Notes under the pieces: generated by a model | Told to the model about the DNA's origin: nothing | The model's database searches: none | Seen by the model: the letters and a program-made list of their open reading frames with translations, nothing else | In this document: positions 1 through 64,000 of the stretch, piece after piece | Position numbering within the stretch: the stretch's first letter is position 1 | Layout of the letters: every line of letters starts with the position of its first letter | Translations under genes and position numbers: made by a program | Virus record (IMG/VR): IMGVR_UViG_3300037805_000894 | Strand: one strand, 5' to 3' | Source of the DNA: a virus | DNA length: 64,000 bases

Positions 1-585
1 GAATTTGAGGATGCCTCTACAGTAAAGAGAGCCTCTTCCACATGGACGTACGAGAGAAAGTTTGCCGATAAGGAGGAGACCTTTAGCGGAAATAATCAAT
101 TTAGCGGCGATTTTTTAATAGAGTCAAAAGAGCGTCTAGAGTTAGACTTAAGCGAATTAGAGGATTCGATCAATAAGACATCTCAAGATATAGAAGACGG
201 TTATAATAAAGTTTATAGCATCATAAAAGAGGCTTTACTATCCGAAGATGTGTCTGCTCCTGAGATAGTCGCGTACATTAAGCAAGAAGAACCTGCTCTA
301 GCAAAAACAGCAGCATACATTACATGTGCTTGCTGTAACTCAATAGCGGGTAGAGACATAGCTGATCAAGCAGCTTTGCCAGACAGTATGCTTATGTATT
401 CTGAGCCTATTCCAGTAGACAAGTTTCAAGGAGGCCGTTCCATGGTTAAAGAATTAAATACCCTGGTGAGGCAGCATGATCGCATGGAAGTGCAGAATGA
501 AGGTTATATGAAAATCAGAGAATCTATTCGATATGTTGTTGAAGGTATTAACTCTCACCTCAGGGGGGAGATAGAGGTTGATTAA
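1..585 (+). CDS. Head-module protein, 5'-truncated by the window edge
   Basis: Frame 1 is open from base 1 (EFEDASTVKRASS...) to the stop at 585, so the track start at 250 is internal. Carries K-x-A motifs (KRAS, KFAD, KTAA) like its neighbours. Confidence 0.6.
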   Translation, partial: EFEDASTVKRASSTWTYERKFADKEETFSGNNQFSGDFLIESKERLELDLSELEDSINKTSQDIEDGYNKVYSIIKEALLSEDVSAPEIVAYIKQEEPALAKTAAYITCACCNSIAGRDIADQAALPDSMLMYSEPIPVDKFQGGRSMVKELNTLVRQHDRMEVQNEGYMKIRESIRYVVEGINSHLRGEIEVD

Positions 586-1006
586 TTTAAAGACTGAGCT
601 ATTAAAAACAGCTCATCGAAATATAGAAGAGGCTTTAGAAAAAGAAGCTTTCTTTCTAGGCGCTGCCGCAAAAACAGTAGGTAAAGGCATCGGGAAAGTT
701 TTTGGCCGATCCGCTGGTGTATCAGCCAGAAGAGTTGTACATAACGCAGGACGAGTTATAAGTAAAGCGGGCACTGCAGCGTCCGGTAAAATGTTTGGCC
801 GCGCAGCTCCTGCGGTTAATTGGGCCGCACGAACTACTTACAAAACAGGCGTTAAAGTGGCTAAAACTCTTCCAGGGACTATAAAAAGCGTAGGAAAGGG
901 AAGCGTCAAAGTAGGTAAAGTCGCGCTATCTAAACCAGGCTGGATTGCGGGTGGAGCCATCAGCGGCGCCGTTTCGTCCAAAGCATGGAAAACACCTAAT
1001 TTTTAA
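578..1006 (+). CDS. Putative inner-head protein: short leader plus highly basic G/A/K/V-rich region
   Basis: After EEALEKEA the protein (FFLGAAAKTVGKGIGKVFG...) has no acidic residues and is K/R/G/A/V-rich. Lies in the head cluster. Confidence 0.5.
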   Translation: MINLKTELLKTAHRNIEEALEKEAFFLGAAAKTVGKGIGKVFGRSAGVSARRVVHNAGRVISKAGTAASGKMFGRAAPAVNWAARTTYKTGVKVAKTLPGTIKSVGKGSVKVGKVALSKPGWIAGGAISGAVSSKAWKTPNF

Positions 1007-1007
1007 A

Positions 1008-1601
1008 ATGAAAAATTTAGAACACACTATTTTAATAAGTACCTCAGAAGGTATTAGTAAAGAAGCTACAAAAGCGTCACAGCTTAGTTCTCTTTTTGAT
1101 AAGCTATATAAACCGGCTATTGTAATAGGAGCGGCTTTAGGCGTGGGTGGAGGTATAGGCACCTCTATAACCAGAGCGATAGCGCAGCACTCTGTCCTTA
1201 AGAAGCTTAAACAGTCTTATCCAGAAAATCAGCATAAATTGCTAGCGGAAGTCTATGGAACTTTGCTGCATACAGCACCTCATATGGCAAGTAATTATTT
1301 AATAGCTAAAACAATTATAGATCAAAAAATGGATCACATAGAGCAAATGCATGGTAGCCACCCTAAAGGTATTCAGCTACCATTAACATCGGTAGAACAG
1401 GCCATCTCTATGGAGAAAGGAACACCAATGGCGCCAGCTAGAAGCACAGGTAACCCATTAATAAATCTAGGCGATGCTTTAGTAGATAAGGCAAAACTGT
1501 TATCTGAGCAACATATGAAAGAAGATGCTCATAATCAAAAGTACGCCTCTGATCCGATAGAAGACAATTCATTTGAAACCTTTCTTGAAGGACTCTTATA
1601 A
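1008..1601 (+). CDS. Putative inner-head/ejection protein with a Gly-rich hydrophobic helix
   Basis: ATG at 1008 directly follows the previous stop and is preferred over the track start at 945. KEAT motif, then AIVIGAALGVGGGIG. Confidence 0.5.
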   Translation: MKNLEHTILISTSEGISKEATKASQLSSLFDKLYKPAIVIGAALGVGGGIGTSITRAIAQHSVLKKLKQSYPENQHKLLAEVYGTLLHTAPHMASNYLIAKTIIDQKMDHIEQMHGSHPKGIQLPLTSVEQAISMEKGTPMAPARSTGNPLINLGDALVDKAKLLSEQHMKEDAHNQKYASDPIEDNSFETFLEGLL

Positions 1602-3319
1602 TGTCAGTAAAAAAAGATTTACCTAGCCAAGAAACAACCAAGGCATCTTCTAATCCGCAGGTTGACCTTTTTTTACGTAATCTAATTCCAGACAAACGCG
1701 CTGTATACTTACATATACCAGCAGTTGTAGCAGGGGAGTTGTATGGACCAAATAATTGGGGTGATTATTTTCCAGAAGAGTCTTTAAAGAAGACATATAA
1801 AAGTTTTTATAATGCAAAAGTATATCGAAGGCATAAGAATAAAGACCCACGCAAATCTTTAGGTGACGTTGTGCTTGCTTCATATAATCCTAAGATGCGG
1901 CGCGTTGAGTTGGTTATTAAAGTATATAGAGATTTAGCTCCCGATATAGCGGAAAAAGCTGATGCTGGGCAACCAGTGGGGTTCTCTATGGGGTGTCGCG
2001 TGCCGTACGAAGAATGTAGTGTATGTAGCCAGAAAGTCTTCAAAACCGCTGATAGATGCGAACATATGAAGCATCACATGAATCAAGAGGTAGAGGGTAA
2101 GTTATGCTATGCCATTAATAGATATCCTGATTTCTTTGACATTTCTGAAACACCTAATCCAGCAGATAAAACAGTTTGGTCTATCAAAAAGGTGGCCTCA
2201 GAAGAGATTGTAGACGACCATATACATGAGCTTTCAGAAGAAGAGTTAGTGGAAGGCTTCCTAGCTTGCTCTGATTTATATTTCACTCCGAGAGAAAAGC
2301 TATTTAAGCAAGCAAGCCTAACAGATCTAAAGAAGTTTGCTGCGGGAGGCCTGAACGAAGCCATGGCTAGTAGTTTTATAAATGGCTTCTGTTTTACACC
2401 AAAAGAGTTTCAATATATTGCCCTATCACAAGAAAATGAAAAATTAGCTGAGACTCTATATAAAGAAGGTTCTTCTTTTGAGGGACTTAATAGGTTCCTC
2501 CAAACACCTACTATAGAGTTCTATGATATAGCGGATGAGCTCATTTCTGTATTAGAAAAAACAGCTACAACTGAGAATACCCAAGACGCTGTTAGTGACG
2601 TATTACTAAACCGTAACCCTCTTAGATCTAGTGAAGGAGCCTTAAAAACTGTCGCTAGACAAATTAGCAAGGAAATGGCTAATATAGCCGAGTTAGGTGA
2701 GACTAGGTTAACAAGTTTAGATGTTAAGGTTCCTAAAGATATAGAAAAGTTTCCAGCTGTTTTAGCTCTTTTATTACGCGCAGGTTTACTTTATGGGGGA
2801 TACAGAGCAGCAGCCGCTAAGATCCCATCTGGTGTTATAAAAAACCTTCTTAATATACAACCAGCTAAAGTATTAGGGGCTATTGGTGGTTATGAATTAG
2901 CCAAGCATACTATGAGAGGTGAGAAAGTTGCTTCTTATTATAATATAGAAAAGCATGCAAAGTGGTTAAAGCATGGCTTGGTAGGCTTAGGAGCTTCTTA
3001 TGGCTTATCCGCAGAGGCATATCGTCGCCAGCATCAAGGGAAAAAAATCCCTGGCGCGTTACGTTTTGTGGCGGAAAATCCCTTAATCAGTACAATAGGT
3101 TTAGGTTTAGTGTCGAGTAGAGTAGGAAAATTGTTGTCAAAGACAAAAGGTATACAGAAAAAAGCCTCTGAAAATGCTTTAACAATTGACAATACTAATA
3201 GTTGTGTACAATATAACAACTTATGTGATGTATTCTCGAACGCTACCGTTGTAGTCGATCAGGAATTAATCTCTTTAGCTGACGAGCAATTAAGCTCTGT
3301 CAACAAACTTTTTAGGTAA
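1601..3319 (+). CDS. Prohead maturation protease (HK97/assemblin-type fold) with Cys/His insert and long C-terminal extension
   Basis: NNWGDYF, candidate catalytic His (VYRRH) and Ser (GFSMG), FFDISETPNPAD resembling the E-x-S-x-V-x-x-P-A motif of prohead proteases, and a CSVC...CEH cluster. Upstream of the scaffold and capsid genes. Confidence 0.8.
   Translation: MSVKKDLPSQETTKASSNPQVDLFLRNLIPDKRAVYLHIPAVVAGELYGPNNWGDYFPEESLKKTYKSFYNAKVYRRHKNKDPRKSLGDVVLASYNPKMRRVELVIKVYRDLAPDIAEKADAGQPVGFSMGCRVPYEECSVCSQKVFKTADRCEHMKHHMNQEVEGKLCYAINRYPDFFDISETPNPADKTVWSIKKVASEEIVDDHIHELSEEELVEGFLACSDLYFTPREKLFKQASLTDLKKFAAGGLNEAMASSFINGFCFTPKEFQYIALSQENEKLAETLYKEGSSFEGLNRFLQTPTIEFYDIADELISVLEKTATTENTQDAVSDVLLNRNPLRSSEGALKTVARQISKEMANIAELGETRLTSLDVKVPKDIEKFPAVLALLLRAGLLYGGYRAAAAKIPSGVIKNLLNIQPAKVLGAIGGYELAKHTMRGEKVASYYNIEKHAKWLKHGLVGLGASYGLSAEAYRRQHQGKKIPGALRFVAENPLISTIGLGLVSSRVGKLLSKTKGIQKKASENALTIDNTNSCVQYNNLCDVFSNATVVVDQELISLADEQLSSVNKLFR
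3186..3212 (+). promoter_or_regulatory. Possible internal sigma70-type promoter for scaffold/capsid genes
   Basis: TTGACA (3186-3191) and TACAAT (3207-3212), but the spacer is only 15 nt. Confidence 0.3.
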
Positions 3320-3345
3320 AACTTTTAACAAAGGAAAAAAATAAA

Positions 3346-3936
3346 ATGGGTAATTTTGACATGAATGCTTTTCTTGATCAGCTAAACGCTGTCAAGGAGT
3401 CTATGAAAGAAGCAACCACCCCTGAAGAGTCAGCCCTTATTACGCAAGCTGCCGCAACAGCCGAAGCCCCTGGGGGCCCAGCTGTTGCTGCTAATGAACT
3501 AGAAGCTACCATGGCAGGTCAATCTGCCGGACAAGCTGCCGTTCAAGAGCACGCTGCCGCTATTGCTGATGAGAACGCTGACATAAATACTCAAATGGGT
3601 GATACACAATTGGATGCTAGGGTACAGTTAGAGCGTAAGCTCGAGAGACTAGCGGGACAACAGCTTCAAGCGCAAGCTGAGGCCGAAACCGCTATCGATA
3701 CTGCTGCCGCCGCTCCTACCAACGCTGTTAATATGGCGAAGGGAGCAGAGTACGGAGAAGAGGACCACCTCGTTTCTTTACTTGCAGGAATACACGAAAC
3801 CCTATCTAAGGAAGCGTCCGAAGAAGATCGTGATGAAGTTATGAAAGTCGCTAGTGAGGCCATTCAATATGGCCGCATTATGGCTCTAGGCTTTGTTGAT
3901 GGCCTGCGCGACCAGATGACCGAAGACGAGGTATAG
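3346..3936 (+). CDS. Acidic Ala-rich scaffold/inner-head protein
   Basis: AAGGA RBS, very acidic and helical, KEAT/KGAE/KEAS/KVAS motifs, located between protease and capsid genes. Confidence 0.55.
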   Translation: MGNFDMNAFLDQLNAVKESMKEATTPEESALITQAAATAEAPGGPAVAANELEATMAGQSAGQAAVQEHAAAIADENADINTQMGDTQLDARVQLERKLERLAGQQLQAQAEAETAIDTAAAAPTNAVNMAKGAEYGEEDHLVSLLAGIHETLSKEASEEDRDEVMKVASEAIQYGRIMALGFVDGLRDQMTEDEV

Positions 3937-3940
3937 TGAG

Positions 3941-4300
3941 ATGGATAGCCAAAATTCTGCTTCGCTTTTAAGTGACTTGACTGATGATGAAGTCCAAACA
4001 CTAGATACTTATATTGATAAGTGTGCTGAGGAAGGCGTTGAGCCTACTTTAGTAGGTTTGGTCATGGAGTCTGAAAAGTTCGCTGAAGAAGTGAATGGAG
4101 CCTACTCGTTAGGTCAGCAATTGGCGCGTACATCTTTTACATTAGCTGAACAAGTTTCAGAACACTCAGATATCCCACATACGCTAATAAAAAGTGCCTC
4201 CGGTCGTTATGAAGATGCCGACCTAGCACTTAATTTAGCTGAAATGGCGCAGGCAGCTTATCAAACAGCTCTTGCACTGAGTGAGCAAACAAATGAGTAA
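3941..4300 (+). CDS. Acidic scaffold/inner-head protein
   Basis: Acidic, with KCAE/KFAE/KSAS motifs, tightly packed in the head operon. Confidence 0.5.
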   Translation: MDSQNSASLLSDLTDDEVQTLDTYIDKCAEEGVEPTLVGLVMESEKFAEEVNGAYSLGQQLARTSFTLAEQVSEHSDIPHTLIKSASGRYEDADLALNLAEMAQAAYQTALALSEQTNE

Positions 4301-4682
4301 TTACGTAGAACTAGATCAAGCTTTTTCGCTTCTTAAGGAAGCGGAAGATGTAATTCGTACGCTCACTCAAGAGCGCAATGGTCTTCGTAATGAAAAAGGA
4401 CAACTAATGAATAAATTAGCTGAAAGTATCAACATATTAAAGTTTGCTGAGATCGTCGATGAGATGATTGAAAGCGGCATTGTTGATATAACGTCTAAGC
4501 AGGATAAATTGGAAGAACTTGTATCATCGGGACATTCTCCAGATGTTTACAAAGAAGCAATGAGTCTTGCGCCAACTTTAAATACTTTAGGTCATTTGGA
4601 CAGTGCCTCTGAAGATAACTCTAGTCAAGGCAACCCTCTCGAAAGGGCTATCTTTAACTATGTCCAAAATAAAACACATTAA
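4293..4682 (+). CDS. Coiled-coil scaffolding protein
   Basis: ATG at 4293 overlaps the previous gene end. Heptad-like IRTLTQERNGLRNEKGQL, KLAE/KFAE/KEAM motifs, directly before cement and MCP genes. Confidence 0.55.
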   Translation: MSNYVELDQAFSLLKEAEDVIRTLTQERNGLRNEKGQLMNKLAESINILKFAEIVDEMIESGIVDITSKQDKLEELVSSGHSPDVYKEAMSLAPTLNTLGHLDSASEDNSSQGNPLERAIFNYVQNKTH

Positions 4683-4708
4683 ATTTCTAACAATTAGGAA
4701 AAAATAAC

Positions 4709-5215
4709 ATGGCAAAAATTTCTGGCAATTTTGGTTCCCAGCAGACTGGCAATGGTGTTGTTGAGCTTCTTTCTCCGTTGGGACTGGTGTGGCGTAGAGC
4801 TATCGAATGGGGCGGCACGACTGCTCTCGGTAGTGATGGTGTTAGTATTACCTTTGACAATTCTAATCTTCCTATGGAAGGTCATGTTGTTAAAGTAGAT
4901 ACTGATGGCAAAGCCGCAGCAGTTGCAGCAGGCGAGACGGATGCAAACCTCTCCCTTGGCGTAGTCTGGACTGGCTATGATCAGCACGATTCTGGTGCTA
5001 TCGACACTATCACAATGATTGATGGTGGATACTTTTTATTCGATGTTGACGCATCTTTAGTTGAGGCCGCAGTAGCGGGTCAAGCTCTCTATTGGTCCGC
5101 ATCTGTCAATCAGTTCACTGACGATGCCACCGGCGCATACGCTGTTGGTGTTTGTGAACAAACAGGCATGTCGCGAGGCGGCAAAACCTTTACCCGCATT
5201 AAGTGGACCCGTTAA
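4709..5215 (+). CDS. Capsid cement/decoration protein
   Basis: AGGA RBS, small beta-rich protein immediately before the MCP. GQALYW...T...GAYAVGVC resembles DUF2190-type cement proteins. Confidence 0.7.
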   Translation: MAKISGNFGSQQTGNGVVELLSPLGLVWRRAIEWGGTTALGSDGVSITFDNSNLPMEGHVVKVDTDGKAAAVAAGETDANLSLGVVWTGYDQHDSGAIDTITMIDGGYFLFDVDASLVEAAVAGQALYWSASVNQFTDDATGAYAVGVCEQTGMSRGGKTFTRIKWTR

Positions 5216-5233
5216 TTTAGGAGAATATAAAAA

Positions 5234-6241
5234 ATGGAAAAAATTAGTCAAGAAGTACTTAATTCTGCATTCTCTGAAATGCTCGATTCTGATGAAGGCG
5301 CAGAGGCTCTCCGCAGCGCAGGCGCATCTTACATTCGTATGAAACTCCGTGAGGAGTCTTTTACGCGTAAGATTCTACCTGCAGAGCGTTGCACCAAGCA
5401 CGATCTTCAAAGAAACGTTAAAAACGATAGTTTGGTAAAAATTGTAGATATCGAGCCTAACTCGACTGCAGTTTCTATCGACTTCCGTGGTGAAACTCCA
5501 ATGACCTTCGTCGAAGGCGGTCGTTACGAGATTCCTTTCTTTCTTATCTCTACTCCTGAGTATAGTAAGACAGAAGAGGAGCTTCTCGCATACGAGATGC
5601 CCGTCGTCGAAATCGTTGAGCGTAACTCGGTCAAGGATATTCAAACTGTTGAGGACGAAACATTCCTCAAGTATGTAAACGCTGCTCTTTTGGAGAGCGA
5701 TCAGTGGTTGGGTGTGGTCGATGCCGCAAATGCTGACTCTACACTTCCGCTACAATCTGCTCGTTATTTGACACGCGCAATGCGTACATTGGAAGAAGGC
5801 AACCAGCTTGTTTCTGATTGTTTGTTGATGTCGAAGTCTACTTACCTAGATCTCTTGGGTCTCCCAGCAGAACAAGTAGGTACAGATCTTCGCTCTGAAA
5901 CTTTCAAAGATGGCTTTATTTATGGTAACGTTTTAGGCAAAAAGCTTATTGTTACTATTAAAGAAGACTTAGTTCCTTACGGTGCTATTTTGGTTTTCGC
6001 TGCTCCTGAGTTCCTTGGTAATTTCTATGTCCTTGGTAATACCAAGTTCTGGATTGACAAGCGTGCAAACGTTGTCTCTTGGAAAACATGGGAAAATATC
6101 GGTATTGGTATTGGTAACATTAAAGGCATGGGTGGCATCTTCTGGGATGGCGCATATGCAAAAGGAGGTTTCTCCTTAGCCGATAATGCAGCTGCTGTAA
6201 TTGCTGCAGCAAATGAGGTACTAGAAGGAGATATTGCCTAG
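5234..6241 (+). CDS. Major capsid protein (HK97 fold inferred)
   Basis: 335 aa, GGAG RBS, follows protease-scaffold-cement genes and is followed by a strong terminator. Codon usage appears biased as in highly expressed genes. Confidence 0.85.
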   Translation: MEKISQEVLNSAFSEMLDSDEGAEALRSAGASYIRMKLREESFTRKILPAERCTKHDLQRNVKNDSLVKIVDIEPNSTAVSIDFRGETPMTFVEGGRYEIPFFLISTPEYSKTEEELLAYEMPVVEIVERNSVKDIQTVEDETFLKYVNAALLESDQWLGVVDAANADSTLPLQSARYLTRAMRTLEEGNQLVSDCLLMSKSTYLDLLGLPAEQVGTDLRSETFKDGFIYGNVLGKKLIVTIKEDLVPYGAILVFAAPEFLGNFYVLGNTKFWIDKRANVVSWKTWENIGIGIGNIKGMGGIFWDGAYAKGGFSLADNAAAVIAAANEVLEGDIA

Positions 6242-6261
6242 GTTAGGCAGTACCCTTTGAC

Positions 6262-6304
6262 GAATGTAGGGGAAATTGTTAAAATTTCCCCTACATTCAT
6301 TTTA
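6262..6304 (+). terminator. Rho-independent terminator after the MCP gene
   Basis: Perfect 16-bp stem GAATGTAGGGGAAATT-gttaa-AATTTCCCCTACATTC (6262-6298) followed by ATTTTAT. Confidence 0.8.
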
Positions 6305-6320
6305 TATAGGATGCTACATC

Positions 6321-6755
6321 ATGAGAATTAAAAACATAACTAAAACCAAGATTTTATTAAACTTATCTAGAAAAGTTTGGCTTCGTTCAGGAGCAGAATT
6401 AACTATTAATTCAGCTCAGCTTCGTCGCTGTAAAATGTACCAAGATAGAGGTCTTATTAAGATCTTAGGTGCAGAAGGTGCAAAACTAATAGCAGTTGAT
6501 AGTAAAGCTATTAAAGAGGAGGTCGTGGAAGTACCTATCATAGAAGAACCTGTAGTAGAGAGAGAAGTAATAGAGGCGCCTCCAGTAGAAGAAGCTATTG
6601 AGATTGAACCGGCACTAGAAGAGTCTGTTTCGGACGAAGGGAATGACTTAGGAGAGAAAAGCTATAAAGAATTAAAAGAGATAGCCACTGAACTAGGCGT
6701 AGCAGGTAAAGGCAAGAAAGGTTTAATCGAAGCAATTAAGAATTACGAAGAATAA
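6321..6755 (+). CDS. Head-associated protein with C-terminal Rho-N/HeH-like helical domain
   Basis: ATG at 6321 (track start 6276 lies inside the terminator). E/P/V-rich linker, then SYKELKEIATELGVAGKGKKGLIEAI. Confidence 0.6.
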   Translation: MRIKNITKTKILLNLSRKVWLRSGAELTINSAQLRRCKMYQDRGLIKILGAEGAKLIAVDSKAIKEEVVEVPIIEEPVVEREVIEAPPVEEAIEIEPALEESVSDEGNDLGEKSYKELKEIATELGVAGKGKKGLIEAIKNYEE

Positions 6756-9700
6756 TGAAACGAAGCGAATTTGTTCAATTCATGCGTCGTCATATGCAGG
6801 ATACTCCTGAAGCGAACGCCTTATTGTCGGGACATGAATTAACAGATGCTTCGATAGAAAGCTGTATAAGAATGGCAGAGATGGAGTATAATATGACTCC
6901 TCCTGTTATCACTGGCTTTACTATAGAAAATCATCCCGCAGTAGGTTTGTTAATCTATGGCACAATGATTGAAATGCTAATGTCAGCGGGTATCCTTAAT
7001 TCTAGGAATAGGTTAAATTATAATGCTGGCGGAGTTCAGGTAAACGTAAGTGATAAAGCTGGTGAATATAGTAATTGGATTAGTCTATTATTAAATAGGT
7101 ATAATCAATTAAAACTCCAACATAAGCAGGCTCTAAATATGAACAGAGCTTACGGTTCGGTAGGAAGCGAATATGGGAACGCCTTTAATTATGGTGATCT
7201 AACCACAGGCGTGGGTGTAGCACCTTGGCCAGGCGATAAACCAGGAAGCAGCGGAGGTACTGAACCAGCCCCAGAGGAGGGCGTAGAAACCTATCTACTA
7301 GCTAATGATACGTATGAGTGGTCTTTCTCAAAACAGCTAGGAGTAGACGGTGTAGGACCTTATTTACAGTTTGATCATGTTTTAAATAAAGAGACTGGTC
7401 ATAAAGTAGACATGTCAGCATCGCCCATATGGCAAATGGACTTAAAGTTGGATTTAACTGATAATGAAAATCCTACGACGTACGCCATACCTTTTTCTTT
7501 GCACGCTAGCGGTAATGGTGAATTAGTATATGCACCAGAGCCTCTAAAATTCACCGACGGACAAGATTACGTTTCTGTAGATAGTAGTGAACCAGGCAAG
7601 CTTGTTTTAAAATGGACCAAGTTTACATATGATTCTATAAAACAACCTAAGATATACGAAGGCGCTAAAGGTGGTTTATTTACGGTTGAGGTTTTGGTAG
7701 AATTAGAAAAAGGCGTATTGGAGATGTCAGTACGCACGGATATCACAGTGGACGAAGCGGGTTTGTCGTGTCCTACAGCATTACAAAGTATTAGATTCCC
7801 TTACCTAAGTATGCCTAACTTTAGTGGAAAGTCGCATGCCTATACTACCACTACTGGAGGAGAGCTTGTAATAGAGCCTGTAAGAGCTAATATTTTCGTA
7901 GGAGATACGGATATGAGTGATAGAACTGCTGGAGGCTCTGGTTTATATCCAGGAGATACAGCAACGACAATGCAGGCTTGGTTTGACGAGGATAATAAGT
8001 ACGGAGTGCTTGGTTATGACCTAGATCCGTACGATTCTGTTAGAAATATTATAAATACATCTGTTAAGGCAAACGATAATTGGTTTACTTATAATAGATT
8101 ATGGTGTCAATTGGAAGGGGATGATTTTAGACCTGTCCACAGAAGAAGAGGCGCGTACACTAGATCATGGAACACAGCTACTAATTTTTTCACTGATATA
8201 AATGGAAATCCTTACGGCTTTAAGCATAAATGTGTATTATTTGAAGGCGATGAAACGGAAGCGGCTTATATATTTAGAAAAGACTATATTGAAACCTTTA
8301 ATATTCCTACAGTATATGATAATCAAGATATTCCAGAGGACCATAAAGAGTCTCCTCTTTCTTTATGGTTAATAGATAATGCAATTGATAATAAAGCTGA
8401 AAACAGTACCCTGACGTACGGAACAGGCTGTGATATGTACGATGTTGTTTCCGGCTCAGTTAACTATTTTAGAGCTGAGTCTTTAGAGCTGCATGATCCT
8501 ATAGAGATAAATGTTTTATCTTTAACAACAAACGGCTGGATGACGCCGACCGCCGAGACCTATCCATGCGGAGCTTTTTTTGGCGCCAGTAACCAAGTTG
8601 GGTACCTTACAGAGGCAGAGAATATAGCTGAGGGCTACGAGAGACCTATGGTAGACAGAATGCGTAAAGGCATAGTACCTTTTCTACAGGGTCTTCACGA
8701 TGACGCCTCGTTAGGAGAGATTGCGGTGGCAGGCAACCAGGATACGGGACGTATTGTAGAGAATACTATATATAGCTCAACTAACTGGGGCGGCGCAGGC
8801 AACTCGCCTGTCCCCTTTCATTTTTCTGACGCCGCTAACGAGTACCCTAGACGTAATTTAAGCAGGATTAACGTTAATCATTCTATTTATGATTATAGCG
8901 GACTTGTCACTCATAAAAAAGACAATCAAAGCAGAGGATGTGCAGGATCTGCTTGGTTAGCTGATATGTATATTAGAGAAGCTAAAGTGATTATTGATGC
9001 TTTTGAAGGGACTGTAAATTATATTAAATTCACAGGTTCTTCTTCTCACCCAGTAAGGTGTATTGCTCCTTTATTAAAAGATACAGAGATAGGTACACCG
9101 AAAGTATGTGTAGGTGTTTTAAATAACGCGTCTATAGTAAAGAAGCAAACATCTTTATGGATAAATGATATAGAATTAAAAGCAGGTGTAGCCTGGGCTG
9201 CAGGGGCTACTGAACGAGCTACAGCGGAAAACATTAAAGAGGCTATAATAGAAGCAGGTTTCTATGCCTACACTGAAGATGTCCCCGCCATAGGCCAGAT
9301 TATTATTGAATTAGATTTGTATGACAAAGTAAAATTAACCTTACCTGCATTTACAGCAGATAGAACTTTACGCGCCCTGAATCTTAGTCACACGCCTTTA
9401 AAGGCTTTATATAATAGTAAATACCCTTCACAGAATATTTATTGCGAGAATGGGGTAGTCTTAACTTTCGACCACCCTATGTATGAAGCGCCGCCACTTG
9501 GTAGGCTTACCATTCATGGAGTAGAAAGCCCTCTACTTACACAGATAAATGCTCAACCAGATAAATGGAGAGAGTTTTCTTTCGGCTATGCCGATTTAGA
9601 ACCTTTAGACGAGACCATAACATGGCATACGGACAAGACAATAAATGCCAGTTCTTTTGTTAGTGCCATAAATACAGTAGATGCTGTATCCAGTACAGCA

Positions 9701-10984
9701 ATTATTGCTTCCGCAATCGATACTACTTCAGTAAAGCTACAATCTAATTTTCTTGCTCCTGATGGCTCTATCGAGAGGGGCTCAAAAACGCGCATATCTT
9801 TAAACGCTTTTTCAGACTATGTTTATGTAAGCGAGTTAGAGGCACTACCCGAAGGAAATATTGTAGCGGAAAATCATGTACACCCTACGGGATCTAGTTC
9901 ATATTTCCTAGAAAAAACAGGAGCGGCTATGAGGGAACTTCAAGCTTATGGTAAAAGTATAGCTAGCAATGGCTCTTTTTACTGCGGAACTGAGCGTAAT
10001 AATATGAAGGTGGGGCAATATGGGCAGGGAGAAAATGAACATCACAATATGCACCCTAATGCACTATTCCTACATAATTTTAGAATAGGCGCAGCGGAAA
10101 GTACTAAGCGAGAGAACTGGCTATCTCAGTATGTAATTCCTTACTCAACAAGAACTAATGTCTTACCGCATACACAGAAATCAGCTCCCCGAGCTTTCGG
10201 AACTATGGATACATGGTTTCGGGGAGCCTTAGTGAGGTTAGAGACAGAATTAGGTCAGCTGCCTCCTGAGCTGCAAAACGAAGACTCTATTGATAAGATG
10301 TCTCTCCAGTTCATGGCGTACGCGCAGCTATATTTTTTAATCTACGAAGCAGCTCCTCCGAGTGTCTTTCTATGCTGGGATGAGTATAATGATATATTAA
10401 GGGATAATACGATAACATATGAAGGACGCCTTATGGGAGACCCACGTTTTGACTCCTATCCGGGAAGCCCTTCGCTAGAGGCTAAAGGAGAACAGCTGCA
10501 GGCCTTTTTTAGAACACTAGTAGACATTTTCAAGGCCTACAGAAAAGAACTTCATACAAGCTTCACAATGAGCGGCAATCCTACTAAAGATTTCTGCACT
10601 TCCCCTAACGATTTTAACTACTGGTTTCAAGGACAAGACAATACTTATAGCCAGCGCTTAAGATCTTTGAGTGAATTAGGCCTTACTAATGTTATAGGCG
10701 CTTTTAGGAAGATAGAGGATGGCACCAATACTCTCACTGACAATGCAGGCTTGATCTTCGTAGGGAATTATTCTTTCGATGATAACCCAGAGGTAAATTT
10801 AAAGCTAGATTTAAAGCGATATTTACACATTACGGATGAAAACGCCTCCTTTAGTTTAACGGAGTATGATAAGGATAAAAATCAAATAGGTGAAAGTGAA
10901 ATTATCCAAGGGCTAGTTCCTTATATAAAGACTATATCAGTAGACTCCTTTGAGATAAGAATCTTTAAAGTACATAAAATTTAA
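6755..10984 (+). CDS. Head-tail adaptor-like domain fused to a ~1250-aa glycoside-hydrolase-like (DUF6259-like) region, paralog A
   Basis: N-terminal ~145 aa is helical with a beta-hairpin (RNRLNYNAGGVQVNVSDK) at the adaptor gene position, then a P/G linker. Body motifs SIRFP, YPG..TMQAWFD...G...DP, FEGD..EAA.IFR and HVHPTG recall DUF6259-type proteins. Confidence 0.55.
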   Translation: MKRSEFVQFMRRHMQDTPEANALLSGHELTDASIESCIRMAEMEYNMTPPVITGFTIENHPAVGLLIYGTMIEMLMSAGILNSRNRLNYNAGGVQVNVSDKAGEYSNWISLLLNRYNQLKLQHKQALNMNRAYGSVGSEYGNAFNYGDLTTGVGVAPWPGDKPGSSGGTEPAPEEGVETYLLANDTYEWSFSKQLGVDGVGPYLQFDHVLNKETGHKVDMSASPIWQMDLKLDLTDNENPTTYAIPFSLHASGNGELVYAPEPLKFTDGQDYVSVDSSEPGKLVLKWTKFTYDSIKQPKIYEGAKGGLFTVEVLVELEKGVLEMSVRTDITVDEAGLSCPTALQSIRFPYLSMPNFSGKSHAYTTTTGGELVIEPVRANIFVGDTDMSDRTAGGSGLYPGDTATTMQAWFDEDNKYGVLGYDLDPYDSVRNIINTSVKANDNWFTYNRLWCQLEGDDFRPVHRRRGAYTRSWNTATNFFTDINGNPYGFKHKCVLFEGDETEAAYIFRKDYIETFNIPTVYDNQDIPEDHKESPLSLWLIDNAIDNKAENSTLTYGTGCDMYDVVSGSVNYFRAESLELHDPIEINVLSLTTNGWMTPTAETYPCGAFFGASNQVGYLTEAENIAEGYERPMVDRMRKGIVPFLQGLHDDASLGEIAVAGNQDTGRIVENTIYSSTNWGGAGNSPVPFHFSDAANEYPRRNLSRINVNHSIYDYSGLVTHKKDNQSRGCAGSAWLADMYIREAKVIIDAFEGTVNYIKFTGSSSHPVRCIAPLLKDTEIGTPKVCVGVLNNASIVKKQTSLWINDIELKAGVAWAAGATERATAENIKEAIIEAGFYAYTEDVPAIGQIIIELDLYDKVKLTLPAFTADRTLRALNLSHTPLKALYNSKYPSQNIYCENGVVLTFDHPMYEAPPLGRLTIHGVESPLLTQINAQPDKWREFSFGYADLEPLDETITWHTDKTINASSFVSAINTVDAVSSTAIIASAIDTTSVKLQSNFLAPDGSIERGSKTRISLNAFSDYVYVSELEALPEGNIVAENHVHPTGSSSYFLEKTGAAMRELQAYGKSIASNGSFYCGTERNNMKVGQYGQGENEHHNMHPNALFLHNFRIGAAESTKRENWLSQYVIPYSTRTNVLPHTQKSAPRAFGTMDTWFRGALVRLETELGQLPPELQNEDSIDKMSLQFMAYAQLYFLIYEAAPPSVFLCWDEYNDILRDNTITYEGRLMGDPRFDSYPGSPSLEAKGEQLQAFFRTLVDIFKAYRKELHTSFTMSGNPTKDFCTSPNDFNYWFQGQDNTYSQRLRSLSELGLTNVIGAFRKIEDGTNTLTDNAGLIFVGNYSFDDNPEVNLKLDLKRYLHITDENASFSLTEYDKDKNQIGESEIIQGLVPYIKTISVDSFEIRIFKVHKI

Positions 10985-11031
10985 GTGTAGTTAGTTGTTA
11001 AAACATAATAAAAGAATACAATTAGTTTATT

Positions 11032-14000
11032 ATGGATAAGACAGCATGGCTAGCTTTAATAAACACGTATATAGATAATGATGCTATATTGAAGGACCTT
11101 TTACAGGATAAAAACCCAAGCGACGATGCTATTGATGTCTGTATAAAGAAAGCTAAGAAAGCTTATATAATTTTAAATCCTCTTGTTGCTGGTAATAGCG
11201 AGGAGAACGCTGGTACAGGTTTAATAATATACAGAGCCCTTATAGAACTTTTACAGGTTGAGTCTTTTATTGAAAAAGACGAAGAGGATAGATTCATTAC
11301 AAGCACCTCGTTAGAAGAGCGAGCAAGTGCAGGATGGGTTGATACTTTAATCTATCGTTACTATAAGATGCAAGAACAGCATAGTAGACAAATAAACATT
11401 GTGGCTACAACAGGTCGCGTTGGTAGTGAATATGGATCATATTTGGATTTTAATAATAAGGCAGGCTTTTCTAGAAGTGCTACCCATACAGCCGTATCAT
11501 TAGGCACTATACATAGCGGAGGGGTGGATAAAAGTACACATATCTACATACTGAGTAACTCTAAATTCAAGTGGGTTTTTTCAAAACAAGCCGCAGCTCA
11601 TGGAATAGGTCCTTATCTCCAATTTGATTATATACTAAATAAAGAGACCGGACATGAGATAGACATGTCAGCATCGCCCATATGGCAAATGGACTTAAAG
11701 TTAAATCTAGCTTTAACTGCTATGGCTACTAAGATAGCTATCCCTTATTCAACTTATGAGGATCATACAGGTATTCTTACAGAAGCAGCAGCTCCTTTAA
11801 AATTTACAGACGGACAAGATTACGTTTCTATAGATGATAGTCAAAACGATAAGCTTATTTTAAAATGGACGGATTTTACATACGCTTCTATAGCTGATGC
11901 GGTTAATGCATACGACACTAAACCACCTGGAGGCCTCTTTACGGTTGAAGTAACAGTTGAAATAAACGATGACGCTCTAGATATGTCGCTAAAGAGTGAG
12001 ATTAATGTAGATGGCAACAACAAGGATTGTTTTTCTACTTTACAGAGTATCAGGTTTCCTTACTTGCAGGTGCCAGAGCTAGGCCCTTCCCCCAGAGCAT
12101 ATACAGCCTTCGCTGGTGGTGAGATTCTCCTGGATCCTATAGGAAATTTTATGTATCTTACTGACCCAGAGAGTACGGGTAGAAATAAAGCTGGTTCCCA
12201 GTTCCCAGGGGATCAGGCTGTATCTTTACAGTCATGGTATGATGACACGAATAAATTTGGCATCATGTTATATAATTTAGATCCTAAACACGCTTTAAAA
12301 AGGATAATAAGTACTAATGTAAAAGACTCACCTAAATGGATTATGTATGAGCGTTCTTTTTGTAATCTAGATGAGGAGGATTTTAGGACTGGAAGAAGAC
12401 GCAATTTATATACTAAATCCTTCGATACCGCTGTAAATTTTTACACAGATAGCACTGGCGCTACTTATGGGTTTAAACATAAATTACAACTCTTTGAAGG
12501 AGATGAAGTAGAATCATGCCTAATATATAGAACTAAAATATATAATGCTCTTTCTTTAGTAACTCCTTATAGTAATCCAGCAACACCTGATGCGAGCAAG
12601 GAGATACCTTTATCTGTTTGGATCATAGACGACCCAACTGATAACACTGAGGCAAATGAGGTTCTCTATGCTTCTTCAGATACTTTATACACAGTTTTAA
12701 ATAATGTGATTAACTATTACAGAGGAGGTTCGTTAGAGCTAACAGATCCTATAGAAGTAGCTCCCTTAACGTGTGCAGTAAGTCCCTGGTCAGTACCCAC
12801 CAATGAGTCTCTGCCAGCGGTGGCTTTTGTTGGTGCGACGGGTCAAATAGGATATGCCACAGAAGCAGAAAACCTAGCTAATGGGATCCCAAACCCTTTA
12901 TTGGATAGAGTAAGGAAAGGCTTAGTGCAATTTTTAAAAGACATGCACGCTGATACTACGTTAGGTCATATACACATAGTAAGCAACCAAGATACGGGAC
13001 GTATTGTAGAAAACACTGTAGTAAGTAAGGACATACTTGGCGATTCCACTCACCCCGATCCGTATAGACCCGCAAGATGGTCTAACGAATATCCATTAAG
13101 AACTTTAGATAATTTATATGTATATGCGTCGATTTATGATAAGAATGGCACTTTAACAAAAAAAGGTAATTCTCAGAGTAGTGTGTGTCCAGGTTCTCTG
13201 TGGATAGATGAATATATTAGAGAAGCTAAAGTAATTATCGATGTTTTTGAAGGCACTATGAACTATATAAAATTAACAGGAGCTAGTTCAGCATTAATAG
13301 ACTGCTTTGCTCCTGCTATAGAAGGTGTTTTTGCTAATGTAAGTAAAGTTGTTCTAGGTGTATTACATAATTATTGTCTTAAAGATGCTTTGACTAGTCT
13401 TCAAATAAAAGATACAATCTTAACCGCTGGAACAGAATGGTTTATTGGAACGACTGAAGGTGAAACAGCAGAAAGTTTAAAAGAGGCTGTGCTAAATGCT
13501 GGATATTTTGCATTTATTGATACCGCAACTATAGATGTACCACAAGTTATAATAGAGTTAGAGTATGGGGATATAGTAAAATTGACACTTCCCCCTTTAA
13601 CAATATCCGAAAATTACAGAGGTTTATTATTAAGCAATCAGATAAGTGAAACCAGTTATGGTCTAAGCAGCGACTATTTAAAACAAGCTGTATATTGTGA
13701 AAAAAACGTAACACTTACTTTTGATCATCCAGATGATATTCCTAGTCCAAGAGGTACTATGACTATAAATGGTATCCAAAGCGCTAATACATCTATATCC
13801 GATATTAATAATCAACCAGATAAATGGAGACCCTATAAGTTTAGTTATAAAACTGTAGATGGGTCTACACTAATATGGCAGGACACAAAGGCTTTAAACG
13901 CCATGCAGCTGGCTAACGAGCTTAATACATTAGATGTAGTATCAAGTACAGCTATACAGGCTTCTGCTAGCGGTGAAAAAGTTTTATTACAATCTAATTT

Positions 14001-15204
14001 TATTGATAATGCAGAAATAGTACATGGTTCTAAAACACGCATAGATATAGAATGTTTTGAAGATCGTGCATATATCAGTGAATTAGAGGCTCTTCCAGAG
14101 AAGAGAAGACCGCACCCTGGTACACATACTCATCCTATTGGATCTAGCTCTTTCTCAGGTGAAGCTATAAAAGCAGCTCAGACAGAGATACAACTATATG
14201 GACAAGCAGCGGCCCTAAATGGCAGTTTTTATTCAGGAACTGAGCGCAATAATATGCTTACCTCTATTTTTGGTCAAGGAGAGAATGAGCATCATAATAT
14301 GTATCCTATAGTAGATGCCGTACACTTTATAAGGTCTTTAGAGACGGACAGAGCACACTGGATAAATACGCTAGTAGTTCCTTATTCTTCTCGTTGTAAC
14401 ATATTGGCTCATGTACAGAAGGGCGCTCCTAGATCCTATGGGACTTTTTATGCTAGGTTTCTTACCGCATTAGTTAAATACACGAATGAAGTAGGAGTAG
14501 CGAATTTACCAACAGAATTAACGGATGATGCGGCCATGAAACGCATGACAGTTACTTACATGACTTATGCGCAGCTGTTCTTCCTTACCTTTGATGCAGC
14601 ACCTCCCACAGTATATCATTGCGCTGATACACTTAATGATGCTATAAAAGGACGTATATATGAAGGAAGGCTAGACGGAGATCCCGAATACGACGCTTAT
14701 CCAGGTTCATTAGGACTACATGCTGATGCTATATCTTTCCAAGCTTTTATAAGATTACTAGCTGAATACTACAAAGCTTATAGAGAAGAATTGCAAACGA
14801 GTTTTGATATAGGAGGAAATCCTTTAAAAGGTTTTATAACCACCCCCTATGAGTTGATTCAGTGGTTTGCTGTTAGAGATAACCATTATGGGTTTAATTT
14901 AAAAAGCGCTTCTGCTTTTGGTTTATCTAATATTCTGGGTAGTTTCCGTTTAAATGACAATAAAGAAGGTTTAATTATAGTAGGAAATTACTCTTTTATT
15001 GATAATCCGGACGTTAATATTAACATTAATTTTAAGAAGCACATGCAAGAGGATGATATAACATCAGCTTTTACTATTACAGAATATGATAAAGAAAAAG
15101 TGCAGGTTGGGTTAGGGGAGATACAAGACTGGACAGAGGAATACACAAAAAATATCTCATTGGATGCTTTATCAATTCGTATTTTTAAAGTAGTTAAAAT
15201 ATGA
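11032..15204 (+). CDS. Paralog B of the adaptor/GH-like fusion protein
   Basis: Colinear with paralog A over its full length (GPYLQFD, DMSASPIWQMDLKL, NQDTGRIVEN, YIREAKVIID, GTERNNM, GQGENEHHNM). The N-terminal adaptor-like domain is more diverged. Confidence 0.6.
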   Translation: MDKTAWLALINTYIDNDAILKDLLQDKNPSDDAIDVCIKKAKKAYIILNPLVAGNSEENAGTGLIIYRALIELLQVESFIEKDEEDRFITSTSLEERASAGWVDTLIYRYYKMQEQHSRQINIVATTGRVGSEYGSYLDFNNKAGFSRSATHTAVSLGTIHSGGVDKSTHIYILSNSKFKWVFSKQAAAHGIGPYLQFDYILNKETGHEIDMSASPIWQMDLKLNLALTAMATKIAIPYSTYEDHTGILTEAAAPLKFTDGQDYVSIDDSQNDKLILKWTDFTYASIADAVNAYDTKPPGGLFTVEVTVEINDDALDMSLKSEINVDGNNKDCFSTLQSIRFPYLQVPELGPSPRAYTAFAGGEILLDPIGNFMYLTDPESTGRNKAGSQFPGDQAVSLQSWYDDTNKFGIMLYNLDPKHALKRIISTNVKDSPKWIMYERSFCNLDEEDFRTGRRRNLYTKSFDTAVNFYTDSTGATYGFKHKLQLFEGDEVESCLIYRTKIYNALSLVTPYSNPATPDASKEIPLSVWIIDDPTDNTEANEVLYASSDTLYTVLNNVINYYRGGSLELTDPIEVAPLTCAVSPWSVPTNESLPAVAFVGATGQIGYATEAENLANGIPNPLLDRVRKGLVQFLKDMHADTTLGHIHIVSNQDTGRIVENTVVSKDILGDSTHPDPYRPARWSNEYPLRTLDNLYVYASIYDKNGTLTKKGNSQSSVCPGSLWIDEYIREAKVIIDVFEGTMNYIKLTGASSALIDCFAPAIEGVFANVSKVVLGVLHNYCLKDALTSLQIKDTILTAGTEWFIGTTEGETAESLKEAVLNAGYFAFIDTATIDVPQVIIELEYGDIVKLTLPPLTISENYRGLLLSNQISETSYGLSSDYLKQAVYCEKNVTLTFDHPDDIPSPRGTMTINGIQSANTSISDINNQPDKWRPYKFSYKTVDGSTLIWQDTKALNAMQLANELNTLDVVSSTAIQASASGEKVLLQSNFIDNAEIVHGSKTRIDIECFEDRAYISELEALPEKRRPHPGTHTHPIGSSSFSGEAIKAAQTEIQLYGQAAALNGSFYSGTERNNMLTSIFGQGENEHHNMYPIVDAVHFIRSLETDRAHWINTLVVPYSSRCNILAHVQKGAPRSYGTFYARFLTALVKYTNEVGVANLPTELTDDAAMKRMTVTYMTYAQLFFLTFDAAPPTVYHCADTLNDAIKGRIYEGRLDGDPEYDAYPGSLGLHADAISFQAFIRLLAEYYKAYREELQTSFDIGGNPLKGFITTPYELIQWFAVRDNHYGFNLKSASAFGLSNILGSFRLNDNKEGLIIVGNYSFIDNPDVNININFKKHMQEDDITSAFTITEYDKEKVQVGLGEIQDWTEEYTKNISLDALSIRIFKVVKI

Positions 15205-15218
15205 ACTTAAAGCAGTTT

Positions 15219-15246
15219 TTGCCTTATTACCACAACAAGGTAAAAT
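15219..15246 (+). promoter_or_regulatory. Candidate sigma70-type promoter
   Basis: TTGCCT-16 nt-TAAAAT in the intergenic gap before 15309. Confidence 0.4.
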
Positions 15247-15308
15247 TGTTATACAGATGACCGTTAAACATCTATAAATATTTAACCTAACGTTAACAAA
15301 ATAATACG

Positions 15309-15542
15309 ATGCACGAAAAGCTACAGAACTTTTTAGATTTACTTACTCCAGAGCAAATGGATAAATTTGCTACTGCATTAGAAGAAGTAGAGCGCGATAT
15401 GGCTTATACCCAAATAGCTATCGAAACAGACACATCGGTTGATACAGTGAAATCAGCCGAGCTACTTCAAGACTTAACAATGGAAGGCTTCTTTGACGGC
15501 CTTCAAGATATAGCTAACTCAGATATAGAGGAGCTTAACTAA
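15309..15542 (+). CDS. Small acidic inner-head-like protein
   Basis: LTPEQ, KFAT and KSAE motifs. EGFFDGL resembles LGFVDGL in 3346..3936. Confidence 0.5.
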   Translation: MHEKLQNFLDLLTPEQMDKFATALEEVERDMAYTQIAIETDTSVDTVKSAELLQDLTMEGFFDGLQDIANSDIEELN

Positions 15543-17287
15543 TGGATTACGAACAACTACTTTCAGAACTCACAGAGCAGGAGACTATTCTTCTTGCTGA
15601 ACTAATTGAAAAAGAAGCTACGCTCTCAGAGCTTATATCTGTCATCTCCGAAGAAGAGACCATGAACCTTTTTACTATGTTTGAAAATGAAACTGGTAAA
15701 GAAGCAAGCTCTTACGAAGAGGTCTTTTCACAGTTAACAGAAGAAGATATAGACATAATTCAGGAAAGAATAGCCGGGCTTGGGGAGCGTCTAATTCAAA
15801 GTGGACAAGACGGCGGCGGCTCACAGGTGAGGGGGGCTGGCTACGGCGCGGCGATGGGGGCAGCCGCTGGCATTGCTGCAGGGGCGCAGCTAGCTTTAAC
15901 GCAGAAACAAGGAGGAGTCGGAGCTGAGGCCTCTAGACGTCTAAAGAAAGTAATCCCTAGCCTGCGAGGTAAAAGTAAAGGTAAAGTAGGTGCAGTTATG
16001 GCAGCAGGGGCAATAGGTGCTGGTCTCATAGGAGGCTTAGGTGTTGGAGCTCCTATAGGAGCAGCATTCGGCTCGGTGAGAGGACTCTTAGCCAACAAAA
16101 AGCAACATGCAGCTAACATGCAGTCGAAGCAGAAAAAAGAGAAGAAAGCAAAACCTTTGATGGCTAAAGAAGCTGGTCAACAAAATGCCGCAGCACTAGG
16201 GGCGTTGGTTCCTATTTTATCAGGCCTAGGAGCAGAAAAAGGAAAAGGTTGGGCAACAACAATAGGCGCCATGCTTGGTGGGGTAGGAGGCCACCTTGCT
16301 GGCAACACTCTTGCCTACGCTGCTGCCAGTCCAAGAGCACAGAAACCGATTCGTATGTTACTTGGTATGGCAGGCGGAGCCGGAGGAGCCGCTCTAGGGC
16401 ATGGAAAAGATAAGAAGAAAGAAAACGCAGAAGAAAAAGAGAAGAAAGCGGAAGCTTTGGTACCCTTTGTCACCGAAGCAGAATTCAGCGATCTAGTTGA
16501 TATCTTCGAGAATGAAAACCAGAAGAGCGCAGAGAATTTTACGGACGTGTTCTCTATGCTTTCCGAAGAAGACGCTAATGTAATAGGTGATAGAATTTAT
16601 CAATATATGGAGGAGGAAGAGACTCACTCTGAGAAAATAGCGGAGCAATTAAACCCCCTTGCAGATTCCTTAACGGAAGAAATTTATGCAGAGATGCAGA
16701 AAGATGCGGGTTTTAAAGATACTCTAGTCGCAGGTTCACAAAAAGCGTTAAGTCATGTAGGTAGAAATGCAGGTGTTTATGGCTTAGGTGCTTTAGCAGG
16801 GTCTGGTTTCTGGAACCAACATCGCTTGAATAAAAAATCACGTAAAGTGCAAGAAAACCTCGCGCAAATGATAGCCGCAGAAACTACAGCAGATATTGCA
16901 ACAGATCAGGTTTTTGATAAGCGTGATCGTTTTATTATAGGCCGGCAGCAGAGGACAATGGGACAAGTTCAGGAAAACAGAGCCGCCGTCATAACCTTAG
17001 CAAATCTGTTGAAGAAGCAAGGCGTTACACCGGAAAAAGTAAAGAATGCTTCTATGGAAAAAGAGGCTTTTGGTGGTCTCGCCGCTAAAGCAATGAAAGG
17101 CCTCGGTAAAGCTAAAAAAGCTGTTACTTCAGCAGGCCAAGGTTCAGTGAAGACTTGGAAAGAAGCTACGCAAAAGGGTACTGTCACAGGTTATGCTAAA
17201 GCCTCTCGCACTCTCGCTCGCAAGCGTATAGCTAAAGGAGCTGGCTTTATGGCAGGAGGAGCAGCCGTTAAGACAGCTGTTAGTTAA
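15542..17287 (+). CDS. Putative inner-head/ejection polyprotein with alternating acidic and basic Gly-zipper segments
   Basis: Acidic repeats ending in KEA/KSA/KDA alternate with GxxxG-rich hydrophobic and basic stretches. Confidence 0.55.
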   Translation: MDYEQLLSELTEQETILLAELIEKEATLSELISVISEEETMNLFTMFENETGKEASSYEEVFSQLTEEDIDIIQERIAGLGERLIQSGQDGGGSQVRGAGYGAAMGAAAGIAAGAQLALTQKQGGVGAEASRRLKKVIPSLRGKSKGKVGAVMAAGAIGAGLIGGLGVGAPIGAAFGSVRGLLANKKQHAANMQSKQKKEKKAKPLMAKEAGQQNAAALGALVPILSGLGAEKGKGWATTIGAMLGGVGGHLAGNTLAYAAASPRAQKPIRMLLGMAGGAGGAALGHGKDKKKENAEEKEKKAEALVPFVTEAEFSDLVDIFENENQKSAENFTDVFSMLSEEDANVIGDRIYQYMEEEETHSEKIAEQLNPLADSLTEEIYAEMQKDAGFKDTLVAGSQKALSHVGRNAGVYGLGALAGSGFWNQHRLNKKSRKVQENLAQMIAAETTADIATDQVFDKRDRFIIGRQQRTMGQVQENRAAVITLANLLKKQGVTPEKVKNASMEKEAFGGLAAKAMKGLGKAKKAVTSAGQGSVKTWKEATQKGTVTGYAKASRTLARKRIAKGAGFMAGGAAVKTAVS

Positions 17288-17303
17288 TGAGGAGAAAAAT
17301 TGC

Positions 17304-18197
17304 TTGCTTATAGAAATCTCTGTACGGTGGCTCACAACGAAAACAGTAGCCTTAGAATGGAAGCTAAAAGGTTCTCTGACAGAAAATTCTTATTTAATAG
17401 TACAAAGATCCGATAGCCCCAAAGAAGGTTTTATAGATATATCAACTCCAGTTAATTTAACTGGAGTTGCTTCTTTTGTAGATATAGCTCCGCCAGGTAG
17501 TAGCGAGCTGAAGGTTTATTACTATCGGCTACAACTAAGAAATATACTAGATGATGAAGTGTTAAACACCTCAGCTATTATGCATCCTAGGCGCGATAGA
17601 CCTAAAATTGCACTAGAAATTGTTAGAAGAAACGATTTACTTTTAAAAAGGTTTGTTGGTTTAAGGGCTTATCTAATGACAAAAAGCACTTCCGGCTCTC
17701 GCTGTCCTTCGTGCTGGGATACTATAAAAGAAAGGCGCACCAAAAGCCATTGCTCTTCTTGCGGAGATACTGGATGGGATAAAGGGCTTTCTACACCTTT
17801 ACCTCTTTTTGTTTCATCTAGCGCCTCTTTAGAATCAAAAACGGTATCCGTTTTAGGTACGGATGAGAATATACAAAGACAATTGTGGACCACTAACTAT
17901 CCACTGATAAAGCCAGGGGATATTTTAGTTCTTGACGCCAAAGAAATTTATAGAGTAGAGACGGTTAACTTAACCAATTTTAGAGAGACGGTAGTTAGTC
18001 AACAATTAGGTGTTTCTTTAATGGAGAAGGACAGAGAATATAATAATATACCTTTGCCTGATTTCGATGAATTCTCTGCTTTAGATTTGATACATAGACA
18101 ATATGGGGGCATAAGCACAGGAGAACATTTTGACTATAAAGATATAGAACATAAGAATAAGAATTTTTCAATTTATAAAGAAGGAACAGAGCAATGA
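17304..18197 (+). CDS. Neck/head-closure protein with N-terminal FN3-like domain and Zn finger
   Basis: VALEW...YLIVQRSDS...FVD...YYYRL (FN3-like pattern) and CPSC...CSSCGDTG. Lies between head and sheath genes. GAGGAG RBS before the TTG start. Confidence 0.6.
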   Translation: MLIEISVRWLTTKTVALEWKLKGSLTENSYLIVQRSDSPKEGFIDISTPVNLTGVASFVDIAPPGSSELKVYYYRLQLRNILDDEVLNTSAIMHPRRDRPKIALEIVRRNDLLLKRFVGLRAYLMTKSTSGSRCPSCWDTIKERRTKSHCSSCGDTGWDKGLSTPLPLFVSSSASLESKTVSVLGTDENIQRQLWTTNYPLIKPGDILVLDAKEIYRVETVNLTNFRETVVSQQLGVSLMEKDREYNNIPLPDFDEFSALDLIHRQYGGISTGEHFDYKDIEHKNKNFSIYKEGTEQ

Positions 18198-18508
18198 AAA
18201 AAATAAAAATCGTAGATAAAGCTGAACCAGTCTTCAACTCAATAGATTTTGATAACATATTAACACATACTCTATCAGAAGAAGTCAATAAAGAGCTAAG
18301 CAAAACATATGGGGATAGGATTCATATTGAAGTAACAAAGCCGGGCGCTTTTTATATTGACATAGATCAAAAAGGAAGTCGTATAAAAATGGAGAAGCTA
18401 GAACAAGAAGTTTACCAGCTGCTTTTATCTATATATGGGGATGCGTATCAAAAAGCTAAAAGTAAATTAGCTATATTAGAAGGTGTAGGAGTAAGGAACG
18501 TTGAGTGA
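18194..18508 (+). CDS. Hypothetical neck-region protein
   Basis: ATGA-coupled to the upstream gene; assigned by position only. Confidence 0.45.
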   Translation: MKKIKIVDKAEPVFNSIDFDNILTHTLSEEVNKELSKTYGDRIHIEVTKPGAFYIDIDQKGSRIKMEKLEQEVYQLLLSIYGDAYQKAKSKLAILEGVGVRNVE

Positions 18509-19070
18509 GCTTGCCCCAAAGCGTCCTATAAATGAGACAAAGGACACTTTATTACTGTGCCTAAAAACTTTTTTCAGCACTCATGATGAGTATAAATGGT
18601 CAGCTAATGCTGCGGAATCAAAAATAGATATAAGTGATGCATTTCCTATAGATAAAGATAATACTGAGCAATATCCTTTAATTGTGTTGCAAAGATTTGA
18701 TTTTGGTTGGCGAAGTAGACATTTAAATCAAACAGCTTATAATAATTTACAGGATAAACATACTGGGTTAGATTTGTTAAATGGTTCTTTTGCCTGCCTT
18801 TGTACATCAACAGTGGGTTTGGAAGCCGAAAGAATAGCCGAGGATGTTTTTCTGTTCTTTACTAGATTTAGATCTATAATATCTAGCAAAGATTTGTTTG
18901 ACATTAAAGATCTTACCATTGGAACTGAGCAAGTAAGAAAAGCTAGTTCAGATACCGATATTGTTACTGTCCCTGTTCGCATTGCGGTAACAGCTGAAGA
19001 TAGTTGGGTTGTACAGGAGAAAGGTTTCTTGTTCGAAGACTTATCAATTCGCTTAAAAACAATAATTTAA
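18501..19070 (+). CDS. Tail terminator/completion protein
   Basis: 189 aa directly upstream of the sheath gene. YPLIVLQR and EAERIAEDV fit the tail-completion alpha/beta pattern. Confidence 0.6.
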   Translation: MSELAPKRPINETKDTLLLCLKTFFSTHDEYKWSANAAESKIDISDAFPIDKDNTEQYPLIVLQRFDFGWRSRHLNQTAYNNLQDKHTGLDLLNGSFACLCTSTVGLEAERIAEDVFLFFTRFRSIISSKDLFDIKDLTIGTEQVRKASSDTDIVTVPVRIAVTAEDSWVVQEKGFLFEDLSIRLKTII

Positions 19071-19082
19071 TATAATAATATC

Positions 19083-21443
19083 ATGGCCGGCAGATTAGAT
19101 AAACCAGGTGTAGATGTCTTTCAGATTCTTGAGAATCGGAAGCCAACTGCTTTTCGTCCCGTATTAGTTCCTGTAATAGTAGGGACTCATAAGAATATAC
19201 AATACAATCAACCTTTAGTATACCACTACGCGGGAAACGCTGAGGTAGGGACGATCCCTACAGGTAATTCAGCTATTGTACAGCAAACTTTTGAAAATTC
19301 GTCTGACATATCCGTCTTTATAGATACTGATAGAGGTTTGGTGAAGCTCACCGAAACAGATGATTATGCAGTAGAGTTGGATGGCGCGCTTGGGGTAGAG
19401 AACAAGGTAACTTTGCAAGCAAAACTCCTTTTAACTAAAAAGTTAATTGATGACAGAATTGCTTCCAGCATTACTTTAAATACCTTAAATGGAGTAAACT
19501 ATATTACGATCGAAGATGCGGGGGCTGCTTTCCCTTCATTGGGTGTGATGCCTGGTGATAAGGTGACTATTGATTTTTCGACCTCTTCCCTAAATGACTC
19601 AGCCGATTTCACAGTAGATTTAGTAGTCTCTGTTGTTGATAACCCTTCAGTAATAAAATGTACTTTTACAGACAACAACGCTCTCTGGACAGATGAAATT
19701 AACATAGCATATGATATAGACACCCCAGAGATGCGGGGTGAAGGGACACCGACAACGATCGATACTGGAGCGACCCTAGACGTAACAGTGAGTTACGTTA
19801 TATCGCAAAGTGCGCTGAAGATTGATACTGGCGCTACAACCCTTTTTGCCGAGGGCAGGGACTGGCTAGGAGCTACTTTAGTTTTTGATACTACCTCATA
19901 TTCAATTGAAAATCTTGTGACATACAGTATGGATGATACGATAGTAATTGGACAACGTGTTACAGATACTATAGCTTACGGCCTATTTGAAAACAAAGAA
20001 GCACCTTTTGCCTCTGAGTGGGTTGGAAATGATGTAGTTAGTTTATCTAGTTATACTTATGGCACGTATCAAGGTGTGGCGGGTCAAGTGTACACTTCAT
20101 ATAACGAAGCCACTGTTATAAACGATGTAAATAAAGTCGTTGAAATTAATGGTGTTCAAGATATTAAAGATAACTTTGGTACTTTAGAGCCTGAGAATCC
20201 TCTTGGCTACCATGCCCTTATGGGGGCTATTGCCACAGATAGAACCTTCTTTGCTGTAAGAGCTGCCTCAGATGATGTAGAAGGTTTTGAAGTCGCTCTG
20301 GATAGTTTAAAGCTGCAAGAAGATGCTTACTTTATTGTACCTGCTTCGCAAGATGATAACGTAATCTCCTTATGTCAAACACACGTAGATTTTATGAGTG
20401 ACCCTTATCAAAAAGGAGAACGTGTTGCCTTAGTGAGCAAAACTATCCCTGAGTATGATATCATAGAATCTCCTGTAACGAACGGGGCTATAACAGTACC
20501 AAACCCAGCAGATGCCACTACAACCGTCACTTACGGAGAGAATTTAGAGGACGCTCGTCCTGGACATATTTTAAGAGTGGAAGATAATCAAATACAGCTT
20601 CTAGACGGAACTTATATTGATAATTTAAAAAATAAGCTAGTTATCTTAGACGTAATAGGCGCTACTAGTCTTAAAGTAGCTGGCCAAATTGCAAAAATCG
20701 ACGGCGCAGCTGTTGATGGTAGTGAGGCTATGACTTGGGCTGTTACTACGCCAACGTATCAAAAAGGCGAGAAAGCTAGAATAGCAGCTGAAAAAGCAGC
20801 TTCTTTCGACAATAAGCGAGTTGTTAATATCTACCCCGATATAGTAGAGGCTTCAGTTACGCGTACTGTACAAGAAGCTCCTCACTATGCCGCAGTGGAA
20901 GAATCAGGGTTGGAAGATGTAAACGCTTCTGTAGCTGCCTTCTGTGTAGCTTGTCACGCCTCAGCTCTTCAACCTGTACAACCACAAACAAATATCACGG
21001 TTCCAGGTATAGCAAGCGCAGTGGGAAGTAACGATGAATTATCAGCTGATAATCTCGATGTTATAAGTGGCGGTGGCAATTGGATTTTGATGAACAAGGC
21101 GGGCAGCGTTAGCACTCGGCATCAATTAACTACGGCAGTTAGCGATGTGACTTTGAGGGAATTTTCTGTTGTGAAATCTATTGATTATGCAGCAAAAGTT
21201 TTCCGTAATTATCTAAACCCTCTAGTAGGTAAATCGATCATTACTGATTCCTTTATCAAGAAAGTTGTCTGGCCTACCGCTAGTGCTGCTTTACATGCGC
21301 TTACAGATGGCGGACAATTATCTGCAAAATCCTCCGTGATGAGTATTTATCAAAATGAGGACGATCCAACAAGAATTACGCTAGAGATAGATGTGGTTCC
21401 TCTCTATCCAGCTAACTATTTCTCAGTGAAGCTGTTCATCTAA
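19083..21443 (+). CDS. Contractile tail sheath protein
   Basis: N-terminal PGVDVFQ...PVIVG and C-terminal RHQLTT...REFSVVKSIDY...PLYPANYFSVKLFI are sheath hallmarks. Followed by the tube gene. Confidence 0.9.
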   Translation: MAGRLDKPGVDVFQILENRKPTAFRPVLVPVIVGTHKNIQYNQPLVYHYAGNAEVGTIPTGNSAIVQQTFENSSDISVFIDTDRGLVKLTETDDYAVELDGALGVENKVTLQAKLLLTKKLIDDRIASSITLNTLNGVNYITIEDAGAAFPSLGVMPGDKVTIDFSTSSLNDSADFTVDLVVSVVDNPSVIKCTFTDNNALWTDEINIAYDIDTPEMRGEGTPTTIDTGATLDVTVSYVISQSALKIDTGATTLFAEGRDWLGATLVFDTTSYSIENLVTYSMDDTIVIGQRVTDTIAYGLFENKEAPFASEWVGNDVVSLSSYTYGTYQGVAGQVYTSYNEATVINDVNKVVEINGVQDIKDNFGTLEPENPLGYHALMGAIATDRTFFAVRAASDDVEGFEVALDSLKLQEDAYFIVPASQDDNVISLCQTHVDFMSDPYQKGERVALVSKTIPEYDIIESPVTNGAITVPNPADATTTVTYGENLEDARPGHILRVEDNQIQLLDGTYIDNLKNKLVILDVIGATSLKVAGQIAKIDGAAVDGSEAMTWAVTTPTYQKGEKARIAAEKAASFDNKRVVNIYPDIVEASVTRTVQEAPHYAAVEESGLEDVNASVAAFCVACHASALQPVQPQTNITVPGIASAVGSNDELSADNLDVISGGGNWILMNKAGSVSTRHQLTTAVSDVTLREFSVVKSIDYAAKVFRNYLNPLVGKSIITDSFIKKVVWPTASAALHALTDGGQLSAKSSVMSIYQNEDDPTRITLEIDVVPLYPANYFSVKLFI

Positions 21444-21453
21444 GGAAAAATTT

Positions 21454-22209
21454 ATGACAACATTCGATTTCGAAAACAATCAAGTTCAAAAAGAACTCAC
21501 AGGCGCTAGCTTTATAAAAAGTGAAAGTACTCTCATAGCTGCAGGCCCCCCTTTCTTGGACGATTTTGGTGCATACAATGTGGCATCTGGTTTAGCTGGC
21601 ACTTCTGATTCAGGGCTTGAAACCACAGATTATGACCCAAAGAAGTTTGGTTCTGCAAGCATAAGTGGCATACCTGTTTTTCCTATGGGTGTAATTGAGA
21701 ATGCTAATATATCCCAAACAAAATCTTTAAGACGCTTTGCCGAGATAGGAAGTAAGCGTTTTCATTTTATTACTGGGCATACAATGTCTCAAATGAGTAT
21801 TGCTCGTGTTCTTTTCCACGGCCCCTCTTTGCTGAGAGTCTTATACGCTTATATGGGATCTAAAGCTTTTGAAGGCATTGGCGGAGGCACGATTACAGAA
21901 CTCTTGAGTGGCGCAGATAAATTTGGGCAGAATGATATAGAGATTCTTTCCTCTCCAGGCTATAAAGATTTTTTTATTAACCTTGACTCTAGCCTATTCG
22001 ATATTCCATTTGGTTTAATGTTCTATATGGAAGATTCAAAGAAAACCCCTTATGGCGCTTTCTATTGCACTGAGTGTTACATTAATGCACACCAGTTTAA
22101 TATTGGCGCTTCTTCAGATGTTATTGGAGAAGCAGTAACAATCCAGTTTGACAGAGCTCTTCCAATAGGGATTGGAGACACTGGGCAAACGACAAATCCA
22201 CAAGGTTAA
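21454..22209 (+). CDS. Tail tube protein
   Basis: Immediately after the sheath gene. PMGVIENANISQTK...FAEIGS tube-like motif, AAGGA RBS. Confidence 0.8.
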   Translation: MTTFDFENNQVQKELTGASFIKSESTLIAAGPPFLDDFGAYNVASGLAGTSDSGLETTDYDPKKFGSASISGIPVFPMGVIENANISQTKSLRRFAEIGSKRFHFITGHTMSQMSIARVLFHGPSLLRVLYAYMGSKAFEGIGGGTITELLSGADKFGQNDIEILSSPGYKDFFINLDSSLFDIPFGLMFYMEDSKKTPYGAFYCTECYINAHQFNIGASSDVIGEAVTIQFDRALPIGIGDTGQTTNPQG

Positions 22210-22223
22210 ATTTTACTTATAAT

Positions 22224-22679
22224 TTAAAGTCGAGCAATTTTAAGTTGTTCGACTTTATCTTTTTTCATTTTATTTATAGCTATAAGCTCTGCTTGATTAA
22301 TAGTTGCCTCCATCCTTACCTGTAACCCTGTGACAATAAAATTAGCAAAGCGGTGAGGTTGTGTATTACTGGATAAAGAAAGTACGAATATAACATGCCC
22401 AGGAAACCATTTATCCAAATAATAGCTTTTTGCATCTTTTTCTATTAAGCTTTTAGTGTATGCTTCAGTGTCTATGATAAAATCAAAAAGAGGTTCTCTA
22501 GCTGGGGTAGCTCTTTTTAATCTTATACACAAAGACATGAATTCACCATAGTCGCAATAATTACAAAAAAAGTCATCCGTTTCAATTGATGACGTGTATA
22601 TATTAGGTGTAATATTTAAGTCCGGCTCTATACCCAGATCTAGTAAGTTAAACCCCGATGGGATCTCGTTCTCGTTCAT
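22224..22679 (-). CDS. Hypothetical protein, last gene of the Ubl/replication operon
   Basis: Overlaps the E1 3' end. Start placed at MNENE (22679) to reduce the overlap; has a CNYC motif. Confidence 0.45.
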   Translation of the reverse strand: MNENEIPSGFNLLDLGIEPDLNITPNIYTSSIETDDFFCNYCDYGEFMSLCIRLKRATPAREPLFDFIIDTEAYTKSLIEKDAKSYYLDKWFPGHVIFVLSLSSNTQPHRFANFIVTGLQVRMEATINQAELIAINKMKKDKVEQLKIARL

Positions 22680-23361
22680 ATGATGCATTAGCGCTTTGAC
22701 CAGTTTCAACCTGGAGCATAAAGTTCTGTGCATCTAGTACAACATTGAAAGGGTTCACGTTACCTACCAAGACATTTCGAACAGAGCTACAGACTAAACC
22801 AGCTGTGAGCAATATTGTATACGAAATAGCCTGTGCGGCACAAGAAGTTTTATGAGGTTTTACCTCTAAACTCTCTGCGTAAGAAGCTAAGCGGAAATCA
22901 CTTGTGACATCTACGTTGTACAGAGAGATCACATTACCGCCCATACGCGCATCAATGAGGTAACCAGCATTCACCATGAAACCGGACGTGAAGAGCTCCT
23001 TACGAGCTGCTAACGAGTCTGTAGCGAATATCACAAGACTATTCTTAGGTAAGATAGTTTGTGGAGTGGCTTTCTCTTTATTGATACTAATCTCAATCCC
23101 TTCAGGACTGAATTGCTTAGCTATGCGATAAGCCGCTTCGACTTTACTTTCACCAATATCTGTATTCATGTAGAATTGGTTAGGTATATTATGAGGCTCT
23201 ACATAGTCGTGATCAAACACTGTAATATCTGAAATGCCCATTTTTGCGAGGCCCATTAGTACGCCAGAGCCAATCCCTCCTACCCCTATAAGAACGACTG
23301 GTGTGTCCTTATAGAGAAAGGGGTTGAATAAGGCAGCTTGTCTTTTAAAGTCTCCTCTCAT
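22648..23361 (-). CDS. E1-like (ThiF/MoeB family) Ubl-activating enzyme
   Basis: N-terminal RQ arginine finger, VVLIGVGGIGS nucleotide loop, DHDYVEPHNIPNQ, SKVEA, ATDS, IDARMG, and candidate catalytic Cys174 (KTSCAAQ). Confidence 0.9.
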   Translation of the reverse strand: MRGDFKRQAALFNPFLYKDTPVVLIGVGGIGSGVLMGLAKMGISDITVFDHDYVEPHNIPNQFYMNTDIGESKVEAAYRIAKQFSPEGIEISINKEKATPQTILPKNSLVIFATDSLAARKELFTSGFMVNAGYLIDARMGGNVISLYNVDVTSDFRLASYAESLEVKPHKTSCAAQAISYTILLTAGLVCSSVRNVLVGNVNPFNVVLDAQNFMLQVETGQSANASYERERDPIGV

Positions 23362-24443
23362 GGTTTTACGCAGTATGTACTGCCAGCGTTAAGGTTGTAG
23401 CGATTCTTCATTAAGTTTAATATGTTTACAGCTGTGTCACTTTTCAACACCTTTGCTGGATCATGGGAGTTTACAGCAGCCGTAGAGCCGAACATCTTTA
23501 CTACACTAACAAGTTCCCAGATAATGGTAGGCTTAAGTTTTTCAAGAGTTGATACCTTAAGAAGTGCAGTAAACAAGTTCATAAGCTCTTTATGCCTATC
23601 TTTTAGTTCATTATTTTCATAATTTAGTGCGAAGATTAGAAATGCTATGTCTTTAATAGCTTTAGGTTTGCTATGCGCTGTCAGAAGTATCCGACACATA
23701 TCTTTCAATTCTGGATGAGCTTTTATTACAAGGTTGGGCAGTCCATAAGCCTTTACAGTGCCTATTGCTCCCTTAGTAGACGTGCTTCCATAATAAGAAC
23801 CTTGGCCTCCATAATAAGAAGAACCTACCCCTCCAAAATAGGGAGTCCCAGTTTTTTGATATGAAACCTTCTTTGTTTGCACTTTCTCATCAACATCTTT
23901 TTGAAGGTCCTCGAAAGACGCTTTGTAGTCTATCTTAACTACAACATTATCAATTGTCATCCTATAGGGCTTAAAGAAATCTACCCTACCTAAAATATCA
24001 TTTCCTCGATTAAGCACTAAACTCACTAAGTAATGACTATTAGCTAATCCATTAATACCACCCTCATCCGTGGAAGACCAGAAGGTTTTCATAGTATGGT
24101 GTGAGTGGCAGAAAGCCCTCATCTTAGGCATGATATCCATTAAGGCTTCTTCCTTCCCATGCTTTTCAATAAGCTCTGGCAATAAATTAGAAACCATTTC
24201 TGCATCAGCCTCGACTGATGAGGCGGTCACTTCTTGCTCCGGAACGTATATTTCCGTGATATTGAAGACATTACCTGTCTTCTCTACTGTGCCAAACCAC
24301 GCCACCTCAGCGTCTACGTTATCAACAAGGAACCGCATGCGTTGGTATACATATGCACTTAATACAATGGAGAGTTCAGCTCCTTTTCCAGAGAACCTCA
24401 TTGAGGTCTCTTTCTCCGCTTCTTTTGTTAGTTCTTTTGTCAT
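23358..24443 (-). CDS. JAB/JAMM (MPN+) metallopeptidase with C-terminal extension
   Basis: E46 plus H113-S-H115-x7-S123-x2-D126 (CHSHHTMKTFWSSTD), an exact JAMM motif. Confidence 0.9.
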   Translation of the reverse strand: MTKELTKEAEKETSMRFSGKGAELSIVLSAYVYQRMRFLVDNVDAEVAWFGTVEKTGNVFNITEIYVPEQEVTASSVEADAEMVSNLLPELIEKHGKEEALMDIMPKMRAFCHSHHTMKTFWSSTDEGGINGLANSHYLVSLVLNRGNDILGRVDFFKPYRMTIDNVVVKIDYKASFEDLQKDVDEKVQTKKVSYQKTGTPYFGGVGSSYYGGQGSYYGSTSTKGAIGTVKAYGLPNLVIKAHPELKDMCRILLTAHSKPKAIKDIAFLIFALNYENNELKDRHKELMNLFTALLKVSTLEKLKPTIIWELVSVVKMFGSTAAVNSHDPAKVLKSDTAVNILNLMKNRYNLNAGSTYCVKP

Positions 24444-24454
24444 TTTGTTCCTGT

Positions 24455-24491
24455 AAAAAGAAAGAGAGAGATATATTAATATCTCTCTCTT
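24455..24491 (-). terminator. Terminator-like hairpin between the Ubl and JAB genes
   Basis: 13-bp perfect stem AAGAGAGAGATAT/ATATCTCTCTCTT (24462-24491) followed on the - strand by TCTTTTT. Confidence 0.65.
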
Positions 24492-24503
24492 ACATTAAAT
24501 GGA

Positions 24504-24713
24504 TTATAGGCCAGCTTCTACGTTAGGAATAAGCTGAACCTGATCCCCAGGCTGCATCACATAGTCGTTATCTACACGACTATTGTTTACCTTTACGGTA
24601 ACGCTCTTACTTACATTCCGAGTGCTAATTAAAGCACCTAGAGTTAATTGCTCTTGAAAGGGGACAGTATCAGTGCCCTCTCCCATTTCAACTACGAAAA
24701 TTGGGTCAGTCAT
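24504..24713 (-). CDS. Ubiquitin-like (ThiS/MoaD beta-grasp) modifier, C-terminus ...VEAG-L
   Basis: 69 aa. VKVNN...DYVMQPGDQVQLIPNVEAGL matches the ThiS/MoaD/Urm1 C-terminal pattern. Flanked by E2, JAB and E1 genes. Confidence 0.88.
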   Translation of the reverse strand: MTDPIFVVEMGEGTDTVPFQEQLTLGALISTRNVSKSVTVKVNNSRVDNDYVMQPGDQVQLIPNVEAGL

Positions 24714-24717
24714 TTTT

Positions 24718-26403
24718 TTATGGGTTTTCCCCTAGAATCGGGGTGGTTACTAGTAGATCTACCAGAGTTCTAGTTTCAGGGAGAATTTCTTTTTCATCTT
24801 CAACCTCTTCTGGTTCTACTATCTTATACCCTAGATCGGCGCAAGTTTTAGCTAAGTCTATAGCTATTTTTTCCTCGCCACTTACTAGTAAGTCCTTATG
24901 TATTTTCTCCATATCAAGATTGCTTCCTCTTTCCAATAGACACTCCAAAAACGCTTTATTGGAAAGGCCTATTTTTGTATTTCCACTTATATATGCTATA
25001 AAATTCTTCTCGCTAATGTTTGTACTGAAGAGTAAAAGATTTGCAATATTTATAAAGACAGAAAAAGGGTTTATATTCTCTAGTAACATACCTACCAAAG
25101 CAGGCACAGAGTGGAAGTTGCCCCTTAAAATTTCTTTCTTAATTAAAGCTTCATACTCACCTAAACAGAGTATCCCGGTGGTTGCTACATGCGGATGCAA
25201 ATACATCTCGGAGTCAAAGCTATTTATGGTTACACTGCCTTTTTCAAGATAAGCAGCAATTACACTATCCTTATGGGAAGGCTGTGGGGACAAGCGTAAA
25301 GAGATTTGTAAGTCTTCTGCGTCGCTCGCCTGCAAGCGGACATGCAAGAGAAAATCTCCTACAAGAATACCATTATCATATGTCACCGTATTGTTAGAGT
25401 AAATATGTATATCCGGCATACTGAAAAGTAATGTAATTGACATATTTCCAGTTTTTACTGTGTTAATAAAATCAAGTAATTCTTGCTTAGGCCCATTAAA
25501 CCCACATGCTAGAGTAGGAGCAGTAATAGTGACCGGTGAATAGAGACAGTGCTTAGAAGTAGTGGGAGTATTAATAACCCCTATTTGGTTACGTCTGATT
25601 ATAATATCCTCTAAAGGATATTGTAGGGTATTAAGTCTCTCTACCTTAGCGCGAGTACTTAAGCGCTCAAGTAACCTCTCCATCAGAGAAGAGGAGTTAT
25701 CAGAAAGAAGCTTAAGCATATGAGGGAGAGTATAGTGAGTAGGCGCTGGCTGCATAGTAGAGACGTTTTCCATTATGTCTTCTATTTTAGCAGAGAAATC
25801 GCCTCCTTTCCTACACGCATCTTGAAGATGTTTCTCTAACGGTACATCTTCTAGACTCGCAATTTCGTCTTCTTCTATCTTGAAATAGAATTTATCCCCC
25901 ACTCGATGCAAGAAGTCTAGAATATTAAATGCATGTCCCTCACGCGCTCCAAACTGGAAGGAGGGCTGAAATCGAAAGGAGGCGCCGCTTGGACTTATCT
26001 TATATATAATACGAAGTAAGCTACAATTTCTTCGTATATAGTATGAGTAAGGATTTATTATTAAGTAATTATGTCCCTGTAGAGAGTTTATTGACGCTTG
26101 CTGACACCATGCTGTAAAAGCTGAATGAGAAAAATGGAAGGAGTCGCCTTCTATCAGCTCTGTTTTATTTATGTGGCTCAAATAAAAAGGTCTGTCTTTA
26201 TTCTCTAAGCTAACTGACACAGGTGTGTCAATATTCCTAGCAAGGCTTATGCGCTTAGTGGTAAGTTGTCCTGCTCTAGACATAAACTCAATACCTGCAG
26301 CTCTAGAGAGTAAGGTAGTAAGAGCATTTAAGTCTACGTTGTGCTTATCTATAAAGAGCCTGCTTTTATCGAGGAGCTCACTGGAAGGTTTTTTTCTCAT
26401 CAT
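24718..26403 (-). CDS. Protein with C-terminal prokaryotic E2 (UBC-like) domain and long N-terminal extension
   Basis: H403-PHVATTGIL-C413-LG has the same spacing as the canonical E2 HPNIxxxGxICL motif, followed by a helix and LLENINPFS. Adjacent to the Ubl gene. Confidence 0.75.
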   Translation of the reverse strand: MMRKKPSSELLDKSRLFIDKHNVDLNALTTLLSRAAGIEFMSRAGQLTTKRISLARNIDTPVSVSLENKDRPFYLSHINKTELIEGDSFHFSHSAFTAWCQQASINSLQGHNYLIINPYSYYIRRNCSLLRIIYKISPSGASFRFQPSFQFGAREGHAFNILDFLHRVGDKFYFKIEEDEIASLEDVPLEKHLQDACRKGGDFSAKIEDIMENVSTMQPAPTHYTLPHMLKLLSDNSSSLMERLLERLSTRAKVERLNTLQYPLEDIIIRRNQIGVINTPTTSKHCLYSPVTITAPTLACGFNGPKQELLDFINTVKTGNMSITLLFSMPDIHIYSNNTVTYDNGILVGDFLLHVRLQASDAEDLQISLRLSPQPSHKDSVIAAYLEKGSVTINSFDSEMYLHPHVATTGILCLGEYEALIKKEILRGNFHSVPALVGMLLENINPFSVFINIANLLLFSTNISEKNFIAYISGNTKIGLSNKAFLECLLERGSNLDMEKIHKDLLVSGEEKIAIDLAKTCADLGYKIVEPEEVEDEKEILPETRTLVDLLVTTPILGENP

Positions 26404-27260
26404 TTTAATTTCATTCCTAATTCTAGTTCACACTGAGTAACGTATTGACAACTATTACCACATTGCCATGTGTTAAAGTTATGGTTAAACAGTGAAGGGT
26501 CTTTTATGGCCATTGTTAAGTATTTAACAGCCCAGTCTAATTTACGAGCCATGAATTTATGCTGATCATCAGTGATGAAATCAGTAAACTGAGCTATCTC
26601 TGGGTCATCTCTTTTTTTCAAGAGACATACATCATATCGTGTTTCTCGGATTTCTTGTCCTTGCAGACTCATCATGTAAGAATAAACTACAAGTTGCCAA
26701 AGTTTCTCTGTACCACTCCAACGCCTCCATGTAGTTTTATTATCTACAATAACTTGACTGCCGTCTTTATTTTCCAGTAGGTCAATGTAACCTTTAAACT
26801 TAAGCCCAGGTGTAAACTCATGATATATTTCAATCTGGGTTCCTTCTGGTTCGACTTTAGTTAATATTTTATCTCTGAATATTTTTAAGCCTTTAGTGCA
26901 GGCAGTTAAGACCTTTCCTTGTTGCGCTTTAATGTCTTGCCCAGGAATCCAAGAGGCCTCATCCTTGCGATGTTCGAACTCTTCCTTTACATGATCTTGT
27001 AATACATCTAAAGGTTCATCTTTTCCAGTTGCTTTTTTCTGGTCATAATGGAAGTTAAGCGTTTCATCAAAAGCTGAACCTGTAATCATCTTCCAGTTGG
27101 GTGAAGACTTAATGCCTTTAATATAGCGATAGTAAAAAGCTTTGGGACACCTTTCTAATAAGCCAATAGAGGAATAAGAGAGATGCTCTATAGGAAAAGA
27201 AACGCCCTTCTCCGAAGAAAAGGGCGTCTCGTTATTAGCGGACTGATCGTTAAATTTCAT
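26400..27260 (-). CDS. PD-(D/E)XK exonuclease (Cas4/RecB/AddB-like, putative Fe-S cluster)
   Basis: HLSYSS...RCP, GYIDLL, IVDNKT, WQLVVY and C-terminal C-x3-C-x5-C. Confidence 0.85.
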   Translation of the reverse strand: MKFNDQSANNETPFSSEKGVSFPIEHLSYSSIGLLERCPKAFYYRYIKGIKSSPNWKMITGSAFDETLNFHYDQKKATGKDEPLDVLQDHVKEEFEHRKDEASWIPGQDIKAQQGKVLTACTKGLKIFRDKILTKVEPEGTQIEIYHEFTPGLKFKGYIDLLENKDGSQVIVDNKTTWRRWSGTEKLWQLVVYSYMMSLQGQEIRETRYDVCLLKKRDDPEIAQFTDFITDDQHKFMARKLDWAVKYLTMAIKDPSLFNHNFNTWQCGNSCQYVTQCELELGMKLK

Positions 27261-27661
27261 TAGAAAGGTACATCATTCGCTGCCGTAGCCATAGGAGGCT
27301 CGTCGTTGGTCTCTAGCACCAAACTTCCCGCAGCGTGCGTTTCCACATTAGTGTAAGTTTTACCATTATTGGTATTGACTTTTTTCGTTACTTTCAGATC
27401 CAGCTTTTTGCCAATAGCATCATCTGTATCAAAGTCTCCAACGAGGCCGAGCGCATCGCCGAAGATACGGATTTTCCAGCCTGTTTTATCAGTATTCCAG
27501 AACTGGGTTACAGTACCTATTGTAGTACTAAATGTAACTTTAATTTCGTAGATACCTTCTGAGTTCATCTCACCTGTACAGGCTTTGACGCTTGCGGAGA
27601 AATCTCCTTGTGGGTGATTATTACCACCACTATTTTGTAATTCTGAGCTTGGGATTTTCAT
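27260..27661 (-). CDS. Single-stranded DNA-binding protein (DUF669-like OB fold)
   Basis: HPQGDFSASV...IGKKLDLKV...YTNV with an acidic tail ending NDVPF. Lies in the replication cluster. Confidence 0.7.
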   Translation of the reverse strand: MKIPSSELQNSGGNNHPQGDFSASVKACTGEMNSEGIYEIKVTFSTTIGTVTQFWNTDKTGWKIRIFGDALGLVGDFDTDDAIGKKLDLKVTKKVNTNNGKTYTNVETHAAGSLVLETNDEPPMATAANDVPF

Positions 27662-27663
27662 TT

Positions 27664-28428
27664 CTAGTAAGTTTTTTTGATTGATTTTGAGATTAGACGT
27701 TGTACCCCGTCTTTAATTAATCTAAGTGTGCTCTCCCTTGCGGAAAAGGGTACGTTTTTTAATAGATGGTTAATCTTAGTTATAACCGCAGCCTGTATGT
27801 AATGCGGAATGATCGTACTATCAACACCTGTTAAGTTTAGTTTTTCAACACTGCCGCAATGTGGGCAAAAGGTTTCTGCTAGTTTATCAATTCGTTCTAC
27901 ATAGGACCTACCTTCTCTTATGTGCTTAATTTTTCTAGATAGGTCTTCCTTTGTTATACCTGTTGGTTCTCTTGTTTTAATAGCACGTATTATTACTTCT
28001 TTAGGTATGTTGATAGCATCAGAGAAAGTGTCGTAGAAAGTATCTTCTACGCTTGTTCCTACAAATAACCGCTTCCAAATATTTTCAAGGTATTTAACGG
28101 TCTTAGTCATCTCCTTAGCCCCAAAGTTAGACTCATTAACGTAGTCTCTAAAGATACGTTTCACGTCATTAAGGGCTTCTTTTTTACCTCCTATTACCAG
28201 TATCTGTAAATGAGAGTGTCCCATTTTTTTAGCGGCAGATACGATATTACTATCATCCGTAATAACATAATAACTTTCGAATGCATAAGCACGTGGGCTC
28301 AATATCATTTTATTAGTTTTAGCATAGCTAACAAGGGAGGCGATGTTAGGTCCCCTCCCCTTAATGTAGCGCGCTATATCAATGCCTATTTTAAGGCGTT
28401 CTAGTTTAAAGTCTTGATTCATATCCAT
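27664..28428 (-). CDS. Hypothetical protein, possibly a degenerate ParB-like fold with CPHC motif
   Basis: IASLVSY..TNKMILSP...YYVI...VSAAKKMG...LQILVI loosely follows the ParB/Srx pattern, but the GxxR motif is absent. Confidence 0.35.
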   Translation of the reverse strand: MDMNQDFKLERLKIGIDIARYIKGRGPNIASLVSYAKTNKMILSPRAYAFESYYVITDDSNIVSAAKKMGHSHLQILVIGGKKEALNDVKRIFRDYVNESNFGAKEMTKTVKYLENIWKRLFVGTSVEDTFYDTFSDAINIPKEVIIRAIKTREPTGITKEDLSRKIKHIREGRSYVERIDKLAETFCPHCGSVEKLNLTGVDSTIIPHYIQAAVITKINHLLKNVPFSARESTLRLIKDGVQRLISKSIKKTY

Positions 28429-30364
28429 CAGTTAATTCTCGGAATTGCATTGTTTCGGGTTCGAATTCTAAGTAGGCGTCTATGTTACTAGCGCCGCGTC
28501 TGTTTTTCAATATCCTTACTACGAATTCTTTCATTCCTTCTGCAGCGCCTGGACGCCAGCTTCCTAGCACCACATCAGCGGCTTCTTCCGTCTGCCCGGA
28601 ATCCCTACCTGCACTCATATCTACAGCGGCGCTTGCATCCTCAATTGAACGGTTAACCTGATGTAAGTAGAAGATAACTATATCGTGTCTTTTAGCCATA
28701 GATTTTAAACCTTTAGCGAGCTCACTAATATGTTCATAACTAGTAGCCTTGGTTTGTGAGACTCGTCCTAAATAATCGACAAACACAACCTTGATACCAA
28801 AAGCCTCCTTAGCTTTGTAGATGTATTGCTCGATAGAGTCAATAGATGCGCTATCTTCGTCAGCAGTGATCACAGAACTGAAAGCATTACCCATTTTAGA
28901 TATAATGGTGTCTGTCATCTCCTCACGGCTAATACCTTCATTTAGGAATTGCACCATCATGCGTTCTAAGACCGCAGAAGTTGTATTGGAGGCCATTTGA
29001 AAGCCACGTTCAGCTACATCCGCATCGGACATCTCAAGTGACAGGAACAGGGTAGGTATATTTTGTTTACTCATGTTATTCATAACATGCATAGCAAAGG
29101 ATGTTTTACCGCTACCGCTCTTAGCCATATATTGAAGTACATGTCCGCCGTGTAACTTTAAGTTAGCGTCTAAAGTGGGGATACCTAAAGAAATTCCTTT
29201 TCCTTCAAAGAATCTATCTACGTAAGCACGCACAAGATCTTCTCTAGTTTTAAGGTTGCATTCTAAAGCTGATAGCTCTTCTTCGTTTTGGTTTTTGATT
29301 AACTTGCTATACAAGAAACATGTATTGCTGCAATGGGAAGCTAGAATATGATCATGACACCCATAATCCACATCATTCATCCAAGCGCTAGTTACCTTGG
29401 TTTCAATTTCTTGCATAGCCATAGGTGGATCATTTTTCTGGTTCCATGCAAGAAGCGTAGCTGTTGTAAGCTCTTGGGACATACCTTGTTTACGGAAATG
29501 GTCAGCAAGTCTAATAGCAACCTCATCTCGCTGCCCTTGCCCCACTCCATCAAGTAACCGAGCTATACACACCTTACCATTTTTAATTTGGTGGTTACTA
29601 TCTCTTAAAGCTTGCGCTGGAATAATAGCACGTGCTTTTGCTTCAGTTAATTGAGATTTCATGAAGAGATCCCTTAGCCCACTATTAGTGGTGGTTACAG
29701 CAGGTTTATGTAAATACATCCTAGCTTCGGAAGCTTTTTCATATATTTGCTCCATAGATAAAGACTTTAACTCTTGTCCAGTTAGTTGGGTCTTAAAGAA
29801 GTTAGTCTTACTATGTTGTGTATTGGGTAGCCTAAGTAAGCGTGTTTTGTCATAGATTAAATCTATACCTGCTTCTTTCTCAGAGGCGAGCCCAACTCCG
29901 CTATCTTTGGCCATTATTTGCGCTATCTGCTTAAACATAACGTTAAGCTTAGTTGAAGGCGTATAACCGAAAAGAGCATGGGGTATTAAGATATGAAATC
30001 CTTTAGCGCCTGAAAAGTAGATGTATACATCTTCATTCTTTACGTTTTTAGATTCTAGATAGTGCAAGAATTGAATCGTCTTAGTTCTGGCTTCATCAAC
30101 ATCACCGTGCGATGCATCTATATCAAGAGGAAAGAAATATGAAAAGTGCTCTCCCTTAAAACCTGAAACAGATCCGCGTTCCTCTACATGCGTTTTGAAG
30201 GTAATATCAAATTGAAATAGCCCACAATATACATCTTTACCTAACGAACTGGTTAAAGCTTGCTTATAAATATCCATATAATCGACGACGTTATTGCGAT
30301 AGACAACGCTACCACTAGCGAAGTCTGTGTATCTAAAAGTTTCAGCTAGTTCTTTGCTATTCAT
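28406..30364 (-). CDS. Primase-helicase: AEP primase + PriCT-like domain + DnaB-like SF4 helicase
   Basis: LDID, FSGAKGFH and RLLRLP (AEP); GQRDE...WN (PriCT); AKSGSGKT, SLEM, FVDYL, QVNR, RDSGQTEEAAD, KNRRG (SF4). Confidence 0.92.
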   Translation of the reverse strand: MNSKELAETFRYTDFASGSVVYRNNVVDYMDIYKQALTSSLGKDVYCGLFQFDITFKTHVEERGSVSGFKGEHFSYFFPLDIDASHGDVDEARTKTIQFLHYLESKNVKNEDVYIYFSGAKGFHILIPHALFGYTPSTKLNVMFKQIAQIMAKDSGVGLASEKEAGIDLIYDKTRLLRLPNTQHSKTNFFKTQLTGQELKSLSMEQIYEKASEARMYLHKPAVTTTNSGLRDLFMKSQLTEAKARAIIPAQALRDSNHQIKNGKVCIARLLDGVGQGQRDEVAIRLADHFRKQGMSQELTTATLLAWNQKNDPPMAMQEIETKVTSAWMNDVDYGCHDHILASHCSNTCFLYSKLIKNQNEEELSALECNLKTREDLVRAYVDRFFEGKGISLGIPTLDANLKLHGGHVLQYMAKSGSGKTSFAMHVMNNMSKQNIPTLFLSLEMSDADVAERGFQMASNTTSAVLERMMVQFLNEGISREEMTDTIISKMGNAFSSVITADEDSASIDSIEQYIYKAKEAFGIKVVFVDYLGRVSQTKATSYEHISELAKGLKSMAKRHDIVIFYLHQVNRSIEDASAAVDMSAGRDSGQTEEAADVVLGSWRPGAAEGMKEFVVRILKNRRGASNIDAYLEFEPETMQFRELTDGYESRL

Positions 30365-30926
30365 TTTCTTTGTATTCGGCTATGCGCATCTCGTGTTGAG
30401 ATTGTAGCAGAAGTAAAGGTACATTTTTGATAGATTTTTTATAACCATACCAAATCTGTCTCTTTTTATTTTCATACTTTGCTTTTTTAATTTTCTTTAA
30501 AGCATCCCATTCTAAACGAATCACTCTCAAGAAAGTGATTTCCTGCTTGACTTCTTTGTCCGTCCAAGTCTTAGTTATTTTAGCGGCTGGTCCATTTCTA
30601 GAAGAAAAAGCAGCTATGGCTTTATCTAAGCCAGTAATATCTAGATCATTAGCCCACGTAACGCTAGTTACTGCATGTTCGCTAGAGCCTATTGCTGTAT
30701 ATTTAGATGCATTGCTACAGAACTTAACTATAGATGGCACTAATAAACCTTGTAGTTTATCTTGTATTAATATCTCTGTAAAAAAGTTAAGTGAATCTAG
30801 TACAATCTCAACTCCATATTGTTTTTGTAGTCTTCTAACTATCCCATATAGATTTACGTCTTTTTCAATAGCATTACATTCAATTGCAAGTTCTATGAAC
30901 TTTTTTACGTCATCCGTATCTATCAT
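30357..30926 (-). CDS. Hypothetical protein
   Basis: 189-aa ORF overlapping both neighbours in the operon; no motif recognised. Confidence 0.55.
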   Translation of the reverse strand: MIDTDDVKKFIELAIECNAIEKDVNLYGIVRRLQKQYGVEIVLDSLNFFTEILIQDKLQGLLVPSIVKFCSNASKYTAIGSSEHAVTSVTWANDLDITGLDKAIAAFSSRNGPAAKITKTWTDKEVKQEITFLRVIRLEWDALKKIKKAKYENKKRQIWYGYKKSIKNVPLLLLQSQHEMRIAEYKENE

Positions 30927-32596
30927 TTTTGTTTAGCTTCAAACAAGGAGTTAATTAAGTGCGCTGCCTTACCTTTACTATCTATTGCTACAGAGGGTGG
31001 TTTGCCCGTTAGTCTTTTAATTAAGTCTAATTGTTTCTTAGTAGCAGGCGCGCGTTTCCATGGGGCAGACCTTAAGTAGAGTTTAGTTTTATCATAATCA
31101 GCGATAATTTTATCGCCTCTTTTAAAACACTCCACTGGGTCTCCTGTATAAGGTTTATTCCATGGCTTTCTAGGTTCTTTCCTCCATAACTCCCAAGAAC
31201 CCATTGCATTAACTCTAATAGCTATTTTGCCTATACCAGCGGATTGAATTTGATACGAACCATCTGCTAATTTAGACCAGCTTAATTTTGTTTTCGAGGA
31301 TATAAATGAATCTATTCCTTGTTCATATATCTTCACCAAAACCTCCAGAATATCCATCCCTTGAAGCTTAGCGATAATATCATTAGCATCTATTGCATTA
31401 ACTGCGCGGGCTATATCATCTGGCGGAGCATAAGGATATTCTTCTTCGATCACCTCCTTAACAGCTTTCCATTCACCATATGTACATTGGCTCATAGGGA
31501 CATTAAGCACCCTATCCATGTGTACAGGAGGGTTTTTAGTTCTATCATATAGATCTAATAGAAGCATGTGGTCTTTTCCTTCTGCTAAACGCATACCTCT
31601 TCCTAGCATCTGCGTATAAAGAACAGGGGAACGTGTTGGACGCGCTATAATAATTACTTCTGTATCAGGTGCATCGAAACCTTCCGTTAAGACAGCGCAA
31701 TTAGTGATTACTCTAAGATGGCCCTTCTTAAACCTCTTAATAATATCCCTGCGTTCCTTCTTTGGGGTTGCTCCGGTTACAACTGCGGAAATGATTCCTG
31801 CATTATTAAATTCGTCGTTTAGGCTTATAGCATGTGCTACATCCACACAGAAAGCGACTGCTTTCTTGCCCTCCGCTAGATGCATATAGGTATTAACGAT
31901 CAATTGATTTCTTTCTGGTGTATTAACCGCCGCCGCTAGCTGTTTAACTGCATAATCACCAGCATGTGTTCTTACTTGGCTTAAATCAGTCTGTGTATGT
32001 ATATGATGCGACTTAACATCTACCAACCAGCCTTCTAGAATCATATCACCTAATTTTTTCATGTAGGTAATATCGTCAAAAATATCAGTCAGATTAGCAT
32101 TATCCCCTCTAAAAGGCGTAGCTGTTATACCTATATGAGTATTGGTTGTATCGGTCTGTCCTATTAGATTAAAAAACTTATATATATTTCTATATGAATT
32201 AGCCGTTGCGTGGTGAGCTTCATCTGTAATTAATAGAATATTTTCAGGGTTATCTCCAAAAAGTTTTCTTAATCGTAAGTGATTCTTTTTACCTAGAGTA
32301 GGTACAGAACCTACTACTATGTGATCTTCTAACGTACCCTTACTCTCTCCTATCTCTTTACCTATACTAAGTTTAGGAAAAACTTTTTTAAATGTTTCAG
32401 CCGCTTGATCAAGTAATTCTTCTCTGTGCGCTAAGAATAAAACACGGCGTGGTTTAAGGAACTTAGGTAAATGACTAGCTACTACAGTTTTACCAGCTCC
32501 TGTTGGGAGGACGCATAGTTGCTTATTCATGCCCAATTCAAGGGCATCTACGACTGCTTTAATACAGTCTCCTTGGTATTTTCTTAAACGAAACAC
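30923..32596 (-). CDS. Superfamily 2 DEAH helicase (Irc3/UvsW/Res-III-like)
   Basis: LPTGAGKT, LAHREEL, ITDEAHH, GITATPFRGD, LTEGFDAP, QMLGRGMR. Start placed at the GTG sharing a base with the upstream TAG (TAGTG). Confidence 0.9.
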   Translation of the reverse strand: MFRLRKYQGDCIKAVVDALELGMNKQLCVLPTGAGKTVVASHLPKFLKPRRVLFLAHREELLDQAAETFKKVFPKLSIGKEIGESKGTLEDHIVVGSVPTLGKKNHLRLRKLFGDNPENILLITDEAHHATANSYRNIYKFFNLIGQTDTTNTHIGITATPFRGDNANLTDIFDDITYMKKLGDMILEGWLVDVKSHHIHTQTDLSQVRTHAGDYAVKQLAAAVNTPERNQLIVNTYMHLAEGKKAVAFCVDVAHAISLNDEFNNAGIISAVVTGATPKKERRDIIKRFKKGHLRVITNCAVLTEGFDAPDTEVIIIARPTRSPVLYTQMLGRGMRLAEGKDHMLLLDLYDRTKNPPVHMDRVLNVPMSQCTYGEWKAVKEVIEEEYPYAPPDDIARAVNAIDANDIIAKLQGMDILEVLVKIYEQGIDSFISSKTKLSWSKLADGSYQIQSAGIGKIAIRVNAMGSWELWRKEPRKPWNKPYTGDPVECFKRGDKIIADYDKTKLYLRSAPWKRAPATKKQLDLIKRLTGKPPSVAIDSKGKAAHLINSLFEAKQK

Positions 32597-33780
32597 TAGT
32601 GTTTTTCCATAATGAGTAAATCCATACACTCATTAGCAAAGCGTCCCTTTTCTGTAGGACGATGTGCTGTTGTTGGAAAAGTCACATGTAAACGGCTAAC
32701 TAGTTCGAACCGATTAAATTTTTCTGACATAAGAGTGAAGGTAAGGTCTTCGCTAGGTATGTCAACGAAGCCAGGTTGCCTTAATAGTATAGCAAACTTT
32801 CCCCCATTCTTCAAAGACATAAAAGCATTCCTAGCAACGAGTTCCATCGATTCCATGAACTCCTCAAGATCTTGTTTACTTATGTCGTAATTATCTTCAT
32901 TATCTGAATCCTCCCACTTGCCATTGCCCCACATAAAGCGGGGTACATCTGCAAAAACAAGGTCAGCCTTCTCCTCTAGTACTTTAGTGACCTGCCATGG
33001 CGCTAAACTATTTGCCGTGAAATATCTTTCACCGTGCCGCTGCGCCACTGCATCTACATGGTGAATATCCCATGCATAATATTCTCTACCCATATAATGA
33101 GCGACATCTGCTTCAGTGCCGCCCCCTACAAAAGGAAATAAGCAGAGGTCTCCAACTTCCGTATAGTGGTGAAGGATGTTATAGACAATTTGACCAGGAA
33201 TGCGACCAGGATATATCATACCGAATTTAGCTTCTGGTATACGTGCGCTCCATAAGTTTGTGCGGAAGATAGGATCTAACTCTTCTTCGCCTGAAAGTAC
33301 TCTAATTTCTCTACGAACTTGACTACCTGTTAACGCTTTTTTGATAGCTTTTTTAAGTAAGGTCGCTTTTTCCTCATTAGAGATCTTAGTAGATTCTGTA
33401 ATAATACCAGCTACAGATGGAGGTAGTTCTAATAATAAAACTTTATCTTCATCGCCCATGATTTCTTTTGTGTGTTTAAACCAAATATGGGCATTCTTGA
33501 TAGACGCAGGGCTTTTACGCGCTTTGAGCGCAAGATCCTTGTACGTCTGGTGCATAGAGTTCAGCCCCATTTCTTTTTGTCTTCTCCATTGACCTGGCCC
33601 AGACACACCGAAACGGTTAAGTATCACAAAAGCTTTCTCGCATGTATCGTGGATCACCTTCATAACTCCCCAAGCTGCGAAATTAAGCTGTGCTTCACCA
33701 GCAACGAGCGCCTTGGCCCCTTCGTCTAGTATGTTATTGTAACGATCGTTTATCGTAATTATTTCTGGTTTGTTATTCAT
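32596..33780 (-). CDS. Amino-DNA methyltransferase-like protein with atypical catalytic motif
   Basis: YPGRIPGQI, FPFVGGGT (motif I), AWDI, DLVFADVPRF (motif IV, normally DPPY), LKNGGKFAIL, with an N-terminal helical region. Confidence 0.7.
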   Translation of the reverse strand: MNNKPEIITINDRYNNILDEGAKALVAGEAQLNFAAWGVMKVIHDTCEKAFVILNRFGVSGPGQWRRQKEMGLNSMHQTYKDLALKARKSPASIKNAHIWFKHTKEIMGDEDKVLLLELPPSVAGIITESTKISNEEKATLLKKAIKKALTGSQVRREIRVLSGEEELDPIFRTNLWSARIPEAKFGMIYPGRIPGQIVYNILHHYTEVGDLCLFPFVGGGTEADVAHYMGREYYAWDIHHVDAVAQRHGERYFTANSLAPWQVTKVLEEKADLVFADVPRFMWGNGKWEDSDNEDNYDISKQDLEEFMESMELVARNAFMSLKNGGKFAILLRQPGFVDIPSEDLTFTLMSEKFNRFELVSRLHVTFPTTAHRPTEKGRFANECMDLLIMEKH

Positions 33781-33833
33781 GGGTACTGTTTTAGCTTAAT
33801 TAAGTCAAATTAAAAAAGAAACCTTTTTTCTTC

Positions 33834-33861
33834 TAGACATGACAGGAAAGGAGTTTACAAT
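33834..33861 (+). promoter_or_regulatory. Sigma70-type promoter of the RNR gene
   Basis: TAGACA-16 nt-TACAAT in the divergent intergenic region. Confidence 0.5.
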
Positions 33862-33927
33862 AATCAACCACATTTGTGGTGAAAAAAAGCGTAAAAACTT
33901 ACAAAACAACAGAGAAATCACATTAAA

Positions 33928-35832
33928 ATGGCGTTTGAATTACAAGAAGGGTCTTTAGGACATACAATCTTTATGGATAAATATGCATATCCAGGAGAAA
34001 CAAGCTGGAGAGAATGCGCTAAGCGAGTAGCTCGCACGGCAGCCGATCCAGAGTTCCCAGAAGATAGGGAAAAAATACAGCAAAAATTCTACGAAACTAT
34101 AAACGCAGGTGACTTTTGTCCTGGAGGTAGGATTCTTTTTGGATCGGGACGTAGTAACCAGAATTTACTAAACTGTTACGTACTCGATCCAGAAGACTCG
34201 GTGGAGAGTATAGGTAAAACAGTTTCAGACATGTATAAGATATCCTGTGGAGGAGGTGGCATAGGCTTCAACTTCTCTAAGATTCGCCCTAAAGGGGATG
34301 ATATCCAGAACATACGTAACTCTGCTCCTGGCTCTATTTCAGTAATGCGCATGATTAATGAGATAGGTAACCATGTTAGAGCTGGAAAGAATAGACGTAC
34401 GGCCTTAATGTCTATTCTTAATGTACACCACCCAGATTTCTTGGAGTTTTTGCATGTTAAGCTCGACCGTGATGAACTGAATAATTTTAATATCTCAGTA
34501 GGTATCACCAATCGATTTATTGAAGCCGTTGAAAAAGATGAGGAATGGTATTTTACTTTTGGTGGTAGGCAGAATAAGTATTTTATGTATGAAATTCAGC
34601 GCCAGTCGGAGGGAGGTAACGATACCATAGAAATCGTTGCTAAGAACGAAGAAGACGCAATTGGAAGAGCCAGCACTCACCACCTTAAGCATTTTGGAGA
34701 TACCTTTGAAGGCGTAACAAAAAAAGAGATAATGGCTAGAGAACTTTGGCAGCGTATCGTGGATAACGCTGTTGAATCCGGGGAGCCCGGGATCTTTAAT
34801 ATTGATTTCGCCAATGAGTACACTAATGTTTCTTATTTTGAGTACATGCCTTCCACTAACCCATGTGGGGAGGAAGTTCTGCCTGCTTACGGAAACTGCT
34901 GTCTCGGTCACGTTAACTTAGCTAATATGGTAATGGAAGATGGAAAAGTAGATTGGGGGCGCTTAAAACGCACCATTAAAGTAGGTGTACGTTTTCTAGA
35001 TAATGTACTCACGGCGAATCACTTCCCTATTCCAGAGTGTAGCGAAGCTGGAAGCAGGTCGCGCAGAATAGGTTTAGGTGTTACAGGATTACATTACTTC
35101 TTAATTAAAACCGGTTATAAATATGGCTCAGAAGAATGTCTAGAAGAAGTAGCTAGGTTATTTGATACGATTAGAAATGAAGCCTATAAAGCCTCGATGC
35201 GCCTTGCGAAAGAGCGAGGCAGTTTTCCAGAATACGAATGGACAAAATTAAAAAATGAAAAGTTTTTCAAGACACTTCCTTCCCATATACGTTCAGACAT
35301 TAAAAAGAATGGGCTACGCAATGCTGTCCTTCTTACTGTTGCACCTACTGGTACAATAAGTATGGTGCTCGGCGTTTCAACAGGTTTAGAGCCTATCTTT
35401 GCTCCTGTTTACAAAAGACGGTGGCGTACAGGAAGCGAGAATGTTTGGAATGAGACAATTGTGCTCGATCCTTTATTCGATGATCTATTAAGTAAGAATA
35501 AGTCCGTAGAGCATATCGTAGGCGCTTATGATGTATCCCCAGAAGAGCATATTAAAATGCAAGCTACTGTGCAGAAATATATTGACTCTGCTGTATCTAA
35601 AACGTGTAACTTACCCGCTGATTTTACTCCAGATACTCTTTATAACGAGTTATTAACTTTTGCTTCTGACATTAAAGGTTTTACCTTCTATAAAGCAGGC
35701 TCAAGGGGCAATGAACCCCTGGAAGCCTTGAGTTTAAAAGATATCAATTTAGACAAGTTAAGGAAGGACGGTAAAATAGAAGCGCAGGTTGAATTTGTGG
35801 ACTCCTGCAAAAATGGAATATGTGAATTATAG
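33928..35832 (+). CDS. nrdJ: Ribonucleotide reductase, most likely class II (B12-dependent)
   Basis: PGGRIL, NCYV, GGGIG, TNPCGEEVL..YGNCCLGHVNL, RRIGLG, APTGTIS, and C-terminal CKNGIC redox pair. No beta subunit adjacent and no YY pair seen. Confidence 0.85.
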   Translation: MAFELQEGSLGHTIFMDKYAYPGETSWRECAKRVARTAADPEFPEDREKIQQKFYETINAGDFCPGGRILFGSGRSNQNLLNCYVLDPEDSVESIGKTVSDMYKISCGGGGIGFNFSKIRPKGDDIQNIRNSAPGSISVMRMINEIGNHVRAGKNRRTALMSILNVHHPDFLEFLHVKLDRDELNNFNISVGITNRFIEAVEKDEEWYFTFGGRQNKYFMYEIQRQSEGGNDTIEIVAKNEEDAIGRASTHHLKHFGDTFEGVTKKEIMARELWQRIVDNAVESGEPGIFNIDFANEYTNVSYFEYMPSTNPCGEEVLPAYGNCCLGHVNLANMVMEDGKVDWGRLKRTIKVGVRFLDNVLTANHFPIPECSEAGSRSRRIGLGVTGLHYFLIKTGYKYGSEECLEEVARLFDTIRNEAYKASMRLAKERGSFPEYEWTKLKNEKFFKTLPSHIRSDIKKNGLRNAVLLTVAPTGTISMVLGVSTGLEPIFAPVYKRRWRTGSENVWNETIVLDPLFDDLLSKNKSVEHIVGAYDVSPEEHIKMQATVQKYIDSAVSKTCNLPADFTPDTLYNELLTFASDIKGFTFYKAGSRGNEPLEALSLKDINLDKLRKDGKIEAQVEFVDSCKNGICEL

Positions 35833-35851
35833 TCATGTATGTTTTGGGTTT

Positions 35852-35884
35852 AGAGGGATTAAGTTATCTTAATCCCTCTTTTTT
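35852..35884 (+). terminator. Rho-independent terminator after RNR
   Basis: AGAGGGATTAAG-ttat-CTTAATCCCTCT followed by a T run. Confidence 0.85.
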
Positions 35885-35885
35885 A

Positions 35886-35914
35886 TTGCTTTTACGTTTA
35901 TCTTTCTGTATACT
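35886..35914 (+). promoter_or_regulatory. Sigma70-type promoter, likely giving a leaderless mRNA
   Basis: TTGCTT-17 nt-TATACT, then 6 nt to the ATG at 35921; no SD sequence. Confidence 0.6.
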
Positions 35915-35920
35915 TACGTC

Positions 35921-36376
35921 ATGGCCGCTATCCCAGGAATTAATTCAAACCCCACTGAGCCTCAGCAGGTACAGGAAGAAGATACTACAATGAACATCTC
36001 ACATCTCCTTATAAAAGGTTATGTGGAAGATGTAATAAAAGAAGCACGCTTTGAAGTTAAGTTTAGATCACTCACTACGGAAGAAGTGCAGAAAGTAGAT
36101 ACACTTGTTGTAGCTATGAATGGTACAGAAGATCATAGAGCAGCTAGGAATGCTCGTTATTTAAAATATCTTGCTATAAGTGTACAGTATGTTTTTATTA
36201 AAGAAGGCGCTGATAAAACGACCCAATGGGATTTTTCAGAGTTAGATTCGGCAGGGAAAGAAGAAGCTTTAAAAAGAACAAGTACTTTTATTTTCAATAA
36301 GTTATTTGCTCTTTATATACAGTTCGAAGATAAAGTAGGTTTGTTAATCAAAGAAACAGACCCAAAAAACTCCTAA
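35921..36376 (+). CDS. Tail assembly chaperone (gpG-like)
   Basis: VKFRSLT motif, located before the tape measure gene, ends in slippery A AAA AAC. Confidence 0.75.
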   Translation: MAAIPGINSNPTEPQQVQEEDTTMNISHLLIKGYVEDVIKEARFEVKFRSLTTEEVQKVDTLVVAMNGTEDHRAARNARYLKYLAISVQYVFIKEGADKTTQWDFSELDSAGKEEALKRTSTFIFNKLFALYIQFEDKVGLLIKETDPKNS

Positions 36377-36729
36377 AGGTTCCTCGACTATATGCCAGAG
36401 GGGCCTTAAAATTAAAAGGCATCGATACTAAATTTGGATCACTAGAAGAATCTTTTCTTTTAAATATATATAATTTAGAACGCGAAGCAAAGCTTTATGA
36501 GCTTATGCTTTTGGCTTTATCCGCATTAGGGGCCGATGCGAAGAAGATAAAAGATCTTTTAGATGAATACATTCAAGTTCTTTACCCAGAACAGGATACA
36601 GCGCAGTCTTCATTTGTCGAGCGGGCCCATAATAGACTAGATAAGCATATTGGAAAACCTTTTATTGTAGATGAAACATCTAAAGGTAATTACTCAATGA
36701 GGACTGATTTTGAAGCTGAAAAAGAATGA
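36364..36729 (+). CDS. -1 frameshift extension of the tail chaperone (gpGT-like)
   Basis: The -1 frame is open from 36334 to 36729 with no ATG until 36505. Heptamer A AAA AAC at 36364-36370. Confidence 0.75.
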   Translation, partial: KKLLKVPRLYARGALKLKGIDTKFGSLEESFLLNIYNLEREAKLYELMLLALSALGADAKKIKDLLDEYIQVLYPEQDTAQSSFVERAHNRLDKHIGKPFIVDETSKGNYSMRTDFEAEKE

Positions 36730-36757
36730 TTGCAAAAAACATGTATAATCATATATA

Positions 36758-39097
36758 GTGGCTATAGAAGATACTCTCCGTCTAAAGGTAGAACTAGATC
36801 AATCAAATCTAGGCTCTGAGTTAGCGAGTATTCGAAGCAATGTAGCCACAGCGATAACGCCATCGGCAGGTTCATCTCAAGAAGATCCGGGCGGACACCC
36901 AACTAATAAAGATAGCCTTTTCTGGGGGTTAGGTATAGCCGCTAAGCAGCTAGCAGGCGACGTGCAAGGGGCTGTTGCCTATACAGGCGGAATGGTCACC
37001 GACTCATTACGCACTGGCGCGCAGCTAACACAAGCGATAGGCTCTTCCATGGGCCCTATGCCAGAAGATGGTGCATGGGGGAACATAAAGAGACAAGCAG
37101 GGCGCTTGTTCGGCGCGAATTATGCAAGTGGCTCTATGTCTGCGCAGCAAATAGAGTCACAGGATAATGCTTATTTTGGGCGTTTATTTTCTGGCGGCTC
37201 AGGAAAAATGTTCGCTGCTGATACAGCCAAAGGAGTATTGGATGTCTTACCATGGCTAGGGACAGGTTTTAATCCGATTGGCTGGGCCATGGCGTCTGGG
37301 ATTAACAAAGCGACAGATGCTCTAATAGGTCCAGGGCTTGATAGGTTAACGCATATTACACAATTACAGAAAATGGGTTATTCTGCGCATGAAGCTGAAG
37401 GAGCAATGGAGGGAGGTTTTTGGGCTGGTATAGGACAGGGATTAAATAAAAATCTTAATCCTTTTCACGATAAAAAGACGTATCTAGCCGAGGCATGGTC
37501 AGAAGGTATTAATGTAAACGGAGAAAACTATACTGGAATACGCGCAGCCGCTGCTTTGCTGGATCAAGATCAATTAGATAAATCAGTAGCCGCTTTACAA
37601 GGAGGTATGCTTGCTATGAATGAGCTGATGACCAGAACGGGTATGGGTATGGGTTCTGCTAGTCAGCTTGTTAATTCTTTTGCTCCAACTGGTGCCTTTA
37701 ATGATAGTGCGCAACTAACAGCGCTCCAAGCTATGTCTGCTCTTGGCGGGAAAACTTTCGATGGTCGAAATACAAAACACGCTAATGCTTGGATGGGCTC
37801 AATTGTACAAGCAGCTCAAGAAGGCTTCCAAACTTATGGAGCAAACTTCTCTTCCCAAAGGGCTTTTAATACGGCACAAATAGCCTCTTCAACCTCTGCG
37901 CTCACTATGGGGTCTTTAGCGGGCGCATATAATGCAGACATGGCAGTAGCTAATTTTAATCAAACTTTTGGTGGAATGGATCGCTCCGGAGAAGGTTCCT
38001 ATGCTATGGACAGGGCTGCTCTAGCTAACGTAGTAGGCGCAGGCTCAGCCTTAAGTCAATCTGAGGCCTTAACTAGAGGAGGCAAGAGAGATTGGATAGC
38101 TTTTGAATATGAAAGAAATAAACTAGCGAGTGATCCGGTAGAAGCAGCAATGGCACTTTTGAATACACCAGAATTTGCAAGTAAATCTGTGGAAGAGTTA
38201 GCTTTTGATTTAGGAGTAAATACAGATGCTGGACGAGCTGCTGTAAGACAAGCTAAAAATATACATCATAATAGAAAAGCAGCAGAGAGTGGAGGTCTAT
38301 TCACTAGAGAAATAGATCTAAGAAGTGAGCTTAAGGCACAAAACCTGTATGATGCGAACGAAGAATATACAGATTGGGGTGAATTTATATTAACAGCAGG
38401 ATGGGGCGGGCGTCATATTAGGAGCTCGGCAAAACCTTGGGAATTACATGATGGAACAAAAGTAAGCGATGCGGTTATAGGACCCACTCAACAACGCTTA
38501 AGGGCGGCGCTGAGCGGCAGAGAGGGTTATAAAGATGCCGACAATAACTATGTATCTACTGACAGAGGCTGGTTTGATCGCTTAGGTGATAATGATTATA
38601 CCTTTGGGCAATATAATGAAGCTATAGGCGACGCCTATGAGAAAGGTAATATATTTAGGGCGATTAATCTTACATCTCAAGCAATCCTTGACCCTTTCGT
38701 TGATCTCTTTACACGAGATTCTCTAGCAGAGAATCTAGCAGACGGAGATCTAAAGGCTCCTATTTTACAAAAGCTAATCACCCAGTTTGATTATGATATA
38801 ACAAAGCTAAGCGAAAAGGAGCTTATACAGATGTCAGGAAACATAGGGAAGCATATATCGAGTGGAAGGGGCGGAGAAGACCAGGAAAAAGCCCTTAAAG
38901 CCCTCGCAGAACTAATCAACGATTTTACTGCTCAATCAGGAATAAGCTCAGAAGCTAAAACTAAAATAGCAACAAATTTTAACATTGGTGGAGCTGCAAG
39001 TGACAAATACGCCTCCTTAATGTCAACTATAGGCGATGCTGCTAATGAAATGGCGCGGCTATATAGAGAGGACGAACTAGCAGGAAATGTACAATAA
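36758..39097 (+). CDS. Tape measure protein
   Basis: 779 aa, A/G/M-rich and helical, follows the chaperone pair, N-terminal LRLKVELD. Confidence 0.7.
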   Translation: MAIEDTLRLKVELDQSNLGSELASIRSNVATAITPSAGSSQEDPGGHPTNKDSLFWGLGIAAKQLAGDVQGAVAYTGGMVTDSLRTGAQLTQAIGSSMGPMPEDGAWGNIKRQAGRLFGANYASGSMSAQQIESQDNAYFGRLFSGGSGKMFAADTAKGVLDVLPWLGTGFNPIGWAMASGINKATDALIGPGLDRLTHITQLQKMGYSAHEAEGAMEGGFWAGIGQGLNKNLNPFHDKKTYLAEAWSEGINVNGENYTGIRAAAALLDQDQLDKSVAALQGGMLAMNELMTRTGMGMGSASQLVNSFAPTGAFNDSAQLTALQAMSALGGKTFDGRNTKHANAWMGSIVQAAQEGFQTYGANFSSQRAFNTAQIASSTSALTMGSLAGAYNADMAVANFNQTFGGMDRSGEGSYAMDRAALANVVGAGSALSQSEALTRGGKRDWIAFEYERNKLASDPVEAAMALLNTPEFASKSVEELAFDLGVNTDAGRAAVRQAKNIHHNRKAAESGGLFTREIDLRSELKAQNLYDANEEYTDWGEFILTAGWGGRHIRSSAKPWELHDGTKVSDAVIGPTQQRLRAALSGREGYKDADNNYVSTDRGWFDRLGDNDYTFGQYNEAIGDAYEKGNIFRAINLTSQAILDPFVDLFTRDSLAENLADGDLKAPILQKLITQFDYDITKLSEKELIQMSGNIGKHISSGRGGEDQEKALKALAELINDFTAQSGISSEAKTKIATNFNIGGAASDKYASLMSTIGDAANEMARLYREDELAGNVQ

Positions 39098-39528
39098 TGG
39101 CTTTAGAACATAATTTAATTTATTTTTCAACACGCGCAAAGGCAGCACAAGAAGTCTCTGCTATTGAAACCGAAAAGAAAACAGTTGCTTTCCCGATTGC
39201 AACGGTGGCAAATATTATAACTATTAGACAGAAGGCAGATAAAATGGGTTTATCCCTTCCTGTCTTGCTAAGACGGATGCATGATCCAGATGATATCCAT
39301 AACGTTGTTGATGCTAATAAACATGCTTTTCTAACTGAAAAAGCTAATACAAATAAACTACTCGATTCTATCAAGCAGATTAAGGCAGAAAGCGCTGAGA
39401 GAGGCGGAAAAGCTCCTTTGATCGCTACTGATTACTATACTATTATATATGCTAGTTATATAAAACACCTGAATGAGTTAGAGACATTACGTTTAGCTCA
39501 AATCAAAGGAGTAAAACCAAATGAGTAA
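39097..39528 (+). CDS. Hypothetical tail-region protein
   Basis: TAATG-coupled to the tape measure gene. Confidence 0.5.
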   Translation: MALEHNLIYFSTRAKAAQEVSAIETEKKTVAFPIATVANIITIRQKADKMGLSLPVLLRRMHDPDDIHNVVDANKHAFLTEKANTNKLLDSIKQIKAESAERGGKAPLIATDYYTIIYASYIKHLNELETLRLAQIKGVKPNE

Positions 39529-40303
39529 TGAAAACTCTAATTTTTATGACGATGTTTACGCTAAAAGAGTAGTCACTCCTTTAGACGAGCAATCAGATAA
39601 AGGCTCTGCTGGTTTAGTCTCATCCAAGGCAGGTCAAAGAAGACGAGATAAAAATGAGCATAAATCGCTTTTCGCAGACTTCATGCCTTCTATAGCTGTT
39701 TATAATATGAAAGGAGGTACCACTAAACCAGGTTTAGTTTTCTCTACTCATCGTATTACTTTTACGCAGATACAAGAAAGCGTAGCAGAAACTACCCAAA
39801 TAATGAAAACATTTTCCCCAAAAACAGGTGGAGAAGATGTGCATGTTAATTTTTTTGGAGAACAGCCCCGCGTATATCAATTTTCTGGGAATTTATTCCA
39901 CTTAAAGACAACCAAAACTGATTTAGCCACAGATAATTCAAGTGGGGTTACCCCTGACCTCACATCAGACGCTAATTGGTTTGATAATTTTAAATACGCT
40001 TATGAGAATCTATTAAAAGGAAGCAAGTGTGCTGAGTATGGGTTACAGGTAAGACTCAACTATGACTGGAGATGGGCGCAGGGTTACTTATTAAACTTCT
40101 CGTCTACATTAGCTACATTAGGTTCTGTTCCTTTTACTCTATCAATGTTAGTCAAGAAATCGGGCTTATATCATAAAGCAGACTCTTTAACAGCAAAACC
40201 TATTGTTGATTCTGCTACAAGAGCGCTAGGGAACGAGGCCCTTAATGAGGGAGCTTTTATGACTACTCCAGATCAGAAGGTTAGATTTCTTTTTGAGGCA
40301 TGA
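39521..40303 (+). CDS. Tube-initiator/baseplate hub-like protein
   Basis: IQES..ETTQIMKTF...FFGEQPRVYQFSGNL...VPFTLSMLV is a tube-fold-like pattern. Lies after the tape measure gene. Confidence 0.55.
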   Translation: MSNENSNFYDDVYAKRVVTPLDEQSDKGSAGLVSSKAGQRRRDKNEHKSLFADFMPSIAVYNMKGGTTKPGLVFSTHRITFTQIQESVAETTQIMKTFSPKTGGEDVHVNFFGEQPRVYQFSGNLFHLKTTKTDLATDNSSGVTPDLTSDANWFDNFKYAYENLLKGSKCAEYGLQVRLNYDWRWAQGYLLNFSSTLATLGSVPFTLSMLVKKSGLYHKADSLTAKPIVDSATRALGNEALNEGAFMTTPDQKVRFLFEA

Positions 40304-42453
40304 AAACACGCAAACTTATCTTTAAGGTGTATATAGAAGGCAAAGAAATTGCTTTCATAGGAGGGAATATGTCAGCACAAGCGGGGGCTCTATCTGCAGC
40401 TTCAGTGATAATACCTTTTTCAAGATATGCTACTCAATTGCGCCCAAGAACTATTGTTACTATAACCTATGGATACGCAGACGATAAAGACCTTAATAAT
40501 CAAATAAGAGAATATGTTTTATTTGATGGCGAAATGGTCTCTATGCGTATTGGAGGAAACTCTTCAAGTAAAACTTGTACTTTAATGTTATCGTCACCTT
40601 TATCAGCTTTGAAGCGCTATAGAAAATATGTACAAACAAATAAAAGCGCTCCGATTACCTCTGCAGCGCAGCTACACTTGGCTCCCGATAATCGAGGAGA
40701 AAAACATATAGCCATCTATAGCGTGAAAGCTGCTGAGGTACCTGGCGCTGATTCTCAAAGTAAACGCCTTCTCGAGGTAATAGGAGGCGACAAACCTTTC
40801 CCTGCCTGCTTACACGATGAAATCGCTGAAGGGATTAGAGCTAATAATATAAATAATACACCTACTACGGTACAGGTGCATGAACAATTATATGGTTATT
40901 TAGATTCTTTTGCTATTATCGATATGCTCGACAGAGACCAAGAATGGGCAGATTTCAGGAAAAGTACTAATTTCACTACCTTTATTCAGAAGCTCGCTTT
41001 TGGCGGAGATGGAACTAGTTCGGCTGATTATTATACTTTTATGGTTTCATTGTATAACAATTTTAATTTCAACTTGACTGATATAGGAGTACCGCACTTA
41101 AGAACAATCGAAGAAACTTCGATGGAAAATTCAGTTCGTTACACCTTAGCGCCTTCTTCCGCGTTCCTCTCCCCTCCTGCTTGTAATATCCTATTGCCGG
41201 ATGCTATATTAGACTCTAATATATCTATAAACTATGAACATGAGATAACACGTGCTTCTTTGGTAGCCCCTAGTGTACACACTAAAGGAGATACGGCCTA
41301 TTCTGCTTACTTATATCCTGCTCCAGATTCTCTTTTCAATGAATTTGATACCGAAAAAGCTCTAGAGTTTACAGTAGATTCAACCCAATTAGATAAAGCA
41401 TATGGTAATAATGAGTGGTTTTTAACTCCAAAAGGTTTTTATCAGGTGCTGCCTCCCTTCTATAGTATGCTAGCGACGGATGCATCTTTCGATAAAACAA
41501 GGACATACATTTCAAAGTATGCTAATTTATTTTATTTGAATAGAAAGTATCAAGAGCATAGATGTACAGTATCCACTGTATTTAACCCTTCAGTGGTACC
41601 TGGGTTTACTATGGCGGTATTGGATCAAGACCAACCTTATTTTGCTTATGTGGCCTCTGTTTCACATAGTTTTTCTCCCTCTTCAGCCTCAACTTCTATA
41701 CAAGGCACACACGCTTTAACACCTCTAGATTATCTTAACCCTGACTTAAGAAGTGCAAACGGTGTTGAGAAACAGATAAGCCAAAGAGAAATAGGTAAGC
41801 AGTATTTATCGCAAGGGTTCGGTCCATCTTTCTTTGACTTCTGCTTCAGCCAAACTATACTTAGCCAGACTGCTCAAGAAAAGGGAGATAAAGATTTATC
41901 TATCGAACTCCCCTCTCTGATTGATTCTTTGTTAAAAGAACTGGGAGCTGAGAATAGGTTAGAGGAAAAAATTATATTAGAGAAAAATAAACCAGATATA
42001 CTTAAAAGATTAAAAGAAGCTTCCGGTGAGAAGACGAACCCAAAAACATCGAAGATAGACGAAGGTATTGACAGGTTAACTGGTTTAGAGATCATAATGA
42101 AACGAGTGCGAGAGGCAGGCTTATCCCAAGATGCCTTAGTGGAATATTTACGATTAAATGGAGGCAGAAAGCCTGTATTGGCCGCCAAGAAAAGGGATAA
42201 TGTAGCTTGGAAAGGCGATAAACATGCTTATACTAGAAGAGGTTATTGGTTTGATGTAACTAGTTCAAACCCTGCTTTTGCTTCGCTTTTTATACGGAGA
42301 AAAGTTGCAGAAAAATTAGCCGAGGATATTAATAATAGAGGAACTGCTCCTTATCTATCCAAAAGAGTAAATATTGAAAATTCTTTAGTTTCTTTGGTCT
42401 CGGAAGAAATAACACCAAAAACACTAAGTGAAGAGCAAGGTTTAGATAGATGA
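40300..42453 (+). CDS. Baseplate hub protein (T4 gp27/Mu gp44-like)
   Basis: KVYIEGKEI, LFDGEM, FNPSVVPG...YVASVSHSFS hub motifs, plus position. Confidence 0.65.
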   Translation: MKTRKLIFKVYIEGKEIAFIGGNMSAQAGALSAASVIIPFSRYATQLRPRTIVTITYGYADDKDLNNQIREYVLFDGEMVSMRIGGNSSSKTCTLMLSSPLSALKRYRKYVQTNKSAPITSAAQLHLAPDNRGEKHIAIYSVKAAEVPGADSQSKRLLEVIGGDKPFPACLHDEIAEGIRANNINNTPTTVQVHEQLYGYLDSFAIIDMLDRDQEWADFRKSTNFTTFIQKLAFGGDGTSSADYYTFMVSLYNNFNFNLTDIGVPHLRTIEETSMENSVRYTLAPSSAFLSPPACNILLPDAILDSNISINYEHEITRASLVAPSVHTKGDTAYSAYLYPAPDSLFNEFDTEKALEFTVDSTQLDKAYGNNEWFLTPKGFYQVLPPFYSMLATDASFDKTRTYISKYANLFYLNRKYQEHRCTVSTVFNPSVVPGFTMAVLDQDQPYFAYVASVSHSFSPSSASTSIQGTHALTPLDYLNPDLRSANGVEKQISQREIGKQYLSQGFGPSFFDFCFSQTILSQTAQEKGDKDLSIELPSLIDSLLKELGAENRLEEKIILEKNKPDILKRLKEASGEKTNPKTSKIDEGIDRLTGLEIIMKRVREAGLSQDALVEYLRLNGGRKPVLAAKKRDNVAWKGDKHAYTRRGYWFDVTSSNPAFASLFIRRKVAEKLAEDINNRGTAPYLSKRVNIENSLVSLVSEEITPKTLSEEQGLDR

Positions 42454-43160
42454 CAACAGATATAGAACTAATTTCACGCTTTAAAGAACAAGGCGATATT
42501 CAAGCAAGAAATGAGCTTGTTAAGAGGTATATGCCTATGATCAAATCACAGATTAATTTAAGATTTGGCTCTGGTACTATTATCCCGAAAACAGCTATAG
42601 AAAGCGAAGGCATAGCTCAAGTTATAAAAGCTATCGATAATTACAACCCTATGGCAGGAGCCGCCTTTAGCACCCACTTATTTAACTATTTGCGTAAGAT
42701 GAGTCGTTACGTAAATACATATGGACATACTATCAGACAGAGTGAAGAGGTTTTTGGGCTGGTTAGTAAATTTAAAGAAGCGCAGAGTAAGCTTAGGAAT
42801 AAGTTAAACAGAGAGCCGAGCATACCAGAAATGTCAGCTGAGTTAAAAATGTCAGAGCACCAAGTAAACAGAATTCTACCTCAAATAAAAGATGTGCAGA
42901 TAGACATGGGTTTTGATGCTGGCAAACATACCTCCACATTAATAGAAGACTATGTAGACTATACACGTACATTTGATATGACACCAAAAGAGATCATTGT
43001 GTTTGATGGTTCGACTGGCTTCAAGGGAGCGCAAAAAAAGAAAGCTGGGGAATTAGCTAAAGAATTAAATGTATCTCCTGCTCAAATAAGTCATATAAAA
43101 AATAAAATAGGGGATAAGCTTTCAAGTGCTTTCGCCGTTGGAGAGATAGCGAGAGACTAG
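42450..43160 (+). CDS. RNA polymerase sigma factor (sigma70 family; FliA/SigD/SigF-like, regions 2-4)
   Basis: GDIQARNELVKRY, AIDNYNPMAGAAFSTH (region 2), LNREPSIPEMSAEL (region 3), ELAKELNVSPAQISHI (region 4 HTH). Confidence 0.88.
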   Translation: MTTDIELISRFKEQGDIQARNELVKRYMPMIKSQINLRFGSGTIIPKTAIESEGIAQVIKAIDNYNPMAGAAFSTHLFNYLRKMSRYVNTYGHTIRQSEEVFGLVSKFKEAQSKLRNKLNREPSIPEMSAELKMSEHQVNRILPQIKDVQIDMGFDAGKHTSTLIEDYVDYTRTFDMTPKEIIVFDGSTGFKGAQKKKAGELAKELNVSPAQISHIKNKIGDKLSSAFAVGEIARD

Positions 43161-43161
43161 T

Positions 43162-44976
43162 ATGGCGGCAGACCCTTTCTCGGTAGTCTATGATGAGCAA
43201 ATCCGCAAAATGCGGGAAGCGCAGGCAAAGCAGGCTAAAATAGAATCTAAAAATATGTCTTTTTTAGCTAGTCAGACAAAGGAAATTGCTACATGGGGTG
43301 TAAGCCCAGACAACCCTTTAAATATCATACGCGCGACTGCTGCAGGGTTAATGAGTACTCTAAACTCTTTTTTACTTCCTCTGGGCTCAGGCGCCTTTAA
43401 TGCTATAAAGACTCCTTTTGAAACTGTAGAAGCCTTAGGTAACGGGTTACAAGATTTCCTTGGAGCGCTATTGGCTCTCGACCAGATGGTAATGTATCAA
43501 ATACAGCGTGTACAGAACTATAGAATGACTGCCACATTAGGTGCTATTAGATCTGCCTGCCGCGAGATAGAGAACATCAACAACACCGTAGATGATATTT
43601 CTGCAGCGTTTGGAGGAGGTTTTAATTTAGATTCCTTGATAGATGATTGGGAGTGGCGCTTCGAAGAAGCTTACAGCATTATTGACGATGCTTTCAATGA
43701 AGATAAGGGTACAGTACATGATTCATGGGAGAACGTTGTCCCACTTTTAGAAGAGATAACGCAAGGTTCTTACAGAGGAGATAATATTGTGGCTGATTTC
43801 AGAAAGTTAGCCAACGCAGTAAACGCCTCTAAGAAAAAAACCAATGAAATGGAAAAGCTCTGGGCTAGCTTAGATAAAAATATAGAAGACAGCTTAAAGT
43901 TGTTAGCTAATATAAAAGAAGGCGCAAAGTTAAATCGAATGCTTCTACGCGCCTTAGCTAAAGCTAAGCAGAACTTAGGCGAAAGTAATGACATGCTAGG
44001 GTATTTAAAGAGTGGATGTCGCTACGACCCAAATAAAGTTTTTACTGGACTTACTAAAATATTAGGACATGCTGATTCATCTTTAATAGCGCTATTAAAA
44101 TCACGCATTAATGATTTTAATATTGATCCAGATAATATAGATATCAGCTCTCCTTGTGTCCTTGTAGCTTACGATGCCTATTTAGATGATTTAAACTTGC
44201 TAAAAAGAAACATGTCTAATAATGCTGCCAGCGTCTCTAAGCAGAAAGTATATATTAATGCGCTTATTTCGTATGCAGTAACCGGTGACACTAAAACAAA
44301 AGAAAGTATGGATGCAGCAAAAGCAGCTACTCAAGGAAGTAAGTCGTCATGTGATTCTTTTTATGATGACGCGTCAAGTGTTTTTGATGGTTGGAATGAG
44401 ATTACGTCTGACATAGGAGAAGGAGCTTTAGGGGTGCTTGGTAACATTTCTGATATAGGAGGCTCAGTAGACGCGGCTTTAGATCTTATATTAGGCGCAC
44501 AAGCTTTCGTGCTAGATACATTTGAAGATTTCTTAGCTGCTACTCCAGTAGGTAGAATGTATATGATAATCATGCGTTGTTTAGGGGTATCACCAGAATT
44601 ATTAGGAACAGGCCCATCTACTGGCTTTGACTCCGACATAGAGAATAATGTCTTGGATGGTTTAAGTAATATGACCGCTGCCTTAGAAGGCACAGCGGCG
44701 TCCATAGCTGAAACAATGAATAGCGTATTTAGCTGGTTAAGCCAGATTGATACAGAGATAGCTGAATTTATAGCAGCCCTAATAGGCTTACTACGTTTTT
44801 GTGAAGGACATAGCTCTTTTTCGGATATAGGGGATTATGGCGGAGATTTCTCTTCGGATGCCTCTACGTCATTAAACTCAGATATGTACAATTCAATTAT
44901 AGGACCAAATGATGACGGTTATTCTGCTTCCTTAGAAGACACCAAAGATGAGCACGGGGGGTGCTGCTTACGATGA
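43162..44976 (+). CDS. Large acidic helical protein, probably structural (baseplate cluster)
   Basis: 604 aa with coiled-coil-like character, coupled to the gp25-like gene; no motif recognised. Confidence 0.45.
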   Translation: MAADPFSVVYDEQIRKMREAQAKQAKIESKNMSFLASQTKEIATWGVSPDNPLNIIRATAAGLMSTLNSFLLPLGSGAFNAIKTPFETVEALGNGLQDFLGALLALDQMVMYQIQRVQNYRMTATLGAIRSACREIENINNTVDDISAAFGGGFNLDSLIDDWEWRFEEAYSIIDDAFNEDKGTVHDSWENVVPLLEEITQGSYRGDNIVADFRKLANAVNASKKKTNEMEKLWASLDKNIEDSLKLLANIKEGAKLNRMLLRALAKAKQNLGESNDMLGYLKSGCRYDPNKVFTGLTKILGHADSSLIALLKSRINDFNIDPDNIDISSPCVLVAYDAYLDDLNLLKRNMSNNAASVSKQKVYINALISYAVTGDTKTKESMDAAKAATQGSKSSCDSFYDDASSVFDGWNEITSDIGEGALGVLGNISDIGGSVDAALDLILGAQAFVLDTFEDFLAATPVGRMYMIIMRCLGVSPELLGTGPSTGFDSDIENNVLDGLSNMTAALEGTAASIAETMNSVFSWLSQIDTEIAEFIAALIGLLRFCEGHSSFSDIGDYGGDFSSDASTSLNSDMYNSIIGPNDDGYSASLEDTKDEHGGCCLR

Positions 44977-45407
44977 GTATAGATGTAAAAATTTTCGATT
45001 TAGAACAATTCGGTGAAGATATTAAATATAGATTTAAACTATCTTCTGGTACGGGTTTAGTTACAGGTATAGATAGATTAGCGCAGCAAGTGGCTAAAAG
45101 TCTTCTTACCACGCCAGGTACAGATAAGAGGTTCCCTTATTGGGGAGGAGGTGCCGATCAAATACCTCCAATACTCCACGATGGGGAGGAAATACTCTCA
45201 GCACACCAAAATAGTATTATGTTCGCTGTTTCCAAAGTCGAAGAAGATATAAAAAATTCCCAAGCCATAAACCCTGTTCCCTCCGATGAGGCTCTTCACT
45301 CCTTAGAGGTAATGGATGTAGAGCTTACAGATTTGAATAAAGTGACGCTTTTTCTTAGAATAGTAACAATCGATAAAGTATCGACACCTCTTACCTTAAG
45401 TATTTAA
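44973..45407 (+). CDS. Baseplate wedge/sheath initiator (T4 gp25-like)
   Basis: VTGIDRLAQQVAKSLLTTPGTD..FPYWGGG. ATG at 44973 overlaps the previous TGA. Confidence 0.8.
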   Translation: MSIDVKIFDLEQFGEDIKYRFKLSSGTGLVTGIDRLAQQVAKSLLTTPGTDKRFPYWGGGADQIPPILHDGEEILSAHQNSIMFAVSKVEEDIKNSQAINPVPSDEALHSLEVMDVELTDLNKVTLFLRIVTIDKVSTPLTLSI

Positions 45408-45408
45408 A

Positions 45409-45636
45409 ATGCCAAATAACGCTATAAAATTCATAGGCTTCTCAGAAGCCCTTAACGATGCCTCAGAGCATTTATCAAAGAAATTAGATAAGTCTTTAGA
45501 CTTTGCAGATAACATGTATATGACCCACGGGCAAGATGCCGTAGATGCTGTGAATGGTTATACTGATAAAGATGTTGCACGCGAATACGCAACTAATTTT
45601 ATTATAAATCAGATGGAAGACGAAGACGAAGAGTAG
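45409..45636 (+). CDS. Small acidic hypothetical protein
   Basis: 75-aa ORF filling the gap between the gp25-like and baseplate J-like genes. Confidence 0.55.
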   Translation: MPNNAIKFIGFSEALNDASEHLSKKLDKSLDFADNMYMTHGQDAVDAVNGYTDKDVAREYATNFIINQMEDEDEE

Positions 45637-45652
45637 AAATAGGTAAAAACTA

Positions 45653-48430
45653 GTGGCTATTAATTTATTAAATATAGAAGACTATATTATACAACGTATA
45701 AAGGAGGTAGCTCCGGACGTAAATACTGAGCCAGGCAGCGCTATACGCGATCTCTTGGTTTCTCCCATGATTACAATTCTACAGCCTTTAGCTAACGAAG
45801 TGCATCGTGTTAAAAAATCACAAAGTCTTTTAAACGCCACTGATTTATCAGATGAAGATATTGATGCTATTTTAGCTAATATATTTATTGATAGAAATGT
45901 AGGCAGTAAAGCCCGAGGTATAGCTACTATTATTCTGCGGCAGCCTCAACGCGTTTATGTGCCGCAAGGAACTGTTTTTACAGGTGTGGGCGGGTTAAAG
46001 TACTATAGCACACAGTCGGTGGATAAAGGTCCAGCAGCTTTTACTGTTAATTTTGTAACGGGCCGCTACGAAGTAGATGTACCTGTAGAAGCTTCTAATG
46101 CAGGAAGTGTTTATAATATAAACGCGGGAGAAATTACAGGTGTTGTCCTGAGCGACTCTAATGTACTCAGCGCTGTCTGTAAAGAAAGTTTTGTTGGTGG
46201 AGAAGTGCGGGAAAGTAGTGAAGCTTTGTTAGATAGAGCTAAAAGTAGCTTAGGGTCCAGAGACCTTTCGACAAAGCGAGGAGCTGTTGACATATTAAAG
46301 AGTACTTTTCCTGAGATACTTTCTGTTAATGTTGTAGGTTTCGGAAACGATGAAATGCTGCGCGATATAATTTATGCTCCAAGTTTAAGTATAGACGGGA
46401 TAGCATATCCTGAATCCGAAGGAGTTCATTTAGGCGGAAAGATAGATATTTATAGTACAATAGGCTTAACAGAGCACGAAGTTGAAATAGCGAATCTTTC
46501 TGATATCTCGACTTTCGGCTTAAACCGCATAGGCTTATATACGGAAGGAGATAATCCAAATATTCTTTATGAAGGAAGCTCTAGCGAATGTGGTGTAACA
46601 GAAAAACCGTTAATGGAGATAAAGTCCGTTGAAATAGCTCAATCGTCGAAAGATGCTATTCCAGGCTTAAGCACAGTTTTTTTGCGCGAAGACTTTGATT
46701 ATACCTTTATTACACCTTCTCCTGGTCTAAATAATAGTATGGAAACCACACGAGAGCTGAGGTTTATTAGAGGCACAGGTACTATTCATGCTTCTTCAGT
46801 TAATAAATTTAGTTTAGATGATCTAGGCGCTATTAGTTTTTCGTTAGACAAAAATGATCAACTCTATGTTAGAAGCTCCAATAGCTCACAAGCCTTACTA
46901 ATAATTGGTGTAGATGAGAGTGAAATCGACAGCTTAAAATTATTTAAGCATGATTTTGGGTCTACAGACGGAGGTTCGTCTCTCTTTATCACTCCCTCGC
47001 AAAAGCTTGTTAGTAGTGATAGCGAAGACCCTAGCAGTCCCTTAATGAGAGGTGTACATGTTATCGCAGGCGGCAATTATTTACCCAATCTTTTATTAAA
47101 CTCTACTAAAGGCTTTAGCATTACTGGTTGGTTTAATTTGGCTTCTTTGCCTGCCGTTGGCAGCAAACACACACTCTTTAATACATTTACGGATATAGGT
47201 CAAGACCCTTTACTGCCTGACTATAGGGATGTTTTAGATATATACGTAGATTCTGATGGCTATATTAATTATAACACCATAAGTAACGGGTATGCGCAAG
47301 AGAATAAGACAAAAACACCTATCTTTAAAGATTATGTAGACGCAGATATGTCAGAGGCTAATTGGGTATTTATAAGTTTTATTTATGATATAATTCGGGA
47401 TAAAAAAATAATATATTTTTCTAACATACAGAATACAGATATTTATGAAGTGCCTCTTGATTATGCTACTTTTTCATTAGCGCCTATACATAATTCGACA
47501 ATGGTGGCTTCTATCAGTATAGGTACGGGTTTAAATAGTGAAACAAGCGCAACGACTATTTATAATGGTTTAATAGATGGGCTTCAGTTCTATGGAACGC
47601 CTCTTTCTTTCGTCGAAAATCAAACAATCAAAAAAAATCAAGGCTCTTTAAATACTTATGGTTTAGAGGATTCTGCTTTATGTAATATTCCAGAAGCGCT
47701 CGAGGCTATTTTTGATCAGTATCCAGGTTACGGTTTATTAGGAGGTCAAATTCTAATGCTTACGGGAGGAGCAGCTGGTAATGTATTTGCTGTCACAGAC
47801 TGCGTAACCCCCTTTATTAACGATGGAAGGGCGCTTGATATAACAATAACAGGGACAGGCTCTTGCCCAGTTACAAAAATAAAAGATGATGACAGATATG
47901 CCTTTCTTCCGGCTCCGCTTTATATAAATAACCAAAAGCTTACAACTAATTTATTGGGCGATATAGAATACGGAAATACCTTAACAACTGAAGGAGAAAT
48001 TCCTATAGGTGTGGGTGTAAAAATTATTTATGACGCAGCAAAGGACATAAGTGATATACAAGATTTTATTAACTTAAATGACACAAGGCCAGCAAATGCT
48101 GATATCCTCGCTAAACACACAGCGCCTATTTATGTAAGTGGTAGTATAGATATAGCCACGGATCAACTTATCTCATCTGAAGAGTTAAAAGAAGAAGTTA
48201 ATAGATATATATATTCTATAGGCACTGGAGGTGCCTTCTCTATAGTAGCCCTTATTAATCATTTATTCGAGGCTAATATAAAAGGATTACGCTTGCCTCT
48301 TGATGAATTGGTCTTCACCTCAAGAGACATTTATTTTAAGCGTGTAGTTATCGAAGGCATCGAAGATGAAGTACAGGCGGGTAATTCACAGTACTTTGTC
48401 ATGGCTGATTTAGTTATCAACGTTCTATAG
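45653..48430 (+). CDS. Baseplate J-like wedge protein with an inserted LamG/concanavalin-like domain
   Basis: PGSAIRDLL, VPQGTVF, GSVYNINAGEIT, GGEVRESSEALLDR (baseplate J); FSITGWFN...WVFISFIYD...YNGLIDGLQFYGTPLS (LamG-like). Confidence 0.85.
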   Translation: MAINLLNIEDYIIQRIKEVAPDVNTEPGSAIRDLLVSPMITILQPLANEVHRVKKSQSLLNATDLSDEDIDAILANIFIDRNVGSKARGIATIILRQPQRVYVPQGTVFTGVGGLKYYSTQSVDKGPAAFTVNFVTGRYEVDVPVEASNAGSVYNINAGEITGVVLSDSNVLSAVCKESFVGGEVRESSEALLDRAKSSLGSRDLSTKRGAVDILKSTFPEILSVNVVGFGNDEMLRDIIYAPSLSIDGIAYPESEGVHLGGKIDIYSTIGLTEHEVEIANLSDISTFGLNRIGLYTEGDNPNILYEGSSSECGVTEKPLMEIKSVEIAQSSKDAIPGLSTVFLREDFDYTFITPSPGLNNSMETTRELRFIRGTGTIHASSVNKFSLDDLGAISFSLDKNDQLYVRSSNSSQALLIIGVDESEIDSLKLFKHDFGSTDGGSSLFITPSQKLVSSDSEDPSSPLMRGVHVIAGGNYLPNLLLNSTKGFSITGWFNLASLPAVGSKHTLFNTFTDIGQDPLLPDYRDVLDIYVDSDGYINYNTISNGYAQENKTKTPIFKDYVDADMSEANWVFISFIYDIIRDKKIIYFSNIQNTDIYEVPLDYATFSLAPIHNSTMVASISIGTGLNSETSATTIYNGLIDGLQFYGTPLSFVENQTIKKNQGSLNTYGLEDSALCNIPEALEAIFDQYPGYGLLGGQILMLTGGAAGNVFAVTDCVTPFINDGRALDITITGTGSCPVTKIKDDDRYAFLPAPLYINNQKLTTNLLGDIEYGNTLTTEGEIPIGVGVKIIYDAAKDISDIQDFINLNDTRPANADILAKHTAPIYVSGSIDIATDQLISSEELKEEVNRYIYSIGTGGAFSIVALINHLFEANIKGLRLPLDELVFTSRDIYFKRVVIEGIEDEVQAGNSQYFVMADLVINVL

Positions 48431-49454
48431 TTGTTATAGGTAAAAAGTAAGAAGCTGCGAGTAATCTTACCATCTCGTTTTTGCTCGTACTGGCTATTCT
48501 TTTGAACTGGTTTTGCGTAAGCTTGCTCCTTTTAAATTTACTGTAAGCTTTAACTGACTTTCTAGTTAGCCTTATAGCCCCTCCTTGCTGAAAAGCCTCA
48601 CATAAACATTTAAGATCCATCAGCTCAAAATGCTCCCCACAAGCGCGTAGTGCTATTTTATTATTAATAAAGTCAATAATGGACACTCTTTTGTCTCTAC
48701 TGATAAAAGGTATTATTTGAGGGTAGAGTAAAGCAGCTACTACCGTTGGACCTACAATCTGCATATACCACGCGAACTTCTGAGGCGCTGTTACATAAAC
48801 ATAAGGCCCGAAGCAGTTTACAGCAAGCTGTTCATTTTCAGTATGGAAAGGCACCAAAATATTAGACAGTATATTTATAAAGTAAGTGTGCGATCTATAA
48901 ACCTGCCTTGTATACTCATCAGGGCGCTCCTTATAATAAACTGTTTCTTTAAGCACTTTAGATTGTATACATTTTGTCGGTTCTTCTAGAGGAGTGTAAG
49001 TAAATATATCAGGAGTATTCATGTTGCAAACAGCTATAGAGCCTAAACGAGCTCTATGTTTCAGAAAACGCACGCATAGTTTCACATGTTCTATATATTG
49101 TGTTGGTACTTCATCATAGTCAATCTTAGACAGCACACTTTCGATAGATGTCACTGCTACGCTTAAACTATTAAAAGGGTTAGCTGTTCCCTTGCAGGTA
49201 TCTAATAGAGTAATATAGTCTTCCAAAGACACAGCGGGAGAACCGCCTACGCCTATCGTAATTTCTTCAAGCGTCGTAGCTCGTAGAACTAAAGCGTTAG
49301 TTATTCTTATACACTTCTGCGCCTTTGGTATTAAAGATGCAAGGGTTTTTAAAGAGTCATCGAAAAGCTGTTGATTATCTGTACGCAATAAAAAGTTTAT
49401 ATCTTTATTAATGTTCCACCGATACAGATTCTTCTTTTTAGTTACTGTTTCCAT
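48417..49454 (-). CDS. Hypothetical protein, inverted within the baseplate cluster
   Basis: 345-aa ORF; TGGCATAAT lies 5 nt before the ATG; no motif recognised. Confidence 0.55.
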   Translation of the reverse strand: METVTKKKNLYRWNINKDINFLLRTDNQQLFDDSLKTLASLIPKAQKCIRITNALVLRATTLEEITIGVGGSPAVSLEDYITLLDTCKGTANPFNSLSVAVTSIESVLSKIDYDEVPTQYIEHVKLCVRFLKHRARLGSIAVCNMNTPDIFTYTPLEEPTKCIQSKVLKETVYYKERPDEYTRQVYRSHTYFINILSNILVPFHTENEQLAVNCFGPYVYVTAPQKFAWYMQIVGPTVVAALLYPQIIPFISRDKRVSIIDFINNKIALRACGEHFELMDLKCLCEAFQQGGAIRLTRKSVKAYSKFKRSKLTQNQFKRIASTSKNEMVRLLAASYFLPITTIER

Positions 49455-49510
49455 ATGATATTATGCCATGACTTTCTAAGTATTTATGTAATTGCTATAA
49501 TAAATGTAGA

Positions 49511-52500
49511 ATGGCTAATTCTGAACTTACAACGACCTTTTTGCCTCCGCTAGTTGAGCACGCAGAGCGCCTATATTATGGCATTGATGGAGAGAAATAT
49601 AACTTTAACGGCATAGAAGATACAGAGACTTTTGATGAGTATTTAGAAAAATATATACGTCCTTATGCTGAACATCTAGCATGGGTAGATGGTGTGACGT
49701 CCGTTCGCCTACCTATGTCATGGAATGTGTGGGAGTATGATTACACCGAAGGGAACGCCATTGACGGCGTAACCGTCAATGAAGACAGGCTATATAGAAA
49801 AAGATTGGCGGAAATTCTCAGAATCTTAGCCGAAACTAACTTAAAAGTAGTACCTGTTCTGTGGTCCGGGCATACTAATTTATCAGGTTATTTTTATCCA
49901 TTAAGCATATTATCTAAGTGCGAATTTGAAGGTATTAGATACGAAGCCGCAGTAGATAGAGAGCTGTTTGAATGGACAAATGGTTTAGATGTAATAGTAA
50001 CGGATAGAGATTTTGATAGCCTCTCTTATACATATTGGACAGGTTCTGCCATTACAATCTCAAGTGATACACAAACACACTGGGGTCAAAATAACCCAAG
50101 CACAAATAATGTTGCTGTTATAGATAATACAGATGCTACATATGATTATATTGCAGGGGAAGCACCTTTTATATCTCCTTTATTTTTGAATTCTCTTAAA
50201 TTACCTTCAGAAGTACCGGCACAATTTTTATTTAACGTACGTGCAGACCAAGACACAGAGCTTGAATGTATTATTTCGACTATAGGCGAATCTGGATTAA
50301 GTTATTACTGGACAGGAAAATATTGGAGCCTTGAAGATGATGGCATTATCCCTTCTGTTTTAATTGCAGTTAATACCTCTATGAGACAGCAGAGGGGTGT
50401 ATGGTTTGAAACATCTGGAGATTCACTTACTGGCAACTATACTTTAAAGATAAAGCCAGCAGATGAAAATCGTAAGATTGCTTTTAATAAAATAGGTTTA
50501 TATTTATGTGGGAGTGAGCCAGACATACGTAATTATTTCTGTCCTAGAAATACTAGTGAAGATGATTACGCTTTGCCTATTGACATGATCAAGAGCTCTA
50601 ATGGGTATAGGGGTCAGTTAACAATCAATGAAGAAATCGTTCCCCCTTTTGAATCCTATAGAAATGCAGTTACCTTACCCAATCCAGGTTCTTATCGTAT
50701 TAATAATTACGAAGCCTTTTTCTCATCTACCTATGAAGATGTAGCGATAACAGGATTAAATAATTTGGATATAAATGGGGCTTCTTATTATATAACTGAT
50801 ATTTTAGAAACCCTAGGGAATGCTATAACAGAGCATAACTTGACTGTAGAAGCTATTGATATATTTGAATATCCTTTTGCTATAAACAGGCCGCTATTTT
50901 CAGATAGAGAATCTGCCTGTCTAATTAATTTCATACAAAAAACAGCAGATGAGGTAAAAAATCATGCGTCTTATGTAGGAACACCTTTAATGCTTTCTGG
51001 CAAATCACCAGAAGTTTTTAGTGGACGGTTTTGTCAAGTAAAAGATAATGGTCCTACATTAAAACCTTTCACATGGCTAAAACATAGAAAACATCCTGTA
51101 ACGCATGCCAGTCAGTATGGAATGGATACTGGTAGTGGTTTAGCAGAATATAACGTATTTTATCCTGATAGTAATGAGTCTTCTCCTCTTGTCACTGATT
51201 TTGAATTAGGGGATTACCAATCTATCAATTTTAAAAGTTTAGAAAACAGTAATACAGCGTACAATTTAAAATTTTGGGATGTACCCGATAAAGAAGTTAT
51301 ATCGGTCGCAAGCCCGTCTGGCATTCCGTACGAAACCCAGCATCATCTAAAGCATAATTGGGAAGAAGGTTTATTAGATGACATTAGTGCTATAGGATTG
51401 TATTGTGGTTATGATTCTTCATATAATGTAAGCGAACTGCCTTATCCTATTTCAGCTCTTTCAAGCATAGGCTATGCAAACAAATGGACTAATACACCTA
51501 CCATTATTTCTGCTTTAGAAGTAGGTTGCATAGAAAAAGAGGATTACTTCGCTAGGGACGTATGGTTCTTTAGAGAGCATTGGAATGCCTACTATACAAA
51601 TGAAGGAAGTACAGCTACAGAAGGTTTTTACGTAAATCCTGTTTCTTCTTTTACAAACCAAGAATACATTCCTATACATATAGGTGATCCTCTTAAAAAA
51701 GGCTATATAATATATGATACTAATAGAAAACTTTTTGCGTATAATACCGAAAAAATCGATGATGTCTTGATAGAGAAGAGTTATGAATACCTAAATTTTA
51801 TAGAATATAATCTAGTGGCCGGAGGAGCTCGTGTATACCCCTCTCATATCTCATTGCCTTTACAATTCGAAGCTAACAAAACATTTATTTTTGGAGGCAT
51901 CCCTTTAGATACGACTGCTTTTGATAATGACCCTTCTACAAGTTTAGTAAAACGCTCTATTGCAAATATACAAGGCAATACTCTTGATTTAGTGTGGTCG
52001 CCCAAGGATGTAAAAACAAACGCTGAGTACGCTATTGATAATACAGATACAGTAATAACAGTATTTAGTTTCGACGCCGTTGAGGGTTCTTTAGGTTTAC
52101 TGACAAAAGATTCTTCCTTTGAAGTAACGTTGAAAGAGGGAGAGATAAGAATACTAAAAAGAGAAAGCAAGGAAGCTTTACAACAACGTGTTGAAGGAGA
52201 TTGGGATCACATGTGGGCTATGCTTCCAGATTTTTGGACAACGCACTTTGAAGACTTGCCAGCTATTTCAGAGATGTGGGGAGGCTTAGCGGATGTTGCT
52301 TCAAATATGCTATCTAACCTATATCAATATGATTTAGCAAAAAGTATCCAGTTGGCTCCGCCAGAGATCATCGCAAGTAATGAGACTCTTCCAATTACAG
52401 ATGCCTCTTATCTATCTACCTCATCTTATGATTTCTTTAATGGCGTAGACACTTCGGCTCAATTTATGATAGCAGATTCTGTAAAGTCTATCCCTTTATT

Positions 52501-55500
52501 GCAGAAAAAGGTAAACGAAGAGGGCGATATATTTAAAGAGAACGAAGACTATGAAATAAAAGATGGTAAGTTATACTTTAAAGATAATGTTATCTCTACG
52601 TCTAGCACATCAGTTCTATTCGCTCCATGGATTTCATATGACGAGTCCATTATCTATCAAAATTTCGGTGTTTTCTTAGATTTCAAGAAGCCAGAGTCTA
52701 TGCAGTATAAAGAAGCTGTCATGGCAGGCTTATATGGTCTATGGAATGGACATACCTTAAATGTCTTTAAGTTAATATGTGATGCTATTGCAGGGTTCCC
52801 TTTAATTCCTTACAGAGGACGAGTTAAATTTATTAATAATACTAATACATTATTGTCTTTAATTATAGAAGATCAATTTGGTAATGAACGTACTATTGAA
52901 ATACCGGCAGTTTTCGCTCCTTCCACAGAGAGACCTATTATTGTTAGAACAGGTTTAACCTCTCAAGTTACAGTAACTAACGCTAAAGAATTAATGAATC
53001 TAAACTTATTTTCATTAGCACCTGCCTCTAACGCCTTTGACGTTTATGATCGCAAAACAAAACCAGAAAAGATTGAATCACTAGCCAAGGTTTTAAGGAA
53101 ACAACGCATAGGTCTTTATAATACTACGATCGGCGAGTTAGATGCTAATAGCATAGATAAAGTAGGTGAGCTATATGAAAAACTCGGTTGGGGCTCTAGG
53201 AATGAAATGTACGATGATCTTTTTCATATTATAGAACAAGTCAGAGGGCAGTATCATCTTTTCCAATTTCTTATAGCGCAACGACCTATCGAAGAAGCTC
53301 TTATAAAAGAGAAAAAACCAGATATGGCTGTTACGTTACATGTGGAGCCTACCTTTGATCACAATATGTATAATTACATGCATTCAGGAAGCGACTGGGT
53401 TTTAAAAGAAAGACAAGAGAGTGCGCTGCATGTAGCTCCTAATTTAGAGATAACAAAAGAAGGCGCAGAAAGAAATAAATTCAATCCTAATGAAGCACGT
53501 ACACAAGGACAGACATATAAGAAAATTAATACAGATGAGCTGATAGAAGACAAGGATACAGTCTATGCATCTTTAGGTGGAAAAGGTTTAGAAGATGGTT
53601 CTAAATCTGGGTGGACTTTAGGTTTTGATAGGATTAAGGCAGCGGCTGGGCGAGTTTTTAAATTCTTCCCCTCTTTTAATAAAGCGTCACAAGATATACA
53701 CGCTTCTGGCTGGGGGAATTTCATATATGATATACCTGAACAACGGAACATAGGTATTGAGCCTATGACAACGTGGGAATCAGATCGATCAGGGCTTAGT
53801 CTTTTTAATCATTATGGTACCTCTGGAAATGGAGAATGGTACGCCTCTTTACATAGAAAAACCTCCGATTTTATCACTGGGTTTGAGCAACACTTTGAGT
53901 ACCCACAAAAAGATGACGATGTAATGCCTCTCCAAATACGAACAAAATTAGGCAGTGATGCAGAAGGAACCACGGTCTCTATATCAGAGGGGCTAACAGT
54001 TTTAACACGTGTGCGACCTAGACACAAAGGTATTCTTTTTGAATTATCAGGTGAAATAGGGTATGAAACTGAGCCGACCATTTATACAGGCGCTTGCTGT
54101 ATACCGATAGGAGGTGCCGTCTGCGCTCCTTGTAGTCCTCCCATAGGCGGAGACCATATTGGAATCACTGGGTGCGACGAAAATGGTTATACCTGTGTAG
54201 ACACTCCTCCCTTCATATACTTCAACGGACCTAAAAATTGGTGTGCAGCTCAAAACGGCTCCTTTTTAGGGAACGGAAGCATTGCAGCTAATAATACATC
54301 ATGTGACGTTACAACGGCAAAATGTTGTGGGGATGATAGAGTTAACTTTAATCATTCTGGCAAACATTGTAATCAACCCTATGGCCATTGCTCCGATCCA
54401 CATCCTTGTAATGAGTGGTACCAGGAGTATTGTGAGTGCAGGACAGGCGTTTTCATTGCTAACGAAGATTGTTTCCCTGCGCATAACTGTGTTAGTCCTG
54501 TAGCTCCAGGTCCTTGCTGTGGCGAGGTAGAAGAAGAAGAAGAAGAACAGCCGCCTAAGGTAGGCAATACGCCAGATCATATAAACGAAGGGGGCGGTGT
54601 GGACGCAAACGAAACAATAAGTGTCTACTGGACAGATGAGCAAGGTACTGAAATAAGTAGTGGAGCTTTTACGGTAGGAAAAACCTATACGCTTGCCATA
54701 CAATATGAGTTAATCGATGAAGGTGTTGCCCTTCCCGAGCAAGGTATTTCAGGCTTTATCGCCCTAGACAGCCTGTTTAATCTAAACCTCCCTGATACGG
54801 AGGCGGGTCAACCGGGTGTCTCTTTTACATTTAATAACGTGGGAGATCTTTCAGCTACTCCTTTAACTTTTACCCCACAAACAGGTCTATCGTCTTACGT
54901 GAACACAATTACTCTAGTTGATAGTGATGGCGTCAAGATAAATTCGGAGGTGCTTACATATAATGAAATCCCCATTAATTTGAATATAACATTAAATTCA
55001 GCTGATATCACACCTTCAGTAGATAACATCTCCCTGGGTTCTTTAATTGAAGGGGGTGATATTGAGAGTACTGTTTTCACTGTTGATAACACAGGGACGG
55101 CTCAAGGATCTTTTACAATAGATGATAGCGCCTTAAGTGCTTTTACTCTAGTAGCTTATGGGGGAGAAACAACCTTGGATGAGTCAGGTGGATTGAATTC
55201 CTCGGCTACCTACACGATAGAATTTGATCCTTTCACTAAAGAAGGTCCTTATTCTGAAGTATTAACTATAAATGCTGAAGGAGACACCCCTGTGTCTCAT
55301 ATATATTTATCCGCTAATGTCTCTGCATCCAATTATGTACTTATTATCAATGGAGGGAATGATTTAATTGTAGATGTAGAAGAGAATACGACAACGGATT
55401 TCCCTTTTAATATACAAAACTCAAATACTTCGGATGGCGTTGTTTCTTTTACTTTTGATATAAGAAACTTCGAGAACCCTTTTGGGCACTATGGCGAATC

Positions 55501-58500
55501 AGAACTAATGCTTTATCAAGGCGCGACGCCTTGGGATCATACAGTGTCCCAGGCTTTAGCAATAGGTGAGACACTATCTCTAACTCTAAAAGCAGTCTTT
55601 GGGGAAATCACAGCTAATAGTACTTTTAGCTTGCGCTTAGCCGCCACAACCACAAATGGAGACTTAGGAGATCTAGGCACGCAGCTTATTCAAACAAGTG
55701 TACAAGATATTACACCTCAACTAAGTCTTAGAACAAATTCCAGTGCATATTATGCAGATTTAAACGAGACTAGAGAAATATGGGAATCATTCGAGATTAC
55801 AAACGAAGGTTTATTTGACGCTACGGTTACTTTAGAAGCTGAACCTCCTGGCAGGCCTGCATGGGCAGCAGATTGGCATGATGTTAATCAGGTTATATTA
55901 ACAGATACTTATACATTGCTTCCGGGGGAAACTATCTACTGTGTAGGTAAATTTACACCTGCAGATGACCCCAATCTATCTACTATTGGAGATCAGCAAA
56001 TCTACAATGTCTCTATTCTCTCTGATACAAATCTAGCTGATTTTACTGTAGCATGGGGCGGAGAAGTTACAACTGATCCTAGAGCTATACTTAATATAAG
56101 TCCTTCAGCGATAGACAGATATACCTTTATAGGTTTAGGGAATGAATATTTTAGGCAAAACATAGTAGGCGATAACACATTTAGCTACGCTACTGATGAT
56201 ATAACATTTGATAATGATAGTATAGGTGACGCGGGCAACATAGATGTGTATGGTGATATATCAATTGTAGATACACAAAACGAATTAACATTAAATGGTA
56301 GTGCTGCTATATCTTTAGCAGATGAAAATATATCTGATACACGTACATTTACTTTTGTGCCTATTAACAATTACAGCGTGGATACCTTACCCACTAGCTT
56401 GTTTGAGATAATAAATGTAGGAACAGGCCACCTAACAGCCGATGGTCCTTTTATATCCCCGGACAACGTACCTTTTTTAATTAATCCTGTTTGGGGTCCG
56501 GTATTAAGTATCCACAGTCCGGATTTAAATACTTTCACTGTTGCGGAAACTGATCCTCCTACAAAGAGCGCAGCTCATAAAAAAGATACAGCAAAACGTG
56601 TTATTCAGGATACATTTAATCTAGGCACTATTGCCTCTAATGCAGGTACTGTTGATAAAACGTTTTCTATTATAAATACAGGCGGAGGGGCTTTGTCGGG
56701 TACTGTTACCCTGGATAGTAGCGCACAAAACCTTACAATTCTTAGTGGAGGGGCTTTTACTGACTTAGAAAACGGCGCTTCTGCGCATGACGTAACAATT
56801 CGATTGACTGTTCCAGCAGAAAATACGACTCTGCTGGAGGGGGTTAATATTACCTGCACTACGGGAGAAGAGGGTTATAAGCGAGGTGTTGTTACCATAC
56901 AAGCTACTATTGAGCCCTTGGTCGAGAGTCTTATTTGGGAGAAGTACCCTTCTTTTGGAGGTACTAGAGAGGAACCTGAGTCAGTTATCACTACCACTAA
57001 TACATTAAGAAACATAGGCAATGTAGATATTGCATATAACATAACAATAGGCCAAAATAGCCTAGATTTTGGTGTAGCTGCTTCTTCCCCCATTTCAGGT
57101 ACGCTAATACCTGACGCCACACAAGTTATAGACTTTGAAGGGCTCGCCCCCGCCAATGACACAGAAGCTTCGGTGAACTATACGGCAGAGGTAGATCATG
57201 GCTTTAACGCTGAGGGTAAACATATTACTACTTTCACTACCCTTGTCAAGCCAGCTGGTTATTCTTTTACTATAACTAACGTACCTTCAATAGGGAACGC
57301 AGGGGCGGCTAGATTAGGCTATACTTTTCCAAATATACAGACAGGAACCTTAATCAATACAGGACAAAAAACCATATGGGCACACTTAGACTCATATGAC
57401 CCTGAATCTCACAATGTAGCTGTCTCACCTTCGGCGGCTGATTACCTACCAAATGGGCATGTAGAAGTGGTAGTTGGGGCTTCTCTTGTATTTACGACTG
57501 ATTATATCCCTAAACATATACCTATTGGTGACGCACGAAGCCGTGTTCATGCGTCTTTATACACTCAAGATAATAGTAACTTACTAAATTCCGCACAGCA
57601 CACATATGTAGCAGGGGGGCGTATTATTACAGATTTCCCTAAGCTAGTTTTAAAGAACGAAGGCTCTTACTATGCGGAAAACACACCAGACCCTGATGCC
57701 TTTAATATTTTTAATGTAGAGCCTGGTTGGACGTATAGCCAAGATCCTATAGACCCTAATTATAGAATTATTCTATTAAAAAATAATCCCATAGAATGGG
57801 CTATAGCAAACACTATCAAGTTTACAGCAATAGATATACATAATAACGTAAATAATGAGGCTGTTTGGTTTTTATCCAGTACTGAGATATCAGACACTTA
57901 TTACACTAAAACAGCTTTACATACTGAACCATGGTACAGCGGAGAGCCTAGTTATGACTTACCTGTATCTTATTCAATGATAAGGCCAAAGATAGATGCT
58001 ACAGCTACTGGTATCCAGTGGTTTTATCTAGAAGACACCAATGCTGCTTTACTTAATACGGATTTAAGGCATATTAATTTTCATAGGCCCGGTATTTATA
58101 GACTGCGCACCGGCAACAATACGGGTCCGGGGGATATGGCAAAAGAAGCTTTCCGCTTACATGATATTTTTGATGCACTGGTCCATAATTTTGATATAAA
58201 TAATCCTTCGACTCATCTACACCATTACACTGGTACAGTGGTTATTAAAAGACGCGAGATTGGGGGTCCTTCCGAATACCGCATTACAGGGCGCTTAGTA
58301 GATGCAGCTGGCACGGTTAAAGACCCTGTATGTGATGGCGGAACATATTATATACCGATTAAAATGAAAAATACTGGGGCAGCTTACCCACTAAGAATAG
58401 TAGACAATAGATATAATGTAGAAGTATATGGAAGCACTGCTGCTACTTCATTCTATCCCTGCATTATTACAGAACTGCCTAATACACCCACCGAGAGGTT

Positions 58501-58918
58501 TACTGTTACAGCTATAAACACTGCTACGCCGATAGCTGTAGACGGTACATATATAGTTCCTGCAGGTACTAGTTTAGATATGGTTATGGAGATAACCGCA
58601 CCATTAAATGATGCCACAAACTTTAGACAGGGTTGGTATCCAACAGTTATTATTTTCTCAAACGAGGCCGACCCTGTAACTATAGATCTTTATTTTCACA
58701 ATGAGCCCGCTGCACCAGAGCCACCTGCATGGGCACAAGACGGCGACGATAACTACTGCAATTGCTGTATAGGTAAGGGGACTCCTTATGTATACTGTGA
58801 CGATACCATCACCGAGGCGGATTGCTATGCTGTAGGAGGATCTCCTTATTCTTTCGAATGTGAAGCAAACGGATCTATGGGGTCACTGCCCTACGAAGAA
58901 GAGGAGGGGTACAAATAA
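49511..58918 (+). CDS. Giant multidomain baseplate/adhesin protein (GH-like barrel, wedge domain, Cys-rich segment, Ig-like repeats)
   Basis: SVRLPMSWNVWE...LKVVPVLW (clan GH-A-like), MWAMLPDFW...YQNFG...GLWNG (wedge-like), TGACC Cys-rich block, and repeated F-x-I/V-x-N-x-G motifs typical of ASH/choice-of-anchor-D Ig domains. Confidence 0.65.
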   Translation: MANSELTTTFLPPLVEHAERLYYGIDGEKYNFNGIEDTETFDEYLEKYIRPYAEHLAWVDGVTSVRLPMSWNVWEYDYTEGNAIDGVTVNEDRLYRKRLAEILRILAETNLKVVPVLWSGHTNLSGYFYPLSILSKCEFEGIRYEAAVDRELFEWTNGLDVIVTDRDFDSLSYTYWTGSAITISSDTQTHWGQNNPSTNNVAVIDNTDATYDYIAGEAPFISPLFLNSLKLPSEVPAQFLFNVRADQDTELECIISTIGESGLSYYWTGKYWSLEDDGIIPSVLIAVNTSMRQQRGVWFETSGDSLTGNYTLKIKPADENRKIAFNKIGLYLCGSEPDIRNYFCPRNTSEDDYALPIDMIKSSNGYRGQLTINEEIVPPFESYRNAVTLPNPGSYRINNYEAFFSSTYEDVAITGLNNLDINGASYYITDILETLGNAITEHNLTVEAIDIFEYPFAINRPLFSDRESACLINFIQKTADEVKNHASYVGTPLMLSGKSPEVFSGRFCQVKDNGPTLKPFTWLKHRKHPVTHASQYGMDTGSGLAEYNVFYPDSNESSPLVTDFELGDYQSINFKSLENSNTAYNLKFWDVPDKEVISVASPSGIPYETQHHLKHNWEEGLLDDISAIGLYCGYDSSYNVSELPYPISALSSIGYANKWTNTPTIISALEVGCIEKEDYFARDVWFFREHWNAYYTNEGSTATEGFYVNPVSSFTNQEYIPIHIGDPLKKGYIIYDTNRKLFAYNTEKIDDVLIEKSYEYLNFIEYNLVAGGARVYPSHISLPLQFEANKTFIFGGIPLDTTAFDNDPSTSLVKRSIANIQGNTLDLVWSPKDVKTNAEYAIDNTDTVITVFSFDAVEGSLGLLTKDSSFEVTLKEGEIRILKRESKEALQQRVEGDWDHMWAMLPDFWTTHFEDLPAISEMWGGLADVASNMLSNLYQYDLAKSIQLAPPEIIASNETLPITDASYLSTSSYDFFNGVDTSAQFMIADSVKSIPLLQKKVNEEGDIFKENEDYEIKDGKLYFKDNVISTSSTSVLFAPWISYDESIIYQNFGVFLDFKKPESMQYKEAVMAGLYGLWNGHTLNVFKLICDAIAGFPLIPYRGRVKFINNTNTLLSLIIEDQFGNERTIEIPAVFAPSTERPIIVRTGLTSQVTVTNAKELMNLNLFSLAPASNAFDVYDRKTKPEKIESLAKVLRKQRIGLYNTTIGELDANSIDKVGELYEKLGWGSRNEMYDDLFHIIEQVRGQYHLFQFLIAQRPIEEALIKEKKPDMAVTLHVEPTFDHNMYNYMHSGSDWVLKERQESALHVAPNLEITKEGAERNKFNPNEARTQGQTYKKINTDELIEDKDTVYASLGGKGLEDGSKSGWTLGFDRIKAAAGRVFKFFPSFNKASQDIHASGWGNFIYDIPEQRNIGIEPMTTWESDRSGLSLFNHYGTSGNGEWYASLHRKTSDFITGFEQHFEYPQKDDDVMPLQIRTKLGSDAEGTTVSISEGLTVLTRVRPRHKGILFELSGEIGYETEPTIYTGACCIPIGGAVCAPCSPPIGGDHIGITGCDENGYTCVDTPPFIYFNGPKNWCAAQNGSFLGNGSIAANNTSCDVTTAKCCGDDRVNFNHSGKHCNQPYGHCSDPHPCNEWYQEYCECRTGVFIANEDCFPAHNCVSPVAPGPCCGEVEEEEEEQPPKVGNTPDHINEGGGVDANETISVYWTDEQGTEISSGAFTVGKTYTLAIQYELIDEGVALPEQGISGFIALDSLFNLNLPDTEAGQPGVSFTFNNVGDLSATPLTFTPQTGLSSYVNTITLVDSDGVKINSEVLTYNEIPINLNITLNSADITPSVDNISLGSLIEGGDIESTVFTVDNTGTAQGSFTIDDSALSAFTLVAYGGETTLDESGGLNSSATYTIEFDPFTKEGPYSEVLTINAEGDTPVSHIYLSANVSASNYVLIINGGNDLIVDVEENTTTDFPFNIQNSNTSDGVVSFTFDIRNFENPFGHYGESELMLYQGATPWDHTVSQALAIGETLSLTLKAVFGEITANSTFSLRLAATTTNGDLGDLGTQLIQTSVQDITPQLSLRTNSSAYYADLNETREIWESFEITNEGLFDATVTLEAEPPGRPAWAADWHDVNQVILTDTYTLLPGETIYCVGKFTPADDPNLSTIGDQQIYNVSILSDTNLADFTVAWGGEVTTDPRAILNISPSAIDRYTFIGLGNEYFRQNIVGDNTFSYATDDITFDNDSIGDAGNIDVYGDISIVDTQNELTLNGSAAISLADENISDTRTFTFVPINNYSVDTLPTSLFEIINVGTGHLTADGPFISPDNVPFLINPVWGPVLSIHSPDLNTFTVAETDPPTKSAAHKKDTAKRVIQDTFNLGTIASNAGTVDKTFSIINTGGGALSGTVTLDSSAQNLTILSGGAFTDLENGASAHDVTIRLTVPAENTTLLEGVNITCTTGEEGYKRGVVTIQATIEPLVESLIWEKYPSFGGTREEPESVITTTNTLRNIGNVDIAYNITIGQNSLDFGVAASSPISGTLIPDATQVIDFEGLAPANDTEASVNYTAEVDHGFNAEGKHITTFTTLVKPAGYSFTITNVPSIGNAGAARLGYTFPNIQTGTLINTGQKTIWAHLDSYDPESHNVAVSPSAADYLPNGHVEVVVGASLVFTTDYIPKHIPIGDARSRVHASLYTQDNSNLLNSAQHTYVAGGRIITDFPKLVLKNEGSYYAENTPDPDAFNIFNVEPGWTYSQDPIDPNYRIILLKNNPIEWAIANTIKFTAIDIHNNVNNEAVWFLSSTEISDTYYTKTALHTEPWYSGEPSYDLPVSYSMIRPKIDATATGIQWFYLEDTNAALLNTDLRHINFHRPGIYRLRTGNNTGPGDMAKEAFRLHDIFDALVHNFDINNPSTHLHHYTGTVVIKRREIGGPSEYRITGRLVDAAGTVKDPVCDGGTYYIPIKMKNTGAAYPLRIVDNRYNVEVYGSTAATSFYPCIITELPNTPTERFTVTAINTATPIAVDGTYIVPAGTSLDMVMEITAPLNDATNFRQGWYPTVIIFSNEADPVTIDLYFHNEPAAPEPPAWAQDGDDNYCNCCIGKGTPYVYCDDTITEADCYAVGGSPYSFECEANGSMGSLPYEEEEGYK

Positions 58919-58927
58919 CCCGCATCC

Positions 58928-59125
58928 TTATTTAATATCTTCGTAAGCTTTCAATGCTACGATCTCAGTGCCGTTATCTCTAACACGGTCTTCGAGTATT
59001 TGTAGCGTCACGCGTTGGTTTTCGACCTGAGATGCAATTTTTTCAAGCCGTTTATTCATTACTAGTAGCTCTGAATCAAACTTGCGTGTGGGGTTAAATA
59101 AGTTTTTTATTTTTTCTAGTATCAT
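58928..59125 (-). CDS. Small coiled-coil hypothetical protein
   Basis: 65-aa ORF with a heptad pattern. Confidence 0.45.
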   Translation of the reverse strand: MILEKIKNLFNPTRKFDSELLVMNKRLEKIASQVENQRVTLQILEDRVRDNGTEIVALKAYEDIK

Positions 59126-59131
59126 TTTTAC

Positions 59132-59153
59132 AAAAAGGGGGAGTTCAACCCCC
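59132..59153 (-). terminator. Terminator after the lysozyme gene
   Basis: GGGGG-7 nt-CCCCC stem followed by TTTTT on the - strand. Confidence 0.6.
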
Positions 59154-59163
59154 AGGTGAAGAC

Positions 59164-59673
59164 TCAGTATAACTGAGCCTTCACCTTCTTCCAGTACTTT
59201 TTAGTACTGGTTTTCAACGGCCCCCTTGGGCCGCCATTGTGCGTCCGGGCGATTGTCGCCCAATCACCCTCCTCCCAGGCCTGGGGACAGTATCGCCCCA
59301 TGTACGCGGAGATTATCTTCTCCGCATACATCTTGTCCCGGCAGTCTTGGTAGACTCCCGAGCCAACTTTGGCCACCGCATCTTGCCAATAAGCAAGATG
59401 GATCTGGTAAGGTCCTATGGCCTTACCGTCATCCCCATCGGGGGGTGTTAGCGATCCACTCGCCTCCACCTCCCATAAGGCCTCCAAGAAGGCCTCATGT
59501 GTTACCTGTGTCACCTGTGGTGCCTGGGTGGGCCACGCCACCTGTGTTGCCTGTGTTGGCCCCACTAGCATGGACACAAGAAAACCTGTGGCTATGCCCA
59601 GTGCGTATAAGATGAGGCCAAACCTCAGCTTCTGCCGCTTCAGTGAGCGGAATTTTGGGAAGAATACTTCCAT
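59164..59673 (-). CDS. Lysozyme-fold protein (invertebrate-type/destabilase-like) with N-terminal membrane anchor
   Basis: AAGGAGG RBS, hydrophobic FGLILYALGIATGFLVSMLV, then ALWEVEASG, GDDGKAIGPYQIHLAYWQDA, AYMGRY, ARTHNGGPRG, YWKKV. Confidence 0.8.
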   Translation of the reverse strand: MEVFFPKFRSLKRQKLRFGLILYALGIATGFLVSMLVGPTQATQVAWPTQAPQVTQVTHEAFLEALWEVEASGSLTPPDGDDGKAIGPYQIHLAYWQDAVAKVGSGVYQDCRDKMYAEKIISAYMGRYCPQAWEEGDWATIARTHNGGPRGPLKTSTKKYWKKVKAQLY

Positions 59674-59722
59674 TTTTTACCTCCTTGGTAAACGTTTACA
59701 CCAGCGAATTGCTGGATATTTA

Positions 59723-59753
59723 TTTATACCAAAAAAAGAGATCTAAATTTAGC
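59723..59753 (-). promoter_or_regulatory. Repeated phage promoter motif, copy 1
   Basis: GCTAAA-17 nt-GGTATAAA on the - strand, upstream of the lysozyme gene. Confidence 0.7.
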
Positions 59754-59781
59754 AAAAAAGCCGAGTCCAATTAAGGACCCA

Positions 59782-59846
59782 ATTTATAAAAGTAAAAAGA
59801 TTAATATATTTATAAAAGTAAAAAGATTAATATATTTATAAAAGTA
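59782..59846. repeat. 26-bp AT-rich tandem repeat, 2.5 copies
   Basis: ATTTATAAAAGTAAAAAGATTAATAT twice, plus ATTTATAAAAGTA. Confidence 0.9.
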
Positions 59847-59864
59847 GTTTCTTGTTTTAGTCAT
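59784..59864 (-). CDS. 26-aa hydrophobic micro-ORF (MTKTRNYFYKYINLFTFINILIFLLL)
   Basis: AAGGAG RBS, TAATG-coupled to the upstream micro-ORF; below the ORF track cutoff. Confidence 0.45.
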   Translation of the reverse strand: MTKTRNYFYKYINLFTFINILIFLLL

Positions 59865-60007
59865 TATTTCTCCTTAGATGACTTTTTAGGGAATAAAAGA
59901 AGTTGTTGACCTTCTTTCTTTTTAGTTTTTGATATATCCTCGTTTAACATCTTTGGTAAATACTTTTCGATAAGAGCACTGATATGTTGGGGGGCGGACT
60001 CTTTCAT
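59864..60007 (-). CDS. 47-aa basic micro-protein (MKESAPQHISALIEKYLPKMLNEDISKTKKKEGQQLLLFPKKSSKEK)
   Basis: AAAGGAG RBS and promoter copy 2 directly upstream; below the ORF track cutoff. Confidence 0.65.
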   Translation of the reverse strand: MKESAPQHISALIEKYLPKMLNEDISKTKKKEGQQLLLFPKKSSKEK

Positions 60008-60052
60008 GTTAACTCCTTTGTTAAATGTACGTAAACATTTTGCTTACATTCT

Positions 60053-60082
60053 TTTATGCCTAGTAAAGCTGTCTTTTTTAGC
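60053..60082 (-). promoter_or_regulatory. Repeated phage promoter motif, copy 2
   Basis: GCTAAA-16 nt-GGCATAAA. Confidence 0.7.
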
Positions 60083-60241
60083 AAAAAGAAATTTCAATAT
60101 AATGTGTGTAATTTATCAAAGCGATCAACTTTGTTAAAAGGTTACCTATTTAACTAGGAAGGAGAATACCTTAAATTAACAGCCATTACCTTACCAAACT
60201 AGTATTTGTAAGTTAATGAAATTTCTACTCATTTCTGAGTA
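60083..60241 (-). ncRNA. Candidate structured non-coding RNA
   Basis: Downstream of promoter copy 3 with no credible ORF. 5' hairpin, 10-bp closing stem (60217-60226 with 60087-60096) and a U tract. Confidence 0.4.
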
Positions 60242-60245
60242 TTAA

Positions 60246-60275
60246 TTTATACCTAGTAAAACTGTATTTTTTAGC
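60246..60275 (-). promoter_or_regulatory. Repeated phage promoter motif, copy 3
   Basis: GCTAAA-16 nt-GGTATAAA. Confidence 0.7.
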
Positions 60276-60322
60276 AAAAAAGAGAGGCCACATAAAATGC
60301 AATCTCTCTCAAGGAGCCTCTG

Positions 60323-60685
60323 TTAACGCTTGATGTTAACTACCCCACCTACCTTTGCAAAGGTGTTAATAAGCTGTATTTCCAGCTTAGTGCGCTTGCG
60401 GCGTTTATACCTTTTATTGGCAGGAATAGGTGGGTTCACCAGCCCTACCGCTTCCGCCATCTTGATAGACGTAATGGGAATAGTGTTCCCCTCTGATAAG
60501 AGGGTGGCTTCTGTATGAAGCTCCGCATCGGCTAACAAACTCAGCAGCTCCCTGCCTTCAGCAGCCTCGGCAAGGGTCACCTCGAAGGTACCCTTCTTTA
60601 AAGCTTGGTGAATAGCTGTGTAGTGGGAACTACACAACCCTCGTGTCTTGGCTGCTTTACTGCAGCCCTTAAATTTACATTTCAT
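60323..60685 (-). CDS. Hypothetical protein with N-terminal CCCH-type Zn finger
   Basis: CKFKGC...RGLCSSHY, AGGAG RBS, promoter copy 4 upstream. Confidence 0.65.
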   Translation of the reverse strand: MKCKFKGCSKAAKTRGLCSSHYTAIHQALKKGTFEVTLAEAAEGRELLSLLADAELHTEATLLSEGNTIPITSIKMAEAVGLVNPPIPANKRYKRRKRTKLEIQLINTFAKVGGVVNIKR

Positions 60686-60734
60686 GTTGTGTCTCCTAAA
60701 AGGAAAAGTATCAGACAGAAGAGCCTGATACTAT

Positions 60735-60763
60735 TTTATACCTAGTATATGTATTTTTTTTAA
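60735..60763 (-). promoter_or_regulatory. Repeated phage promoter motif, copy 4
   Basis: TTAAA-16 nt-GGTATAAA; shares TACTAGG with copies 2 and 3. Confidence 0.6.
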
Positions 60764-62589
60764 TGCGTATCTGCCCAATTACTGCCTACCTTATACTCAC
60801 CTGTCATAGGGCAATCTAAGCCTAATATATCAGTAGTATCTTCTATGCATTTCACAGCTATACGTCCTACCTCATCGGCAAGATCTTCCCTAGCTTGTAT
60901 CTGTACTTCATCATGTATATGCCCTACTTGTTGTACCTCTTTAGGTGTCCAGCCTCGTTTGGTGAATTCGGCGTCCATTAAAACAGTAGCTTGTTTCATG
61001 ATTACCGCACCAGCTGATTGAAGTAATACATTAAGCGCAGCATGCATAGCTCTAATAGGCAAAGGCCTACCATCTAAGCCACGGATATATCCACGACGAT
61101 TAACAGTAATTTCCACTTCTTTCATAAGCTTCTTTAAGCCTGGTAAAGTTTCAAAGAATTTCTTTTTAATCTTTTTACCATCAACAGCAGTACCTCCCAT
61201 AATACTACCGATCTTGGCGTCACCTGCGCCATAATTAAGAGCATAGATAAAAGTCTTAGCTTGGTCTCTAGTGTCAAGACCAGCTGCTTTTTGATTAGCT
61301 GTATGAATGTCTCCACCCAATACCTCTTTTACATAAGTACCTTGATCCCATTTATACGTATAATGAGCTAAGCACCTTAACTCCAAGCCAGAGGCATCAC
61401 AACCTATTAATTTATAACCCTCAGGCACAACAAAGAGCGATCTGCACTCTTTACCATATGGAGCACGTATAGCAGGCACTTGACCCATGTTTGGATTTGA
61501 ATGGCTACATCTTCCAGTAACTGTACCGTTGTGATTAATACGGCCATAAATACGCCCATCTTTTACAGACTTAAGCCATGCTTTTGCGCCATCAGCTAAC
61601 TGCCCTAAACGTTTAGTAATCATTAGGTATTCTCTGAATAAAGCTACTTCAGGATAATCTAAGTCTTTAAGAGTCTCCTCATCAATCTTAGGCTTACCTG
61701 TTGCTGTTTTTTCAGTAGGCTTCCAATTGTATTTCGCCATTAAAACAGCGGCTACTTGATCTCGGCTACCTGGATTAAAAGGTGCTGTCTTGGCTTTAAA
61801 AGGACCTGGTTTTAAACTACCTCTAATGCTCTTAGGAGCAGAGCCTTTGTTAGTATATCTAGTATCGAAGAAGCCTTGATCGTCTAACCAATATTCGGGC
61901 GTTTTAAGATAAGTTACTATAGGAGGAAAGCTCTCCTCCAAGTTATATTGAATATCCTTTTTCTTTCGCAATAAAACTTGATGTAGTTCTTGGGCTGCCT
62001 CCCAATCGAAATGCCACCCATGGGCCATTTGTTTTTCCAAGACCCTAAAAAAGGCATGCTCTAACTGACAAGCTTGTTCCGGTATATCCCTTAGGTGTTC
62101 CCAAAGCTTTAGATTAACTATCGTATCCTGTACGCAATACAAACCCATTTCTTCTGAGTAATTAGTCCAATCACTATTTTTACCAAAGTCACCTTTAGCC
62201 TCATCTAAACGATGGCCCCATGCTTCTAAACCGTGTCGTCCCCATAACTTAGAAGGAATACGCCTTTCCTCTTCGTCCTCATTAAATACATCACTATGCT
62301 CTACACGAGCCATAATCAAAGTATCTCTCACAAGACCCTTAGGCCTCCACTCAGGATAAATCTTTTGAATAGCTGGTATATCAAAATTAATAATATTATG
62401 TCCTACTATAGTATGAGCATTAGCTACGATATCTAAACCTTCTTCGATTCTATCAGGACCGAAGAGCTCAGATTCGCCATTTTCTAATACCACAGCAATA
62501 CAATGTACCTTAGTCATTGAGGGTATGAGTCCATCGCTTTCAATATCGAAAACAAGGGTTTTATCTTTTACATTTTCAAGCGTAATCAT
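60760..62589 (-). CDS. polA: Family A DNA polymerase with 3'-5' exonuclease (T7 gp5-like)
   Basis: FDIESDG, GHNIINFD, YCVQD (exo I-III); TVTGR, DASGLELR, RDQAKTFIYALNYG, LQSAGA, IHDE. ATG at 62589 preferred as start. Confidence 0.95.
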   Translation of the reverse strand: MITLENVKDKTLVFDIESDGLIPSMTKVHCIAVVLENGESELFGPDRIEEGLDIVANAHTIVGHNIINFDIPAIQKIYPEWRPKGLVRDTLIMARVEHSDVFNEDEEERRIPSKLWGRHGLEAWGHRLDEAKGDFGKNSDWTNYSEEMGLYCVQDTIVNLKLWEHLRDIPEQACQLEHAFFRVLEKQMAHGWHFDWEAAQELHQVLLRKKKDIQYNLEESFPPIVTYLKTPEYWLDDQGFFDTRYTNKGSAPKSIRGSLKPGPFKAKTAPFNPGSRDQVAAVLMAKYNWKPTEKTATGKPKIDEETLKDLDYPEVALFREYLMITKRLGQLADGAKAWLKSVKDGRIYGRINHNGTVTGRCSHSNPNMGQVPAIRAPYGKECRSLFVVPEGYKLIGCDASGLELRCLAHYTYKWDQGTYVKEVLGGDIHTANQKAAGLDTRDQAKTFIYALNYGAGDAKIGSIMGGTAVDGKKIKKKFFETLPGLKKLMKEVEITVNRRGYIRGLDGRPLPIRAMHAALNVLLQSAGAVIMKQATVLMDAEFTKRGWTPKEVQQVGHIHDEVQIQAREDLADEVGRIAVKCIEDTTDILGLDCPMTGEYKVGSNWADTH

Positions 62590-62614
62590 TAAAGTATTAT
62601 ACCCACTTAAAGGC

Positions 62615-62647
62615 AAAAAAATAGAGAGAAGTATTAACCTCTCCCTA
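62615..62647 (-). terminator. Rho-independent terminator
   Basis: TAGGGAGAGGT-taat-ACTTCTCTCTA (with G-U pairs) followed by a T run on the - strand. Confidence 0.65.
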
Positions 62648-62652
62648 GTGAA

Positions 62653-63228
62653 CTAAGCTTCTGCTAGTTCTTTATCACGTTTAAAATCCTTCTGCAGTTT
62701 AAACTCTTTGTATACATCAGGGTCTATAAGTAACCGTCTTCTATTAAAGTATGTCTTAACGGCTTGATCGCGGCACTCGCAATATGAGCCGTAGGAAATA
62801 CCTAGCTCATCCATCAGCCTCTGCATTTCATCATCGTCTAACTCCTCGAAAGCTCCTCGCATTAGCTGCTTATAAGCGAAGTTAGGATGCATGTTTATTA
62901 TATTCGCTAATACATTTAAAGCTTCTGTATCGTTTGTCATGAAATTTAAAACCGTCATCATTACTAGCCCTTCGGCCTCGAAATCTGATTTAATTAAATA
63001 GTAGATGTTCTCGCCACCTACTGTTCTATTTTTTTCGCATTTATCAAGTAAATGATTAACGCGTTTTGTTAATTGTGCTGTTTGCATTTTATTAAAAGAA
63101 AAGGGTAAAAGAGCCAGAGGTTTTAAGTCCCTCTGGCAAGACTCTTGATTTTTTTTACTAAAGGAGGTAAAGTAGGAGAGAGAATCTCCCTCAATTTTAA
63201 TGAAAAAGCTATCAAGATCTTTCATCAT
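62653..63228 (-). CDS. Hypothetical protein
   Basis: 191-aa ORF followed by a terminator. Confidence 0.6.
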   Translation of the reverse strand: MMKDLDSFFIKIEGDSLSYFTSFSKKNQESCQRDLKPLALLPFSFNKMQTAQLTKRVNHLLDKCEKNRTVGGENIYYLIKSDFEAEGLVMMTVLNFMTNDTEALNVLANIINMHPNFAYKQLMRGAFEELDDDEMQRLMDELGISYGSYCECRDQAVKTYFNRRRLLIDPDVYKEFKLQKDFKRDKELAEA

Positions 63229-63255
63229 TAAAATAAAAACTACTTTGAGGCGAGG

Positions 63256-63412
63256 GGAAAAAGATTAGTAGTATGTCCAACAATGCTGAGTACAGCATTA
63301 GATTATCAAACGCTATTCATAGGCATTATGTTTAATCTTGTCAGGAATATTAAGCATTGCTGACGTAACCACTAATCTTTACAGGCATGTTGCTTGTGCA
63401 ACCTTTATCTGA
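63256..63412 (-). ncRNA. Candidate structured non-coding RNA or leader
   Basis: Downstream of promoter copy 5 with only tiny ORFs. 5' hairpin, 13-bp closing stem (63368-63380 with 63260-63272) and internal hairpins. Confidence 0.45.
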
Positions 63413-63418
63413 TACTTA

Positions 63419-63449
63419 TTTATACCTATAAAAGTACCTATTTTTTAGT
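63419..63449 (-). promoter_or_regulatory. Repeated phage promoter motif, copy 5
   Basis: ACTAAA-17 nt-GGTATAAA. Confidence 0.65.
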
Positions 63450-63520
63450 GCACCTATCTCTTACACTTATATAAAGAGCAGCAGCTAATGCTGCTGGTAT
63501 GCAGATGAGAAAGAAAGGCA

Positions 63521-63742
63521 TTATTTGCCCGGGCAGTAAATAACGTAACCCATCCCTAGTTGATCAGACTCGTAAGGCACTGGGCTGGCGAAATCCGCCA
63601 CATTTTCTACCTGAATGGCGGGACATTCTTCTCCCATCATACCTCTACCCGAGTAATGGAATACATCGTATCCCGCACTCATAGCGGCTATAATAAATTT
63701 ATGTTGCGGGGAAGACAACGTATCTAAACGAACTTCTGTCAT
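63521..63742 (-). CDS. Small hypothetical phage protein (YSGRGMMGEECP motif)
   Basis: AGGAG RBS, 73 aa, followed by hairpin AGCAGCA-5 nt-TGCTGCT. Confidence 0.7.
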   Translation of the reverse strand: MTEVRLDTLSSPQHKFIIAAMSAGYDVFHYSGRGMMGEECPAIQVENVADFASPVPYESDQLGMGYVIYCPGK

Positions 63743-64000
63743 TTGATTACTCCTATTTAAGGTTAAAGAAAAAAACAGGCAGATGAATCATCCTGTTTCG
63801 TTGGGGTTAGTTATCTTACCCACCTGACCCAACTATCTCCTTGCAGGAGTAGTTTTATTTAGCTTCCCCCCATAGGGATCTAAATTTACCTTTTACCTTC
63901 ATCCAGTAATATACATACTTACATATGTTACATATGCACGGTTTCACCTCCTTTCGGAACGCTCTGAGCTTAAGATCTGTTTATACTCGCTCAGACGAGT

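Follow-up and report, generated by a model that had tools for sequence, protein, structure and literature searches.

A predicted ubiquitin-like tagging cassette encoded within the DNA-replication operon of an uncultured marine tailed phage

Ubiquitin-like (Ubl) tagging machinery composed of an activating enzyme (E1), a transfer enzyme (E2), a JAB/JAMM peptidase and a Ubl has so far been characterised only in cells, mostly as anti-phage defence. The closest described systems are the bacterial ISG15-like Bil systems (BilABCD, types I and II; Chambers et al., PMC10557695; Hor et al., 10.1101/2023.09.04.556158), in which the four parts are separate proteins, the Ubl is made with a C-terminal extension that is removed by the DUB to expose a Gly, and no E3 is present, the E2 being proposed to pick the target. 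A small single-domain Ubl with a conserved C-terminal Gly, a JAB, a small E1-like protein, an E2-like protein and an extra, rapidly diverging protein are found in operon class 6d of Iyer, Burroughs and Aravind 2006 (PMC1779556), or PRTRC cassette, borne by plasmids and ICEs. Bub (6E/DUF6527) operons (Ye et al., PMC11601596) represent a diverged bacterial Ubl conjugation pathway in which a peptidase generates the functional Ubl, while type II CBASS employs Cap2 (an E2-E1 fusion) and Cap3 (a JAB). A ThiS/MoaD-like protein with a C-terminal cap, a JAMM peptidase and a MoeB-like E1 also make up sulfur-carrier triads, such as CysO/Mec/MoeZ and QbsE/QbsD/QbsC, which do not perform conjugation. In phages, the only Ubl and JAB pair in the literature we examined is formed by the lambda/T1 tail assembly proteins TAPI (Ubl) and TAPK (JAB + NlpC/P60) (PMC1779556).

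Here we analysed a window of 64,000 nucleotides from IMG/VR virus record IMGVR_UViG_3300037805_000894, for which a complete phage-encoded Ubl conjugation system had originally been predicted from sequence alone. The observation was confirmed: four co-oriented genes are present on the minus strand (26403..22648), encoding a 561-aa E2-like protein (26403..24718), a 69-aa Ubl (24713..24504), a 361-aa JAB (24443..23358) and a 237-aa E1 (23361..22648). The predicted gene overlaps are present as well, since the stop of the upstream PD-(D/E)XK nuclease gene and the E2 start share ATGA, as do the JAB stop and the E1 start, and the genes are translationally coupled. Host DNA misassembled into the contig had been named in advance as an outcome that would overturn the prediction, but the record is a 156-kb phage genome and the cassette, together with a fifth conserved gene, is found at the same place, after primase-helicase and the PD-(D/E)XK nuclease, in independently assembled relatives (Tara/ENA, JGI and Logan assemblies), so that it is neither host DNA nor a misassembly. 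The absence of rhodanese and of thiamine, Moco or tRNA-thiolation genes, originally noted for the window, was extended to the whole 156-kb record, in which no rhodanese, PP-loop ATPase, MoaE or ThiG, and no sulfur-acceptor enzyme, is present. Two corrections are required, concerning the Arg of the E1 and the extent of the locus, to which the fifth gene and a conserved hairpin also belong (see below).

The E2-like protein (24718..26403) gave no Pfam, PHROG, PADLOC, NCBIfam or PDB sequence match and no E2 HMM match, and only seven relatives were retrieved among 1.8 billion representatives, all in the same phage synteny where checked. Lack of a UBC fold had been put forward beforehand as grounds for rejection; in this respect, an AlphaFold2 model of the C-terminal domain, based on an alignment of only seven sequences, was confident (pLDDT 80.1, pTM 0.76) and showed a UBC/E2-like core (residues about 306-461; 25021..25488) consisting of an N-terminal helix, a beta-meander, the active-site loop and then helices. 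When this model was compared with 48,161 PDB representatives using VIA-align, the top 9 rows were all E2 enzymes (Z 5.0-5.6, 80-111 residues aligned), and a second examination of the Foldseek list gave E2s in the top 47 rows (Z up to 5.8). These scores are modest, as Z values under 8 can reflect a common arrangement, and the best PDB hit of Foldseek, UBE2A, was not significant (E = 0.11). The active-site motif HPHVATTGILCLG (H403-G415; 25159..25197) contains the candidate catalytic Cys413 (codon at 25165-25167), and H403, P404, H405, V406, G410, C413 and G415 (HPHV-x3-G-x2-C) are invariant in eight sequences sharing only 21-36% identity. The His-to-Cys distance of 10 residues equals that of the HPN...C motif of canonical, UbcH5-type E2s. 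The N-terminal half (residues 1-315; 25459..26403) has no recognisable fold and evolves fast, with a mean pairwise identity of 16-19% compared to 28-42% in the C-terminal domain; it could not be aligned by BLASTP with the homologue of a relative designated L002, the single-sequence model was unusable, and its proposed role as target-recognition module is inferred.

The 69-aa Ubl (24504..24713) is a ThiS-like beta-grasp protein. All eight members of its family matched Pfam ThiS (best 1.5e-6), although the window's own copy scores below the Pfam cut-off, and several also matched TGS, Ub-Mut7C and SAMP2. Its tail reads NVEAGL-stop, and PNVEAG is invariant in the family, whereas the cap following the Gly (Gly68, 24510-24512; here Leu69) varies (L, Q, IN, TN and N), which is the signature of a processed Ubl precursor. 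In the 60-nt spacer between the Ubl and JAB genes a terminator scan identified a 13-bp hairpin followed by a U-rich run (24462..24491), with a folding energy of -19.8 kcal/mol (z = -4.2). L002 carries a hairpin plus U run of unrelated sequence in the same spacer (z = -2.8). This element is a candidate attenuating terminator that would make more E2 and Ubl message than JAB and E1 message, although this function is inferred.

The JAB/JAMM metallopeptidase (23358..24443) comprises a catalytic domain (residues about 23-185; 23889-24377), a Gly/Tyr-rich linker and a variable C-terminal helical domain (23361-23738). It carries E46 and HSHHTMKTFWSSTD (H113, H115, S123, D126), and E46, H113, S114, H115, S123 and D126 are invariant in eleven sequences. 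Eight of these eleven hit Pfam Prok-JAB, but weakly (best 0.0018, all below cut-off), and the best PDB hit of the family profile was the Rpn11-like JAMM protein 6fjv (E 0.15), aligned on E, HSH and S..D. The catalytic domain is 54% conserved, compared to 26% for the C-terminal part.

The E1 (22648..23361) is a minimal ThiF/MoeB-type protein with a single adenylation domain (Pfam ThiF 2.2e-22, 79.8 bits against a cut-off of 28.1), whose best PDB match is MoeB, followed by NEDD8, UBA5 and Ub E1s. It shows GVGGIG (26-31) and KTSCAAQ, with the candidate catalytic Cys174 encoded at 22840-22842. Among five phage ThiFs sharing 21-66% identity, G26, G28, G31, D50, N58, Q62, K73, D115, R120, D137, R139 and C174, including the ATP-site residues, are invariant. 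The motifs of the E2-like, JAB and E1 proteins are thus more than chance, each being invariant in its family although overall identity is low. The original prediction also listed an Arg finger; however, the canonical Arg of the NxxRQ motif, present in MoeB and UBA3, is Asn61 here (NIPNQ), and the residue meant can only be the N-terminal R7, which could not be verified by alignment.

Compared to Bil, the E1 is a 237-aa single ThiF domain, the Ubl is a single 68-residue ThiS-like beta-grasp ending in Ala-Gly rather than ISG15-like, the E2 carries a 300-residue N-terminal extension and a helical C-terminal extension, and the owner is a lytic-type phage genome instead of a bacterial defence island. 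The class 6d E2 lacks the upstream His of classical E2s and has a downstream His instead, while the phage protein keeps His-Pro-His upstream of the Cys; moreover, the phage E1 scores only 49 bits against a cut-off of 144.75 for PRTRC_ThiF, the other parts match no PRTRC model, and there is no ParB. Bub uses fusions (Ubl-E2 and JAB-E1, or E2-E1) and a DUF6527 protein, neither of which is present here. In type II CBASS, E1 and E2 are fused and there is no Ubl, the substrate being the CD-NTase C-terminus; the Rossmann part of the phage E1 matches the PADLOC Cap2 models (4.8e-12), but no other PADLOC model matched, these matched the E1 only, and neither cyclase nor effector is present. The E1s of the sulfur-carrier triads carry or recruit a rhodanese and feed a sulfur-acceptor enzyme, and these triads have no E2-like partner. 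TAPI/TAPK lack E1 and E2, are located in the tail module and are thought to involve processing only.

The interpretation of the locus as an E2-like/Ubl/JAB/E1 set owned by the virus is supported for all four genes, and we consider it fairly likely that it represents a virus-owned Ubl protein-conjugation cascade transcribed with the replication genes of the phage. In this view, the JAMM peptidase removes the one-residue cap and exposes Gly68, the E1, probably a homodimer, adenylates Gly68 and takes it as a thioester on Cys174, and the tag moves to Cys413 of the UBC-like domain and then to a lysine of a target chosen by the fast-evolving N-terminal half of the same protein, without a separate E3, as proposed for Bil E2s. 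The JAB can probably also reverse the mark, and the hairpin would keep the tag in excess over the enzymes. While gene composition, invariant motifs, synteny and phage ownership result from our analysis, these steps are inferred: the first from the invariant Gly plus variable tail and the precedent of BilC and BilA (DUB pre-processing has been shown for Bil; PMC10557695), the second from family chemistry, and the third from the fold and the invariant HPH-x7-C motif; no chemistry was tested, and neither conjugation nor its targets have been demonstrated. Against this reading, the E1 has Asn61 where active E1s have the Arg of NxxRQ, and it also has no ubiquitin-fold or separate Cys domain for recruiting an E2, so that E1-to-E2 transfer would have to be non-canonical. 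Conversely, conserved catalytic cores next to fast-evolving accessory domains are as expected for a specificity module. The most likely role is the tagging of host or phage proteins in early to middle infection, for takeover, counter-defence or control of replication. Of the roles originally suggested (tagging host defence or replication proteins, jamming or reversing host Ubl defence, sabotaging co-infecting phages, or modifying the phage's own proteins), all are still options, none having been singled out by the present data.

Among the alternatives, two appear unlikely to a similar degree. The first is a sulfur-carrier pathway, as in CysO/Mec/MoeZ, QbsCDE or TtuB/TtuC, in which the trimmed and adenylated Ubl would be converted to a thiocarboxylate donating sulfur to a cofactor, a nucleoside or a DNA or tRNA modification, and the 561-aa protein would not be a transfer enzyme. 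In line with this, the Ubl matches ThiS/MoaD families best, its relatives have been named "sulfur carrier protein ThiS", the closest solved relative of the E1 is MoeB, and JAB-trimmed sulfur carriers exist (Iyer 2006, PMC1779556). However, the E1 has no rhodanese domain, no PP-loop thiolase or other partner listed above occurs in the 156-kb record, the C-terminus is Ala-Gly and not Gly-Gly, the setting is a replication operon, and a translationally linked protein with a UBC-like fold and an invariant HPH...C is left unexplained. The second is counter-defence by interference with Bil, Bub or type II CBASS Cap2/Cap3, in which the JAB would strip host conjugates, or the phage Ubl and E2 would act as decoys, without writing marks of their own. 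Host Ubl systems target phage proteins (PMC11601596), the JAB and E2-like proteins evolve much faster (37% and 32% identity) than their neighbours (58-78%), as arms-race genes do, and the E1 matches the CBASS E1-E2 models. On the other hand, a deconjugase alone would suffice for reversal, yet E1, the pro-Ubl with its invariant Gly and the E2 cysteine motif are all kept under purifying selection across the clade, and the cassette is a fixed part of the core replication operon, not a variable accessory island.

Slightly less likely is a phage-carried exclusion system with the same conjugation chemistry, tagging structural proteins of co-infecting phages. Bil tags phage tail proteins (PMC11601596), the variable N-terminal half of the E2 protein could follow competitor proteins, and the cassette abuts the structural module, but there is no direct evidence and deep conservation at one fixed position in the replication operon of a whole clade is unlike known phage-borne defence cargo, and analogous sets sit beside the primase in crAss001 and FpV4. 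Finally, a non-catalytic 561-aa protein, with a UEV/RWD-type binding module or an unrelated fold and an E1 ligating the Ubl directly or doing other adenylation chemistry (MccB/PaaA-like), is very unlikely, since, despite the modest Z scores, the lack of an HMM hit, the UEV/Tsg101 folds at ranks 33, 37 and 41 of the structural list and the E2-independent Ubl attachment of archaeal SAMP systems, inactive UEV/RWD domains lack the cysteine, whereas His-Pro-His and Cys are invariant at E2 spacing in every homologue and the region around them is the best conserved part of the protein (42%).

A survey of other phages, proposed together with the original prediction, showed that analogous sets are widespread; we found no paper describing them. 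They occur beside the primase of the cultured crAss001 (Gp79-Gp76) and Flavobacterium phage FpV4 (gp53-gp50), of Dulem virus 41 and of gut phage MT835544. Each has a JAB with the JAMM motif next to a small ThiF that also lacks the NxxRQ Arg, preceded by a large unknown protein and a beta-grasp-like protein. Their JABs are only distantly related to the present one (hhalign E 2e-6 for Dulem), their large proteins show no significant similarity to the E2-like family, and their Ubl-like domain carries a long C-terminal extension. In crAss001, the two recognisable genes are annotated only as "metalloprotease domain" and "thiamine biosynthesis protein ThiF".

The fifth conserved gene of the cluster (22224..22733, minus strand) encodes a 169-aa ORF, for which the likely start near Met16-19 gives about 151 aa. 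Its function is unknown, and searches for protein families and in the Atlas gave no lead. It contains a conserved C57-x2-C60...C69, is present downstream of the E1 in all relatives examined, and is 57% identical to the L002 copy.

The window is part of a 156,428-base virus record that is estimated to be 93% complete and that contains a head protease, a major head protein, a baseplate wedge protein, helicases, ribonucleotide reductase and a family A DNA polymerase, and it therefore belongs to a tailed phage. On the minus strand one run of genes extends from about 33780 down to 22224 and comprises, in order, a helicase, a primase-DnaB fusion (PriCT_1 + DnaB_C), two small proteins, a PD-(D/E)XK nuclease, the E2-like, Ubl, JAB and E1 genes and a fifth small gene, and it ends 15 bases from the end of the convergent structural module. 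The stop codon of the nuclease overlaps the start of the 561-aa E2-like gene (ATGA), and the JAB stop overlaps the E1 start in the same way. A strong GC-rich 14-bp hairpin with a U run (27199-27230, minus strand) lies about 30 nt inside the 5' end of the nuclease ORF, just after the small SSB-like gene (for which there is a DUF669 hint); this may be an internal attenuator, or the nuclease start may be mis-set. The homologue of the nuclease in the related locus L002 was called from the equivalent of residue 58. The structural region also holds a 3135-aa ORF (49511-58918) and two tandem ORFs of about 1400 aa (6755-15204), all on the plus strand, which were not examined. The observation made in the original prediction, that an E2-like protein, a Ubl, a JAB and an E1 are encoded together in this phage, is confirmed.

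The E1 (237 aa; 22648-23361, minus strand) is a clear member of the ThiF/MoeB/E1 adenylating enzymes (PF00899), scoring 79.8 bits against a curated cut-off of 28.1 (E 2.2e-22) over residues 19-207. Its nearest solved relatives are MoeB, followed by the NEDD8, UBA5, ubiquitin and SUMO E1s, and MccB. The nucleotide-binding loop GVGGIG (G26/G28/G31), the ribose-binding D50, K73, and the Mg-binding D115 with R120 of the DxxxxR motif align with their MoeB counterparts, which are G39/G41/G44, D62, K86, D130 and R135, and they are invariant in five very different phage ThiFs. In contrast, the Arg of the N-x-x-R-Q motif, which contacts phosphate, is absent: the window has N-I-P-N61-Q. All phage ThiFs compared here (this clade, the gut phage, Dulem virus 41, crAss001 and the Xanthomonas jumbo phage) have Asn or Gly at this position, with NMSGQ in crAss001 Gp76, suggesting a distinct phage E1 clade with altered phosphate binding. 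Cys174 is likewise invariant in the five phage ThiFs. However, the HMMER alignments reached only residue 144, so that its equivalence to the cysteine after the crossover loop that can take the acyl group (ThiF C184/MoeB C187) rests on pattern comparison alone and is left undecided. The protein is a bare adenylation domain, with no rhodanese, no zinc CxxC pairs visible in the sequence, no ubiquitin-fold domain and no separate Cys domain.

The window copy of the Ubl (69 aa) falls just under the ThiS cut-off (20.6 bits against 22.5), although all eight family members match ThiS (best E 1.5e-6) and several match other beta-grasp families. The alignment of this family is the most telling result of the analysis, as PNVEAG is invariant, including G68, while what follows the Gly is L, Q, IN or TN, or N in a more distant relative. 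An invariant Gly followed by a short, variable tail is how processed Ubl precursors look, and BilC does exactly this trimming for BilA (PMC10557695). The JAB (361 aa) is not named above threshold by any library: it scores 12.4 bits against a cut-off of 25 for Prok-JAB (PF14464), with weak matches in eight of eleven relatives (best E 0.0018). The E...H-x-H-x7-S-x2-D zinc and catalytic motif of JAB/JAMM (MPN+) metallopeptidases is nevertheless complete, E46, H113, S114, H115, S123 and D126 being invariant in eleven sequences, and the best solved hit of the family profile is an archaeal Rpn11-like JAMM protein (6fjv; E 0.15) aligned on exactly those residues. The catalytic domain is 54% conserved, while the Gly/Tyr-rich linker and the C-terminal helical domain are conserved at only about 26%.

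The 60-nt spacer between the Ubl and JAB genes holds a 13-bp hairpin followed by a U run (z = -4.2), and L002 has a hairpin of unrelated sequence plus a U run at the same place (z = -2.8). It can only be inferred that a partial terminator at this point would give more E2 and Ubl message than JAB and E1 message, which would suit a stoichiometric tag and catalytic enzymes.

The E2-like protein (561 aa) is not matched by anything at the sequence level. Searches with the protein or its family in Pfam, PHROGs, PADLOC, NCBIfam and the PDB gave nothing, none of the eight family members matched a Pfam profile (UQ_con and Prok-E2_A to E included) at E <= 1, and a word-based homologue search found only the protein itself; the only indication was an Atlas lead to a cluster in which 15% of members carry Prok-E2_D. 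Megablast of 12 kb and tblastn of the E2-like protein against 50,697 phage records gave no match, and only seven relatives exist among 1.8 billion representatives. The alignment of these eight sequences, the window's included, shows an invariant H403-P-H-V-x3-G-x2-C413-x-G, and H403-P-H-V-x3-G-x2-C413 is also found in the locus L007. The spacing between His and Cys is that of the HPN...C motif of canonical E2s, with Asn replaced by His.

The fold of the 561-aa protein was modelled. A single-sequence AlphaFold2 model of the full length was unusable (pLDDT 37), but a model of residues 290-537 built on the family alignment was confident (pLDDT 80, pTM 0.76), its elements being one helix, a beta-meander, a long loop holding the motif, and then helices, as in the UBC fold. 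When it was compared with 48,161 PDB representatives without any Foldseek pre-filter, the nine best rows were all E2 enzymes (Z 5.0-5.6, rmsd 2.8-5.6 A, 80-111 residues aligned), and so were most of the top fifty; in a second comparison restricted to the Foldseek candidates the first 47 rows were all E2s (Z up to 5.8, about 100-110 residues aligned). Foldseek itself gave no significant hit against the PDB, ranking UBE2A first at an E of 0.11. These Z values are below the level at which the method advises trust on score alone, so this is a fold assignment and not proof, and what carries it is the uniformity of the hits together with the invariant motif in the right loop. The N-terminal 315 residues are barely conserved (16-19% identity) and could not be assigned; this half, the JAB and the E1 were not modelled, nor was any complex of the proteins. 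BFVD holds structurally similar uncharacterised proteins of 370-590 aa from uncultured marine viruses and crAss-like viruses (E down to 5e-4).

The cassette is the phage's own. The same order (helicase, primase-helicase, two small genes, nuclease, E2-like, Ubl, JAB, ThiF, small gene, then the convergent structural genes) occurs in several independent assemblies: ENA contigs of 43, 75 and 148 kb, two Logan contigs, a JGI contig of 7.9 kb, a JGI contig of 137 kb whose E2-like protein is only 21% identical to that of the window, and a Tara scaffold. Between the window and L002 the flanking genes are 58-78% identical, the E1 67%, the Ubl 55% and the fifth gene 57%, while the JAB is only 37% identical and the E2-like protein 32% over its C-terminal domain alone. 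The cassette is thus old in this lineage and kept by selection, with two fast-evolving members. The fifth gene (22224-22733, minus strand; about 151-169 aa) always follows the E1 in relatives, has a conserved C57-x2-C60...C69 and no detectable family, the Atlas search giving no lead either, and could be a partner, an adaptor or a substrate of the cassette.

The best-supported reading of these data is a conjugation cascade, and the interpretation given in the original prediction is supported. The analysis itself establishes the domain identities, the conserved catalytic residues, the pro-form signature of the Ubl, and the linkage and conservation of the genes, whereas every chemical step is inferred, neither conjugation nor its target having been demonstrated, and so is the role of the N-terminal half of the E2-like protein as the targeting module, which follows the proposal that Bil E2s recognise targets directly (PMC11601596). 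The main rival is a sulfur-carrier pathway of the ThiS/MoaD type. It is weakened by the absence from the whole 156-kb record of rhodanese, ThiG, MoaE and TtuA/Ncs6-type PP-loop ATPases (PF00581, PF05690, PF02391 and PF01171), profiles that did give matches in the control genomes, by the Ubl ending in Ala-Gly plus a cap and not in Gly-Gly, and by the presence of a cysteine-bearing UBC-like partner. Host enzymes could still supply the sulfur chemistry, so this rival is not excluded. That the cassette might be host DNA or a misassembly, which had been put forward in advance as a way for the prediction to fail, is rejected on its synteny in independent assemblies.

As to the biological aim, the sequence alone does not discriminate between host takeover, counter-defence, exclusion of other phages and control of the phage's own proteins, but a fixed place in the replication operon, and the same placement of analogous sets in unrelated phages, argue for an early, core function rather than accessory cargo. 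A possible, though tentative, extension is that a whole clade of marine tailed phages, and by analogy crAss-like and other phages, runs its own complete ubiquitin-like "writer and eraser" system as a core early function, using an E2 with a built-in, rapidly evolving targeting domain to mark host proteins such as defence or replication factors. This would make protein tagging by Ubl a viral takeover weapon in prokaryotes and not only a host defence. Ubl conjugation in bacteria has been shown to work as anti-phage defence (Bil, type II CBASS), and a complete cascade fixed in the replication operon of a phage lineage turns this picture round and asks what a virus of bacteria tags, and why. As the parts are minimal (a 68-residue tag, a 237-aa E1 without the usual Arg or any E2-recruiting domain, and an E2 fused to its own putative targeting domain), they could also show how little is needed for transfer from E1 to E2 to target.

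Compared with described systems, the protein families and their owner are new, while the chemistry is familiar. The cassette works like Bil and like the class 6d/PRTRC operons, but is a member of neither. As in Bil (BilABCD), the Ubl, E2, JAB and E1 are separate co-oriented genes and the Ubl carries the signature of a pro-form, although its processing was not assayed; the E1, with its 237 aa and one ThiF domain, is not of the Bil type described in PMC11601596. The E2 keeps the upstream His that class 6d lacks. The PRTRC ThiF model (TIGR03736) is missed by a wide margin (49.3 bits against a cut-off of 144.75), and no other PRTRC model (the PRTRC cassette comprising ParB and PRTRC proteins A-F) was hit by the other four proteins. 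No PADLOC model but CBASS Cap2 touches any part. In the literature examined, which was incomplete and hence no proof of absence, no paper describes a phage-borne E1-E2-Ubl-JAB cassette, a search on crAss-like phages and ThiF returned no paper, and the 2021 jumbo-phage survey does not mention JAB, ThiF or Ubl. The only phage-borne Ubl-JAB pair found there is the lambda/T1 tail-assembly pair, which has no E1 or E2 (PMC1779556).

A survey of phage genomes had been suggested with the prediction, and searching phage records with the E1 and JAB of the window led to four other settings, while two scans of IMG/VR with the E1 found nothing. First, a gut phage contig (MT835544.1) has a 78-aa protein, a 491-aa protein, a JAB and a ThiF in a row. 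The 445-aa ORF right after this ThiF (6676-8013 of L004, the locus taken from this contig) contains an R-Y-A-D-D motif typical of reverse transcriptases. Second, Dulem virus 41 (L006, 1149-4579) has, after the primase, a 227-aa protein whose first roughly 90 residues look beta-grasp-like and end in Ser-Gly, then a 373-aa protein with an HSHC...G...CCLG motif, a JAB (Prok-JAB 5e-5; hhalign to the window family E 2e-6) and a ThiF. Third, the Dulem JAB has homologues in 52 phage records, including cultured crAss001, DAC15, the PhiCrAssBcn phages and Flavobacterium phages FpV3 and FpV4. In crAss001 (NC_049977.1; L010, 1441-5851) the set is Gp79-Gp76, beside the primase and the uracil-DNA glycosylase, and is annotated only as a metalloprotease domain protein and a ThiF thiamine biosynthesis protein; FpV4 (L011, 1332-5343) is alike. 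In crAss001, FpV4 and Dulem virus 41 the four genes beside the primase encode a protein whose N-terminal roughly 90 residues look beta-grasp-like and end in K-S-G, S-S-G or S-G-G, followed by a long extension, a 370-440-aa unknown protein, a JAMM peptidase and a ThiF, of which public annotation names only the last two. We could not show that the large proteins of these other sets are E2s, as hhalign of the E2-like profile against those of Dulem virus 41 and MT835544 was not significant. As analogous gene sets sit beside the primase of cultured phages (crAss001, DAC15, FpV4), the general question is open to genetics even though the present phage is uncultured. Finally, in cultured jumbo phages of Xanthomonas and Erwinia a ThiF of the same Arg-less type lies directly downstream of an 892-aa protein with Cys-rich ends (1193-4567 of L005, the locus from Xanthomonas phage PhiXhv-12, PV764601.1), with no JAB or obvious Ubl beside it. 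This protein contains IHPHM...GSLCLGSF, like the active site of the window's E2, but the match is at the level of the motif only (hhalign E 7e-4, probability 26%).
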